Assembly (NCBI GenBank): GCA_039818205.1
Contig: JBCBUK010000001.1
Coordinates: forward strand, 160,001 to 224,000
Direction: 5' to 3'
Length of the DNA stretch: 64,000 bases
DNA from: Verrucomicrobiota bacterium
GTDB taxonomy: Bacteria; Verrucomicrobiota; Verrucomicrobiia; Opitutales; Cerasicoccaceae
Below, one piece after another: positions 1 through 64,000 of this stretch; the stretch's first letter is position 1, and each line of letters starts with the position of its first letter. The notes below the pieces were generated by a model that was given only the letters and a program-made list of their open reading frames with translations, ran no database searches and was not told the origin of the DNA. The translations under genes and the position numbers were made by a program.

Positions 1-3000
1 CGAACGTCCCGATACCCCAGGTGTTGGCAACAATCCACAAGGGCATCACCAAGCTGGCTGTATGCGTTTTGATGCTGACGGTAATCTTCTCATCAGCATT
101 GGAGACAACACTGACGCCAGCGGATTTGCACCGCGCAACGACAACCGCTTGATCAAAGACGCCCGCCGCGCATCGGCCAACACCAACGACCTGCGTGGAA
201 AGATCATCCGAATCAAGCCAGACGTCGGTCAAGGACCCGCCGCCCATCCCAACTACACCATTCCAGCTGGGAACCTCTTTTCACAGACGACCTCAACGGA
301 GCGCGCCGAAATCTATGTCATGGGTGCGCGAAATCCCTTTCGCTTTAGCATCGATCCACACACTGGATGGCTCTACTACGGCGATGTCGGCCCAGACGCA
401 CTTAACGACGGAGGCGGTTCGTTTCAGGGACCAGCTGGCCACGATGAATTCAATCAAGTGCGAAGCGCAGGAAACTTTGGTTGGCCCTACTACATCGGTT
501 TCAACCGCGCTTATCGCGATGGCTCCGGCAACGAATGGACACCAGCAACCATAAGCTCCGATCTGAATTCATATTTCAATCGCATCGGCGTCACCGCAGA
601 AACAACAATTCCCTCCCCGTTGCCAGCTTGGATAACCTACACCTATCTTAACCACCTTGGGTTTCCCGAGATGCGCAAACAGGCTGAAGGCATTCGCGAA
701 GGTCGCGCCGTTATGGCTGGTCCGGTTTACGAATGGCGCGCAGGTGCCAGCGACAATGCTTTTCCGCGCTATCACGACAAGACAGTGTTTCTCTTTGACT
801 TTACCCGTGGTCTCGTCGCTGAAGCCAAAACCGATTCTGACGGAAACCTGCTCGACCTGAAACGCTTCCTTCCAAATCAAGGTTTCTCCGGGCCTATCGA
901 TATGATGTTTGGTCCCGACGGAATGCTTTACTATATCGAGCTCTACAACGGAAGTCTCCGCCGAATAGCCTACTCGGCCGGCAATCTGCGACCTACCGCC
1001 ATCGCTTCAGCCGACCAAACCTCTGGGCCACTTCCGTTGTCCGTTCAGTTTACTGGCGATCTATCCAGCGACCAAGAAGATGGAAGTAACCTGACCTATT
1101 CCTGGGATTTTGGTGACGGCACGCCTAACTCTAGTCTTCCTAACCCCAGCTACGTCTACCAGTTCCCAGGCACCTACAACGTGCAGCTTGTAGTCACGGA
1201 TACTGATGGGCTCTCCGCGAATACCAACTTGACGATCTATGCCGGCAACTCGGCCCCAACGATCGCATTCGACGCACCCTACAACAACTCATTCTTCGAT
1301 TGGGGAGATGATATCGGATTCGACATCGTAATTACCGACGCAGAGGATGGCTCAAGTGCCAATGGCGCCATCGACCCGGCCAATGTTTTGTTTGAAGGCT
1401 CTTTAGGACACGTTCGGCACCAACACAATGAATCGCAGATCAACGCGCTCCGCGGAACCGACGATGTCGCTCGCGACGACTCTCACGGTTTTGACGATGA
1501 CGTTTACTACGTCTTTGATGCGTATTTTACCGACCAAGGAGCCCCAGGTGTCGGACCAATCTCAGTGCAAGCAACCTCGACGTTGCGTCCCAAGATCTTG
1601 ATGGCTCAATTGTTTGACGAAAACCAAGGCGTGACCATCCAAGCTACACAGGACCCACTGGGCGGCGTCGAAGACGTATCGAGTATCGATGATGGAGACT
1701 GGATCTGCTTCCAGGCATTAAACCTCTACCAGATTGAAGCGTTGCGCTTCCGCTTAGCATCGGTCTTTGGAGGAACGATCGAGGTTCGATCCGGCTCGCC
1801 GACAGGACCACTACTGGCGACTGCAAGTGTTTCTCCCACAGGCGGCAATGATCAATATACCGATACCACGGTTTCCATCGCCGGGACCTCGACGCCGATC
1901 GACCTATACTTCGTTTTTGAGAACACCTCCAACCCAAGCGATATCTTTCGTCTAAACTGGATTGGATTCCGCGGACAAGGCGCGACGACCTACGCTGGGC
2001 TTCCTCAGCTCACCGAGGCACGTATGTTGTCGTCGAATTTCATCAACCTCGTGTTTGACCAAGCCATGGATTACGCGACGACAAGTGACCCCAGCAACTA
2101 CTCGCTGGACAATGGAGCCACGGTTACGGATGTCACAATTTCTCCGGATCAGGAATCGGTCACGCTGACCACCACTACCCTAGCAAACGGCAACTATTAC
2201 AACCTGTCGGTATCGGGTTGCGAGGACCTAGCAGGAGATGCCATCGCGGACAGTTCATTTGTCTTGTTTAATTCCAATATCCAAGACGCCTTCTTCCTGG
2301 GCATCAATGCCGGAGGTACTCAGTATGAAGACAGCGAGGGACGGGTTTGGTTTGGTGAAATTGCCAGTGTTGCTTCCAGCCGCCTGATCAACGTCGACTT
2401 CAATGACTCAACGCCAGAGAACATGTCTGGGCCAGCCGCCGTTGGCAACAGCGGCGATCTCTGGAATAGCATCTCAGTGAGTGGCGGGTGGACATCGATC
2501 AACGGAAACAACCTAACTAGAGCAAACGGAGGCACGAGTAACATCTCGATGAATCTCTCTAGCTTTGAAAGTTCCGGTGGAGCATTGGATGGCTTCTTCT
2601 TCGAGCAAGGCGACCTACCTGACTCAAACATTGCCACATCTATCGAGTCATTGACCAGCGACTATACCTACATGCCGAATACCAACAATTCGGGGAACAA
2701 CAGTTCCAATGCAGGCGCCTATTTCATATTTACCCTTACTGGACTCGATACCAATTTAGACTACGACCTTTACCTCTACGGTTCTGCTGACGGCAGCAAT
2801 CAAGGCGCACGATTCACCTACAACGGTGTCTCACGATCAACGGTCAATAGCACCACCAACCGAACCGATCCAGTCGAGGGTGAAGACTATGTTGTCTTCA
2901 ACAGCGCCCGCCCCGCCTCTGATGGTTCGATCACAGTAAGGATTGAAAACAACGGTGCCGGCACCCAATGGTTCAACATCGCTGGCTTTCAATTGTTCAT

Positions 3001-3835
3001 CGACGATGGAACTTCAACCCCAGTCAACTACCATAGCACGAGCAATACATTCTCGAATGGAGATTCGATTTCCGGAACCGATGACGACCCGCTTTACCAA
3101 AGTGAACGCTGGGCCACTACAGACATCGACTACACCATTCCGATTGAGAGCGGAACTTACGATGTGACCCTCAAATTCGCAGAAATCTTTTTCACCAGCA
3201 GCAATTCGCGATTGTTCAACGTTCAGATTGAGGGCGGCGGTAATATCTTTTCCCCAGACCTCGATATATATGCCCAAGCGGGTCACGATACCGCCTTGGA
3301 TCACGTCATCCGCGATGTCACCGTCATCGATGGATCGCTGGACATCAGCATTGTCGATGTCGGCGAAGAAAACCCCAAGATCTCGGCCATCGCGATTGAA
3401 CGCCCAGCCAAACAAGACTTACCCGACGATTCATTTGCAGAGTTCATAAGTATTCACTATACTCGCCCCGTCGGTTTAGCCACCAATGACGAAAACGACC
3501 AGCAAGGCCTTCTCGAAGAATATGCCTTTGGGAATGATCCATTTGTGAGCGACAACGTTATACTTGATTTAACCTCCAGTGGAGCTGATTTCGACTTTGC
3601 CTTTGAGCGTCCGATTGGACTCATCGACTTGGAGTATACCATTGAAGTCTCTCCAAACCTATTGGACTGGTTTGACCTTTCGATGACTCCCCAAACTTCC
3701 CCGATCGACGGAACAATGGAGCGCGTTACCTATAGTGATCTTGAATCCGCCGTGGCATCAATACCGGGTTTTGTTATTGAGAACGGTATGTTTGTTCGCA
3801 TCAATGTGTCACTTACGCCCATTCCCGCGGAATAG
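1..3835 (+). CDS. Secreted multidomain protein, 5'-truncated by the window: PQQ-type glucose/sorbosone dehydrogenase-like propeller, PKD, CBM6, Ig-like, uncharacterised beta domain, malectin, C-terminal verrucomicrobial module
   Basis: Frame is open from base 2 (ERPD...HHQAGCMRFD). Motifs: DLRGKIIRI, MGARNPFRFSID, GDVGPD, GNFGWPY; PKD YSWDFGDG; CBM6 IDDGDWI/GGTIEVRSGSPTG; malectin DDPLYQSER/VTLKFAEIFF/RLFNVQIEG. Confidence 0.85.
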   Translation, partial: ERPDTPGVGNNPQGHHQAGCMRFDADGNLLISIGDNTDASGFAPRNDNRLIKDARRASANTNDLRGKIIRIKPDVGQGPAAHPNYTIPAGNLFSQTTSTERAEIYVMGARNPFRFSIDPHTGWLYYGDVGPDALNDGGGSFQGPAGHDEFNQVRSAGNFGWPYYIGFNRAYRDGSGNEWTPATISSDLNSYFNRIGVTAETTIPSPLPAWITYTYLNHLGFPEMRKQAEGIREGRAVMAGPVYEWRAGASDNAFPRYHDKTVFLFDFTRGLVAEAKTDSDGNLLDLKRFLPNQGFSGPIDMMFGPDGMLYYIELYNGSLRRIAYSAGNLRPTAIASADQTSGPLPLSVQFTGDLSSDQEDGSNLTYSWDFGDGTPNSSLPNPSYVYQFPGTYNVQLVVTDTDGLSANTNLTIYAGNSAPTIAFDAPYNNSFFDWGDDIGFDIVITDAEDGSSANGAIDPANVLFEGSLGHVRHQHNESQINALRGTDDVARDDSHGFDDDVYYVFDAYFTDQGAPGVGPISVQATSTLRPKILMAQLFDENQGVTIQATQDPLGGVEDVSSIDDGDWICFQALNLYQIEALRFRLASVFGGTIEVRSGSPTGPLLATASVSPTGGNDQYTDTTVSIAGTSTPIDLYFVFENTSNPSDIFRLNWIGFRGQGATTYAGLPQLTEARMLSSNFINLVFDQAMDYATTSDPSNYSLDNGATVTDVTISPDQESVTLTTTTLANGNYYNLSVSGCEDLAGDAIADSSFVLFNSNIQDAFFLGINAGGTQYEDSEGRVWFGEIASVASSRLINVDFNDSTPENMSGPAAVGNSGDLWNSISVSGGWTSINGNNLTRANGGTSNISMNLSSFESSGGALDGFFFEQGDLPDSNIATSIESLTSDYTYMPNTNNSGNNSSNAGAYFIFTLTGLDTNLDYDLYLYGSADGSNQGARFTYNGVSRSTVNSTTNRTDPVEGEDYVVFNSARPASDGSITVRIENNGAGTQWFNIAGFQLFIDDGTSTPVNYHSTSNTFSNGDSISGTDDDPLYQSERWATTDIDYTIPIESGTYDVTLKFAEIFFTSSNSRLFNVQIEGGGNIFSPDLDIYAQAGHDTALDHVIRDVTVIDGSLDISIVDVGEENPKISAIAIERPAKQDLPDDSFAEFISIHYTRPVGLATNDENDQQGLLEEYAFGNDPFVSDNVILDLTSSGADFDFAFERPIGLIDLEYTIEVSPNLLDWFDLSMTPQTSPIDGTMERVTYSDLESAVASIPGFVIENGMFVRINVSLTPIPAE

Positions 3836-3870
3836 AATCTAAACAAACCTTTCGCGATTCGATCATATTG

Positions 3871-4713
3871 CTAAAGACGAATCGAATCACGGTATTGGCT
3901 TGGCGATATCGAAAACTCCCTTTTGAAGCTCGCGTAGAATTGGCTCAAGCTGCCGAAGCCGCAGGCCATGGCAATATCGAGCACGACCCGGTTGGTACTT
4001 GCGAGTAGGTATTTTGCGTGGTCGAGACGATACCTCAAAAGAAACTGATGCAAGGTAATCCCGACAATCCGCGAGAACAAAGAACGCGCGTAATTTGCGT
4101 TTAGCTTCACCGACTCACCAATATCTTTCACTTGAATCGGCTGTTGAAAGTTATGGATGATGAAATGAATCATCTCGATCGCCTTATCCACGCCGCCCCC
4201 AACCCGTTCGACATGATTTACCGAGGTGTGCGCAGATCGCTCGATCGCTTTCTCAGCGAGCATATGGAGACTGCCCATGATGAAATGGTTTTCGGCGCGC
4301 CCGAACTTATTGTTAGCATGATCGGATCTCGGGAGCCAGCGCTTAAGGTTCGACAGGGCCTCATCGACTGAGCCTTGCCGAGACAGCCGAAAACATTCAC
4401 CGGCCAGGATGCTTTGAGTAAACCCGGTGGGAAGCTCTGCATTGAGAAAGTAATGCAGCGGAATATAAGAGATAAATCCGTTTCCCGGCGGACTTACCTG
4501 AAGCAACTGATGTGGTATACAGCCCCAAAATATTGCTACCTCGTCAGCGTTGAAAACAATTGTTTCCTGATTGAACTTTCTAATGAACGGACCATCGCTC
4601 ATCGAAAAGATCTCAATTTCTAAATGCCGATGCGGCATCTCCATCGGAGCGATTCGATCGATCCGGCCCCGCAAGCCAAAAGGATAAAAATCATCTGTGG
4701 GTAATCTACTCAT
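3871..4713 (-). CDS. AraC-family transcriptional regulator (MelR-like cupin + HTH)
   Basis: HRHLEIEI and FWGCIPHQL cupin; C-terminal IAMACGFGSLSQFYASFKR. Start moved to MSRLPTDD (4713). Confidence 0.9.
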   Translation of the reverse strand: MSRLPTDDFYPFGLRGRIDRIAPMEMPHRHLEIEIFSMSDGPFIRKFNQETIVFNADEVAIFWGCIPHQLLQVSPPGNGFISYIPLHYFLNAELPTGFTQSILAGECFRLSRQGSVDEALSNLKRWLPRSDHANNKFGRAENHFIMGSLHMLAEKAIERSAHTSVNHVERVGGGVDKAIEMIHFIIHNFQQPIQVKDIGESVKLNANYARSLFSRIVGITLHQFLLRYRLDHAKYLLASTNRVVLDIAMACGFGSLSQFYASFKREFSISPSQYRDSIRL

Positions 4714-4832
4714 TCGATTCTGCGGATATCGGATAGATTCGTGCGTAAACAACACGACCTGAACGAGGAAATCCGGTAAACTAGAGCCTCCCAAGTATAC
4801 CTCAATCCAATAAGCCAAAATATCTCCATACT

Positions 4833-7352
4833 ATGTTAATCAAACGAATCCCTCCTAACCCAGGGAAGCTTTTAGCGTTCCTGGGTGTCTTGTTCATTGC
4901 TTGCTGTCAGCAAGGTTTTGCGCAGAAGCAAATCGCCTATATTCACGGAGACGTAGCTCCTGACGGCACAGTCCCCTCGGGCCCCGCAAATCCATACGAT
5001 CAGATGCTGCTGACCGATTCCGGCAATACGGGTATGTCCCTGTTCAAAGCGATGGTCGAAGCCGAAGGCTACATCATCAACCAATACTACGACCAGAACA
5101 CCACGCTGAACGCGAGCTTCCTAAACCAGTTCGATGTCGTGATTTTCGGTCTTCATCAGAAGATCTGGTCGGCCTCCGAAAAGTCTGCTCTAGACACCTG
5201 GATCCGTGCCGGCGGTGGCATGCTTATCTACAGCGACTCGGCATCCGGTGGATTCTTCCAAAGCGTCGGCGCACAGAACCCAGTTGGCCAGACCGTCACC
5301 AACAACTTGATCTCAACCTATGGGATGCAAGTTACGGTGGACCAGGCAAACGGAACCAAAGCGTATCGTTCTGGACCGTCACCAACTCACCCAATTGTAG
5401 CCGGTCGTCCAATTTTTGAGGGCGAAGGCGTTTCACCGGTTGCGGTTGCTGCGAACTCGGGGGTTGAGATTTTGATCCCCTATGAGAACAACCCCAATTA
5501 CACGGTCTCAGGGAGCGCAAATATTCCGCACCAGCAAAACATCACGATTTCGAATCCTAGCTTTGCCGCACTAGCGTTGAAGCCCTTAGGCAACGGAAAC
5601 CTCATCGTTCAGTTCGACCGTCAACCGATGTGGAACAATGGCCCCGGCTCAAGTATTATCAAGCGCGACAACGAAGAAATCCTTCGGCGCATCGTGCGTT
5701 TCCTTGCGGGTGACCTTGGAAACAATTCCGGAAACCTGAGCGTCTCTGCGCGTTCCGAGCTTCTCATCGCCCAATCGGGAGTTGCGAACTTGAGTGCTTC
5801 GGTGACTGGTGGAACTCCGACAGCCTCGTCCTGGTCCAAAGTCTCGGGTCCTGGCAGTGTGACGTTCGGCAACAGTGGTGCATTCAACACGACCGCATCT
5901 TTCAGTCTACCCGGGCAATACCAACTGCAGTTCAGTGCCTCCAACGGTTCAACCAACTTTGTTGATACGGTGGACATCGAAGTCGTCAACGGCACTTCGG
6001 TACTGCATGCAATCAACTGCGGTTCGGGAATCCTGAGCGCCACAACCGGTATCAGCTACACCGCGGATAACTTTTTCACTGGCGGACATATCGATGCCTT
6101 TGGCGGAAACGCCGTGAGCGGGACTCAAGACGATGCCCTCTATAACAACGCACGCTCAGCGGCGAGTTCTTACAATGTTCCTGTCGCCAACGGAAGCTAT
6201 ACGGTGCTCCTACAATTTGCGGAAACATTCTTCACCGCAAACAATCAACGGATTTTTGACGTCGCGATCGAAGGCACGACCGTGCTCGACAATCTCGATC
6301 TTCACGCTCAAGCCCCTGGCAAGTTCAACGCTTACGATGCTATTTTCGATGTCACGATCACCGACGGGAGCCTAGACTTAGCATTCAGCGCCTCGGCCAA
6401 CAATATGCTTCTCAATGCATTCGTTGTCGTTGAAAGCGCCTCGCTATCGCTTCCGGGACGTATCGAGTCTGAAGACTTTGACCAAGGTGGTCAGAATGTC
6501 GCCTACTTCGACACGAGCGCGGGTAACTCCGGCGGTCAATACCGTTCAACCGACGTCGACATCCAGATTGCGAGCGAGGGCGGCTTCAATGTTGGCTGGA
6601 TTGCACAGAATGAGTATCTGAACTACACCGTCAATGTCGCGGAAACAGGCGTCTACGACTTCACCTTCCGCGTAGCGTCAGCCCAAAGCACCGGCAAGAC
6701 TCTCCATATCGAAGTTGATGGCGTTGACGTTTCTGGACCAGTCAATTTCAACACTGGCGGAGCCGGTTGGCAGTCCTGGCAGAACGTCGTGGCAACCAAC
6801 ATCAACCTGACCGCTGGCGCCAACCAGGAACTCCGAGTCGTGATGGACACTGGTGGCTTCAACATCAACTACGTCGATGCCGTCCTTGTTCCGATGAGCA
6901 ACCAACCAGTTCGAATTGAAGCCGAGGACTTCGATGACGGCGCCAATGGTGTTGCCTACTCGGATACGACTGCCGGCAACTCGGGTAACCAGTATAGAAC
7001 CACGGACGTAGACATCGAAGTGTCGAGCGAAGGTGGCTTCAATGTCGGATGGATTGCCGCTGGCGAGTATCTAAACTACACGGTCGATATCAATGCCTCA
7101 GGCAGTTACGACTTCACCTTCCGGGTCGCGAGCCTGGCTAGCACTGACAAGACTTTCCATGTCGAAGTAGATGGAGTCAACGTGACCGGGCCGATCACCT
7201 TCAACACAGGGGGTGCGGGTTGGCAATCATGGCAAAACGCAACCGCATCAAATGTAAGTCTAACGGCTGGTATTGGGCGAGAAATCCGCATCGTTATGGA
7301 TACGGGTTCGTTCAACATCAACTATTTTGAGATCGCGCCAAGCGGTCAGTGA
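4833..7352 (+). CDS. Secreted glycan-active protein: uncharacterised N-terminal alpha/beta domain, PKD-like, malectin, two tandem CBM6
   Basis: Signal peptide; WIRAGGGMLIYSD (GATase-like fold); WSKVSGPGSVTF; LQFAETFF...RIFDVAIEG; two RIE(S/A)EDFDxG...NVGWI...YTV modules. Confidence 0.8.
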   Translation: MLIKRIPPNPGKLLAFLGVLFIACCQQGFAQKQIAYIHGDVAPDGTVPSGPANPYDQMLLTDSGNTGMSLFKAMVEAEGYIINQYYDQNTTLNASFLNQFDVVIFGLHQKIWSASEKSALDTWIRAGGGMLIYSDSASGGFFQSVGAQNPVGQTVTNNLISTYGMQVTVDQANGTKAYRSGPSPTHPIVAGRPIFEGEGVSPVAVAANSGVEILIPYENNPNYTVSGSANIPHQQNITISNPSFAALALKPLGNGNLIVQFDRQPMWNNGPGSSIIKRDNEEILRRIVRFLAGDLGNNSGNLSVSARSELLIAQSGVANLSASVTGGTPTASSWSKVSGPGSVTFGNSGAFNTTASFSLPGQYQLQFSASNGSTNFVDTVDIEVVNGTSVLHAINCGSGILSATTGISYTADNFFTGGHIDAFGGNAVSGTQDDALYNNARSAASSYNVPVANGSYTVLLQFAETFFTANNQRIFDVAIEGTTVLDNLDLHAQAPGKFNAYDAIFDVTITDGSLDLAFSASANNMLLNAFVVVESASLSLPGRIESEDFDQGGQNVAYFDTSAGNSGGQYRSTDVDIQIASEGGFNVGWIAQNEYLNYTVNVAETGVYDFTFRVASAQSTGKTLHIEVDGVDVSGPVNFNTGGAGWQSWQNVVATNINLTAGANQELRVVMDTGGFNINYVDAVLVPMSNQPVRIEAEDFDDGANGVAYSDTTAGNSGNQYRTTDVDIEVSSEGGFNVGWIAAGEYLNYTVDINASGSYDFTFRVASLASTDKTFHVEVDGVNVTGPITFNTGGAGWQSWQNATASNVSLTAGIGREIRIVMDTGSFNINYFEIAPSGQ
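6459..7340 (+). repeat. Intragenic tandem duplication of the CBM6 module, 453-bp period
   Basis: RIESEDFD at 6459 and RIEAEDFD at 6912; near-identical translated modules. Confidence 0.9.
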
Positions 7353-7414
7353 GTAAGCAAGTGGATGTGCTTTGCAGGCAAACGAACCAGTTTACCTGCC
7401 TTGGTTAGATAAGT

Positions 7415-7449
7415 GGTCTCGCCAGCAATTGCTGGCGAGACCTTTCTTT
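7415..7449. terminator. Intrinsic terminator between convergent genes
   Basis: Perfect palindrome ggtctcgccagcaattgctggcgagacc followed by tttcttt. Confidence 0.75.
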
Positions 7450-7473
7450 GGTAGTATCGCTCAACCAATTAAC

Positions 7474-8484
7474 TTAAAGGAATGGATAATCATTACTCAA
7501 TAAGCCATCTTTCTTCAACATCCTCCAAAACTCTGACGGTAAACTTTGCTCAACAAAGCTTACGTTATCGGCCACTCGCTCGGGCCGACTCGTATTCAAG
7601 GCCAATGAGACGACTCCCGGAACACTCAGACCAAACTGACAACAAGCCAAGGCCGGGCTAACGTTGTGACGTTCACAGATGGCGAAGAATCGATCGCGCC
7701 AGTCAAATAACTCAGGGTCGCTTTCGGGTGACACTTCTCGGTAATCAAACCACTTCCCTCCGATTAGAAACCCCGCATTGAATACCGCAGAATTAATCAT
7801 CACAACACCGGCGGCGTTAAGTCTGCTCATAAACTCCAGCAGCTCCATTGGATGCGAATACAAGGTGAAGCTGTTTGCAAACATGACCCAGTCCAAGGGA
7901 ACGCCGTCATCAAACAATCTCTGAATGAGTCGCCAGTCTTTGGATCCGACGCCAACGCCAATTACCTGTTCTGACTGTCGCAACTGAGATAAGGCTCGGT
8001 AGCTATCAAGCACTCGATCGTAGCGTTTTTTCTGCTCTTCCTCACTCGAAGCCCGGGCGATAAACTCATCGGGGTCGTGCACCGATACCAACTGAGAACA
8101 GTAGTCCCCAAGCAGCTCATTTCCTTGCTCAAAGCATTCGAACATCTCGTCGTATCCCATGCATTCGACGACATCGTGGTCGATGTCGATCCACAAGCCG
8201 CAGTCGAATGTTGGCTCTGGACCCGACATCGGAACCCGTTTCCATCCGATCTTGTTGCTGATGACAACTCGCTTCTGGGGAACGTCTAAATCCTTCAGGC
8301 AACGTCCAATACTCTCCAAGGCCAAACCCGCTCCGTATTTACCGGCTGAGTCGATGACAGCAAGATTCGGCTGATGCCTGAGCCATTGCTCAACGATCAA
8401 TCGCTTCTTCTCATAGGGAACTGCTTCGTAGAGGTTACCCAGAGCACTGGAACCATAAACTATTTTGGGAATTTCAATATTCAT
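7474..8484 (-). CDS. Aldo/keto reductase (D-threo-aldose 1-dehydrogenase-like)
   Basis: [39 protein letters not shown]. Confidence 0.85.
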
Positions 8485-8496
8485 GGATCACTTGAT

Positions 8497-9252
8497 CTAA
8501 AAGCCAATCGATGCGCCACCATCCACCGGCAGGACAACGCCGGACACAAACTTTGCCGCCGAACTACAGAGATACACTGCAGCGTTACCGATGTCATCTG
8601 GATCACCAAACCGACCCATCGGAGTCCGCCCAAGAATCTTGTTCTTGCGGGCGTCATCACCTTGGAGGGCCTGATGGAGCATGGGAGAGTCGATCCATCC
8701 TGGCGCGATCGCATTCACCCGAACTCCTTCGCCAGCAAGCTCCGCGGTCAATGAGCGAGTCATACCAACCAAGGCTGATTTTGCGGCGGAATAAGCGACG
8801 ACAGAGGGCATACCGATCAATGCGGTCATCGACGCCACAAACAAGACACTACCCCCGCCCCGCCTCTGCATCCCTGGAACGACGGCCCTTGTTAGGGCTT
8901 GGGCCGCTGCCACATGGGTCAGCAGGACCTGATCGAATTCCTCCGGGGTGGTCTCTACCAAAGGCTTTTTCAGATGCACGCCCGCATTGTTCACCAGGAT
9001 GCTAAGGTCACCAATTTGCTCAACGAGCGCTCTAGCACTTTCGCGTTTGCAGACATCGTGAACCATGTAGCTCGCAGACTTCCCTAAAGTCTCAGCAGCA
9101 TCCGCCAACACGACCTCTCGCCGCCCAACAATTGTGACTCTCGCGCCGGCGTCGATCATACTCTTAGCGATTCCGAAACCAAGACCGGAACCGCCTCCGG
9201 TGATCAATGCTGATTCACCCTCAAGAGAAAATGGATTGTTCAAAGACTGCAT
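8497..9252 (-). CDS. Short-chain dehydrogenase/reductase (gluconate 5-DH/KduD-like)
   Basis: [29 protein letters not shown]. Start moved to MQSLNN. Confidence 0.9.
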
Positions 9253-9266
9253 AAATTCAAATTCGG

Positions 9267-10484
9267 TCAGGCTCGGCACCCCTCAATCAGGCTGGGTACG
9301 TCTTGGTGTTTGTAGGGGATGAAATACTCCCGATGGCCTAATGCTTCCGGCTTACTGGGCTGGCCACCTGCCACGCTGACAACGAGTTCGAGAAGCTCAC
9401 CCGCTGCTTCTTGGAGGCTTATCTCGCCATTGAGAACTCGCCCGGCATCAAAATCCATATCGTCCGACATGCGAGTATACGTTCGGCTGTTCCCTGTAAC
9501 TTTTACCAGGGGTGCGATTGGGCTGCCAATAACACTACCTCGTCCAGTTACAAAAAGTACGATCTGGGCACCAGCGGAAATGAGATCCATCAAACCTTCG
9601 CTATCATTCGGGTTCGTATATCCAAACTGCATATAATGCTCGTCGGGAACTGAATCCATTAGCCACAAGCCCGCGTGAACCGGTGCTTGGGACACCTTGA
9701 TCACGCCTTCAATTGGCTTCGATCCGCTTTTGGCAAATGCACCCAAACTCTTTTCCTCAATGGTCGTTAAACCGCCAGCAAAGTTTCCCGGAGAGGCTGA
9801 AAACTGGCGCACTTCGCGACAGTAACGCTCGGCCTTGTCATAAGTTGCTGCTAGTTCGGCGGCGACTTGTTCGCTTCTGGCCCGGCTTAGGAGAATATCT
9901 TTCAAGCCAATCTGCTCGACTATTTCCTCAAACACCACCGTGCCACCCGCATCAACTATTCGATCAAAGAGGCGACCAACTACCGGGTTACCAACCAGTC
10001 CAGAGGTCGCATCAGATCCGCCACATTCGCAGCCGACAACCAGATCCTTTACGCCCATCGGAACTTCTTCCAATTGGCCAACTGACTCATCCTTGAGGGT
10101 TCGAAGGACCGCTTTTCCTCGGGTGATGCTCGCCTTGGTGCCACCCGCATCCTGGATAAAAAAGTGAGCACTGGGCCGGCCCGATGCCTCAACGACCTCG
10201 GCAATGCGTCCAGGCTGGGTGTATTCGCAGCCAAGACCAACGCTCAGTACCGCGCCCACATTTGGGTGCCGCGCCAGTGCAAGCATCAACCGGATCGCGT
10301 AAGCATTGTCGTAGCAACCGGGAAAGCCAATAACATGTACCTCCTCCTCACCCTGACTAATTGCATGAGCCACAAATTTCGCGCACTCAACCGTGTAGAC
10401 AACCAGCGTGATGTTCCGGATACCGACACGACCATCCGCGCGCCGGTACCCCTTCCAAGATCGTGTTGACGGACACTCAGACAT
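9267..10484 (-). CDS. UxaA/GarD-family sugar-acid dehydratase, large subunit
   Basis: [56 protein letters not shown]. True start MSECPS at 10484. Confidence 0.9.
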
Positions 10485-10806
10485 ATTGCGTGTCAGTTGG
10501 CGCTCCGGAATGACCATCGAGCGTATTGGATCGTTCATCGTAGTTGCTCGCGCAGTTGTGCAAATGAACCCAATCACCTTTAGAGATTGCGTTGGCCGCA
10601 TACCCGATCGCCTTGCCATATTTAACGACGGCCTCGCCAGCCTCAATGTCACACAGCGCCACTTTATGCTGCGCCTTGATCTCTTCGATCGACATAACCT
10701 GCTGCTGTTCCGCGACTCCCCGCAAGAGTATCTTCGCTCCCACGGGGCAATCGACCAGAGCGGTAGCGACATTGTCGCGATTGTTTATTTTAAACGCAGT
10801 ATGCAT
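10477..10806 (-). CDS. SAF-domain small subunit of the UxaA-family dehydratase
   Basis: [33 protein letters not shown]. Confidence 0.9.
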
Positions 10807-10811
10807 TGCAC

Positions 10812-12221
10812 CTAGCCCTTGGGTGATTGGAACCAAGAGCGTTCAATTTCCTCAATCGTTCTGCCCTTGGTTTCTGGCATCAAGAATCGGACGGTCAAAA
10901 GAAGGAGAATGAGTTCAGCAGCGTAGATGAAGAAAATCGTCGACGTCTCCATGTTTGCCTGCATGACCGGAAAGATCATATTCAAGCCCGCACTGGTTAC
11001 CCAGATTGAAAACGTGGCCAAAGCGATTGCTTTTTCCCGCACACGGTTGGGAAAGATCTCCGATATAATCACGAATTTTACCGGACCCAACGCACACGCG
11101 AAGAACGCGATAAACAGATTGATCGCGATGACAATGGGCCAACCCATGACGTTCATTTCAAAGAGAACGCCAATCAAGATGTGGGAGAGCATGGCGCCTA
11201 CTGCCCCAATAGTGATGAGCTTCTTTCGCCCGGCGCTGTCGATAAGTGCCAGCGCAAACAAGGTGGCGACAAAGTTGACGATCGCGATCGTTGCAAAACC
11301 GCCGAGAGAACCACCTAGACCAAAGCCAGCGTCTTCGAAAATCTGGGGACCGTAGTAAAATACGACGGATACTCCACAAGCCTCAGACAAAATGCAGATT
11401 AACAATCCCAGAACCAAAGGCTTTCGCAAACGATGGGTGAACAGATCAAAGAACTTAACTCCACCTTCATCGGACAACGCAGATTCGATATCTTGACGAA
11501 CGGACCTTGCCTTTGCGGCACCGTTTACTTTCGCCAACACACGCTCAGCCTCATTGGATCGATTGCGTTTAACCAGCCATCGAGGGCTCTCCGGAATAAA
11601 AAAGACGCAAGCGAGAAACAGAATACCAGGAATCGCCTCAGCGAGGAACATCGCCCGCCAGTTTTCATCAACGGTCAACCACCGCCAAAAATCTGTTACG
11701 TCATCTGAATTTGAATTGGCCTCGGCCAAATTGAAAATGCCCCAGTTTGCGAACACACACATCACGATCCCGATCGTTATCGTAAGCTGGAAGAGCGTGA
11801 CCATCTTACCGCGGTGCCGTTCAGGGGAAATCTCCGAGATGTAAAGTGGGCACACCATCGTTGCCGCGCCGATACCCAAGCCGCCCAATAGGCGCGCCAT
11901 AATTAAGGTAACCGGCCCCGAGGCAAAGCCACTCCAGCTGGCTGATACAAATATCAGAATCGCAGCCATAGATAGGGTTAACTTTCGACCAAACCTGTCT
12001 GAGATCGGTCCAGCCGAGGCTGCACCAACGGCACAGGCCCAAAGGACACAGCTAACGTAAATTCCTAGCTCCCAGGGTGAGAAATCGAACTGCGACTCAA
12101 CTTGCGAATTCGTCCCAGAAACGACAACCGCATCGTAACCAAATAGAAGGCCTCCGAATGCAGCAACGAGGCATACAAACCAAAGGTATATCGTTGAACC
12201 GTGTTCTTCGTCCTGGGGCAT
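10812..12221 (-). CDS. MFS sugar porter (XylE/AraE-like)
   Basis: [46 protein letters not shown]. Confidence 0.95.
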
Positions 12222-12251
12222 AAGTCGGTTGTTTGAGATAGTCTATGGCGC

Positions 12252-12923
12252 CTAAAGCACGCCGTATTTTTGGAATGCCTCCGAGCTCGACATGCCATTG
12301 TGCTCAATCTCCTTCCGGACCAAATTCTCGGCAAGGGCTTTTTCAAAAGCCTGCTGCAAAACCACTTCTTCATGGCGACGTGGAATGATCACCACCCCGT
12401 CAACATCTCCGAAAACTAGGTCGCCAGGCTCAATCCACACACCACCGACTTCAATCTTGCACCGATAGTCGGCTACCTGGGTGCGCACCCGTGAATCCTG
12501 TGCGTAGCTACCACGGCTAAAAACTGGCCAGTTTTGCTCCAGAACCTTCGGCGTATCTCGGTGATAGCCATTCACCACGGCGCCGACAGCGCCTCGACTT
12601 TTTGCAGTCGCGGTCAGTATCTCACCCCAGTAGGCACAGCGCATGTCGCCTCCGCTGGCTATATAGACTTCTCCGGGCTGCAGCTGATCCAGCGCTTCGG
12701 TCAGCTTGCCAAACGGCTGCTTCTGCTCGCCATGGACATCGATCATTAGCACCGGCATTGCCCGACCAACTACGGTCATACCATCAAGCATTGGCTGAAC
12801 AGGTTGCGGAAGGAACTGGTGATAGCAGTCCAATCCATCAAGAATATCACCAACTACCGGGGTATATAAATACTCACTGACTTGCTTAAAGCGTGTGGAG
12901 TCATCTGCCGCAATTTCCATCAC
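12252..12923 (-). CDS. RraA-family / HMG-aldolase-like protein
   Basis: [37 protein letters not shown]. Confidence 0.85.
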
Positions 12924-13045
12924 CTAATCCAATCAACCCTCGGTCCAGATTGGCTAGAGCAAACAGGTCGCCAGGTTGGCCGGTGACCGATATGGCTAGC
13001 TCAAGTCGACACCATAGCGGCTCTCAACTGGCAATGGCTTTAAGC

Positions 13046-13079
13046 AAAAAAACGGAAGTAGCCGTCGAGACTACTTCCG
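13046..13079 (-). terminator. Intrinsic terminator downstream of the GH29 gene
   Basis: Minus strand reads cggaagtag-tctcgacgg-ctacttccg then T7. Confidence 0.7.
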
Positions 13080-13116
13080 CAATTGAATACTTAATGCCAG
13101 TTTGGAAGCTGAAGTC

Positions 13117-14652
13117 CTACCAGTGGGTAAACATGTAGGGCTCAAAATCAAAGTCGTCACCAAATTCAGCAATGATGACATCCGTTACTTTCCCCGCCTT
13201 TAGATCATTCGGAACCCACATCTTGAGTACACCATCAGCATATTCGAAAGGTAACTGGTCTCCGGTGCGCATCAGGGTCACAGCAACCGGCTTCTTGGCA
13301 CCTTCAAAGACGATGGGCTTGTCCTCGGTCGCTTCATTATCCATCGCGTGAAAGAACCAAACATTGTCCCGGCAAGTAACAGGCACATTAGCCTTTTCAG
13401 GCCACGGACCACCACCATTGATTCCAAACACCGAATCTTTGTTGGTGCTCATCCACTCCTCCATTTCGCCAAATAGACGGTAAGCGTCGTCTTGCATACG
13501 ACCGTCTGGCCGTGGACCGAGGTTTGCCAGAAGATTGCCGCCCATGCATCGAGCCATCGCGAGCTCTTTTAATACACGGTCAGTATCGTAAACGTTTTCG
13601 CCATGGTGCTTATCATAGTGCCAGGAACCACTTTGAATGATGGCGTTGACCTCCCACCACCAACCATTTTCAAGTACTGGCTTACGAATGTATTGCGGTT
13701 GCGCCATGTGGAAACCTTCCGCAGTCGCGTGGTCACCGTTGCTATATCCACGGTTGTTGACAACGATTCCCGGGCGCCAGGCACGAATTTTCTCGATGTC
13801 CGCGCCATGCCCTCCGTCTCCCCACCAGATATCTGGACTAAACTTGTCGATGACTTCTTTAACCTGGTTCTCATTGAATTCTGCGTATGCTTTCGAGAAA
13901 CTGGGTGGCCGTTTTGGCAACGACTTCACCTTATCACCGTTGAAATCCACGATAACATTCGGATCCATACTGAAGTTCATATAGTCTCGCTCAAAATACC
14001 AGTCCATGCCCGAGTAATAGAGGCCGACCTTGATGTCGTTGTTGCGACATGCTTCAACCCAGGGAGCCACTAAGTCACGGCCATCCATGGTCTGACGCAC
14101 TCCGATTAATGCATAGTCAGAATCCCACATCGCGAATCCGCCATGGTGCTTCAAGGTCAGTACTGAATACTTGAAGCCAGCCCGCTTGGCAGCCTCCATC
14201 CATTTCTCTGGATCGTAATCGGTCGGGTTCCACCCTTCCACAGATTCCCACAGTTCTGTTTGCGGATAAAAGGCACCTCGATCCTCACCTCCTTGCGTCC
14301 AGCGACCACTCCAGCCTTCTCCATTCGGCTCAAACACACTCGGCAAGCCCCAGCAGAGGAACAAACCTAGACCCGCTTCTGGCCACCATTGTGCATCCGG
14401 GTGATCGGTCCTTTCCGTGGTGACATGAAGCTTGCCGTTCGTCCATTTATTCCACTGCGGCCAATAGTAAAAACGCTTTCCGTCGCGTTCCTCAATTCGC
14501 GGAGTGACAGTCTCCCCAGTGATACGGTCACGATAGGCTTCCGCACTACCATCCTCTGTCTGCGATGGCTTAAAATTTGCCTCGGCAGAAAACGAAAGCA
14601 TCAACGATAATGCGATGCTCAAAGTGGTTACATTGCTTAGTTTTAATTCCAT
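13117..14652 (-). CDS. GH29 alpha-L-fucosidase-like glycosidase, secreted, divergent active site
   Basis: GLGLFLCWG, DPEKWMEAAKRAG, LTLKHHGGFAMWDS, GLYYS, WWGDG, GGNLLANLGPRPDG; signal peptide. Confidence 0.85.
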   Translation of the reverse strand: MELKLSNVTTLSIALSLMLSFSAEANFKPSQTEDGSAEAYRDRITGETVTPRIEERDGKRFYYWPQWNKWTNGKLHVTTERTDHPDAQWWPEAGLGLFLCWGLPSVFEPNGEGWSGRWTQGGEDRGAFYPQTELWESVEGWNPTDYDPEKWMEAAKRAGFKYSVLTLKHHGGFAMWDSDYALIGVRQTMDGRDLVAPWVEACRNNDIKVGLYYSGMDWYFERDYMNFSMDPNVIVDFNGDKVKSLPKRPPSFSKAYAEFNENQVKEVIDKFSPDIWWGDGGHGADIEKIRAWRPGIVVNNRGYSNGDHATAEGFHMAQPQYIRKPVLENGWWWEVNAIIQSGSWHYDKHHGENVYDTDRVLKELAMARCMGGNLLANLGPRPDGRMQDDAYRLFGEMEEWMSTNKDSVFGINGGGPWPEKANVPVTCRDNVWFFHAMDNEATEDKPIVFEGAKKPVAVTLMRTGDQLPFEYADGVLKMWVPNDLKAGKVTDVIIAEFGDDFDFEPYMFTHW

Positions 14653-14718
14653 ATTTAAGGGTCTCCTCTTGAGAATAGACTCAGCGTGTCGCAGCTTCAG
14701 GAAATATTCAACCCAAAA

Positions 14719-14734
14719 ATGTGCACGTGCACAT
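14719..14734. promoter_or_regulatory. Candidate LacI-family operator
   Basis: Perfect 16-bp palindrome ATGTGCACGTGCACAT with central CG, between divergent GH29 and LacI genes. Confidence 0.65.
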
Positions 14735-14790
14735 CAATGTGATAATGAATGGACAAACCGGCTAGAACCGTATCAATATGCGACAACTGG

Positions 14791-15825
14791 ATGAAGAATC
14801 AGACTTACAAGAACAGCACCGCCACATTGGTTGAAGTTGCCAAGATTGCTGGTGTCTCCCGTCAAACCGTTAGCCGAATACTCGGATCGGAAGCTAACAA
14901 GCACAAACCAGAGACGGTTAAGAAAGTTAAGGAGATCGCGAGCTCGCTCGGCTACCGGCCTAATCTGTTGGCGAAGAGTATCGTAGCGGGCAAAACGAAT
15001 AGCATCGGCATCCTTGTTCCCGTAATCAACAGCTTGGACGGCTTCTTCACGCAAGTCACCTATGGCATTCAATCCGCACTGATCGACACGGATATTATAC
15101 CAATTTTTCTTCACGCCTCCCCTGATGCTCCCGAACATCACCAGATCCACCGATTGGTCGACCGGCGGGTTGATGGCATTATCCTAATTCCTCAGAAAAC
15201 GGACGTTGCTCCGGATTACTTCTGCGAGATCACCTACCGCCGAATTCCGGTTGTCTGCGTGAACGAAAAGCTCACCAACATCGGTGCTGTTGATTTTGTG
15301 GGAACCGATGAAGCACGCGGTGGTCGTATCGCGGCTGAATATCTGTTGCGCATGGGCCATACAAACATCGGCTGCCTCCGCTGGAGCGGGAGTTCCGTCA
15401 ATCTTGGAAAACGGCTCCAGGGATTCACAAAAACCATTCATGAAGCTGAAGCCCGCCTCCAGGACATTGCTTTAGACGATTGGACCATTGATGGCTGCAT
15501 GCAAACGCTTTGCGAGGCACTCACCCAGCCAGATCGCCCAAGCGCATTTTTCTGCGTATCCGACCAGTATGCCGGTATCCTGTACAAGGCCGCCGAAAAA
15601 CTTGGCTTAACCATTCCAGACGACTTTTCAGTCCTCGGCTTTGCTAACCTTCCCTGGAGCGAGTTTCTATCGCCATCCCTAAGCACGATGAGCCAGGACG
15701 GCCAGCGCATTGGCGTCGAGGCCGCCAAACTGTTGCTTAGCCGCATCGAAGGCTCGACTGACCGCGCAAAAAACAAACGCGTCCCGGTGCGGCTTATTCA
15801 ACGCGATTCAGTGGCTCCTCGCTAA
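14791..15825 (+). CDS. LacI-family transcriptional regulator
   Basis: TLVEVAKIAGVSRQTVSRIL, LGYRPNLLA, IPDDFSVLGF, PSLSTM. Confidence 0.95.
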   Translation: MKNQTYKNSTATLVEVAKIAGVSRQTVSRILGSEANKHKPETVKKVKEIASSLGYRPNLLAKSIVAGKTNSIGILVPVINSLDGFFTQVTYGIQSALIDTDIIPIFLHASPDAPEHHQIHRLVDRRVDGIILIPQKTDVAPDYFCEITYRRIPVVCVNEKLTNIGAVDFVGTDEARGGRIAAEYLLRMGHTNIGCLRWSGSSVNLGKRLQGFTKTIHEAEARLQDIALDDWTIDGCMQTLCEALTQPDRPSAFFCVSDQYAGILYKAAEKLGLTIPDDFSVLGFANLPWSEFLSPSLSTMSQDGQRIGVEAAKLLLSRIEGSTDRAKNKRVPVRLIQRDSVAPR

Positions 15826-15889
15826 CCAAGGGCAACCGCCTGGTTACCTGGCTCAGTTTCGCCAACGTCGACTCAGATCCTTGCGGCAT

Positions 15890-15924
15890 AAAAAACCCCT
15901 AGCTCACGAGTGAGCTAGAGGTTT
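15890..15924. terminator. Intrinsic terminator between convergent genes
   Basis: aaaaaacccctagctcac-ga-gtgagctagaggttt. Confidence 0.65.
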
Positions 15925-15945
15925 CGAAAACAATAGATCGATCAG

Positions 15946-16683
15946 TTAAGCAGACTTACGGCGGCGAACAATCGCAAATGCGAGCACACCAAGACCGAGC
16001 ACAGCTGCGTAAGTCGAAGGCTCAGGAACAACGGCAATTTGGATGCCATTCAGTGCACTGAACGAAGCAACGCCAGGGTCAGCACTGTCCCAGATTACGG
16101 AAATCTCACCGGAACCGTCAGCGACGATGTTGGAGAAAGTAACGTAATTCAAACCTTCGGTAAGCGCCGCGGCTGGGCCGTTACCGGACGAAACCTGAGT
16201 GTCCAATCCAATGGTGAAGCTACCACCTTGTCCGTTGGAGTCCCCCTGGGAGACAAACGCTAGATCATAAACGCCACCTGGAGCCAAACCATTCAACGTA
16301 ATCGTTTCAGCACCAACAGGTGATGCACCGAAACCGTTGTTTGGAGCCAGATAGTTATTTACGATCGCAGCTGGCGAACCAGCCTGGCTAAATGTAAACT
16401 GGTTACCGTTTCCACTAGTATTATCAATCGTATAGCCAAACGCGGTCGCAACACCATCGCTATCGAAGAGGCTTGAGCCCGCTCCGAAATTAGTGATGTC
16501 GTTCCAGGTAGTACCGGTATAGGCAAATGGAGAAACACCCGCGGCGAAGGCGGTTCCGTCGAGGTTCACGCCAGCATTCGATCCGCCGGTCGTAACAATG
16601 TTAACGTTAACCACCTGACCGCTGACCGTTAATGTCAAAAATGACATCGCTCCCAGCGCAGGAAGTAAGTATTTTTTCTTCAT
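15946..16683 (-). CDS. PEP-CTERM sorting-domain surface protein
   Basis: Signal peptide; VPEPSTYAAVLGLGVLAFAIVRRRK. Confidence 0.9.
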   Translation of the reverse strand: MKKKYLLPALGAMSFLTLTVSGQVVNVNIVTTGGSNAGVNLDGTAFAAGVSPFAYTGTTWNDITNFGAGSSLFDSDGVATAFGYTIDNTSGNGNQFTFSQAGSPAAIVNNYLAPNNGFGASPVGAETITLNGLAPGGVYDLAFVSQGDSNGQGGSFTIGLDTQVSSGNGPAAALTEGLNYVTFSNIVADGSGEISVIWDSADPGVASFSALNGIQIAVVPEPSTYAAVLGLGVLAFAIVRRRKSA

Positions 16684-17142
16684 GATAGATTAAGGGTTAT
16701 ATAAGGGGGTCGTAATGACGGAATATGTCAATAGACGCAATTGAAACGGTTGTAAAGCAAAATACCCAAAAACCTGCGAAAGCCTTATCAAACGGATAAG
16801 GTTAACTAATCAATTTTGCGCAAACGATGTGCTCTAGATCGCTAGAACCACTTCTAATCTCAATATTTCCGCAATCTTTACAGACGGTCCCCGCATCGCA
16901 TTTTCAGCCCTTGTCGAAGCAAATACATAGATTCATGACGATTTTTGAATAGTCATTTCTCGACCAATTCATCATCGGCGACGAGGTTTATCTTGCCATC
17001 GAGACAATTACGGATGGGGCTCCGGTCGATAGATTTTGTCAAAAAACCCGCCTGTGTTCATAAATCCGTAAACCACTAAAGACCAACTAGTTAAATTTTT
17101 CAGTTTAGTTTTCGCTGGCTACCGTCGATAAAAGAGGAACAC

Positions 17143-18780
17143 ATGAGGGGGGAATCAATAGCAGTATCATTGCTGAAAATGCCGGTCTTGACGGCTTTGT
17201 TCGCGAGTGCACTGTCCGGCCAGGTCGACATTATCTCGACGTCACCGTCAGTCAATCTGGACGGGATTAACTCGCAAGGTACGGGAATCTACCAGGACTT
17301 GCGAAATAACGGCCTCCCCGAAAACAACGTACTCTATCTTTTTGTCGAGCAGCAGAACGTGACCCTTGGTTCCAACTTAGTCGTCGGGGAAATCCAGGAT
17401 GGCGTGGCTTACGACCAAGGGAATAAACCATCGAACACGACTATCGCAGCTGGAACAACCGTCTCGAGTATTTTCCTTCACTATAATAGAAACAGTGGTT
17501 CCGGCGAATTAACCGGGCAGTTTGAATTCAATCGTGAGGTGCTCGGCCTTTCTTGGGCCTCAGGAACGGGCAATGCGTCATTGGTCCAATCCGACTTCAT
17601 GGGCATCCCTGGAACCTTGTTTCAATCCAATGGGGGCAATGCGCGCGGTGTATTCGAGAATTTCGATACGATTACGGTCAACGGATCCACCGTAGACTTC
17701 GCGCTCCGGATGAGCTCGAACTTCATCGACCAGTTTCGACTCATTCTGAACGCAACCCCATACTTTTACTGGGACCTCAACGGGAGCACACCAGGCGCAG
17801 GCGGAGCGACCCCAAATGGCACGTGGAACAACACGAATACTTTCTGGAGCACTGCAATCGAGGGCGACATTAGCACCAGCATATTTGCATTCGACAGTAT
17901 TGCGGTCTTCTCCGCGGGCGACGATGCAACAGGAACCTACTCTATCGAAAAAGACGATACCGAGAGTATCAACGGGCTAAACTTTCAGGATGGAAACGTA
18001 TCCATCGTCGACAATAGCGGGACCAAAGGGGTTTTGAACCTCAACACGGTTGATGGAGTCAACCCCGGCATCAACGTGAACGATGGGGCGACGGGAACGA
18101 TACAGATCGAGATCAACGACGGCGGCAACGGCATCCGGAAAACCGGCACCGGAACCCTCGAGTTTGGCGATACACCCGTTGGATCGACGATGAGCATTTC
18201 CGGTGAGCTCGACATCCAAGTCGGAACGGTAAACCTCAACAACAGTAACAATACCGACTACATCACGGGGAATGTTTCAATCAACTCTGGCACAACCTTG
18301 ATTCTTTCTGCGGATAACCAAATGGCTGCGTCATCCAATATGACGATCGATGGAGGCACATTCCAGGTTGATAATGCCAGTGACACCCTCGGCACGCTAA
18401 CCCTCAGCGACGATTCGGTCATCGATTTTTCAGGCTCCAACGCAGACGTTCGATTTGCCGACTCATCCAGCGAGTCCTGGGGCTCATCAACGCTGACCAT
18501 CAGTGACTGGGACGGACGACTTGTCGGAGGCGGGAATGAGCAACTGTTCTTTGGAAACTCTGCCAGCGGCCTCAACGGCTCTCAGATACAAAACGTATTT
18601 TTTGAGAACCCGATGGGGCTCCCCGCCGGCACCTACGGGGCTCGAATTTTGACAACAGGAGAGGTTGTCCCAGTCGTCCCAGAACCATCGACCTACCTGT
18701 TTGGGGCTTCGTTGGTGGGATTTTTGGCGTATTTTCATCTGCGCCGGCGCCGAAAGCCTAAGGCCACCTTGCAAAGCTAG
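17143..18780 (+). CDS. PEP-CTERM protein with passenger-associated beta-helix-like repeats
   Basis: YWDLNGSTPGAGG, IRKTGTGTLEF, LGTLTLSDDSVIDF; VPEPSTYLFGA...RRRRK. Confidence 0.85.
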   Translation: MRGESIAVSLLKMPVLTALFASALSGQVDIISTSPSVNLDGINSQGTGIYQDLRNNGLPENNVLYLFVEQQNVTLGSNLVVGEIQDGVAYDQGNKPSNTTIAAGTTVSSIFLHYNRNSGSGELTGQFEFNREVLGLSWASGTGNASLVQSDFMGIPGTLFQSNGGNARGVFENFDTITVNGSTVDFALRMSSNFIDQFRLILNATPYFYWDLNGSTPGAGGATPNGTWNNTNTFWSTAIEGDISTSIFAFDSIAVFSAGDDATGTYSIEKDDTESINGLNFQDGNVSIVDNSGTKGVLNLNTVDGVNPGINVNDGATGTIQIEINDGGNGIRKTGTGTLEFGDTPVGSTMSISGELDIQVGTVNLNNSNNTDYITGNVSINSGTTLILSADNQMAASSNMTIDGGTFQVDNASDTLGTLTLSDDSVIDFSGSNADVRFADSSSESWGSSTLTISDWDGRLVGGGNEQLFFGNSASGLNGSQIQNVFFENPMGLPAGTYGARILTTGEVVPVVPEPSTYLFGASLVGFLAYFHLRRRRKPKATLQS

Positions 18781-18935
18781 CCGAAAGATAGCTCGGTAAT
18801 TTTCGGGCTCTATCCCTGTCCGTCCTTAATGTTGATGGGACCCATACAGGTGCTAAACCTCAATTTGGTCAATTTTTCTAGCGCTCCTTGACAGAACCGG
18901 TTATGCATGGAAGCTGATTTACGAGGTAACCTCAA

Positions 18936-21062
18936 ATGAAGACCGAACTTTATACTTTTTGCACCGCATTCTCGGAAACGCTGGAACCCCTAGGCACGAC
19001 TCTTAGCGAGTCACTTAAAGCTTTGGAGAGCCAAACAGACGCCGCCACATTTCGTGCCCCGGCGATGCACGTTCGTGAGATTAATCACCAGCTAAGCACC
19101 CTTCAGAAGAAGATCAGCAATCAGCAGTCTTACCTGTTGATTTTCGGCCCACTCAAGAGTGGCAAGTCGACCCTAATGAATGCAATCAGCGGCGCCTACG
19201 TTAGCGAGGTTTCCAGCCTGCCTGCCTATCCCGCAATGGTTTACGTCACGCACGGCAGCAAGAAACGTTTCAGCGCGACTACTTACAACGGCACTGAAAA
19301 GGAGTTTGGCGACGAGGCTGGCATGGCCGCCTCCATTCGCGACGCCCACGCCCTACTCGCTGAGCGCTTACTCAACGCTGAGCAGCGTGCCGAAGAATTC
19401 GACCCGGCAAATCACCTACCCGAAGCACTTCGACGCGTTGATGTCGAAATTCCCGCCGATAATTTGCGCAACTCCGGCATGGTCCTCGTTGACACCCCGG
19501 GGCTCTATAGCCGCATGAAGTTTGGTTACGACCTCATGACGCGTGAGTTCCGCGACACCGCCGCGTGTGCCATCTTCGTGGTAAAGAGTGACAACTTGTT
19601 CTTTGAGAAGGTGTTCGAAGAATTCAATCAGTTGCTCGGCAACTTCAGCCGCATTTTCCTCGTTGTTAACATCGACAGCAATAAGAAGGATCTGAATCCC
19701 GACGGCAGCTTGACGCCGGCTCTTGAAAGCCGTTCGCCTGAAGAAGTCGTCAAGGCGTTCCAGTCGTTGTCCATGTCAGCTCCTTTGCGAGAAGCCTACG
19801 AGAGCAACCGCCTGAATGTTTATACGATCGACCTACTCAAGGCCGCCCAGGACCATATCCGTCATACCCAAGCCGCTGGCGATACGGTTGAGTCGGAGGA
19901 CGAGGTCGCCGAAGAGCCCGCTAACGACGGAGCGAAGATCGACGATTTCATTCATGATCTGACTGAGTATCTCAATAGTAGCGATTATCTTCAGGACTTC
20001 ATTTCGGACAGTATCCGCAGCAGCCAGTCTCTCGCCGCGGGCGCCATCGACGTATTTAATTCCGAGGCGATTGGAGCGATGAAGATTCAGGCGAAGCGCC
20101 TGCAAGAACGTCACGACGACATCAACCAACGCCTGGAAAGCATCGTCAAACTAGGCGAAGTTGATTGGGAAAGCGCATTCGACCATCTGTTCACGGAGAA
20201 GGAGCGCATGGTTGCTGAAATCGCCCGCAACTACTCCGATGAACTCAGCAAGAGCATGAGTGCGCAGGTCGATGATTGGTTCCACACTGACGCCAGCTTA
20301 AACGATCTCCTTTCGGGCTTGAACAGCACGGTCCAAACAGCCGTCGAGAAGGACCTCAAGGCACACACCGCTGAGCTCAAGGACCTAATGTCCAATTCGA
20401 TGGGTGGAGCCCGCTTGTCGGAAGCGGATCACAAGGAACTTGAACGGACTGGCCTATCGATCGAGAGCTCAGTCCCTGCCCTACTCGCCCGCCTCGAGAA
20501 AGATTTCGAGCTTCCCGCAAATCCAATCACCATTTCCGCAGACATCGTTCCGGTTAAGCGTGTATTCTTCTGGGACGTCATTTGCTTCCGTAGCGAAGAT
20601 AAGGTTCGGACCAAGATCTTTGGTGACGAGGACAGCGAGCCGATTCCATCGATTATCAAAACAAAGCGCCTCACCGGCGAAGGTATCGAGCGGATCCGCC
20701 AAGAGGTTCTCAAGTATCCTGAGGGCGAGCTTCCGAATAAACTGAAAGCTCACCTCGAATCGATCCTCAACAGCTACGTCGCGGCTTACAAAGAATCGAT
20801 GACTCAGCAGATTGGCGAACTAAAGAACCGCGTAACTCAGCGCAAAGTCGAGGCCGTCAAGGCAATCAACGACAACCGCAAAGTGCGCCAACAGTTCGAA
20901 GAGCTGATTGCCTTCTGTGAGCGCTTCCACCAGGAAGCAGAATCGATCAAGGAACGCTTCCAGCCACAGGATATTATCGCTGAAAGTGGCGAAGGTGAAG
21001 AAGACCCGATCATGGTTGAATTCCCCGAGATTGAAGAAGGCGAAGACCTTCAAGAGGTCTAA
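18936..21062 (+). CDS. Dynamin-like GTPase
   Basis: G1 GPLKSGKST, G3 LVDTPG, long helical/coiled-coil C-terminal half. Confidence 0.8.
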   Translation: MKTELYTFCTAFSETLEPLGTTLSESLKALESQTDAATFRAPAMHVREINHQLSTLQKKISNQQSYLLIFGPLKSGKSTLMNAISGAYVSEVSSLPAYPAMVYVTHGSKKRFSATTYNGTEKEFGDEAGMAASIRDAHALLAERLLNAEQRAEEFDPANHLPEALRRVDVEIPADNLRNSGMVLVDTPGLYSRMKFGYDLMTREFRDTAACAIFVVKSDNLFFEKVFEEFNQLLGNFSRIFLVVNIDSNKKDLNPDGSLTPALESRSPEEVVKAFQSLSMSAPLREAYESNRLNVYTIDLLKAAQDHIRHTQAAGDTVESEDEVAEEPANDGAKIDDFIHDLTEYLNSSDYLQDFISDSIRSSQSLAAGAIDVFNSEAIGAMKIQAKRLQERHDDINQRLESIVKLGEVDWESAFDHLFTEKERMVAEIARNYSDELSKSMSAQVDDWFHTDASLNDLLSGLNSTVQTAVEKDLKAHTAELKDLMSNSMGGARLSEADHKELERTGLSIESSVPALLARLEKDFELPANPITISADIVPVKRVFFWDVICFRSEDKVRTKIFGDEDSEPIPSIIKTKRLTGEGIERIRQEVLKYPEGELPNKLKAHLESILNSYVAAYKESMTQQIGELKNRVTQRKVEAVKAINDNRKVRQQFEELIAFCERFHQEAESIKERFQPQDIIAESGEGEEDPIMVEFPEIEEGEDLQEV

Positions 21063-21089
21063 ACCATTTCAAGCGACCATTTTAATTTT

Positions 21090-21121
21090 AAAGTCCGAGC
21101 TGATCAGCTCGGACTTTTTTT
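21090..21121 (+). terminator. Intrinsic terminator
   Basis: Palindrome aaagtccgagctgatcagctcggacttt plus T-tract. Confidence 0.8.
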
Positions 21122-21238
21122 GTCTATTCTGGTCAACAATTTCGATTTACGGACGCTGAGGATTCGACATTCGTCACCCCGACCATTTAACTGACGACAG
21201 CTTTCTTGCTAACACTAACTTCTGCTGCACGCCTCACC

Positions 21239-22771
21239 ATGGATTCCGGACTCTACCACTGCCTAGACGAACAGGCGGCTTCTCGGCCCAATGAAATATA
21301 CCTCTACTACCAAGAAGAGACCGTTACCTTTTCTCAGGCTCGAGACCGGACGGACAAACTCGGAGCTGCCTTGATTCGCTCGGGGATTAAACCCGGTGAT
21401 CGCGTTGCGATGATGATGCCCAACCGCCCCGAACTCGTTTTCGCATATTTTGCGTGCTGGCGAATCGGCGCCATCGCCGTTCCCTTGAACACTCGCTACC
21501 AGCGACGTGAAGTGAGCTACGTCCTGGAGCACTCTGGGGCGATCGCACTCATCGTAAGCGAAGACTACTTCAATTTAGTTGAGCCACTTTGCCGCAAAGG
21601 TGACCTCCACGACCACACCATTATCGTCGATGGCAAGAAGGCCAACATCGCGCATTGGATCGACTTTCAAGACTTCATGGAAGACTCCAATGAACCCGTT
21701 GACTGGCCCACGGTTGAGCCCGACATGCTTGCAATCATGCTCCACACGTCAGGCTCAACCGCCAACCCCAAGGGCGTGATGCACAGCCACCGTTCTCTGT
21801 TCCACATCGCCGAGCTATGCGGGAAGACGCTCATTAATGATCAGTGCAAAGTCTCGGCAGTTTATCTCTCTATTCTCTATATCGGAGGCCTGACGCTCCA
21901 GCTGCTCCGAAACACGCTCTTTGGGCGGGCTTGTGCACTGCTACCCAACCGCCAACCCGATGAGTTTATCGAAGCGCTAAAGAAATTTCCGATTACCGAT
22001 GCGACTTTGATGCCGACCGACATCATCTTTGTCCTTGAGCATCCAGAGGCCGAAGCACTCGATTGGAGTTCGATCTACACCATTACCACCGGCGGCGATA
22101 AGCCATCCTCCGACGTTCATGCGAATTTAAAACGGATCACGGGTATCGACGCGCTCGAGATGTATGGTATGACCGAAATTGGTCTCGTGACATCAAACGA
22201 CCTTGATGGCCCAAAAGTCATTGGCTCGATGGGTAAGGTGATTGAACCCGTCCAACTCGAAGTGCGCGATGCCAATAACGCGGTTGTTCCAACAAATGAG
22301 ATCGGAGAGCTCTGGGTGAAGTCTCCTGGCAACATGATGTTCTATTGGAACAACCCACAGGCAACCAAGGAAACTATGGTCGATGGCTGGATCAAAACCG
22401 GCGACCTCGTCCGCTGTGACGAGAATGGATACTATTGGTTCGAAGGCCGCAGCAAACTCATCATCGTCCGCAGCGGTTCAAACATCGCCCCTCAGGAAGT
22501 CGAGGACGTGATTGACCATAACCCAGCCGTACTTTGCAGCTGCGTTGTTGGGGTGCCCGATCCGAAATGGGGCGAGCGTGTCCGCGCCTATGTTGAGCTC
22601 AACCATGAATACGAACCCACGCCCACCGAAGCTGAGTTGATCGAGTACGCCCGCCACCATATCGCGCGCTACAAAGCACCCGAGGAAATTGTTTTCCTTG
22701 ATGCAATGCCAACAAACTCTTCCGGCAAACTCGATCGCGCGAAGTTGCGACGCATGGCCTCCGAAAGCTGA
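21239..22771 (+). CDS. AMP-dependent acyl-CoA synthetase (class I adenylate-forming)
   Basis: HTSGSTANPKGV, YGMTE, GWIKTGDL, GRSK, SGKLDR. Confidence 0.9.
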   Translation: MDSGLYHCLDEQAASRPNEIYLYYQEETVTFSQARDRTDKLGAALIRSGIKPGDRVAMMMPNRPELVFAYFACWRIGAIAVPLNTRYQRREVSYVLEHSGAIALIVSEDYFNLVEPLCRKGDLHDHTIIVDGKKANIAHWIDFQDFMEDSNEPVDWPTVEPDMLAIMLHTSGSTANPKGVMHSHRSLFHIAELCGKTLINDQCKVSAVYLSILYIGGLTLQLLRNTLFGRACALLPNRQPDEFIEALKKFPITDATLMPTDIIFVLEHPEAEALDWSSIYTITTGGDKPSSDVHANLKRITGIDALEMYGMTEIGLVTSNDLDGPKVIGSMGKVIEPVQLEVRDANNAVVPTNEIGELWVKSPGNMMFYWNNPQATKETMVDGWIKTGDLVRCDENGYYWFEGRSKLIIVRSGSNIAPQEVEDVIDHNPAVLCSCVVGVPDPKWGERVRAYVELNHEYEPTPTEAELIEYARHHIARYKAPEEIVFLDAMPTNSSGKLDRAKLRRMASES

Positions 22772-22821
22772 GCGATTTCAAGCGGCAAACACGTGACCTT
22801 GTGCTGCTCTCCCGAGCTCCT

Positions 22822-24237
22822 TTATTCGATTGCCGGAAGCACTAAATCCATCTGCGTGTTGCCATACGCAACCTGCTTCAACATGACCTCTTTGTCGTAG
22901 TCACTCATTGAATGGTCGCTGTTGATCGCGTGATGAACCGCACCCGGATCGACTTCATACCAAACCTTCGCAGCGTACCGCATCAGATTGTAGCGGCTGC
23001 TGTCGCTCACGCTGGACGCCAACTCAAATGCTGCTTCAGGTGATCGATCAACCAATGGATACACCGCGCCCTGCACAGCCTTTTGGTGAGCCGGCGAACC
23101 ATTGAGACCCGAAATCCAAGACATCGCGGCATCCGGGTCTCGTGTTGCCCAAATGCGAGCTACCTCTTTGGCGGCAACCGGCTGCATCTCTTCTGGAAAT
23201 TGGCTCAGGCTTTGAGACGCATTGACCGGATCATCGTGAGCCAACCTCACCGCAACCTGTTGGAGTAATTCACCACCAACCGAACCTTCGGCCTGCAATG
23301 CGTAGTTGAACGCACCATTCACATCCACATTCAGCCAAGCATCCACCGCTACCGCTAATGCCTGCTCTTGCGCGGTGGCGTCGGGGAGATTTTCCGCCCA
23401 ACTGAGTGCAGCCTGAATGTCTTCTTTCGCCAGCATCTGAGAATACTGACAAGCTAAGGCAGTTTTTTGGCTTCCGGATGCCATATCTTCAATCAGGTAT
23501 CCGGCGTTCACGGGATCCTGCTGCATGTAAGCAACCATCACTGTCCCATATAAATTCTGAAGACGGCGATCGACGGGCTGCGTTTCGATCCAATTAAATA
23601 CGGCATCGATGTCTTCCTGCGCCCATGCTTCAGCAACCTTTGCTAGCGCAAGGTCACGACCATAGCCGGGCAGCATCTCCTCAGCCGCCGTCATCGCAGA
23701 CTCGGGATCTGCCTTGGCATATCCAGCATACACCGATGCCAAGAGCACCTCTCGTTCGCTGTTGTTTTCAAATTGATCAACCCACCTCAAAGCGGCGCCG
23801 ACATCGGATTTCGCCATGCTTCCGAGTGCAACTGAAAGAAAATCCAAACGTCCCTCACCCGACTCCATCTCCATAGCATATTTCACCGCCGCGGCTGGGT
23901 TATCATCGGCCCAAAACTGCATCACGACCTCCATCAGGGCATGTTTCTGGGCATCGCTCGTCGACATTCGGAGTTCGTCAACAAGTGCCTTTGGATTACT
24001 GCGATCCACCATGTCTCGCATACTTCGATTCAGCTCATCGATACTCAACTGAGCTTCGGATCCGCCACGGTGCTCGTCCGACCGCGACATTCCACGCTTG
24101 TCGTCGAGGGCCTGCGAAACCGTGTAGTTAGTGATATCAGTGGACTGCGGAGAAGACTGTTCGCCGAGATAAAAGCCAATAGCGACGCCAGCGCAAAGAC
24201 TAGCCGCCGCAATTCCAAGGGAGATTTGCCAACGCAT
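22822..24237 (-). CDS. Membrane-anchored alpha-helical repeat protein (WxxxDPxAAxxW repeats)
   Basis: N-terminal TM segment; repeated WADDNPAAA / YAKADPESA / WATRDPDAAMSW units. Confidence 0.7.
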   Translation of the reverse strand: MRWQISLGIAAASLCAGVAIGFYLGEQSSPQSTDITNYTVSQALDDKRGMSRSDEHRGGSEAQLSIDELNRSMRDMVDRSNPKALVDELRMSTSDAQKHALMEVVMQFWADDNPAAAVKYAMEMESGEGRLDFLSVALGSMAKSDVGAALRWVDQFENNSEREVLLASVYAGYAKADPESAMTAAEEMLPGYGRDLALAKVAEAWAQEDIDAVFNWIETQPVDRRLQNLYGTVMVAYMQQDPVNAGYLIEDMASGSQKTALACQYSQMLAKEDIQAALSWAENLPDATAQEQALAVAVDAWLNVDVNGAFNYALQAEGSVGGELLQQVAVRLAHDDPVNASQSLSQFPEEMQPVAAKEVARIWATRDPDAAMSWISGLNGSPAHQKAVQGAVYPLVDRSPEAAFELASSVSDSSRYNLMRYAAKVWYEVDPGAVHHAINSDHSMSDYDKEVMLKQVAYGNTQMDLVLPAIE

Positions 24238-24303
24238 GATTCAACGAGATGAGGGTAAGTGGGTAAGAAGTCATTTAAGCACTTGGACCAAAAGGTTCGA
24301 GAG

Positions 24304-24338
24304 AAAAAAGCAGGCGCCCAATCGCCTGGGCGCCTGCT
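24304..24338 (-). terminator. Intrinsic terminator after the 833-aa gene
   Basis: aaaaaagcaggcgccca-atcgcc-tgggcgcctgct. Confidence 0.7.
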
Positions 24339-24357
24339 GATACCATGCAAAATCGGT

Positions 24358-26859
24358 CTATTGATAGGTAATCTCGAGAACTGGGTTGGTCGCACCTTCC
24401 GAAGAAGAGAACCATACGTCGTTACCACCGCCATCCATGGTCACAACGAAGGTGATTTCTCCATTGCCAATGGAAGTGCCGAGGTCGATTTCCAGAGATC
24501 CGCCGTTAGCGTAGGAGCCAGTGACGCTACCGAGCTGAGCACCTTGGCTAGGCGCATTGCCCGCGGTGATGCTTGCTTCGGTCCAACCAGGGTTGCTGTT
24601 CCCCTGATATACGCGCACGGTGCCGCTACCCGACTCAGTATTCTGGAAGACCAGCTTAGCACCGGTAACCGTTCCACTTACACCGTTTACGTCGAACTTC
24701 AGGTAAGAGACTCGGAAGTTTGGCTCCACCTTAAGATTGGTGTCGTTGAACGGAGTCGAGCCCTGGATATAGGCGTCTTGGGTTGGGTTCTCGGTGACCG
24801 TTCCACCGGAGCTACCACCGCTTCCAAGTGTGAATTGGACCTGAGAACAATTGTCGTAAGCGGGGCCATTGGTCCAGTTTTCACCGACGTTATACAAACC
24901 TGCGGTGAACTTGTAAGTACCTGCTGGTTGGGTGCCGATATTCAGCGGAATCGTAGCCGTCGACGTCCCGGCAGGAACCGTTACCGTATTCGCGCCAATC
25001 CAGCCGTTGTCAGAAACGCGACGAATCTCAAGATAGATATCACGAGAAGCGGTTGCCTCATAATCCAATGCGATGTTCACGGTGCTTGCGTTCGCAACCG
25101 TGGACGGTAGCGAGGAGCACACCAACGCATTGTTCGTTGGGCCGGTACCGCCAGAAGTCAGACTGAACTGGATCTGTGAGCAATTATCATAAGCCGTTCC
25201 ATTCGACCAGTTCTCACCAACGTTATACATGCCGGCGGTGAACTTGTAAGTGCCGTCAGGCTGAGTCCCGATGTTCAACGGAATCGTAGCCGTCAAAGTT
25301 CCAGCCGGAACCGTTACCGTATTTGAGGTAACCCAGCCATTATCGGAAACGCGACGAACCTCAAGATAGATATCGCGAGAAGCGGTCGCCTCGTAGTCGA
25401 GGGCCACATTGATCGACGTAGCATTCGTAATTGTTGCGGGCAAGCTTGAGCAAACCAATCCATTGTTCGTCGGACCCGTGCCGCCGCCAGTGACCGAAAC
25501 ATTTACCGTCGCGCAGGTGGCGAAAGGATTCTGCCACCCAGCGCCAACTGCGCGCAGTGATGGTCGTAATTCACCTGCGGTACCAACGGCGGGTGCGCCT
25601 CCGTTTGGTGTAATGGTCACCGTTGCGGTACCAGAACCAGAGCCAACGGTGGTACGGAAGGTGCCACCCCAAACGCCATTGCCATACCACTCAACCGTTA
25701 CATCGCGGGGTCCAGCAGCCGAATACGGGATCTGGACATCAAACGACGCGGCTGACGCAACCGAGCTCGGCAACTGGCTGCAGTCGATGCTATCGTTTCC
25801 CGGGTTACCTCCGACAGGGCCTGGGACCGGGCCGTTGGCACTATTGGTATTGGTGACATAGCGATTCCAGAACTTCTGGATCGTATTGGCGTTGGTGCCG
25901 ACGTTGAAGATGTACCAGGTCTCCGCGGTGTCAGAGAAATCGACGCCACCATTGGAGATGTTGGAGTAACTTGGGAAGAAGCCGTGAGCGGCCAAGACAC
26001 TGTCCGCCTCAAGCCAGAGGTTGCGAGCGTGGGTGTTTGGGTTACTATTCGCCTCCGCTGAGGTCTGCCAATTGTTCGCCGAGCTGTTGTAGCCTGGGGT
26101 CGCGTTGTTACCATTACCATCCGCGATACGGCGGTAGTCCGTGTTGTTACGGACCCACTCAAGAACCGTTGCCTGACCAGCCGGAACTGAGCCACCACCA
26201 CTGATGCCACGCTTCGGTGTGGTCGTCGTGTTGTTCTCGTTCCAATTACTATGCTGCACAACAATGATCCGGTTGCGCGTATCGTTTGCCGTGTATCCGG
26301 TCGTGTTGATCAACGACTGAACCCAGTCACGTGTGAAGTCCATGTTGCCGGCGTCAGCGACGTAGACATTACCACCGCGATCAAGAGCCGTCTTGGCTTT
26401 TGCCACAACAGCATTGACGGCTGGAATCCAGTTCGTGTTCTGTCCCCAGTTTGCGCTGCCCGATGCGGGGAAATTCGAGTTTTGAGGGAAGGTATTGCGA
26501 TTGCCCATACCCGCTTGTGACCAGCGACCTGGCCCAAAAGCAAGGTCCATCAAAGCTGGAGCCGGTATAAAGTTATTGTTCTCGCAGACATTACAGTTGT
26601 AGCCCTGCATGCCCACGGTGCCTTGGACACCGTAGAAATCAACTCCATGAAGGTCGGGGTGAGCCAACATCGAGCCGACCGCGGCTATCGCTTGGATATC
26701 GTCCGGGTCCGGCTTACTGTCGAACTGGGCGATGTATAAATCCTTCGTCTTATCAAAATTGATCGTCGGAGGATTGTTGTTCACCGGGGTTGGTGATTGA
26801 GCTTGAGCCGCGTAAACAAACGCAAGCGAAGCAAGCCCCGCGAGGAGGTATTTTTTCAT
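24358..26859 (-). CDS. Secreted modular protein: DxxPDxDD catalytic-like domain, three Ig-like repeats, C-terminal DNRLRE/CBM96-like domain
   Basis: Signal peptide; [30 protein letters not shown]; three CSxLP...Y.A...RD modules; PTQDAYIQG...SYLKFDV...SSE. Confidence 0.75.
24820..25490 (-). repeat. Intragenic tandem duplication, 333-bp period
   Basis: cattgttcgt at 25128 and 25461; two near-identical ~111-aa GTGPTNN.LVCSSLP... units. Confidence 0.9.
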
Positions 26860-27310
26860 TTTTAGTATACTAGGGTTACCTGGGGGTTGAGAACGAACAT
26901 GGCATACTCATGCACCGCGAGCGCACGCGATTGGCGCAAGCTTTCGCACAAACCAAGCGTTCAAGAAAAAGGGAGTAATTTCAGCAATAAGGGATCCGGT
27001 GGGAGGCCGGAACGGGAGGGAGTAAGTTTTGAGAGGGGGGGCGGAAAGTTCGAAACAAACGAACTGGAATGCCTGTGAACACTACTTCAGTTTTGTTTTC
27101 AAGGAAAAAATCTCCCCGATATAACAATTGAGGCACCCTACCTATTTACACGTATAAAGTCAATCTTCCATTGACCGACAACGATCGAAGATGTGCGCGG
27201 CCAGAGCAAGAGCTCGCAGCGGATCGAATGGTCTCAATGGCCAACTACTGAAATAAGACAGCGTCTGTGACCTATCCGTGCAGTCGGTCGACCTCAGCCC
27301 CCTGCATCTC

Positions 27311-28183
27311 TTAGGAAATCTCCCGATATTTTCGGATCATTTCGGCGAGCGCTCCAAAAACGCTCAAATTGAAGCCGGTTGTCAAAAAGATGAGGGTCTT
27401 ATCCGTCAAATTCTGCAGGAAGAACACGTCGTAGAAGAGGCTCACAACAAAACCGAAGAAAAAGAAAATAATCAGCGGCCCTAAGATTCGAAGCGGCGCA
27501 AACATCATCCCAGTCATTGCAATCAGGCGTATAAATCTGAGGGTATCGCGAATCGGTTTGATATGAGAAACTCCCTGGCGCGTAAAGTAATCGATCGGAA
27601 CAAACTTTACCGCGTACTGATTGCAAAGCATCGCCATCGTGATGGTCGTCGTCAGGCTGAAACCTGAGGGATAGATCGGCATATATTTGCAACCTACCTC
27701 GGTCCGGAACACCCGAAGCCCTGAGTTCATATCCGGAATGTCCTCCTGTGCGATCCAGACCATGAACCGTCTCAGAAAGATCTTGGGTATTTTTCTCAAG
27801 GTCGAGTATTCGACATTCTCGCCCGTCCGTGAACCGACTACCATATCGCAATTTTCACCCAGCCCATAGAGCTCAAACAGTTTCGCGGGATCATACGTTC
27901 CATCGGCGTCCACAATCCCTGTCCAATCATATTTGGCACGGCGCATTCCAGTTTTAATTGAGGCCCCGTATCCTTGATTCCTTCGATGACGGATGAGGTT
28001 AACCTTTGGGAATGCCTCGACTAAGCTGGCAGTCGCATCCGTCGAGCAATCATCCACCACGATTACCTCATGCTCGATATTCGATTGCTCGGCGGCTTCA
28101 AATAATCGTTTGAGCGTTTCGGTCACGCCCGCCGCCTCGTTGTAAGCAGGAATAATGATGGTGAGTCCCGGACGGGTATTCAT
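27311..28183 (-). CDS. Glycosyltransferase family 2 (DPM1-like) with C-terminal TMs
   Basis: IIIPAYNE, VVDDCSTD, NQGYG, DADG. Confidence 0.9.
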   Translation of the reverse strand: MNTRPGLTIIIPAYNEAAGVTETLKRLFEAAEQSNIEHEVIVVDDCSTDATASLVEAFPKVNLIRHRRNQGYGASIKTGMRRAKYDWTGIVDADGTYDPAKLFELYGLGENCDMVVGSRTGENVEYSTLRKIPKIFLRRFMVWIAQEDIPDMNSGLRVFRTEVGCKYMPIYPSGFSLTTTITMAMLCNQYAVKFVPIDYFTRQGVSHIKPIRDTLRFIRLIAMTGMMFAPLRILGPLIIFFFFGFVVSLFYDVFFLQNLTDKTLIFLTTGFNLSVFGALAEMIRKYREIS

Positions 28184-28308
28184 CCGAGGAATTTTGTCAC
28201 CCCACCCTGGGAGTCAACCAATTTCCAAGACCCAGAGGCGAGGACCGAGCAAAAAACAGCAGCCCATCGGCTAAGAAGAGCTGCTGTCCAATTCGTTCAA
28301 CCGACAAG

Positions 28309-29295
28309 CTAGTTTTCGACAACAACTTTGCCCATGCCCTGCTTGCTCTCCAGGCGGGCATAGGCTTCACCAACCTGCTCGAGCGAATAGCTCGTTTCGT
28401 CCAAGACTGGCTTCAACGCGCCAGCTTCCGCAATCTCCGTAAGCGCACTCAAAATCTCTGCATGCTCTTGGCGCCGAAAATCGTGGAGCATCGGGATGAG
28501 CATGAATACCACATGTAGCGACAACCCCTTGAAGTGGGCCAATGTTAGGTCGAGCTCACACATCGACACCGTTGAGGCAACTTGACCATTGAGCGCGGCT
28601 GCGGCGAATGAATTTGCCATATTCAATCCACCAACGGAATCGAACACCACCTCAAATCCAGCCCCATCAGTGTGCTTCGCTACGTAAGATTCGACGGATT
28701 CCGCTTTGTAATTGATGGCTGTGGCCCCGAGCTGCTCAATGAGCGCGAGCTGCTTGTCTCCGCCTCCCGTCGCATATACATCGGCTCCAAAGTGGTTCGC
28801 GAGTTGTAAGGCGATGTGCCCCACCCCGCCAGAACCGCCATGAACCAAAACCTTTTGGCCAGCTTTGATACCGGCGCGCACCAAACCTTCGTATGCCGTG
28901 ATGCCAACCAATGGAATCGCGGCCGCCTCGCGCATAGACAGATTTTTTGGCTTCTGTGCAACCAATCGACTATCCGCGCAGATGTATTCGGCCAAAGTTC
29001 CAGGAAGGTCCGCAAGCCCACCAGCACAGCCATATACTTCGTCTCCGATCGAGTAATGGCCAACGTCTTCGCCAACGGCTTCCACCGTCCCCGCAAAATC
29101 CATCCCGAGAATCGCGGGTGAGTCCGGAGACAACGGCAAATCCTTGCCCATGGAACGAATCATCGTGTCGACCGTGTTGACACTAGAAGCCGCGATACGA
29201 ACGAGCAGGTGACCGGGCTTGACCGCGGGTTTGTCGACCTCCACGGACTCAAAAGTTGCATCCGCACCGTAGCTATTGAGAATCATTGCTTTCAT
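28309..29295 (-). CDS. MDR-family NADPH:quinone oxidoreductase
   Basis: SSVNTVD, LGMDFAGTV, HGGSGGVG, GKVVV. Confidence 0.9.
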   Translation of the reverse strand: MKAMILNSYGADATFESVEVDKPAVKPGHLLVRIAASSVNTVDTMIRSMGKDLPLSPDSPAILGMDFAGTVEAVGEDVGHYSIGDEVYGCAGGLADLPGTLAEYICADSRLVAQKPKNLSMREAAAIPLVGITAYEGLVRAGIKAGQKVLVHGGSGGVGHIALQLANHFGADVYATGGGDKQLALIEQLGATAINYKAESVESYVAKHTDGAGFEVVFDSVGGLNMANSFAAAALNGQVASTVSMCELDLTLAHFKGLSLHVVFMLIPMLHDFRRQEHAEILSALTEIAEAGALKPVLDETSYSLEQVGEAYARLESKQGMGKVVVEN

Positions 29296-29335
29296 AAAGG
29301 GGGTCTTTGATTGGTTTGGTTGTGTGACCTTGAAA

Positions 29336-30181
29336 TTAGTTGATTTCCTGAACCTGCATCACGAGGTCGTTCCAGTTCCGCTGGTTCTCGATGTCGTGCT
29401 CCATACCTTTCTCATCAGCAATGGCGAATCGCTTGACGGCTGGCGTCTTGCTGGTTGCTTGATACAACCAATAAGCCTCGGCTTTCAGGGCCTCATCAAT
29501 TGGCTTATCGATCGACTCGTAGACTGCCTGTTTGCAAGCATTGATGGATTCGGCAGGAAACTTCGCAATTCGCTTAGCTAGCGCATCGACATAGGGCCCA
29601 ATCTCATCCGGATCGAGCGCCCGGTTAATTGTCCCGTAAGCTTCGGCTTCGTCAGCACCGAAGTCTCGGGCACTAAGGATAATTTCCAATGCCCGACCAA
29701 GCCCTGCCTGACGCGCCATGCGGGAGGCTCCACCACCACAAGGTAATATTCCCATGCCCACTTCCATCTGCATAAACTTGAACTTTCCTCGAGCTGCGAA
29801 GCGCATATCGAGGGCCAAAGCAAGCTCATGACCTCCACCTCGGGCAAATCCCTCGAGCTTAGCAATCGTTGCCTGAGGCACCTTACTGATGCGTTCACAA
29901 ACCGATTGAAGATCCAACAACTGGGCTTCGTCCCGGGAAACGGCTTCGGTCGACATATCCTTCAACAGCTCAGTGTCGTAGTGGCAAACCCAGATCTCCG
30001 GATTAGCCGATTGAAACACGACAACCTTTGTGTCGCGATCGCGCTCCAAGCGCATTGCCAAGCTGTTAAGGTCAGCCAACATTTCCTGTCCTTGGACGTT
30101 CACTGATCCGAAATCAAAAGTAACGGTTAGAATGCCGTCGCTTTGCTTTGTCGTAAATGTTGTAAATCCTGCGTATTTCAT
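29336..30181 (-). CDS. Enoyl-CoA hydratase/isomerase family protein
   Basis: ARGGGHELALALDMRFA, MEVGMGILPCGGG. Confidence 0.9.
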   Translation of the reverse strand: MKYAGFTTFTTKQSDGILTVTFDFGSVNVQGQEMLADLNSLAMRLERDRDTKVVVFQSANPEIWVCHYDTELLKDMSTEAVSRDEAQLLDLQSVCERISKVPQATIAKLEGFARGGGHELALALDMRFAARGKFKFMQMEVGMGILPCGGGASRMARQAGLGRALEIILSARDFGADEAEAYGTINRALDPDEIGPYVDALAKRIAKFPAESINACKQAVYESIDKPIDEALKAEAYWLYQATSKTPAVKRFAIADEKGMEHDIENQRNWNDLVMQVQEIN

Positions 30182-30426
30182 GGCTCTCGATTATTCGATT
30201 TTGTTTTGAAATTTCTTCTTCGCTACGGGCAAAGACCTTTCCCTCCCCGCATTTTCCAACATTAGCCGAATCGCTTGAGCCATCAAAGTGAAACACTATA
30301 ACGAATATTGGTTTCTATAGCAAAAATATTGGCTTCCTGAAGTGAAACAGCCTATTCGGAGCCTTGACATCCGGGTTATACTGGTTTTCGAGCAATTTCC
30401 GACCCATCACGGGCAATAATTTTACA

Positions 30427-31284
30427 ATGCAAACAGAATCCGCCCAACAAGCCTTTGAACTCCACGTCGAAGAGATATCGGCCTGGGGCAAGCGTGCGCA
30501 CAAACACAACTTCTTTGAGATCGTCTACGTCGAGCAAGGCGCCGGCCACCAATGCATCAACGTCCATGAATTCGAATACAAGGCGGGCAACATCTTCCTC
30601 TTGCCTCCGCTCGACTGCCACTCGTTCCGAGTATCCGAACCGTCGCGCTTCTACTACGTGCGCTTTACGGATCATTTCTTTTTAAACAAGAACGGCCTGA
30701 CCCAATATTCGGATTGGTTCGAAAACATCTCCTACATCCTCGCCAACTACAATCGGGTCCCGGGGGATATCATTTCATCTGAACGTGAACGACAATTCAT
30801 TATCCAGAACATCAAGGCCATCCACCAAGAGTACACGACTTCCGACGGCTACTCTGATGCCATCATCACCGGCATTGTTGCTTCAATCCTGAACATCCTT
30901 GCGAGGAGTATTGAGAATCGATACGTCGACGAGGCCAACGAAATCGAAAGCCGCTTCGGCGAGGTGCTCCGATACATCAACAAGAACTTAACCGATAAGG
31001 AAAAAACTCGCCTCCCTGCCCTGGCCGATCGCTTCGGCATCTCGCAGACCTACTTCTCAGAATACTTCAAGAAGCAAGCTGGCGAGAGTCTGGCGAATTA
31101 CATCATCAAGTCAAAGCTCCGCCTGGTGGAAACCAAGGTGCTCCACACGGACCTACCCCTCAAAGAAATTGCCTACCAACTGAACTTCACGGATAGCAGT
31201 CACCTCGCCCGCGCATTTAAGAAGGCCTATGGGGTGACGATTTCCGAGTTCAAAGCCATCGGCGGCAGCGTGCAATGTCGCTAA
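30427..31284 (+). CDS. AraC-family transcriptional regulator
   Basis: [10 protein letters not shown] cupin; [25 protein letters not shown]. Confidence 0.9.
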
Positions 31285-31681
31285 GATAAGGCGTCGATTA
31301 GGATAAATGGATCTGATTTAAACTGGGTACTTTTGTAGGATTCTCGCGGTCTGGTTAGCCATTCTTTACCGCGGTTTCGGTGCTTTTGTTTTCTGATCCT
31401 GAGGAGTTTGTGATCTCGGCCTTTGGCGGTGTAAATAATCGCGCAGTTGCGCCTCATCCAGACGAATGATCTAATCTCCGCCTACGGCGGTACTCTCGTT
31501 ATCCGTTTCGTTCCTCGATCTTGATTCTGTATAGGAACCTTCCTCCAAGATGAAAATCAAATGTGCGAAACAATCCCTACGTTATCTCCTTGGGGCTGCT
31601 TCACCGGTTCGAATTCAGCCTTCGAAATCACTTTGGTGGCTTGGGTTTGCCACGTGTTCTCGATCAGACTAGCACTCAGGC

Positions 31682-32770
31682 ATGCCCATTTCCCGTAAAC
31701 ATAGACAAAGGCTGTTCTGGATCGCGCATTCCGTTGGTTGGGGAGCAACGGCGCTCAACGCCGTCAACATGGTTCGCCTTCTCGAGGTCATGGGGGCTGG
31801 AATTCATGCACCGGCGGTAGCAATTTTACTGGGTATCGTCCGTGCGATCATTGGCTTTGTGTTCTCTGCAAGCTTGCTCAGGTACCTTCTTCGGATAGCC
31901 CGTAAGCAGTTCCGCATTCCCGGCCAGTTCGGAATATTGATTCCCTCGGCATTTCTGGTAACAGCGCTGGATACTGCCTTTTCGATTACGGTGCTTCAAA
32001 TCCTCGGCCTCTCGGAAAGTGACCCAATTATAACTAACATGGTCGCCGGAACGATCTTGGCTCGGGTATTTATTTACATGACCTGGGGCGGGCTCTATCT
32101 CGTAATCACTCATTTTTTTGACGTCCAGGACGAGCTGCGCCGGACGGAATCCATCAAACAGGCCGCCCAGGTGGCCGAGTTGCAGGCGCTTCGAGCCCAG
32201 ATCAATCCCCATTTCCTTTTCAACTCGCTAAACTCGGTGGTCGCCGAACTGCGGAATCCGGCCGTAGCTGAGGAAATTGCGTTAGCCCTTTCGAACTACC
32301 TACGCTACTCCTTACAATACGAGGGGCAATGGCGTCCTTTTGGTGAGGAACTAGCGGCCATTGAAAGTTATCTAAGCGTTGAATCCCATCGATTTGCTGG
32401 GCGGTTTGAGTATTCGGTCTCAGCGAACGAAACGACCCGCAATTTTCTCGCACCAACAGCACTCCTCTTACCCCTGGTTGAAAATGCAGTGAAGTATGGT
32501 CAACAAACGAGCCCACCCCCATTACGCATTGAGATAGTCGCGAACACGGAAGATGCCATCCTGCATCTAACTGTTTCCAATACAGGAACGTGGATTGCCC
32601 CCAGTGAGGATGGGCGAGACCGAATTGGCCTCGCCAACCTGCGCAGGCGGCTGGAACTTTTGGGCGAGAACGTCCACTTCGAAGTCAAACCTGTGGACAA
32701 TCAAGTGGTGGCAACCATTGCATTTTCGCCATCAGTAGATACGGTAAACTGTGAGTCCATCTCAGACTAG
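31682..32770 (+). CDS. LytS/YehU-type sensor histidine kinase
   Basis: Four TM segments; LRAQINPHFLFNSLN; LVENAVKYG; IGLANLRRRL. Confidence 0.9.
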   Translation: MPISRKHRQRLFWIAHSVGWGATALNAVNMVRLLEVMGAGIHAPAVAILLGIVRAIIGFVFSASLLRYLLRIARKQFRIPGQFGILIPSAFLVTALDTAFSITVLQILGLSESDPIITNMVAGTILARVFIYMTWGGLYLVITHFFDVQDELRRTESIKQAAQVAELQALRAQINPHFLFNSLNSVVAELRNPAVAEEIALALSNYLRYSLQYEGQWRPFGEELAAIESYLSVESHRFAGRFEYSVSANETTRNFLAPTALLLPLVENAVKYGQQTSPPPLRIEIVANTEDAILHLTVSNTGTWIAPSEDGRDRIGLANLRRRLELLGENVHFEVKPVDNQVVATIAFSPSVDTVNCESISD

Positions 32771-33482
32771 CCTACATCTCCTTATCGTCGATGATGAGCA
32801 CGCCGGGCGCGCCCGCACGCGAACGCTATTAGAATCCGAGTGCGTTGGCGCGACTATCTTCGAAGCCGAATCACTAGGCGATGCACGGGCTGTGCTGGCG
32901 GGAGGACCGGTGGACGTCGTGTTTCTTGATATCCATATGCCACCTGAAAATGGCTTCGATCTATTGACGGATGTTCCACCACAAACCGCAATCGTGTTCG
33001 TGACGGCTCATGATGCCTATGCGATCCGTGCCTTCGAGGTCAATGCGGTCGACTATCTACTCAAGCCAGTCGACCCAGCACGTCTCCGAACAACATTGTT
33101 TCGACTCCAGGATAACCGCCCGGAACCCAAGGTCGCTGATCCCACTAGGCGATCAGAACAAGTAATTTTTCGAGATGGACGCTCCTGGCATCAGCTTTCG
33201 GCGAGTGAAATTGCCCTCATTCGCGCCGATGGCGCCTATTCAATCTTGGTAACAGCTGCTGGCGAAGAGTACATGGTCATCCGGTCATTGCGTGACTGGA
33301 TTGAGGCCCTTCCACAGGCGAGCTTTTTGCGCCTCAGTCGCTCATTGATCGTCAATACCACCCGAATAGACCGAGTTGATATCTCCGGTCGTGACAAGGG
33401 AGAACTATGGTTGCGCGGTTTAACACGGCCGGTTCCCCTTCGCCGAACCGCGATCAACAATCTCCGAAAAAGCCTGCCATAG
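32751..33482 (+). CDS. LytTR-family response regulator
   Basis: IVDDE, FLDIHMP, AFEVNAVDYLLKPV, FLRLSRSLIVN; overlaps the kinase stop. Confidence 0.9.
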   Translation: MSPSQTSLHLLIVDDEHAGRARTRTLLESECVGATIFEAESLGDARAVLAGGPVDVVFLDIHMPPENGFDLLTDVPPQTAIVFVTAHDAYAIRAFEVNAVDYLLKPVDPARLRTTLFRLQDNRPEPKVADPTRRSEQVIFRDGRSWHQLSASEIALIRADGAYSILVTAAGEEYMVIRSLRDWIEALPQASFLRLSRSLIVNTTRIDRVDISGRDKGELWLRGLTRPVPLRRTAINNLRKSLP

Positions 33483-33570
33483 ATAAGTTTGATGCCGGGT
33501 TCACAAACGAAATTGCCCGATTCAGCCATTCGGTATTTCGCCGATCGTTAAGGATTCTCATACCATTGGC

Positions 33571-34977
33571 ATGGCTACGAACATTTTCGCTCATTTCTAC
33601 ACCAAGACAGCTACGTCTTGCTCCTCACTATTGTTAGTCGGGTCGGTCCTAATTTCTCCTTCGACAACAAACGCGATTTCCTTCCTATCAACCTACACGC
33701 TATCCGGAGATAGTTCGGGTGACGATTTCGGCACCGCAGTCAGCGGCGTCGCCGACCTAGATGGAGACAATATTCCCGACCTGCTCATCGGGGCACCCGG
33801 AGTAGTTGTCGGTAGCGGCCGAAGAGCCCAAAATTTTGGCATGGTTCGGGTCATATCCGGCTCCGATGGTTCGGTCATTCGGAGTATTATCGGCGACAAT
33901 GTAAATGGTAATCTCGGGACCTCCGTTAGCGGTTTGGGAGACATCAACAACGACGGTCGAGCTGATTTCGTTGCAGGTGCCCCCGGTAGCTCGAACGAGC
34001 TCGGCAGTGCCCACGTCTACTCGGGCCTAGATGGCTCGACCTTGCATGACTTTGACGGTTCGAGTCCCGATAGAAACTTCGGCAGCGCGGTCAGCGGCAT
34101 TGGGGATGTCGACGGTGACCAACGACCCGATATTGTTGTTGGCACTCGACTGGACTCGGTATTTACCAACGTCGGGCGCGTATCCGTATACTCTGGCGCG
34201 AACGGAAGCGAGTTGCTCGGGCTCAGCGGTGGACAGTTCGACGGACAGTTTGGCACATCAGTCGCCGGAATCGCAGATATCAACAATGATGGTCGCGCCG
34301 ATCTGGTTGTCGGAGAACCGGGAAGCAACAATCTTCGAGGTACGGTTAGAGCCATCTCGGGCAGCGATGGCGGTCAGATTTTTCAAGTTGATAACGTGGA
34401 CCTGGACGACGACTTTGGATTCTCGATAAGCGAAGCGGGCGATGTGAACAATGACGGCGTGGTGGACTTTGTCGTTGGCGCACCCGAAATTTTCTCAGGA
34501 AGCGGATACATTGCGGTCATCTCCGGAGCGGGATTTGAGGGCGGGACAGCAAATCCCGAGATTCTAAATGTATCCGGAGCAACTCAAAACGAAGCGTTTG
34601 GCCACTCCGTCAGCGGACTCGGTGATGTCAATGAAGATGGATATGATGATTTACTAATCGGGGCACCAACCGCGAGCGACAATGGCACGTTCAGCGGAAA
34701 GACAATCGTGATCTCAGGCCTCGATGGCTCGACGCTGTTCTCGTTCGTGGGGGACGGGGCGAACGATCAGTTCGGTTCATCGGTCAGCGCTGCGGGTGAC
34801 CTTAATGGCGACGGCATAACTGATTTTATTGTCGGCGCCCCAAACGGCGGTGAAAACGATGGTGGCTACGCTCGCGTATACCTGAGCCAAGTGCCGGAGC
34901 CATCGCAATTCGCGAGCATCGCGGGCGTCCTGGTACTATCGATGGTTTGGTGGCTGAAAAGAAGACCTATCGGTTAG
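33571..34977 (+). CDS. FG-GAP (integrin-alpha-like) beta-propeller protein with PEP-CTERM
   Basis: Seven FGxSV...GD(I/V/L)NxDG..D...GAP repeats; VPEPSQFA...KRR. Confidence 0.9.
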   Translation: MATNIFAHFYTKTATSCSSLLLVGSVLISPSTTNAISFLSTYTLSGDSSGDDFGTAVSGVADLDGDNIPDLLIGAPGVVVGSGRRAQNFGMVRVISGSDGSVIRSIIGDNVNGNLGTSVSGLGDINNDGRADFVAGAPGSSNELGSAHVYSGLDGSTLHDFDGSSPDRNFGSAVSGIGDVDGDQRPDIVVGTRLDSVFTNVGRVSVYSGANGSELLGLSGGQFDGQFGTSVAGIADINNDGRADLVVGEPGSNNLRGTVRAISGSDGGQIFQVDNVDLDDDFGFSISEAGDVNNDGVVDFVVGAPEIFSGSGYIAVISGAGFEGGTANPEILNVSGATQNEAFGHSVSGLGDVNEDGYDDLLIGAPTASDNGTFSGKTIVISGLDGSTLFSFVGDGANDQFGSSVSAAGDLNGDGITDFIVGAPNGGENDGGYARVYLSQVPEPSQFASIAGVLVLSMVWWLKRRPIG

Positions 34978-35005
34978 CATAAAGCATTTCAACCAAAGAC
35001 ATCAC

Positions 35006-35360
35006 TCAATCACCCGCAATCTGGGCGTTATCAAGGTTTTCCAGATCCGTGCGCTGGTGAAACGTTGCGAGCCTCTTGAGCCAATGGACATAGGTCTTCT
35101 CCGTTTGCCACTGATACTGGCGAACCCGGATCAAGCGGATCAATTGATGCTGCCATTTGGAGGATGGCTCATTGCGACGAGGTCGGTTCCATTGTTTATC
35201 ACGCTCGCTGGAGAGCTTGGTGACCAAAGGCCGGGACTGTTGCGATGGACGGTGGTCAAATTGATGACCGAGACGTTTTCGTAGCCCGTTTCGGAAAAAC
35301 CAATTGATCGCGATTTTCCATTTATTCGCAATGCCGGAGCTGGCTTGCTTGGCTTCCAAC
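35006..35360 (-). pseudogene. Fragment of an integron-type tyrosine integrase (N-terminal SAM-like region only)
   Basis: [10 protein letters not shown]...WQHQLIRLIRVRQYQWQTEKTYVHWLKR matches the IntI 'R.RHYS.RTE..Y..W..R' region; no catalytic domain follows. Confidence 0.65.
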
Positions 35361-35363
35361 ACT

Positions 35364-35471
35364 CTCAACTTCACCGATAGCAGCCACCTAGCGCGGGCGT
35401 TTAAGAAAACGTACGGGATGACGATCTCGGAGTTCAAAGCCATTGGCGGTAACACTTGCCGAGTGGCCTAA
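35364..35471 (+). pseudogene. Orphan 3' fragment of an AraC gene, a diverged copy of 31180-31284
   Basis: Translates [35 protein letters not shown]; 27/29 aa identical to the AraC C-terminus. Confidence 0.9.
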
Positions 35472-35579
35472 CCGCGGACCCACCAACCACACCGCGCCCA
35501 GCCAACGTATCTCATTTGTAACCTAACGTAATAAAATCAGCCGTTGACACCCTACAAGGCAAGCACAAGCTATTATGGT

Positions 35580-38402
35580 ATGATGCTTCGTAAAGCCCTG
35601 CGACCGCTGACCTTTTATTTTCAACTCTTTGCCCTGTTCGTTGCTAGTTCGATTACTGCTGTCGCAGTGACGGTTACCTTCGACCTCGATGACAAAGGCA
35701 CCCACGCCGGCGGCGGCGAGCTGGTCCAAATGATCGATTCTGGCACGGCGGCCATTGCGCCCACGGTTTCCGCCAGTGCCGGATGGTTCTTTGATTCCTG
35801 GGATACTGATTTTTCCAATGTGACAACGGACATCACAGTCAAAGCACTCTACCGCCCGGTCTTCACCGTGAGCTTCGACCTCGACGGAAAAGGAACACGC
35901 ACCGGGGGCGGCGAACTCATCCAAGAAGTCGTTTTTGGCAGCCCAGCCATCGCCCCCGAAGTCGACGCGGATACCGGCTTTGTCTTTGGCGGTTGGGACC
36001 ATGACTTCTCTTCGGTTACCGCCCATCTCCTGGTGACCGCAAAGATGCTACCCGCCTACACGGTAACGTTCGACATTAGCCCGCGAGGGACGCTTACGTC
36101 GGGGGAGTTGGTTCAGGTCGTCGGCGAGGGCCGAGCAGCAACGGCACCCGAGTTCACAGTCGATACCGACTGGGCATTTGCTAGCTGGGATACGGCCTTT
36201 GACTCCGTTGCCGAGGATGTGACGGTAATGGCAGTCTACGAGTCCACAATTCTCCCGACCTATACGGTTACGTTTGACTTAGACGGAAAAGCAACGCACA
36301 CTGGCGGCGGCAATTTGGTGCAACAGATTGAAGAAGGTGGTGCGGCGATTGAACCAGGCGTGGAAGCACTGCCCGATTTTCAGTTCGATGGCTGGGACAG
36401 CGATTTCGACAACATCACTTCGGACCTCACAGTAACGGCCAATTACACTCCGTTCTACACAGTCACCTTTGACCTTGGAGTTCATGGCACCCTCCTTGCC
36501 GGATCCTTGACCCAGAAAATTCTTGAAGGAGAACCGGCAATCCAACCGGTTTTTGCCGAAAGCGACGGCTGGGCATTTTCTGGTTGGGACCAGGGTATTT
36601 CCCGAATACTTGAAGACACAACCCTCACGGCTCAATACCTGCCCTCGAAGGACACAGTAGTTTCCGGAACCGAGATTTTCTTGAGTAGTTTAAAAAATGG
36701 ATACTTCGCCGGAGGCGTCGGTGCGCATGTCGCCATAGACGGTGACTGGGCAATTGCGTCCCGAGGCAATAATGAATTGAAAAATTATCTCGATATTTTT
36801 TCCCGAAATGAGGACGGATGGGAGCCCGTCTCTCAATTTCGTGGCCCATCCAATCGGGACTATATTTCTAACTTTTTTGGAATACCCGCAAAAATCAGCG
36901 GCAGGACAATTCTTACCCGAACAAAAAACTTAATTAATTCGGGCAAATATGACATTCATTTATACGACGGGCCAAGGCAATTTCCTGAAGACTTTGATAA
37001 CGATTTCGGCTTCAGCCAAAGTGGGTGGCAGTGCCTAGATATTGATGGCGACACACTCATCTTCGCCGTTGTCCCGAGGTTTAATTCTACGAATGACTTT
37101 AGTGGTCAGGTCCATATTTATGAACGGGGGGTTGAAGAGTGGTCGCTCGCTCAGATCTACGACGGAGACTCTACCGATTCGATAAATTCCTTTGGGAGAG
37201 CAGTTGCTATCTGTAACGATACCATCATCGTCACTGCATGGCCGAATCGGGCCAGCGACCCCGATCTAAACATTGGAGGGAGCGCCCACATCTTGGTCAG
37301 GAAGACTGATGGCACATGGGAAGAACAAGCAGTTCTGGATGCGGATTTAGACGGCGTCGCGCACATATTTGGAGGATCCGCCGCCATCTCCGGAGATACC
37401 GCCATGGTTTCGGCGGTCTGGCTTGATATAGAAACCAACACCTATAACCGAGGAATCTACGTATTCGTTCGTGCTGGCACTTTTTGGGCGCGGCAGGCTG
37501 TCATCACGACCAAAACTGATGTATCCTTTGCTAACAATAGCGAGCCCGCGTTTTCGCTTTGGGGCCGAAAACTAGTGGTTTCGGATGACGATGAGACTGG
37601 CAATCTATATACAAAAGTATTCATCCAAGATGGCAGCGTCTGGCGCGAGACGGCCCAACTACCAAGAGCTAGCAAGAATCTTTCAATTAGCGGAAATACC
37701 GTTGTCCTCGGATTTCCGAAAACGATGATCTTTGACCCCATGTATTATTGGGACCCGTGGTTTGCCACAGGCTCCGTCGTCTTCTACGATCTAGCCGCAA
37801 CAAATTATAGGGTGAGGTTTGACCTAAGCGGCCGGGCCTACCCCACGGAAGGCGGAGAACTTCTCCAAGTGATTGAACCCGGTGGGGATGCTGAGGCACC
37901 AATGACCAATAACTTAGAAGGTTGGCTTTTCACCAGTTGGAATTCCGAATTTACAAACGTTACTAGTGATCTTGTCGTAGAAGCAAATTTCCTTAGAGAC
38001 ATTGACGAAGATACAATCCCAGACGATTGGGAGAGAAAGTATTTTGCCAATCCCTTTATTGCGAATACAGAGACGAATTCCGATTCCGATGAGTTTTCTG
38101 ATGGCCAAGAATTCGTCATCGGGAGCGATCCCACTGATGGCAGCGATTACTTTACCATCACCGAACAAACTTTCAATGGAGCCAATTCGCAGCTAACTGT
38201 ACGGTTCCGCTCCAGCGACGATCACCCACAACGTCGCTACCGCATCCTCACCAGCAGCGACCTAGTACAAGACTCCTGGCAACCACTAGCGGGCGCTGAG
38301 GCAATCGTACCGGACAGTGGCGACTACACTGAATTCACGATTACTATTCCAGAATCTGACGAACGTCGTTTCTTCAAACTGGAAGCCTTTATGCAGAACT
38401 GA
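35580..38402 (+). CDS. Surface protein: InlB-B/Listeria-Bacteroides-type repeats, FG-GAP-like propeller, C-terminal verrucomicrobial module
   Basis: Six xTVxFDL..G...G.L.Q...W...F units; FGRAVAI and FGGSAAISGD; DIDEDTIPDDWE, SSDLVQDSW, RRFFKL. Confidence 0.8.
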   Translation: MMLRKALRPLTFYFQLFALFVASSITAVAVTVTFDLDDKGTHAGGGELVQMIDSGTAAIAPTVSASAGWFFDSWDTDFSNVTTDITVKALYRPVFTVSFDLDGKGTRTGGGELIQEVVFGSPAIAPEVDADTGFVFGGWDHDFSSVTAHLLVTAKMLPAYTVTFDISPRGTLTSGELVQVVGEGRAATAPEFTVDTDWAFASWDTAFDSVAEDVTVMAVYESTILPTYTVTFDLDGKATHTGGGNLVQQIEEGGAAIEPGVEALPDFQFDGWDSDFDNITSDLTVTANYTPFYTVTFDLGVHGTLLAGSLTQKILEGEPAIQPVFAESDGWAFSGWDQGISRILEDTTLTAQYLPSKDTVVSGTEIFLSSLKNGYFAGGVGAHVAIDGDWAIASRGNNELKNYLDIFSRNEDGWEPVSQFRGPSNRDYISNFFGIPAKISGRTILTRTKNLINSGKYDIHLYDGPRQFPEDFDNDFGFSQSGWQCLDIDGDTLIFAVVPRFNSTNDFSGQVHIYERGVEEWSLAQIYDGDSTDSINSFGRAVAICNDTIIVTAWPNRASDPDLNIGGSAHILVRKTDGTWEEQAVLDADLDGVAHIFGGSAAISGDTAMVSAVWLDIETNTYNRGIYVFVRAGTFWARQAVITTKTDVSFANNSEPAFSLWGRKLVVSDDDETGNLYTKVFIQDGSVWRETAQLPRASKNLSISGNTVVLGFPKTMIFDPMYYWDPWFATGSVVFYDLAATNYRVRFDLSGRAYPTEGGELLQVIEPGGDAEAPMTNNLEGWLFTSWNSEFTNVTSDLVVEANFLRDIDEDTIPDDWERKYFANPFIANTETNSDSDEFSDGQEFVIGSDPTDGSDYFTITEQTFNGANSQLTVRFRSSDDHPQRRYRILTSSDLVQDSWQPLAGAEAIVPDSGDYTEFTITIPESDERRFFKLEAFMQN

Positions 38403-38542
38403 TCGGCAAAACTCCCCGTCGATCTATCAGAAGACTCTCTGTTCCTGTCGAGGCTGCTCTAATTGAACTCTTCCTTCCGCCCGGGAATCATTCTCAGAGT
38501 CTCGCATCCCCCTTAGGATGCCACAGGACACAAGGTCCAAAA

Positions 38543-38617
38543 TGGCTGCCCGGGCTGGGATCGAACCAGCGACAAAGTGGTTAACAGCCACCTGCTCTAC
38601 CGCTGAGCTACCGGGCA
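38543..38617 (-). tRNA. tRNA-Asn (GTT)
   Basis: TGCCCGG TAGCTCAGCGGTAGAGC AGGTGGCT-GTT-AACCAC...GGTTCGATCC..CCGGGCA GCCA; complete cloverleaf with CCA. Confidence 0.97.
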
Positions 38618-38743
38618 ATCAAAGTAGGCGGAGTATGCCTCCGACTTTCCGCTTGGCAAGGGAAAGTTTAAAAAAAATTTCCGCAGCAATTCCTGAGTCA
38701 TTTGTTTCATTTCTCAAACCGCATAAATACTAGTCTAAGCAGC

Positions 38744-39577
38744 TTACAGCGAATCATTTAAAAATGTGCGAAGCCCTTGGTTAAACAAGTCCGGGTTCTC
38801 CAAAAAACAGAAATGGCTTCCCCCCTCGGAGGCAGGAATCAGACAAAAAGACGAGCTTGGAAACTGCTCGTGAATCCACTCCTGCGACCGAGGATAACTC
38901 GCCTCCCCGGCCATTACCAAAGTCGGAATGTTGATCGTCGAAAGTATATCTCGAGAATCGCTCAATGCGGTTTCCCTCAGCAAGAATGCTGCATGACGCC
39001 GCGGCATCTTCAAATTTTCCTCGATCACCCATTCGAGTATGTCTTGCGAAACTCGCCGGGTAAACAAATTCGGCAGAAACTCGCGGGTTGCGTCTACTCC
39101 CTCCGGACTTGCTAACCGATGGCAAAGGGCCTCCAGCGAGGCGAATTCCATGTGCCCACCATAGTTGAGGCGTTCCTGCTCAGTCCAGCTGGGGTCATTC
39201 AGGATGCGAGGTGTCTGATCGATCGTCACCAGGCGTGAAATTCGATGTGACTGAAACAGCTCCCAAAAATTCCAGATCACTTTTGCCCCCATCGAATGCC
39301 CAATCAGGGTCGCAGATTCGACATTCAAATCATCGAGCCATTCTTTGAGATCCATCGCGAGCCGGCTGTGACGATAACCGCCATTGGGCTTATCCGACTC
39401 TCCATGGCCTCGCCAATCGAGCGCCAGACATCGATGGGTATTCGAAAACTCTTCGAGCTGGAATCGAAACATCGCCGCCGTCTGCGACCAGCCGGGCAGA
39501 AAAAACAGTGGGTCCCCTTCCCCGACGTCGGTGTAATGAAGCCTGACATTATCCGAAGTGGTAAACGACTTAGCCAT
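38744..39577 (-). CDS. Alpha/beta hydrolase (non-heme haloperoxidase-like)
   Basis: LPGWSQ, DWRGHGES, GHSMG, SHFCFLE. Start MAKSF. Confidence 0.9.
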   Translation of the reverse strand: MAKSFTTSDNVRLHYTDVGEGDPLFFLPGWSQTAAMFRFQLEEFSNTHRCLALDWRGHGESDKPNGGYRHSRLAMDLKEWLDDLNVESATLIGHSMGAKVIWNFWELFQSHRISRLVTIDQTPRILNDPSWTEQERLNYGGHMEFASLEALCHRLASPEGVDATREFLPNLFTRRVSQDILEWVIEENLKMPRRHAAFLLRETALSDSRDILSTINIPTLVMAGEASYPRSQEWIHEQFPSSSFCLIPASEGGSHFCFLENPDLFNQGLRTFLNDSL

Positions 39578-39594
39578 AAAGTGAATCATCGGCA

Positions 39595-40449
39595 CTAAAA
39601 CTTCTCCGTTATGTTCTGCAGTCGATCCCACTCGGCAATATAGCGCGTTAAGTGCTCGCGTCCGTTGGCGACCTCTTTGTCGAGAAGTTCCCGCACAAGG
39701 GTCTGTTCGCGTTCGTAGGCAGCACCATCCAGCAAGCCACCGAAATGCGCCATGCGGGCCCACAACAAATGCGTCGTGAAGGCGTCGAATTCATTGTAGT
39801 CAACAACTTGCTTAACTTTGCCCAGCTCGATCAACGCCCAGACATTATCCCCGGACACGTCAACTTTGCCCGGGATACCACAGATCGTAGCCGCCTCGTG
39901 CAGCCGCGGGGTGTTTTGGCCACGCCCCAAGGCTTGCTGCAGGTCGACGTGGTAGTCACTCGCAGTGGAAAAATAGTCAACGCCCTCCCAAGGCTTGTCT
40001 GGTCGATCCCCGAAACCAAAGCCAGAGATTCCATTGACGATGGCTCTTTGGACCAAGATCGGCACATCAGCATTGCCCGAATTAAAGCCAACAAGCTGGG
40101 GCTTACTTCGCCCGATTCCTTTCAGGAATGATTCGAGAATCATACGCTCATGGCACTTCTCCGGATCTGCCGGATCGCTCGGCAGAGAAACGAGTTTCAG
40201 ATCAATACTACCGTCTTTGTGCTCCTCACGAAAAATCCCCGCGATCGAAACGATGCGGCAGAGCATCGTCTTTACCCAAGGGCGAGGATTTTCGGGGGTT
40301 GCGCCTGCGGCAGCCCACATCCGCCGAAAAGCGTCTGGAACACTGTAGGGTGGCTCATGCTTAACACCATAGAGGGCTTCTGCCGCCATGGGATCCGGGG
40401 TCCACTCAATATCGAAGGAAAGCAAGCGAGGCTGAATCGTTTTAAACAC
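39595..40449 (-). CDS. PolB-like stand-alone 3'-5' exonuclease
   Basis: FDIEW (ExoI), GFNSGNADVP (ExoII), GIPGK, YNEFD (ExoIII). Confidence 0.85.
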   Translation of the reverse strand: MFKTIQPRLLSFDIEWTPDPMAAEALYGVKHEPPYSVPDAFRRMWAAAGATPENPRPWVKTMLCRIVSIAGIFREEHKDGSIDLKLVSLPSDPADPEKCHERMILESFLKGIGRSKPQLVGFNSGNADVPILVQRAIVNGISGFGFGDRPDKPWEGVDYFSTASDYHVDLQQALGRGQNTPRLHEAATICGIPGKVDVSGDNVWALIELGKVKQVVDYNEFDAFTTHLLWARMAHFGGLLDGAAYEREQTLVRELLDKEVANGREHLTRYIAEWDRLQNITEKF

Positions 40450-40659
40450 CGTGATAGAACGACGCTTAGCCAGACAAAAAGCAATTTTAAAGCAACAGCC
40501 CGAGCTTTGTAAAATCGCCGAACAACCCCTAAAACTGGTCTATAAATTGAGTTGTGTTCGAGAAGCACGAATTCTTTGATATCGACCGACCAACGAAAAC
40601 ATCGAATTGAACTGGTCCTTCGCAAGCTGCTACACGATACATTCGCCCGACTCGACCAT

Positions 40660-41379
40660 ATGAAATCCAACCTGATTACGCGCCTTCGGCACCTGCTTTA
40701 CTACAAGACGGGTTTCGCCCGCCGTCGACTGAATGATCGTTTTAACTCAGAAAAGAATATACTGTTCATTTGGATTCCGAAAACAGCCGGCACCAGCCTA
40801 TATGATGCACTCTGCCCCTTTGGGCTATACAATATGCATCGAGTGCTCGAAGCAAAATATGTCTTTCCGCAGCGGGGCTTCGTTACCTTCAACCATGTTT
40901 CTTATCAGGAACTGCGAAAACAGGAAATCGTCTCCAAATCATTTGACGATTCGTCATACAAATTCTGCTTCGTTCGCAATCCCTACAAACGAGCGATTTC
41001 GCTTTTCCAATACCTTTACGCGGACCAATCAATCATTGGGCATCCCGAACCGACATTTCTGCAGTTTTGCCAAACGCTGCAATCGGGTGAGGTGCCACCC
41101 ATCGGGCTGTACTCCGTTGAGGGCTTGAATCAGTGCAACCCGCAGTTCGATTGGATCAAACATGTCAACATGGACTTCATCGGGAAAGTCGAGAACCTGG
41201 ACCAGGATATTGTCCAATTACAGGAGGCTTTAGGCCTCACTGAATTGAACATCCCCCACTCCAACAAATCGCGAGCGAAGAAACATCCGGCCGAACTTAC
41301 GCCAGAGACAATTTCGATCCTGAATGATTTCTACCGCGAGGACTTCGACGAATTTGGCTACGACATGATGGAGCCGTAA
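40660..41379 (+). CDS. Sulfotransferase family 2 protein
   Basis: FIWIPKTAGTS (PAPS loop), FVRNPYKRAIS, DFIGKVENL, DFDEFGY. Confidence 0.85.
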   Translation: MKSNLITRLRHLLYYKTGFARRRLNDRFNSEKNILFIWIPKTAGTSLYDALCPFGLYNMHRVLEAKYVFPQRGFVTFNHVSYQELRKQEIVSKSFDDSSYKFCFVRNPYKRAISLFQYLYADQSIIGHPEPTFLQFCQTLQSGEVPPIGLYSVEGLNQCNPQFDWIKHVNMDFIGKVENLDQDIVQLQEALGLTELNIPHSNKSRAKKHPAELTPETISILNDFYREDFDEFGYDMMEP

Positions 41380-41507
41380 ATAAAAATTTATTCCATGATC
41401 CTTTTGAATAAGTTTTACTTCTTGATTCTTTTTGCTCGCCAGCGTAAAATTGCACTCTTTAATTCCTCTACCTTTCGCAACAGAAACCAACACACACCAC
41501 TGATATC

Positions 41508-42575
41508 ATGATCGACAAGATCCAGGAATACCTCGGCGCAGACGCCGATTCTCTCCTCAACCACGAGTGCAAAACGATCTCCAAGGATCGCATTCACGTG
41601 CCAGGCGGAGATTTCGTCGACCGCATCTTCGCGCAGACGGATCGCAACCAACGCGTACTCAACAACCTGAATTGGATTCTCAACACCGGCCGCCTTGCGA
41701 ACACCGGCTATATGAGCATCCTTCCCGTTGACCAGGGTATCGAGCACAGCGGTGGCGCTTCCTTCGCGAAGAACCCCGACTACTTCGACAGCGAAAACAT
41801 CATTAAGCTGGCAATCGAAGGTGGCTGTAATGCTGTTGCCTCGACTTTCGGCGTTCTCGGTAGCTGCTCCCGTAAGTATGCCCACAAGATTCCTTTCGTC
41901 GTAAAGGTGAACCACAACCAGCTCCTCACCTACCCGAACCAAGCCGACCAAATTATGTTCGGCACCATCGAACAGGCGTTCGACATGGGTGCAGCGGCAA
42001 TCGGTGCAACTATCTATTTCGGTTCTGAAGAGTCCAACCGCCAGATCATCGAAGTGGCTGAAGCATTCTACCGCGCACACGAGCTCGGTATGGCAACCAT
42101 CCTATGGTGCTACACCCGTAACAACGCGTTCAAGAAGGACGGCGTAGACTACCACGTATCCGCTGACCTCACCGGCCAGGCCAACCACCTTGGCGTCACC
42201 ATCGAAGCCGACATCATTAAGCAAAAGCTTCCTGAAAACAACGGTGGCTACAAGGCTCTCAACACCGGTGGATCCAGCTATGGTAAGCTCGACGAGCGCA
42301 TCTACACCGAGCTCACCAGCGACAACCCAATCGACCTGACCCGTTATCAGATCGCCAATTGCTACATGGGCCGTCAGCCACTCATCAACTCTGGTGGCGC
42401 GTCGGGTGACAACGATTTCGGTGATGCCGTTAAGACTGCCGTTATCAACAAGCGTGCAGGTGGTGCCGGCCTCATCTCCGGTCGTAAGGCATTCCAACGT
42501 CCAATCGACGAAGGTGCCAAGCTCTTGCAGACTATCCAAGACGTCTACCTCTGCGACGACGTCACCATCGCCTAA
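41508..42575 (+). CDS. fbaB: Class I fructose-bisphosphate aldolase
   Basis: [42 protein letters not shown]. Confidence 0.97.
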
Positions 42576-42661
42576 CCAACCTCCGGTTGGATCGGTGGAT
42601 GCGGCATTGCCGGCAACGTGCCGTTGCATCCAATTTGTTTAGCAAACATAGATTTCAAACC

Positions 42662-42691
42662 AAAACCGTCGGGACACCCCGGCGGTTTTTT
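42662..42691 (+). terminator. Intrinsic terminator of fbaB
   Basis: aaaaccgtcggg-acac-cccggcggtttttt. Confidence 0.75.
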
Positions 42692-42862
42692 CATTTCCCG
42701 CATTCAATGACTGGATCCAACGGCACGTTGGTTCGAACTCTGCGGGTACTCAATTGCAATGGGCTACATCTTTGCTGAGTAAAACAACATGTCTCCGGCT
42801 AAACACCGAAACATAAATAAAATTGACTTTTACTATTTTTACTATTCAAAAAAATAATACGT

Positions 42863-43462
42863 ATGAAATCTACTGCTTTTGCCTCATTGCTTTTGTCTGC
42901 CGCCTCCGCTCAGGCCGCTTTAGTATTCAACGTCATTGAGGCCGGTGGAAACGTCATTATTGATACAACTGGTGGAACAATCAACACAACGGCCCTGGTC
43001 CCAAACGGTAGCGTAAGTCTTGCCTCTCTGGTAGCTCCAAACATTGCATTTTTTACCGCCGGAGGCGACGCACCAGTTGATTTTTATGCAGGTACCACAG
43101 GACCAACTACATATGGCACTGGAAATGGCCGTGTGCCGAGTAGTACAGTTGGCACGCTTGTCGGGGCTCTTGGCGGTTCCACAGAAATAATTGTACCTGC
43201 CGGATATGCTTCTGGATTTCCAATTGCCGCAGCGAGTTCGACTTACATTGGACAGACCTTTGCTAGCCTCGGGATGACTCCGGGCTCGTATGTTTGGACC
43301 TGGGGCGTTGGTCCAAGCGCTGACAGCGTTACGCTCAACGTCGGCCCACTTGCAGTCGCTATCCCCGAACCATCGACCTACATCGCCATCGCGGGCATCC
43401 TTGGCCTCGGCGCATTCGTCGCCATTCGCCGCCGCAAGCGCCAACGTGCCGTTGGATCCTAG
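42863..43462 (+). CDS. PEP-CTERM sorting-domain protein
   Basis: Signal peptide; TFASLGMTPGSYVWTWG; IPEPSTYIA...RRRKR. Confidence 0.9.
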   Translation: MKSTAFASLLLSAASAQAALVFNVIEAGGNVIIDTTGGTINTTALVPNGSVSLASLVAPNIAFFTAGGDAPVDFYAGTTGPTTYGTGNGRVPSSTVGTLVGALGGSTEIIVPAGYASGFPIAAASSTYIGQTFASLGMTPGSYVWTWGVGPSADSVTLNVGPLAVAIPEPSTYIAIAGILGLGAFVAIRRRKRQRAVGS

Positions 43463-43723
43463 TCAACCTCCGGTTGGATCGATGAAGGTGTCAATCGAGC
43501 ATTCTCAATCGCTCAGCATACGGATTGATCACCTACACACTCCGGCCCTGTTTAGTAACGGGCCATTTACCTTATTTTGTAACCAATCGTGTACTAGATC
43601 GTAAAAACGGATTGAATCAAGGAATAACCCTAGTGATAGTTACTCAACTTATTGATCCTGAAGACTGCTGCTAATCAATAAATTGTATCGCCTAACAAAC
43701 TGGGCCAACAACTACTATCACCC

Positions 43724-46700
43724 ATGAAAACAAATCGCCTCCTACCGTGTGGGTTCGCTTGCGCTATCCTTGTTTTAGCACATTCGCTCAATGCCCTCAC
43801 CTACCCAGAATGGGTAGGGGCTACCAATCTCCCAACGAACCAATCTGCACCGAATCAGAACCCAGACGGCGACCCCTACAATAATGGGCTCGAATATGTG
43901 TTCGGTACCGACCCACTCGTTGCGGATTCAGCAGAAATCGTGGGCCCCTACATCCGTGATATTGGCGGGGCACGTCACTTCTCTTACATGATCAACAACG
44001 ACCTCGATGCGGAAACCAGGGTCATGTATGAAAACTCCACTGATCTCGCACCCAATGGCTGGTTCTCCAAGGCCTTAACCGCTCAAGGTGGCACGGACCC
44101 CAACTACCCCAACTCAACGCGCTACAACGAAATCATCGACCAGAATGATCCACGTAACTTTTATCGCCTGACATTCATAATTGATTACAGCCCAACGCTG
44201 GAGGCAAAGATCGAAGTCGCCGTCAACGCAAGTGAAACCTGGGACGGTTTATCGGGCGGTCTCCCGCCGATCACTAAGGCCTATATCTATCAGAAAATGC
44301 CGGTGGTAACCAATACCACGAACGAAGACGTCAGCCGCTACCCTCGGGTAATTGGAGCTGATCAGGCAGGAACGACGCCAAACTTTGAGCAGGACTATTT
44401 TGGCAACGGCGTCCGTGCACCCATCCGCAACTGGATGGGATGGTTTCTGTGGGGTAATGGGATGCCACCACCCGAACGCACCGCTGGTTATCCTTACAAC
44501 TGGGATGGCCCAATATCAGAGGACTGGGATTTTTACGCCTGGCAGTTTACCGATCCCGAGAACCTCCGCACAACCGGCAAATGGCGCCCAGTCCGAGTCG
44601 ACCAACAGCCGCTATACATGCATCCGCTGCGCCTCAACTACAATTGGGCACCAGGGCGCTTCGGCTACGAAGCCCAACCCATGCAGCATTTCCCCGGCGA
44701 AGCAAAATTTTGGAAAGATAAGAATATTGTCCGCGGAGTGAATCTTTCACCGAACTATCCTTACTTCATTCAATACGGAAATCGGATCCAAGAAGCCGAT
44801 GTCCCAAATTACCCGGACTCCTGGCGCGAGCAATGGCTACGGATGAAACTGCGTCCACTTGAAACCCTCGTCCTCGTGCCATCGGTATTGCCCCCGACCG
44901 ATCTAAACGACGACGGCGAATACCTGCTAGGCCAAGGCATCTGGAACCGCGTCGCCGACAATGATTACGAAGTCTTCCCCTACCCGGTCTTTAACTCGGA
45001 GACATCCCCCAAAGACCAGACTCCCTATGGCATCTTGACCGACCGCATCGGAGACTGGCATGCCGACCTGGTGTTCGAAGGCGGACACCCACGGCTCACC
45101 AATTACGATCCCGTGCGCTACTTCCGCACGCGCTTCAGCGAAATGGCTGACGGTAATTATTTGAAGATGACTGTCGCCCAGGGTTCACCGTTCGTCTGGT
45201 GCGAGTTCGCGGCGACTCGTGCAGCTCCTAGCGACCGGGATCGCTACATGATCTTCTACAACTTGATTCGTCTGAACCTGGAGGGTGCTATCGACAACAA
45301 CGGTGGCTACCAATTCCCGGACGGAGGCAAAACCGTCCCAGGCACTGATGCCGAAACGCTTGCGGGTGGTCCCTGGGAAGTGCCTGGTGTTGATGGCGTC
45401 AGCTATGTCCTCCTCTACGGAAATCAAAACAATCCCAACCAATGGTTCATGGAAGTTGAGCCCGAGTATGGGAAAGTGCCCGACCCGCAGCAAAAGGACA
45501 ATTTTGTGCCTGGCGGTTTCAATCAACCTGGCGATCAAGACAACCACACCTACTTTGCGATATTTTACCGCACCGATTCGGTTGAGCCGGTCACGCTGGG
45601 TAGTGGCGGCGCAAACTCCGCTGACAACAACGGAACCGACGCCCAGGGCAACCCATACTTCTTCCTAAAATTTAAGGAAGACGACCCGACCTACATTGCG
45701 ACCAAGAAAAACTGGTTCGTCGTCGGCCAAGTGCCCGTCATGCGCTATTATCATACCGATGTCGCGCGCGACGATCGGGCTGCACTCGACCAAGCAGCAA
45801 AAGACTGGGCAGACGAGATGGGCAAATACGCCTTCAACTTCCTCACCGAAACGAAGGTCGAATACTCGGTTACAAACATGAACCGCGTCGACTCACTGTT
45901 CGATGCCACCTATGCAAACCCCTACGAAGAAGCCGGCGCGACCAATGCCGCTGCCATGACTGCTGACGGGAAATCGGTGTGGGCACTTTTTCCTCACCAC
46001 TATCAGCCACTTACTCTCGGACCGGACCTGACTAAGTCGTCTCGAGATCAAGTGGTCTGGGAGCCACTCCAAACCGCCGGGATAGACTTCCCGTCCATCA
46101 CCGGTGCGCCCAACGCCAACAAGAGCACTCCCTCGACCAATTCACGTTGGGATTACTGGCATCCACGAGGCAACCTCAAGTCCGTCATCACGGACGACTT
46201 TGAACTGGCTTATCCTTTCCAAAATTTCTTACCCGCAATGCCTGAGCCCAAATGGGACACTAAATACCGGCAGTCGGGCATTCAATACCTCACACTGGCC
46301 AACGTCGCTGGCTACGAACAAATCACCGACACGGTTCAGGCAACAATTGTCGACAAACGGCCCGACAAACAGGGTGTCGGAGCCTCATTCGAGGTTCTAC
46401 TCGAACCATTCACGGGACGTATTCTGCAAGTTGATGTCATTAACAAGGGCCACGGCTATCCGATCGGTGAGCCTCCACCGACAGACCTTGTCGAGCTCGT
46501 CATTGACCCGCCAGCTGTGCCATTGGACCAAGGTGGTCGCCAGGCAAAAGCACGCATGCAGATTAATGGTGAAGGCCAAGTGTTAGCGGTATTCATGGAC
46601 GACAAAGGCGCGGGTTATCGCACCACAATTCAGGTCACCCAACCGGGTAATCCGAACGTCGAACCCGCAATCATCGAACCAAAATTTGATGGCAACCAGC

Positions 46701-49700
46701 GCATGATCGCGGGACCAGCCACCATCATCTCGGGTGGTTCCGGCTACGACTTTTCGCAACCGTTCACGACTCAGATCATCGGCAAGAAAGTCGGAACGGA
46801 AGAACCGATCATCACCATCTCAAAACCCGGTGAAATTTACGGCATCACCAACACTGGAATCGGTGGATTCGACGCCACGGGCTCCTATCCACTCATCAAT
46901 GATAGCTTGGAAGACACCGCTGCAAACATCGTGGCCGAACTACCGCCGCCTCCCGGCGGTGGCTCCGCTCCCGAGCTTGAGGTCTCCCTTGTAAACCTCA
47001 ACGCACTCTTGGGAGTCGCCATATTTGACCAAGGAAGCTATACGACCAAGCCAACGCGTGCCTATTACATCGACGATGATGATATTGAACAAACCCTGCA
47101 GGGAATGGAGTTCATCGAAGACGCCGTTAACGGCACGTTCCACCTTGTCCACCTTAGGAACCCGCTCACACCAACAAAGGTCTCAACCCGCAAACCGGTC
47201 GTATTCGAAGGCGGCACTGGCGACGCTGCCGAAGCCTATGCTTACCCAGCAACTACGATCAGCGGAATCTCGATTAAGCCAGGCACCGCCGATGATGTCT
47301 TCTATCCACAATCGGTAGACGTCGCCATCTCCGGCGGCAACATTGGCCCAGGCGCGAACTTCGAAATGCCCGAGTTCGACCTTAGTGTGGGCAACGATGG
47401 CAAACTAGTTTTGAATGGGTTCAAAGACGGCAAAATTGGCAAAGGCTTCAATCAAACCGCAAAATTCTTTGTCTACGGCGGCCGCGGTAAAGATGCCGCG
47501 ATGCTACCGACGGTCGATGAGTCTGGCACCATTACAAGTATCGACATCCTCCGCCCAGGAACCAACTACCCAGTTGGGGCTGTCAACGCAGTCATACGAA
47601 GTGGTTCTGGAGGCTCCGGCGCCGAACTCCAAATCAATGTCAACTCAACTGGCACGACGCCTGAAGATCGGTTCATCGAATCCGTATCCATCATCAACGG
47701 CGGCACTGGCTACAGCGCGAGCGATACCGTGGAACTACTGCAGAATGTTGGCCTAAACAAGACAGCATCGCCACCTCGCGGCGCTTACGCCCGCATCGTC
47801 GCCGAACCGAATGGAAGTGGAGGTCTCGAGAATCCAGCAATCCTAAACAACCTAGCTCAGGAAGGCTACTTCCCGGGGTTTGGTGGGACGACCAACGATC
47901 AATCGGGCCGTTTCTACCTCGCCTATGATTCCACCACCAACGATCCTGGCAACAACGATACAACCAATCAGCAAGTGCTCTCACCGCCGTCCCAAGGGGC
48001 TGGATTCGTCACTAGTTTGGTGCCGCAGGAGATCAACGTAGAGCAAGTTCTATACGACAATACGATCGGCCAATACCAAACCAGCATGTCCCATGGCGTG
48101 CGACCATTCGGCGGTGCCTTTGGAGGTGCCACCGCACCCGACGGTTATGGTCTTGGCAATCAGCTTTCGCGGACGGTAAAGGATGTCAACGTGCTCTACC
48201 ACTTGTCTCAGGCTTATCCCAACGGTAAACCAAGCGTCACTCCAAGCAAGTGGGCATTCAATGCTGGGCGAACCCCGTATATTCCGCCGCCTTACAATGT
48301 GGATCCCACAAAAGCGCCGCAACCAACCTACGAAGAAGGCCTGCCGATTCTGGCGGCGCACAATCCAATCTACTCCCTTCAGAATGGGTTGAAGACTTCG
48401 GTTCAAATGATGCAGCGGACCCTGACCCTGCTTCACTATTGCGATGATGAGGGCCGCCCCTACCACAATAACCCAACGGACGATCTCGTCTGGAAGATGG
48501 ATTATTTCTCATCCTACGACATCAATGCTGGGCGTATCCTGATAAACCCGAGTTCAACCATTCCAGTTGACGGTGTGGTGAGCTCTTACTTTGACCCGCC
48601 AGCACCCGACCCGGCAGACAACCAAAAGCAAGGGCTCCTCAAATGGGAACCTGGCAAACTGTGGAGTGGCTTCGGCGTTTCTGATCAATGGAACGACCAG
48701 CACTATTTCTTCGGTTATTACCTAGGCGTTGCCGGATGGGCAGCCATGTTTGATCACTCTTGGGACCCGAACATAGCGGGACGCCCAGACAAGCTCTGGT
48801 CCGACCAAGGAACCCTGGCGACCGATATCATGCCCGACAGCGACGGCATGGGTACTGCGCTCGATCAGTGGTTCCTCTCGGTGGCAAACGATCCCGACAA
48901 CGAGGCGCTGCAGAATGCCGTTTATAAAGTGCCTGAGTTCACCTACCAAAAGTTGCCCTTTATCGACCAATGGACCGGACATGGGTGGGCAACTGGAGCA
49001 CAGCCAGGCCCAGCAGGCGCCGTGCTCGATGTGGATGTCCCCTGGGCAATCGCGCAATCATCGGGAACCTCGAACTTCAAGTTTGGTGAGGAAAATGAAA
49101 ACTCCGTCTGGGAAGGCCTGCAGGCCTTCAGCGCCGCGATCCTCTGGGGTGCGGGAACGGATCGCAAACCGCTCATGGACGTCGGAGTCTACATGCTCGC
49201 AACGGGCATGGCCGCAAACGACATCTACTTTGCCGACAAGAACTATAACCTCACTGAGTCCGATAAAAACCAATTCTCTTGGGTGCCCGTGACCACCATC
49301 GCATCGAAGGATCTACCACTCGACCAGAATGGCGGAAACCTTGGTTTTAAGATCAACTCAAGCTTTGTCACGGCGGTGAATCCGCAATACTACATCGCGC
49401 CAGATTACTTTGGCGGTGAAGCCTCGACGGGCATTTCTCTAATCCGGAAATATGGGCCGACCTTGAACAACTTCTTCTACGCCTTCCCGACGGGCACGAA
49501 GTTCATCACAGCCTACCCGCCAGCGGCATGGACCATGGGGCTCTCCCGCAATAGCGACTACATGCGCGCCTGGGCTGGAGCGATGATGCAGCAGGACTGG
49601 ACGGACGCCAAAAACTCAGCTCTCTACCAAGGCGGAAACTGGGTCGGCATGGCGTTGACCTCAGCAATGTCGGGCGTCCCCTATAACCCAGGTGACCTAC

Positions 49701-50146
49701 CACTCAACGAGGCCGGCACCGCGCTCAAGCCAGGGTTTGAACCGTATGTTGATCGCTTATATGCCAGCTGGACATCGCTCACGAGTTTAGCCGGTGCCAA
49801 GGCACAGCTTCAACCGGCATTCAGCTCCACCTCGATCCTTCACTTCCTGCACTCGCTCGATGCCTGGGGGACACCGGACTGGACCTACTGGGGACGCGCG
49901 ACCAATGACAGTGGTGCCAACGACAACACCTCAATGGTGTTAATGGCCGCGATGTCGAAACTCTCTGAGGACGGCACCCAGGTCGAGACCACCTTCTTTG
50001 CCTTCAATCCCGGATGGGAAGACCGCTACTGCGTGTTCGATCGCCTCGGTGGAGACGGCTCAATTGCCGATCCCAACGTATCAGGTGTGCTGACGATCAA
50101 GCCAAAGCAAATGGCCAAAAAGACGATAACGTTCGATATCCAGTAA
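43724..50146 (+). CDS. Giant secreted GH81 (endo-beta-1,3-glucanase)-like protein with a ~580-aa repeat insertion
   Basis: GSPFVW, NFLPAMP, DGYGLGNQLSR, WNDQHYFFGYY, FIDQWTGHGWATG and ENSVWEG..AFSAAILWG correspond in order to GH81 motifs. Confidence 0.65.
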   Translation: MKTNRLLPCGFACAILVLAHSLNALTYPEWVGATNLPTNQSAPNQNPDGDPYNNGLEYVFGTDPLVADSAEIVGPYIRDIGGARHFSYMINNDLDAETRVMYENSTDLAPNGWFSKALTAQGGTDPNYPNSTRYNEIIDQNDPRNFYRLTFIIDYSPTLEAKIEVAVNASETWDGLSGGLPPITKAYIYQKMPVVTNTTNEDVSRYPRVIGADQAGTTPNFEQDYFGNGVRAPIRNWMGWFLWGNGMPPPERTAGYPYNWDGPISEDWDFYAWQFTDPENLRTTGKWRPVRVDQQPLYMHPLRLNYNWAPGRFGYEAQPMQHFPGEAKFWKDKNIVRGVNLSPNYPYFIQYGNRIQEADVPNYPDSWREQWLRMKLRPLETLVLVPSVLPPTDLNDDGEYLLGQGIWNRVADNDYEVFPYPVFNSETSPKDQTPYGILTDRIGDWHADLVFEGGHPRLTNYDPVRYFRTRFSEMADGNYLKMTVAQGSPFVWCEFAATRAAPSDRDRYMIFYNLIRLNLEGAIDNNGGYQFPDGGKTVPGTDAETLAGGPWEVPGVDGVSYVLLYGNQNNPNQWFMEVEPEYGKVPDPQQKDNFVPGGFNQPGDQDNHTYFAIFYRTDSVEPVTLGSGGANSADNNGTDAQGNPYFFLKFKEDDPTYIATKKNWFVVGQVPVMRYYHTDVARDDRAALDQAAKDWADEMGKYAFNFLTETKVEYSVTNMNRVDSLFDATYANPYEEAGATNAAAMTADGKSVWALFPHHYQPLTLGPDLTKSSRDQVVWEPLQTAGIDFPSITGAPNANKSTPSTNSRWDYWHPRGNLKSVITDDFELAYPFQNFLPAMPEPKWDTKYRQSGIQYLTLANVAGYEQITDTVQATIVDKRPDKQGVGASFEVLLEPFTGRILQVDVINKGHGYPIGEPPPTDLVELVIDPPAVPLDQGGRQAKARMQINGEGQVLAVFMDDKGAGYRTTIQVTQPGNPNVEPAIIEPKFDGNQRMIAGPATIISGGSGYDFSQPFTTQIIGKKVGTEEPIITISKPGEIYGITNTGIGGFDATGSYPLINDSLEDTAANIVAELPPPPGGGSAPELEVSLVNLNALLGVAIFDQGSYTTKPTRAYYIDDDDIEQTLQGMEFIEDAVNGTFHLVHLRNPLTPTKVSTRKPVVFEGGTGDAAEAYAYPATTISGISIKPGTADDVFYPQSVDVAISGGNIGPGANFEMPEFDLSVGNDGKLVLNGFKDGKIGKGFNQTAKFFVYGGRGKDAAMLPTVDESGTITSIDILRPGTNYPVGAVNAVIRSGSGGSGAELQINVNSTGTTPEDRFIESVSIINGGTGYSASDTVELLQNVGLNKTASPPRGAYARIVAEPNGSGGLENPAILNNLAQEGYFPGFGGTTNDQSGRFYLAYDSTTNDPGNNDTTNQQVLSPPSQGAGFVTSLVPQEINVEQVLYDNTIGQYQTSMSHGVRPFGGAFGGATAPDGYGLGNQLSRTVKDVNVLYHLSQAYPNGKPSVTPSKWAFNAGRTPYIPPPYNVDPTKAPQPTYEEGLPILAAHNPIYSLQNGLKTSVQMMQRTLTLLHYCDDEGRPYHNNPTDDLVWKMDYFSSYDINAGRILINPSSTIPVDGVVSSYFDPPAPDPADNQKQGLLKWEPGKLWSGFGVSDQWNDQHYFFGYYLGVAGWAAMFDHSWDPNIAGRPDKLWSDQGTLATDIMPDSDGMGTALDQWFLSVANDPDNEALQNAVYKVPEFTYQKLPFIDQWTGHGWATGAQPGPAGAVLDVDVPWAIAQSSGTSNFKFGEENENSVWEGLQAFSAAILWGAGTDRKPLMDVGVYMLATGMAANDIYFADKNYNLTESDKNQFSWVPVTTIASKDLPLDQNGGNLGFKINSSFVTAVNPQYYIAPDYFGGEASTGISLIRKYGPTLNNFFYAFPTGTKFITAYPPAAWTMGLSRNSDYMRAWAGAMMQQDWTDAKNSALYQGGNWVGMALTSAMSGVPYNPGDLPLNEAGTALKPGFEPYVDRLYASWTSLTSLAGAKAQLQPAFSSTSILHFLHSLDAWGTPDWTYWGRATNDSGANDNTSMVLMAAMSKLSEDGTQVETTFFAFNPGWEDRYCVFDRLGGDGSIADPNVSGVLTIKPKQMAKKTITFDIQ

Positions 50147-50168
50147 TCGTCTCGATCGAAATCGATTT

Positions 50169-50202
50169 TAAAGCGGCCAAGGTGAAATCCTGGCCGCTTT
50201 TT
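50169..50202. terminator. Bidirectional terminator
   Basis: aaagcggccaagg-tgaaat-cctggccgctttt between convergent genes. Confidence 0.75.
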
Positions 50203-50207
50203 ATTTT

Positions 50208-50876
50208 CTAGCAAATCACCTTCTTTGCGTGAAAGCGGCGGCGGATTACCAATCCCAACAAACCAATCATTCCGATTGAAGCGACGATCACCGCCGGCTC
50301 CGGCACCGCTGCCACAGGAGCCACGACATCCACATCAATGCGATCACCAGTGCCCAGTGTCACCAGCGTGTAGTTTCCAGGAATCAGACGAAGGTCGTTG
50401 AAATCGACCCCTGGATAAAGGGCACTCCCAAATATCGGCGCATTTGGAACATAGCTCTCTGGTAAGAAGAGGAACATTCCAGGATCATTCACGATGATCC
50501 CAACGGCTGCGACACCGGCAATCGAATTTACCCGCGGAACCGCAACCGAGTTATCATGAAATAGGCTGGAAGCCGGAGGAGTAAATGGAATGTTCAATTG
50601 CGATGACATAGAACCATCACCGGTAAAAAAATCAACCTGGCCGCCAGCGGTTCCCTCCGTATATCCGTCAACCAGAACAGTATTTCCAAATGTAAATATG
50701 CCTGTGGTATCGAGTGTCCCGGCAGCAATTAACGATACATTCCCTCCAGACTCAGTGAAGGTTAAGGTTAATACAGCATTGGCATTGGTCAATAGGCTCA
50801 TGCCTAGCACAAGGCCAAGCAGGTTTCGACAAGTATTATGAGCTGCACTTGCCAGCAGCGGACGCAAACCGATCAT
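50208..50876 (-). CDS. PEP-CTERM protein, distant paralog of 42863-43462
   Basis: LTLTFTESGGNV, LRLIPGNY, VPEPAVIV...RRR. Confidence 0.8.
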   Translation of the reverse strand: MIGLRPLLASAAHNTCRNLLGLVLGMSLLTNANAVLTLTFTESGGNVSLIAAGTLDTTGIFTFGNTVLVDGYTEGTAGGQVDFFTGDGSMSSQLNIPFTPPASSLFHDNSVAVPRVNSIAGVAAVGIIVNDPGMFLFLPESYVPNAPIFGSALYPGVDFNDLRLIPGNYTLVTLGTGDRIDVDVVAPVAAVPEPAVIVASIGMIGLLGLVIRRRFHAKKVIC

Positions 50877-51295
50877 TAAGAATAGGTATTTGGATTGTAG
50901 TGGATTGGGCTGAGGCCAAAAGAATGCGCGGCAAATCGATCGGATGTCTCAGATTCATACACGCTGTTAAATCTGAGCTACCTTCATTGGCACCGCGGTC
51001 AAATAGCGACCCCACAACAGGACATAGACTATCCAATCTAGTTGAAATAACAAGGGACCCTAATCCGTCTATTTATATAGTTTTCAGTAATTGCCATTGG
51101 TTATTAATAACAATTTACCAATACCAATAAGAGCCCGTTTCGGTTTACCTACGCAAAGATCATTGATCCCATGCCTGAAGCTTCGCCCAACGCTTCCGAT
51201 TCCAATTGATGCGTTTTTTGTCATTTCAATCCTGACGTACTCGTGTATCTACTGGTCGGAAACACCAAGATTGTTAAGCAACAGCGATCCCAACC

Positions 51296-52369
51296 ATGCG
51301 CACGACCTGGCACTCCAACGATACAAATTTCACCCAATTCATCCTCGCTGGTGACATTGGTGGAACCAACAGTAACCTGGCAATTGTCGGCGAGAAAGAC
51401 GGAGTGTTCACACTTCTCGTCGAATGCGTGTTTCCCAGCCAGGATATCCTGGGGCTCATCGATCCGATCAAGCAGACGCTAGCGGTCACCAGCGAGCGCC
51501 TAGAGGGCGTTAAAATCGAGCGATGCTGTATCAGCGGCGCAGGCCCGGTGGCCGACAATTTTTGCAAGCTGAGCAACCTGTCGTGGAACATTGACGGTAA
51601 CGAGATTCAACGGACCATCGGAATCCCAACCATCGTGATCAACGATTTCCTAGCCATTAGCTACGGCGTTCCGCTGCTAGACGTCCACCAACCCGACAAG
51701 ATTTCGCAGCTTCCCCACACCGACGGCAGTCTCTCCGAGCCGAGTGGCGATGTTTCCCTAGTCATCGGTGCTGGAACGGGCTTGGGCGTCGGATTTGTCA
51801 TCAACCACAACGGCAAAATGATCGCCTACCCCTCGGAAGGTGGTCATGCGAGCTTCGCGAATTTCGACGCCGAAACCAGTGAGCTAAAACATTACGTAAT
51901 CCAGAACACAAATTACGCCTCAGAAATTGAAATGCTCGTTTCTGGACGCGGCTTGGCGAATATTTTCAACTTCTTCCGCGATGTCCGTAAAGTCACCCTC
52001 GATGGGGTCCTCAAGGAAATCGATGCCGCTGCCGACACCGATAAGCCCGCGTTAATCGGCACCCACGCGGAAAATAATCCCGTCTGCCGAGACGTCCTGC
52101 GCCTATTCATCAAGGTTTATGGACGCATCACAGCCGATTTTGCGACTGTCCTCCTCCCGACCAACGGCATTTACCTCGCTGGCGGAATCGTTGAGAAGAA
52201 CGAACACTACTTCGCGGATGGCCGGCAGTTCATGTATTACTTCGAGCAGAATTTCCGCCCGAGCATTCAAGAGATCCTTAAGAAATTCCCCGTCTACATC
52301 ATTCGCGAATACAGCGTCTCCCTCTATGGAGCCGCAAATGCCGCTACCCTGCTTACTGAAGCAGAATAG
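51296..52369 (+). CDS. glk: Glucokinase
   Basis: GDIGGTN, GAGPV, INDF, GAGTGLG, SEGGH, VSGRGL, YLAGGI, LYGAA. Confidence 0.9.
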   Translation: MRTTWHSNDTNFTQFILAGDIGGTNSNLAIVGEKDGVFTLLVECVFPSQDILGLIDPIKQTLAVTSERLEGVKIERCCISGAGPVADNFCKLSNLSWNIDGNEIQRTIGIPTIVINDFLAISYGVPLLDVHQPDKISQLPHTDGSLSEPSGDVSLVIGAGTGLGVGFVINHNGKMIAYPSEGGHASFANFDAETSELKHYVIQNTNYASEIEMLVSGRGLANIFNFFRDVRKVTLDGVLKEIDAAADTDKPALIGTHAENNPVCRDVLRLFIKVYGRITADFATVLLPTNGIYLAGGIVEKNEHYFADGRQFMYYFEQNFRPSIQEILKKFPVYIIREYSVSLYGAANAATLLTEAE

Positions 52370-52426
52370 CGGCACGCAACAGATGATGATGTATCGAACT
52401 AAAAAGTTTTAACGAGCACTGGACGA

Positions 52427-53206
52427 TTAGATACCGTCCCGCTCAAAGTAGCGGCCAGCGTTTTCGTCGACGTCCACTTTAAGCATCCACTCGACATGGC
52501 CGTCGGCGAAAAGGTAGTGGCCACCGTCGTCATAGTGCGTTGGCGCACCCGCAGCTGGCCAGCCGCCACCATTGCCGACCCAAGTCGTGCTTTCCGACTT
52601 TCCGTCGCCGTTGGACTCAGCGATGACGACGAAGCGGGATGGAAATACGATCGACGATGGCATAGTGGGCAGGCGCTCGACATTGCGAACGTCAGGACTT
52701 GGGTGAACAGAACCCATGCCGTCGATTCCACCGTGACCTGAATTGTAGCCATAGCTAGAGGTCTCACCGGCATTGTTCGGGTCGAAATCAATCTCAGCAC
52801 CTGGATTTTGGAAAACTGTTTTGGTCGGATCCTCGATCCAATCGAAGTCTCCTTGAACGAGCTGAGCAAAACCAAGTTTCTCAGCAATGACATCCTGCCA
52901 ACCAAAATTTGCCCATTTGCCGTCTCCACCATAAGTACCCCATGGCGCCGGGTAACGGCCGGGGCCGATCAGCGTATCCTGTGGAGTTCCGTCCATAATA
53001 CAGAGGCTAAGGCCATGGCCTATTTGGCGAAGGTTACTGGCCGACTTCGAAGCGTTCGAACGTTCTCGAACCTTACCGATCGCCGGAATCAGGACCGCGG
53101 CTAAAATCGCGATAATCGCAATAACTGTAAGCAATTCAACCAACGTGAAAGCTTTACGCGTGATAGGTGACTGGTGGGTGTTATTGGGAGGTAATTTTTT
53201 GGGCAT
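52427..53206 (-). CDS. Prepilin-type N-terminal cleavage/methylation protein with H-X9-DG domain
   Basis: AFTLVELLTVIAIIAILAA, SNLRQIG, HYDDGGHYLFADGHV. Confidence 0.9.
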   Translation of the reverse strand: MPKKLPPNNTHQSPITRKAFTLVELLTVIAIIAILAAVLIPAIGKVRERSNASKSASNLRQIGHGLSLCIMDGTPQDTLIGPGRYPAPWGTYGGDGKWANFGWQDVIAEKLGFAQLVQGDFDWIEDPTKTVFQNPGAEIDFDPNNAGETSSYGYNSGHGGIDGMGSVHPSPDVRNVERLPTMPSSIVFPSRFVVIAESNGDGKSESTTWVGNGGGWPAAGAPTHYDDGGHYLFADGHVEWMLKVDVDENAGRYFERDGI

Positions 53207-53366
53207 AATTAGAACAAACAATTACCAAATACTACATGTACATGTATATTTTGTCCAGAAAAACCGCTCAAAAGAAAACCCCCACAGAAACGCTTTAAAT
53301 TCACCCCGCGAAACAGGTGCACGGACTCACAGTTGCATTCCCATTCGTTTCACCTATCGTTCCATT

Positions 53367-55403
53367 GTGGATTTTGAATTAAAGGCAGATTATTCCCCTC
53401 AAGGCGACCAGCCAACCGCAATTAAATCGCTCACAGAGTCGATAGCTTCTGGGAACAAGTTCCAAACGCTACTGGGAGTAACTGGCTCGGGGAAGACCTT
53501 TACGATGGCCAATATCGTGCAGAATCTACAGCGCCCAACCCTCATCATATCTCACAATAAGACTCTGGCTGCGCAACTCTACTCAGAATTCAAGGCGTTT
53601 TTCCCTAACAACGCGGTCGAATACTTCGTCAGTTACTACGATTACTATCAGCCCGAAGCCTACGTCCCCGCGACCGATACGTACATAGAGAAGGATTCAA
53701 GCATCAACGATGAGATCGAGCGCCTGCGCATCTCGGCGACTTCCTCCCTGATAAGCCGGCGCGACGTCCTCGTTGTCGCGAGTGTTAGCTGCATCTATGG
53801 ACTGGGCTCCCCGGAAGATTTCCGAGAAATGATGATTCCCCTCCGGGTTGGCGAGGAGTATGGGCGCGATAAACTCCTCGAGCGTTTAGTCGAAAATTTA
53901 TACGAGCGGAATGACATTCAGTTGACACGTGGAAAGTTCCGCGTTCGCGGTGAAGTCGTTGATATTTTTCCGGCTTACATGGAAAGTGCGATCCGCGTCG
54001 AATTCTGGGGTGATGAGATTGAATCAATCGCGGGCCTTGACCCGCTGACTGGCGAAACTGGCGAGCGCCTGAACCATTTCCACCTCTATCCAGCCAACCA
54101 ATACATCACGCCTCGCAATAAGTTGGACGTCGCGGTTAAGGCAATCCAAGCCGAGGCGAACCAGCAAGTTGCCGACTTCGAGAAGAATCGCCGATTGATC
54201 GAAGCCCAACGAATCAAGATGCGGACAGACTACGACCTTGAGCTACTCCAGGAAATGGGCTTCTGCAATGGAATCGAGAACTACTCGCGTCATCTGTCCG
54301 GCCGTAAGCCGGGTGAACGCCCTTGGTGCTTGATCGACTTCTTTCCTGATGACCTTCTCCTCATGATCGACGAGAGTCACGTGACCGTTCCCCAGATTGG
54401 CGCCATGTACAATGGCGACCGCGCCCGCAAAGAACGCCTCGTCGATTTCGGATTTCGCCTACCCTCCGCCCTCGACAACCGACCACTCAAACCAGACGAG
54501 TTCTGGGACGTGACCGGCCAATGCCTTTTTGTCTCAGCAACACCAGCCAAGTTGGAAATGGAAAAGTCGACGACAGTCGCACATCAAGTGGTTCGCCCAA
54601 CCGGCCTGCTCGACCCGATCCTCGAGATGCGATCCACGAAGGGCCAGGTCGAAGACTTAATCGGTGAGATAAAACAAGCCGTCGCCGCGGAAGAACGCGT
54701 CTTGGTTACAACCCTTACCAAGCGGATGAGCGAAGATCTAACCAGCTACTTGCGCGAGGCCGACATCCGTGTGGAATACCTACACAGCGACATCGACGCG
54801 ATTGAACGGGTCGAGATCCTGAGAAACCTCAGACGAGGAGATTTTGATGTGCTCGTTGGAGTCAACCTACTTCGCGAGGGGCTCGACCTCCCTGAAGTTG
54901 CCCTGGTCGCGATTCTCGACGCAGACAAAGAGGGATTTTTGCGCAGTGAAACAAGCCTCATTCAAACTGCAGGGCGGGCAGCTAGGCACGAGAAAGGCCG
55001 GGTTATCATGTACGCCGATGCGCTCAACGACTCGCTGCGGCGCACCTTCGAAGTCACCGAAACACGGCGAGCCAAACAGATTGCACACAATGAGGCGCAT
55101 GGAATAACTCCCCGCAGCGTTCGACGCATGGACCAGACGAGCCTACAACGCGAAGAAGTGGCCGAGAACTCGGTTGACCTCCAAGCTTCTGGCGGCGACG
55201 AAGATGTCGCAGCAGTTCTTGCCGAGCTCGAGTCCGAGATGCTTGAGGCAGCCACGAACCTGCAGTTTGAACGGGCAGCCGTCCTGCGGGATCAGATTGA
55301 TGCACTCAAGAACGGTGCCAAACCAACGGGGAGCCGGAATGCGTCGAGCCCGCGGCGGCGCAAGCGCGGCAAGAAAGGCAAGAACATGAAATGGGGCCGC
55401 TAG
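53367..55403 (+). CDS. uvrB: Excinuclease ABC subunit B
   Basis: [53 protein letters not shown] start at 53367. Confidence 0.98.
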
Positions 55404-55416
55404 TTAATACTCGCGC

Positions 55417-56517
55417 TTACTCAGCATCAGCGGGAGGCAGCTCCTCAGGTTCCTCAATCTGGATCATGATCAAGATCCATCCGGTCGCCTCAATGGGCGA
55501 GGCAAGAATGGTAAACGCCTCCTCCTTATCATACATCAAGCTACTTACTTCGGCCTTCCCCTCAGGACTAAACCAAAGAAGGACCGATTCGGTTACGGTA
55601 TTGATCAAAGAAAAACTTGAAACCTGCACACCGTCGGGCAGATCCGTAATCTCGTTGATGTTTTCCTCAGTTCGGAAATAAAGCACGGGCGCCTTAGCCT
55701 CGGTGTTAACCGAAACGATTTCCTTTTCGATCTTAGGGTCGGAGGCATCAATCGCTAATCCTTGAGCATCGACGATGTAGGTAATCGCGTTAGCACCATT
55801 CGCCAATTCGCCCAAAACGTCGTCAGCCAATTCATCCAAAGTAATGTCACGCGAAGCGACTCCGAGCAACTCGTCGCCATCAAAAACGGGAAATGACGCC
55901 GTAACCATCATGCCGTCACCGACGAGATCAAGATAAGGCAAGGTCCAACCCACGCTACGTTCTTCAAAATTGGCCGCCGAATAAAATTCCTGTTCCGTAG
56001 GCGGGTTATTGTAAACTGCCTCCTCCATTGTAAGATAGGGATAGATGAGAAACAACTCATTCGGCGTCGTGCAATAAACCCATGAAAAATCAAAACTGTT
56101 GTAAGCGGCCCGGATAACGGGGACCAATGCTTCTAACTCGGTTGCCGTTCGCCGAACACCTTCGTCGAGCTCATCCCCATTGTAACTACACAATGCGGGA
56201 TAAGGGAACTTATAGCCAGGCGTTGACTCCAAGTCCTGCCAGGATCGAAAGATGGCAGTCTCACCATCGAGAATCATACGGGCTTTCCAGTAATCCTCGG
56301 GCTCAGCGGGGAGCTTCTCGAGGTGAACGCGTCGCCACTCCTCGCCAACCGCCTCAATGCTCTCTTCGATTGACTGGAACAAGTCATTGATTCGTCCAGC
56401 ACCGAGCGTAACCAATGCCTTATCCAGCGTGGCATCATCCGCAAATGCGGATTGCCCAACCACCAGCGCACCAACGCACATCAATCTCCGCCAGGTTCCC
56501 AACGAACTGGATATCAT
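55417..56517 (-). CDS. Stand-alone periplasmic Cache (dCache) domain protein
   Basis: Signal peptide; WTLPYLDLVGDGMMVTASFPV, GVASRDITL, TGWILI; no kinase or MCP output domain. Confidence 0.75.
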   Translation of the reverse strand: MISSSLGTWRRLMCVGALVVGQSAFADDATLDKALVTLGAGRINDLFQSIEESIEAVGEEWRRVHLEKLPAEPEDYWKARMILDGETAIFRSWQDLESTPGYKFPYPALCSYNGDELDEGVRRTATELEALVPVIRAAYNSFDFSWVYCTTPNELFLIYPYLTMEEAVYNNPPTEQEFYSAANFEERSVGWTLPYLDLVGDGMMVTASFPVFDGDELLGVASRDITLDELADDVLGELANGANAITYIVDAQGLAIDASDPKIEKEIVSVNTEAKAPVLYFRTEENINEITDLPDGVQVSSFSLINTVTESVLLWFSPEGKAEVSSLMYDKEEAFTILASPIEATGWILIMIQIEEPEELPPADAE

Positions 56518-56539
56518 CGCCTCCGATCCCAAGTCTGAA

Positions 56540-56788
56540 TTAGAACCAACCCTTCTTACCAGTTATATAAGTGGCGACAAATTCGTCGTCCGTTTTGGTC
56601 AGGTAGATGATTCCCTCGATCAGGCCAATGATGCCCATGACCGCACCAAGAATACCGAAAGTCAGAATAGTGACCAAGAGCATGATTATACCCTCTTTGG
56701 TGTAGCCGAGGATGAATTTGTGAACGCCAAGTGCGCCAAGAAGAATACCGCACACTCCAGCGGGGATTTTTGAACTAGCATCAGCCAT
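56540..56788 (-). CDS. TM2-domain membrane protein
   Basis: AGVCGILLGALGVHKFILG, IEGIIYL. Confidence 0.9.
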   Translation of the reverse strand: MADASSKIPAGVCGILLGALGVHKFILGYTKEGIIMLLVTILTFGILGAVMGIIGLIEGIIYLTKTDDEFVATYITGKKGWF

Positions 56789-56900
56789 AACAGGATCGTT
56801 TAGTGGTTAATTTAGACTAATTTATATAACCGCTGGGATCGATGGCGACAAGCCATAACTGCGACACAACCGGCCACAATTTGATGACAAAAACGTAAAA

Positions 56901-57374
56901 CTAGTCCTGGCAGGCCTCACACAACCCATACAGCTCAAGCCGATGGGTTATTTCCTGAAAACCAAGCTTCTCAGCGGCTTGCTCAAATGGGTGCGCGTGA
57001 CACTCATCGAGACATTGAATCAAACCGCATTTCCGGCAAATGACGTGGTGATGATGACCATGGTGACAATCGATCAATTCATACAATGTGCGGCCACCTT
57101 CATCTCGCAGCGTTTGCAGCACCCCGATCTCCTCAAATGCACTCAGGTTTCGATACAAGGTCACCAAATCAAACGACTTGGGACCCAGGAGCTGGTGCAA
57201 GGCCTCAATTGCCATTGGTCGGCCCGCATTGGCGAGCACTTGAACCAGTCGTTTGCGAGCAGCCGTGATACGCATACCGCGCTCGCGCATGATATCCAGA
57301 GTCGGATCGAAGTGTGTGCTGTGGGATCTCTTGCTCAACATAATCAGAAAAACAGGAACCAGCACGTTTGGCAA
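56901..57374 (-). CDS. Fur-family regulator (Zur-like); start uncertain
   Basis: VTLYRNL, HHHHVICRKCG, LYGLCEAC. Confidence 0.9.
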   Translation of the reverse strand: MPNVLVPVFLIMLSKRSHSTHFDPTLDIMRERGMRITAARKRLVQVLANAGRPMAIEALHQLLGPKSFDLVTLYRNLSAFEEIGVLQTLRDEGGRTLYELIDCHHGHHHHVICRKCGLIQCLDECHAHPFEQAAEKLGFQEITHRLELYGLCEACQD

Positions 57375-57626
57375 CTCGTTCCGATCCGAAAGGTTCGCGG
57401 TAATATTACGACTGACTGAATAAATTGCTCCTTGATCGAAAACTCCCGGACAAATTTATCTAATATTTTGATTGCATAAAATTAGACAATTGACATAAAA
57501 GCCGAATTCTTTCATTGAAATTCCAATTCCTGAGCAGCTTTGCGCGGTTGAGGCGGAATAATCCTTGCCAAACTGCGACAAGGGGCTTTCTTTTTCGGCC
57601 TTCGCAGACCGTGCTGCATTTTTTAA

Positions 57627-58676
<1,050 letters not shown>

Positions 58677-58699
58677 GCTGAGCTCAGCACAACACTTTC

Positions 58700-58730
58700 A
58701 AAAGCCGCTTCCCCTGGGAGCGGCTTTTTT
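58700..58730. terminator. Bidirectional terminator
   Basis: aaaagccgcttccc-ct-gggagcggcttttt. Confidence 0.8.
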
Positions 58731-58768
58731 CATATCATATGTTTGGCGTGATGAAGATGGCCGGCGGT

Positions 58769-60772
58769 TTAGACATCCGATGCCTTAAAAACCAATAGCA
58801 GTTGATCCAGGATGCCCTGCCCTTCTTCGTTTAGCGTCTGCTCCCGATGATAGGCCAGCGCAATGACAAGCGGCAAAAACCGTTGGTTTTCCGAAGTCGT
58901 AGCCAACGCAACCTGCGCCTTGCCCAATATCTCGGCTTCGCTGACGTTTATATCCTCCAGCTCAGACTTCCGGGGCAAGGTCATAAACAGTGCAGTCAAA
59001 GCGTCCTGACGAATTCCACCCGAATCATCGAGCAGATCAAGCCATTGACGCTGGGCAAGTAACGACTCGCCAGCCCAATATTCATAAACTCCAGAGATGT
59101 AAGCGACCCGGGGTGAATAATCCGCGAGATCCTGTGCTGCATTGAGCCGGTCCATTAGCATGCTCCCATTCGGCCGCCCTCCCGTCGTGATCAGAGTCTC
59201 AAGCGCAAGATTGTACTCGGCGACCACCGCCAGCTCTTTGGCGGCACGACGATTCGGGTCCTCCGCCATTGCGCTTTGCGCCCAATCAAGGGCCTCAACA
59301 TCGTCATTGGCTTCAAGAGCCGCATAACCTAGCAGCAAATAATCTTGAACGGCCGTCTTTGGCTCTCGCACTCCGAACCCGTTCGAAAAAGTGAACGCAA
59401 TGACAACAATCAGGGCGGTAACAGCACCGACCCATTGCCACCTACCAGAAGATTGCCAGGGCAAGGTCGCCCATCCACCGACGATAACAGCGAGCATCGG
59501 TGCCATCGGTAATCGAAACCGCGCGCTTACGTAGGTGAGAACCAAGCCGGCGGCAAACGCAAGCGCGGCCATGACAATAAATCCGAGCAGTGGGTAATTC
59601 TTGCGCCCCAGAAATAGAAGTGGAACTGCCGCCGACAACAACAAGCCCCAGCCCAATGGATTGAACATGATCGACGGACTGAGACCTTTGTGCACGCCAT
59701 AGGTCTTATTGTTGTATTGCTCGTAATCGTTCAACAAATAGTAACCTTTGCGAATGAGACGCCCCAAAAATGCTCCGGGATCGTCAGCAATCATTCGGTT
59801 TGTTCGGTCGCGCCAATAGTCATTGATCGATCGCCAATCCTCGGGTGCTGCCGGCCCCTTATCAACCCGGTAATGGTAGAGGGACTCGAGCCGAGCTGGA
59901 TTCTCGTGTCGATCGCCCTGGTAAACTTCGATCTCTTGCGCAAAATATTTTCCGTGCGATCCTGGCTTATTCGCAGCCCATAGGTTGAACGGACCTTGAG
60001 TCGGCATGATCGCGAACTCGCCCGAAATCTTTTTGTTTAGCGCTCCCATCATCACCGCCGGAATCGCTAGACCGACGAAGCACATAAGCACCGGCCAGCG
60101 AGGCGGAAGCTGATGATTTACACCTGCCGGCCCAGGCGTTTTCGCACGCGCAATGAACGCGATAGCCAGTAATACAAACGGCGCCGAGAGCGCCACCGCC
60201 CACATTTGGGGACGCGTTAAGGCAGCTAGGGCAAGCAGGAAACCGCAAGCCAATGCCGATTGCATCGAAGCGGACCGCAGGAACGCCGCCCCTCGATCCA
60301 GCCCCGCTAACAACAATGCGATCGACAAGGTGATGTCCAATGGATCACCCAGGAAAAATATGCCAACTGGATAGAGCGCCCAGACACCCGCGGCAAGGAT
60401 CGCAGCGCGGTCACTAGCCCAAAGCTGCTTGGAAAGCCGTGCGACCAACCAGAGCGAAAACAACCATGCAATCACGTTAAGCAAGCGCGCATAGTCCGGC
60501 CAAAGATAATCCGGGATGCCCACCGCCGGAGCAATCGATAGAATCAAAGCATAGAGTGGCGCCCGATAAAAGGGTTCAGCGACGAAAGAGCCACGAGAAA
60601 TCGAATCGGCGAGCTGGAGATTCTCTTTCCCATCCAGTACTGGATGCCCCCCCATCGGCGTATTTCCATACCAAAGGCAGTAGACAGCCGCATACAAGAA
60701 CCCAACGAGGAAAACGAGCAACAACAGTCGGCTGCGATTCAAGTGGGGTTCGTTGTTTGGGGAATGCGCCAT
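58769..60772 (-). CDS. GT-C-fold (ArnT/PMT-like) membrane glycosyltransferase with helical C-terminus
   Basis: PFYRAPLY, LAALTRP, NLWAAN, SARFRLP; many TM segments. Confidence 0.7.
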   Translation of the reverse strand: MAHSPNNEPHLNRSRLLLLVFLVGFLYAAVYCLWYGNTPMGGHPVLDGKENLQLADSISRGSFVAEPFYRAPLYALILSIAPAVGIPDYLWPDYARLLNVIAWLFSLWLVARLSKQLWASDRAAILAAGVWALYPVGIFFLGDPLDITLSIALLLAGLDRGAAFLRSASMQSALACGFLLALAALTRPQMWAVALSAPFVLLAIAFIARAKTPGPAGVNHQLPPRWPVLMCFVGLAIPAVMMGALNKKISGEFAIMPTQGPFNLWAANKPGSHGKYFAQEIEVYQGDRHENPARLESLYHYRVDKGPAAPEDWRSINDYWRDRTNRMIADDPGAFLGRLIRKGYYLLNDYEQYNNKTYGVHKGLSPSIMFNPLGWGLLLSAAVPLLFLGRKNYPLLGFIVMAALAFAAGLVLTYVSARFRLPMAPMLAVIVGGWATLPWQSSGRWQWVGAVTALIVVIAFTFSNGFGVREPKTAVQDYLLLGYAALEANDDVEALDWAQSAMAEDPNRRAAKELAVVAEYNLALETLITTGGRPNGSMLMDRLNAAQDLADYSPRVAYISGVYEYWAGESLLAQRQWLDLLDDSGGIRQDALTALFMTLPRKSELEDINVSEAEILGKAQVALATTSENQRFLPLVIALAYHREQTLNEEGQGILDQLLLVFKASDV

Positions 60773-60779
60773 GGGGTTT

Positions 60780-61481
60780 CTAGAAATCAGAACCAATCTC
60801 GGGGGCTTGATCGCTTAATTTTCCGTCGACAAGCGTAACCAGGCGATCGGCGACATCGAGGATGCGATTGTCGTGGGTCACCATTACAATCGTGTTGCCA
60901 AACTCTTTCGACAGCCGCTGGAGGTGGCTCACCACTTCTCGCCCGGTCGCCCCGTCAAGGGAAGCGGTTGGCTCATCGGCTAAAATGATTCCGGGGCGAT
61001 GAACCAATGCTCGCGCAATCGCCACCCGCTGCTTCTGTCCACCAGACAACTGAGATGGCAATTTATTAGCGTGATCAGTCAGATCGACCTCGGCCAAAAT
61101 CTCCAACGCGCGCTCCCGGGCCTTTGGGCCCGTCATTTTTGGATCAAAGGTCAGTGGCATCATGACGTTCTGAGTCACATCGAGCGAACCAATCAAATGG
61201 TGGTTCTGAAAAATAAACCCGATACCCCGGCGAACGTTGCACAACTCATTCTGGGAGGAGGTTTCAAGGCATTTGCCCTCAATCTCGATGCTTCCCTCTT
61301 GAATCGTCCGCAGACCCGCAACCAGTTTGAGCAAGGTAGTCTTACCGGAACCCGATGGCCCCACAATAATGGAAATCTGGCCTTCGTAAAATTCAGAGGT
61401 AATGCCATGCAATACCTCCTGCTTGGTCTCACCGGAACCAAAGGTATAGTGCAGATCTTTGATTGATATAATCGAATTCAT
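60780..61481 (-). CDS. ABC transporter ATPase (DevA-like)
   Basis: GPSGSGKTT, LSGGQKQR, ADEPTASLD, VTHDNRIL. Confidence 0.9.
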   Translation of the reverse strand: MNSIISIKDLHYTFGSGETKQEVLHGITSEFYEGQISIIVGPSGSGKTTLLKLVAGLRTIQEGSIEIEGKCLETSSQNELCNVRRGIGFIFQNHHLIGSLDVTQNVMMPLTFDPKMTGPKARERALEILAEVDLTDHANKLPSQLSGGQKQRVAIARALVHRPGIILADEPTASLDGATGREVVSHLQRLSKEFGNTIVMVTHDNRILDVADRLVTLVDGKLSDQAPEIGSDF

Positions 61482-61490
61482 TCCCGGGGA

Positions 61491-61766
61491 TTACGCCTCC
61501 AATTTTTGCGGCTCAATCGCTTGGAAACGACCGATTTGGCTTGAAATGAGCCATTGCTGCCCAAGCAACCAAAAGAGAATCAGCAAAGGAATCAAACCAG
61601 TTGCGAAATGATCAACAGACAAAAGGTAGACCAACTGAAATATTCCAAAACCGATAAGGTATCGAATGTTCCTCTGACTCTTCTTTTGAAAAATTTCGAT
61701 CAACTCCTCGAGTGCTTCTGCGCTGTAACTTGCTTTTGCGAGGAGGCGTATTTCTTGTTTCTTCAT
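61491..61766 (-). CDS. Small hypothetical two-TM protein
   Basis: GGGAGG RBS before MKKQEIR; fills the gap inside the operon. Confidence 0.55.
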   Translation of the reverse strand: MKKQEIRLLAKASYSAEALEELIEIFQKKSQRNIRYLIGFGIFQLVYLLSVDHFATGLIPLLILFWLLGQQWLISSQIGRFQAIEPQKLEA

Positions 61767-61779
61767 AAAATAGACCTCC

Positions 61780-62952
61780 CTAAAAAATATCTGCCGGGTT
61801 CGCGTGGCGTAGTTTGCGCGTGGCCAAGGCGCCAGCCAACATGCACATGACAATGGTCAAACCAAGCACAGCGACCGCGTTGTCCCACTGAAAGTAGGTC
61901 GGCATGTAGGCCACGTTTCGCGTCACATAATAAAGCCCCGCGGTGAAGGCGGCTCCCGGAATAAAACCGAAAACGCTCAGGATAATCGACTCCTGCAAGA
62001 TTAGGCTGATGAAGTAGCTATCGCGAAATCCGATGGACTTGAGCGTTGCATATTCCTCGAGGTGATCCGTGACGTCGGTGTAGAGAATCTGATACACGAT
62101 CACCGCACCGACGATGAGTGCAACGGTCATCGAGGCGGAGATCACAAAGCCAATTGGTGTCCGTTCACTCCAATAGGCCTTCTCATTATCGATGAACTCC
62201 TGCCGCGTCATCACCTTGACATCGTCCGGTAGGATCTGGATCAACTCCTGTTTGATAAGATCCGGATCCGACCCGTCCTTGAGCATAATCAGGCCGACGC
62301 TTGGTAGATTCGGATTCTGTCCCGGAAAAATCTCAAAAAACGTTCGTTTGCTGACCAGCAGATTGCCGTCCGCGGCAAAAGTCGTCCCCATTTCAAAGGA
62401 ACCAATGATCTCGGTCGCGCGTCCATTCGTTTCCGTGGTGACGTGTCCTTCCTCCAGGAGTTCGACAATCGGACCAAACTTAGCGTGTGAGCGTTCGTCG
62501 AACAACGCAGCACCCGGGATCTTCAGCCCGCCCTGCAATGCTTCAATGGCTGGATCGTTAAACGGTTTGTCGGCTGGATCGAATCCGATGATGAAAATAT
62601 CTCGATTGACCTGAGTATTCGGATTCTTGATCGGCAAGTTCACCAAGTAAAGCGGTGCCACATCGACAACCTCGGGGAGCGCATAGGCCTGCGTCAACCG
62701 CTTCTCCGAAAAACCACGGCTAATTCCAAAATACTCGTATTGAGGCGACGCAATGACGATGTCGCCGTTCATCATCAGGTGGGGAAAGACCACCTGGGTA
62801 AACATCGCAGTCTTGAGGCCCATTTGATAGAGCATCATCGTAACCGCAAAGATGATTCCGGCAACCGCAGCAAAGAACCGCTTCTTCTCCTTAACCAGGT
62901 TTAACCAGGCTAGAGGAATGCCCAGCGGAATCAATTTGTTCAATAGTGGCAT
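61780..62952 (-). CDS. ABC transporter permease (DevC-like)
   Basis: IPLAWLNL, FAADGNL, LPDDV, VYQILYTDV, EYATLKSIG, ANPADIF. Confidence 0.9.
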   Translation of the reverse strand: MPLLNKLIPLGIPLAWLNLVKEKKRFFAAVAGIIFAVTMMLYQMGLKTAMFTQVVFPHLMMNGDIVIASPQYEYFGISRGFSEKRLTQAYALPEVVDVAPLYLVNLPIKNPNTQVNRDIFIIGFDPADKPFNDPAIEALQGGLKIPGAALFDERSHAKFGPIVELLEEGHVTTETNGRATEIIGSFEMGTTFAADGNLLVSKRTFFEIFPGQNPNLPSVGLIMLKDGSDPDLIKQELIQILPDDVKVMTRQEFIDNEKAYWSERTPIGFVISASMTVALIVGAVIVYQILYTDVTDHLEEYATLKSIGFRDSYFISLILQESIILSVFGFIPGAAFTAGLYYVTRNVAYMPTYFQWDNAVAVLGLTIVMCMLAGALATRKLRHANPADIF

Positions 62953-62958
62953 ATCGAA

Positions 62959-64000
62959 CTAGTTCGTTTGAATACGCGCCACCACAAGGGTGTGAACCGG
63001 AGGTGTCCAGCCCGAGATCGCATCAAGCTTGATACGGACGACAACGACTTTCTTGTCGCTGAATGCCAGCGGATCATTGCTGAAAAGCGCCTGCGGATTC
63101 ACCATCCGCCCTACTTCGGTAACAACTGCCGATTTCTCACCCTCAAAAGCATCAGACCGAATGGTCGCTTTCTGGCCAACTTTCACTTTGCGGATGTCAT
63201 CGATGTAGACTTCGGCATCGACGTAAAGCTCGGATAAGTCACCCAGGGTCACGACGCCTGCAAAGCCAACCGCCTCTCCAGACTCAGCTCCCACATACAA
63301 GACAGTTCCCTCAATCGGAGCGACCACTTGAGTTAAAGCCAGTTGTGCCCGCGCTTGGCCAATTGCCGCTTCAGCGGTTTTGGAAGCGGCCTGTGCTCGC
63401 CGCAGCTCGGCCTCAAGCACCAATGCCTCGGACTTCAGCACTTCGATAGCACCTTTGGCAGCCGCGGCTTGCGCGGCAATTGTATCCCGCTGGCTCTCGA
63501 CGGCGGCAAGCTGTGCCTCAGCAGTGGAAACGGCAACCTGGGCAGCTGCGATCTCAGCATCCAGGCGCGCCGCAACTGCGGGACGTGTTCCTGCGAGTTC
63601 GTTGTGCTCCTCGGCCAATGTCTTCTGTTGAAATTTGATTTCCTCGGATTCGCGCCGGGGCGGATCCCAATCGTCGAGCGTCCGCTGGTGGTGGGCATGC
63701 ATGGCCTCCATCTTCGTGAGCGCACCGTCGATCTTTGCCAATGCCTCGAGCTTGGCGTGTTCCGCCACCGTGGCGCCTGCCTGAGCCTGCTTAACCTGGG
63801 ATTGTGCTGTGACTACCTGGCTTTGGACATTGGCCTGCTGAGACGAAAAGACATTGATCTCCTCCTCTTGGGCGCGAATACGCGACTGAACAACTGCCTG
63901 CTGAGCTTGTAGCACCTCTAAATTCTTCGCGTTGGCGCTGGCCTCTAATGACGCGATGGCAACGCTGGCTTCGGCACCAGGGCGACCAACGAGTGTGGCA
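62959..64000 (-). CDS. HlyD/DevB-like membrane fusion protein, 5' end outside the window
   Basis: Long coiled coil; VAPIEGTVL, AEVYIDDI, DKKVVVVRI; frame stays open to the window edge. Confidence 0.85.
   Translation of the reverse strand, partial: ATLVGRPGAEASVAIASLEASANAKNLEVLQAQQAVVQSRIRAQEEEINVFSSQQANVQSQVVTAQSQVKQAQAGATVAEHAKLEALAKIDGALTKMEAMHAHHQRTLDDWDPPRRESEEIKFQQKTLAEEHNELAGTRPAVAARLDAEIAAAQVAVSTAEAQLAAVESQRDTIAAQAAAAKGAIEVLKSEALVLEAELRRAQAASKTAEAAIGQARAQLALTQVVAPIEGTVLYVGAESGEAVGFAGVVTLGDLSELYVDAEVYIDDIRKVKVGQKATIRSDAFEGEKSAVVTEVGRMVNPQALFSNDPLAFSDKKVVVVRIKLDAISGWTPPVHTLVVARIQTN

Follow-up and report, generated by a model that had tools for sequence, protein, structure and literature searches.

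A probably secreted modular protein of a Verrucomicrobiota bacterium joins a domain of predicted nucleoside-hydrolase fold to homologues of a porphyran-binding module

Background

Nucleoside hydrolases (NHs) are described in the accessible text of PMC8910321 as carrying the fingerprint DxDxxxDD and as holding Ca2+ through two aspartates of the β1-α1 loop, one aspartate approximately 230 residues later and one carbonyl; the chemistry of the fold is Ca2+-assisted glycoside hydrolysis. According to the same text, XopQ keeps the fold and the Ca2+ site and does not hydrolyse nucleosides, and Sde_0182, which also keeps the Ca2+ and is inactive on nucleosides, was proposed to be a binding module and has no assigned activity. 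Of the NH-fold domains, only Sde_0182 is known to have a link with polysaccharides.

The galactose-sulfurylases were called unique to red algae in the available parts of three papers, whose authors had BLASTed such enzymes. In the portions consulted of the background texts (PMC10311240, PMC7359372, PMC8307928, PMC4659905, PMC5970526, PMC7551501, PMC8910321, PMC4483632, PMC9771727 and PMC11122601; bioRxiv 10.64898/2026.01.12.698930 and 10.64898/2026.03.31.715562) and supplementary tables (PMC7359372, PMC5970526 and PMC5402284), porphyran is the EC 2.5.1.5 substrate, two Chondrus sulfurylase II coding regions measure 837 and 894 nt, a third listed gene spans 1845 nt, the sulfurylase II family alignment has 263 positions, and production of the protein is a long-standing problem. 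Genicot-Joncour 2009, Hehemann 2011 and Rees 1961 are cited via these texts. The literature searched, which left most subscription papers outside its scope, held no bacterial sulfurylase II homologue and no mention of the domain family described below.

The window analysed here is a stretch of 64,000 nucleotides from a Verrucomicrobiota bacterium (GCA_039818205.1, contig JBCBUK010000001.1, positions 160,001 to 224,000). An original prediction made from its sequence had placed at 25850-26800 a possible bacterial counterpart of a red-algal galactose-sulfurylase, fused to glycan-binding modules.

Architecture of P0001

The region 25850-26800 corresponded to aa 20-337 of an 833 aa open reading frame, P0001, with the following features:

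24358-26859, (-) strand: whole gene P0001, modular protein of 833 aa (open reading frame)
26800-26859, (-) strand: likely Sec signal peptide, aa 1-20 (judged by eye)
25846-26766, (-) strand: N-terminal domain without a family name, aa 32-338, predicted nucleoside-hydrolase (Sde182-like) fold (AF2 model, structure match and conservation)
26698-26724, (-) strand: FDSKPDPDD, aa 46-54, β1-α1 aspartate loop and putative Ca2+ site (secondary structure of the model; residue mapping inferred)
26335-26376, (-) strand: 14-residue motif, aa 162-175 (sequence)
26236-26271, (-) strand: 12-residue motif, aa 197-208 (sequence)
26113-26136, (-) strand: YRRIADGN, aa 242-249 (sequence)
25921-25941, (-) strand: DFSDTAE, aa 307-313, with D310 as putative distal Ca2+ ligand (conservation; mapping inferred)
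25489-25800, (-) strand: repeat 1, aa 354-457, homologue of the porphyran-binding module 8WAE (repeat alignment and profile)
25156-25467, (-) strand: repeat 2, aa 465-568, same module family as 8WAE (repeat alignment and profile)
24820-25137, (-) strand: repeat 3, aa 575-680, 8WAE module family (AF2 model matched to 8WAE)
24364-24801, (-) strand: C-terminal CBM96 module (PF24517), aa 687-832 (Pfam, E 7.4e-16)

All five N-terminal motifs quoted in the original prediction were found in this open reading frame, and the three repeats that it had placed after the N-terminal domain were present as β-sandwiches of approximately 105 aa each. The tail had been described as DNRLRE/CBM96-like; CBM96 was recovered (58.8 bits against a cut-off of 26), whereas the NCBIfam DNRLRE model did not match P0001 and matched two paralogues only. 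Judging from the N-terminus, P0001 is likely to be exported.

Repeats 2 and 3 were 81% identical to one another, and repeats 1 and 3 were 33% identical. A phmmer search with the repeats gave PDB 8WAE, entitled 'a novel porphyran-binding carbohydrate binding module', as the sole match. The original prediction was right in likening the repeats to porphyran-type modules: a profile of 14 repeats matched 8WAE with E 8.4e-26, and the AF2 model of repeat 3 (pLDDT 94.9) matched it in Foldseek with E 4.7e-8 (TM 0.79-0.85). We take 8WAE to be CBM99; a literature search for papers on 8WAE returned nothing relevant. In the accessible text of PMC11122601, CBM99 is listed as porphyran-binding and the listed ligand of CBM96 is alginate.

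Predicted fold and conservation of the N-terminal domain

The N-terminal domain matched nothing meaningful in Pfam, NCBIfam or the PDB sequences, and PDB sequence searches with profiles of the domain returned nothing usable. The AF2 model (pLDDT 82.8, pTM 0.86) was compared with 48,161 chains in a VIA structure search, in which the top 13 matches were all NH-fold. The best was Sde_0182 (2YHG; Z 13.5, rmsd 3.4, 213 aligned); the remaining NH-fold chains, comprising nucleoside hydrolases and XopQ, scored Z 10.8-12.2, and the next row scored Z 7.6. The ESM Atlas also listed Sde182 (0.90), and its named clusters other than PF07632 gave no usable match. The nucleoside-hydrolase-like fold suggested in the original prediction was therefore borne out by structure matches of a predicted model (Z 10.8-13.5) as a purely structural link, but not by profile-profile comparison with Sde182 and NHs (approximately 1% probability, not significant) or by Foldseek of the model against the PDB and a viral library (nothing at E≤0.001). 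The NH profile comparison is slightly weakened because 3 of its 21 NH segments were entered on the wrong strand.

Sequence search revealed 25 homologues of the domain and a profile 153; at 50% identity the family comprised 714 clusters. Named hosts included Coraliomargarita, Rubellicoccus, Microbulbifer, Marinomonas agarivorans and Agarilytica rhodophyticola. Among 335 family sequences, D47, D51, D53, D54, Q202, H203, N207, N249, D307, S309 and D310 were 97-100% conserved, no lysine or arginine of the pocket was invariant, and the position of a semi-conserved H56 was occupied by Gln in P0001. The motifs are not chance, because key residues are 95-100% conserved across the 335 sequences, and a chance open reading frame was likewise ruled out by family conservation. 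The N-terminal domain is thus a real family without a name, of hundreds of clusters and with a predicted NH fold. Two family representatives, P0248 and P0250, appeared eukaryotic by eye, with a leader that carries an RRL motif; no relative emerged when metagenomes were scanned with P0250.

The DD loop lies at the β1-α1 junction of the AF2 model, and D310 follows 256 residues on. D51, D54 and D310, with a backbone carbonyl near A170, may be NH-like Ca2+ ligands. An ordinary nucleoside hydrolase was ruled out, since P0001 departs from the DxDxxxDD fingerprint and did not match PF01156, which was also absent among the 25 families listed, of 30 in all, that matched 51 members. PF07632 likewise did not match P0001 and was absent from that list.

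The altered fingerprint would also suit a non-catalytic Ca2+-dependent sugar-binding domain, in which case the whole protein would be an adhesin or scaffold that makes multivalent contact with seaweed surfaces; Sde_0182 and XopQ set a precedent in keeping the fold and Ca2+ site while being inactive on nucleosides (PMC8910321, accessible text). We consider this improbable. Eleven polar residues are near-invariant in the 335 sequences, many members are stand-alone domains, and in modular proteins the domain occupies the position filled by GH16 or GH86 on chains of the same modules. A scan of 30 long members placed it, in most of them, in the catalytic slot next to CBM6/35/96 and secretion tails.

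Genomic context

The immediate neighbours of P0001 were a GT2 gene, a helical protein without clear family and an AMP-binding enzyme, so the gene does not lie in a polysaccharide locus. Approximately 8.5 kb away (window 7477-15825) were genes for GH29, a UxaA-type dehydratase, an aldo-keto reductase, an SDR, an RraA-like aldolase, a sugar transporter and LacI, a cluster that resembles oxidative L-fucose or L-galactose catabolic clusters. Elsewhere in the window were a 2140 aa open reading frame with no Pfam match at E≤1e-5 (43724-50143) and two modular malectin + CBM6 proteins (4833-7349 and 62-3832), the former of which has an N-terminal region without assignment.

The genome encodes four copies of the N-terminal-domain type, the other three sharing 62, 61 and 40% identity with that of P0001, and four distant relatives (C-type; homologous at 97.9%), the search for which gave 805 matches. 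One copy, on C10, stands immediately 5' of a GH86 gene. The own-genome scan also found one true PF07632 gene, separate from P0001, as well as 12 GH86-module and 51 sulfatase matches; no GH50 module was found, in a search whose positive control also gave no match. Heme oxygenase and ferredoxin-dependent bilin reductase genes stand just upstream of one C-type paralogue (L006:6776-8160).

The 8WAE-type module was present in 12 open reading frames of the genome: two with the N-terminal-domain type, three with C-type, one with GH86, four with DUF5060 and two without an identified catalytic part. The four DUF5060 proteins (L010:6282-9701, L011:6879-11663, L012:6204-10253 and L013:6717-9662) are further candidate porphyran-active enzymes because they carry this module. 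An 813 aa protein (L008:7252-9690) has four porphyran-type modules at its start and no identified catalytic domain. A search for upstream motifs over 28 galactan-type genes yielded nothing beyond weak polypurine or AT-rich words, the background being biased, and its result was rejected.

Gene neighbourhoods of relatives

From 529 confirmed relatives in a GTDB scan, the best 80, ranked by likeness to P0001, gave 79 loci, of which 60 were single-domain and 19 tandem. A galactanase-like gene (GH16/GH86/GH50) lay within 8 kb in 12 of the 60 single-domain loci and was adjacent in 11, where it resembled a porphyranase, an agarase or a κ-carrageenase and which span Bacteroidota and Gammaproteobacteria; none was near the other 48, and a sulfatase was near 6 of the 60. 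Three neighbours checked against the PDB were closest to porphyranase B, a β-porphyranase and a κ-carrageenase, respectively. The 8WAE-type module also occurred on neighbouring porphyranase-like genes in other genomes, and in Reichenbachiella agariperforans the family gene is flanked by GH86 on both sides. With the 8WAE match, the galactanase-like genes adjoining 11 of 60 single-domain relatives supported the earlier view that the protein is modular, probably secreted and directed at a sulfated galactan of red algae. In Marinoscillum furvescens (L019:6517-9878) the gene immediately before the family gene is ferredoxin-reductase-like, and a zinc dehydrogenase and a GH2 are encoded close by, a cluster that presumably resembles a methyl-galactose demethylation cluster.

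The tandem form, which joins an A-type and a C-type domain, was found in 19 loci, all Alteromonadales. A BNR_4 lyase-like or GH78 gene lay within 8 kb in 17 of these, a sulfatase in 15 and a galactanase in none. We call these loci ulvan-type because one lyase-like neighbour was closest to ulvan lyases and another to 5MUK/5MVH, which we take to be BT3686-type proteins. The tandem protein is approximately 720 aa (576 aa in L055; loci L028, L029, L031, L034, L037 and 14 more), and in each of four examples inspected its A domain contained a basic loop.

Among 301 Flavobacteriaceae genomes, the domain was present in 28 and a GH86 module above cut-off in 17. All four long modular forms were in GH86-module genomes (one is the seed genome and another apparently repeats locus L024), compared with none of the 24 short forms; 13 of the 17 GH86-module genomes had no copy of the domain. 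In the 151 genomes of the bacterium's own order, the domain was found in 7, the GH86 module in 8 and both in 4, its own genome among them. These carrier counts span related genomes and are not independent.

Several observations stand against a general galactan role. No galactanase was near any of the 80 metagenome loci, the best of 359; these 80 included 65 short forms, and 25 of them reached at least 8 kb. The closest relative of P0001 shares neither its synteny nor its setting, and cellulase genes of GH5 and GH48 stand next to one modular member. The short stand-alone forms show no galactan link. Their wide occurrence outside galactan loci, the tandem forms in ulvan-type loci and the several different domains that carry the same module within this genome would fit an enzyme for another seaweed-borne substrate (a furanoside, a pyruvate-type ketal or a small glycoside), with the modules serving only to localise it. 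The galactanase-like genes adjoining 11 loci in Bacteroidota and Gammaproteobacteria, and the own-genome copy beside GH86, argue against that explanation, to which we give little weight.

Comparison with red-algal sulfurylases

The motif series given in the original prediction was found in part. DxxPDxDD occurs in 301 of 335 family members (DSKPDPDD in P0001), but the element EGG.SD is replaced by DAGNMD in P0001. As EGG.SD is present in 137 of the 335, the series describes the N-terminal-domain family, whatever label it is given. What stood of the original interpretation as a whole was the galactan-directed modular architecture and the NH-like fold.

No red-algal name occurred among the named matches listed (25 of 25; best 120 of 153; best 120 of 805), most matches being without a name; the 150 of 714 cluster representatives inspected by eye also carried no names. 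Homology of the domain to Chondrus sulfurylase II is unlikely on our estimate. Equally doubtful is the wider proposal that the family is the bacterial counterpart of the red-algal galactose-6-sulfurylase, a Ca2+-dependent NH fold that would close the 3,6-anhydro ring and convert porphyran to an agarose-type polymer.

A desulfating enzyme, homologous to algal sulfurylase II or not, is slightly easier to entertain, and still rather unlikely. Ca2+ and an aspartate would activate either the sugar O3, as in a sulfurylase, or water, as in a sulfatase without formylglycine, and so expel the 6-sulfate. The target would be L-galactose-6-sulfate of porphyran, the O3 route giving 3,6-anhydrogalactose, as the original prediction had proposed. 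Porphyran, the EC 2.5.1.5 substrate, is the ligand of the module homologue 8WAE; a sulfate ester is common to porphyran, carrageenan and ulvan, and loci of all three carry the family; H203 is invariant; and the EGG.SD of the original prediction fits the family consensus despite its absence from P0001. The Chondrus coding regions of 837 and 894 nt and the 263-position alignment would also agree, weakly, with a domain of roughly 260 aa. On the other side, just 6 of the 60 single-domain loci had a sulfatase nearby, and the genome already has its 51 sulfatase matches and 12 GH86 modules. An invariant Lys or Arg that could hold a sulfate is missing from the pocket, and P0001 has Gln in place of the semi-conserved H56. 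The tandem form is found in loci of ulvan type, and galactose-6-sulfate is not known from ulvan. The lack of a red-algal name among the named matches listed also counts against desulfation, as does the description of sulfurylases as unique to red algae by authors who BLASTed them, in the accessible parts of those papers.

Proposed activity and significance

The evidence for the target polymer is stronger than that for the reaction. For the latter, our leading reading, held tentatively and at less than even confidence, is that P0001 is a candidate extracellular calcium-dependent glycoside hydrolase that trims porphyran or agar-type galactan alongside porphyranases. Glycoside hydrolysis is favoured over desulfation, binding only or another substrate because it is the native chemistry of the fold, and the lack of Lys or Arg among the eleven 97-100% conserved polar residues suits a neutral sugar substrate. 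The repeats would hold the enzyme on the algal wall, tethered to porphyran, and an acidic pocket built around Ca2+ would cleave one bond of one sugar unit. Ca2+ might bind a water together with two sugar hydroxyls; with the water activated by an aspartate and the leaving group protonated by H203 or a different conserved acid, a terminal or side-chain sugar would be released. Against hydrolysis stand the structural-only link to NHs and the inactivity on nucleosides of Sde_0182, the closest solved relative, as well as the 13 of 17 GH86-module Flavobacteriaceae without the domain and the position of P0001 outside a polysaccharide locus.

Porphyran is a concrete test substrate, because a porphyran-module homologue is fused to the domain and porphyranase-like genes flank relatives. 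A demonstrated activity of any kind would establish a new family of carbohydrate-active enzymes for seaweed carbon turnover. If the sulfurylase proposal were true, the enzyme responsible for the gelling of agar and carrageenan would gain its first fold, its first mechanism and a surrogate that can be expressed, solving the protein-production problem and giving a tool for upgrading agar and carrageenan.

Comparison with known systems

Like P0001, Sde_0182 of Saccharophagus degradans (2YHG, PF07632) has a DD-ending aspartate loop after β1 and is joined to carbohydrate-binding modules; P0001 differs in having no PF07632 match (profile-profile approximately 1%), in the N-terminal position of its domain and in its porphyran-type modules. 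The inosine-uridine nucleoside hydrolases (PF01156; 4KPO, 3T8I and 1HOZ) share the fold predicted for P0001 (Z 10.8-12.2) and probably the Ca2+ site, whereas P0001 has DxxPDxDD, no Pfam match, a signal-like N-terminus and glycan modules. The repeats of P0001 are approximately 30% identical to 8WAE and add a conserved cysteine pair, homology being indicated by both sequence and structure. The galactose-2,6-sulfurylase II of Chondrus crispus (EC 2.5.1.5 activity) resembles P0001 in being probably extracellular, in its sulfated-galactan context and, for two members, in size; in contrast, the P0001 family is found in ulvan-type loci and in non-glycan settings as well, and had no red-algal match among the named ones listed.
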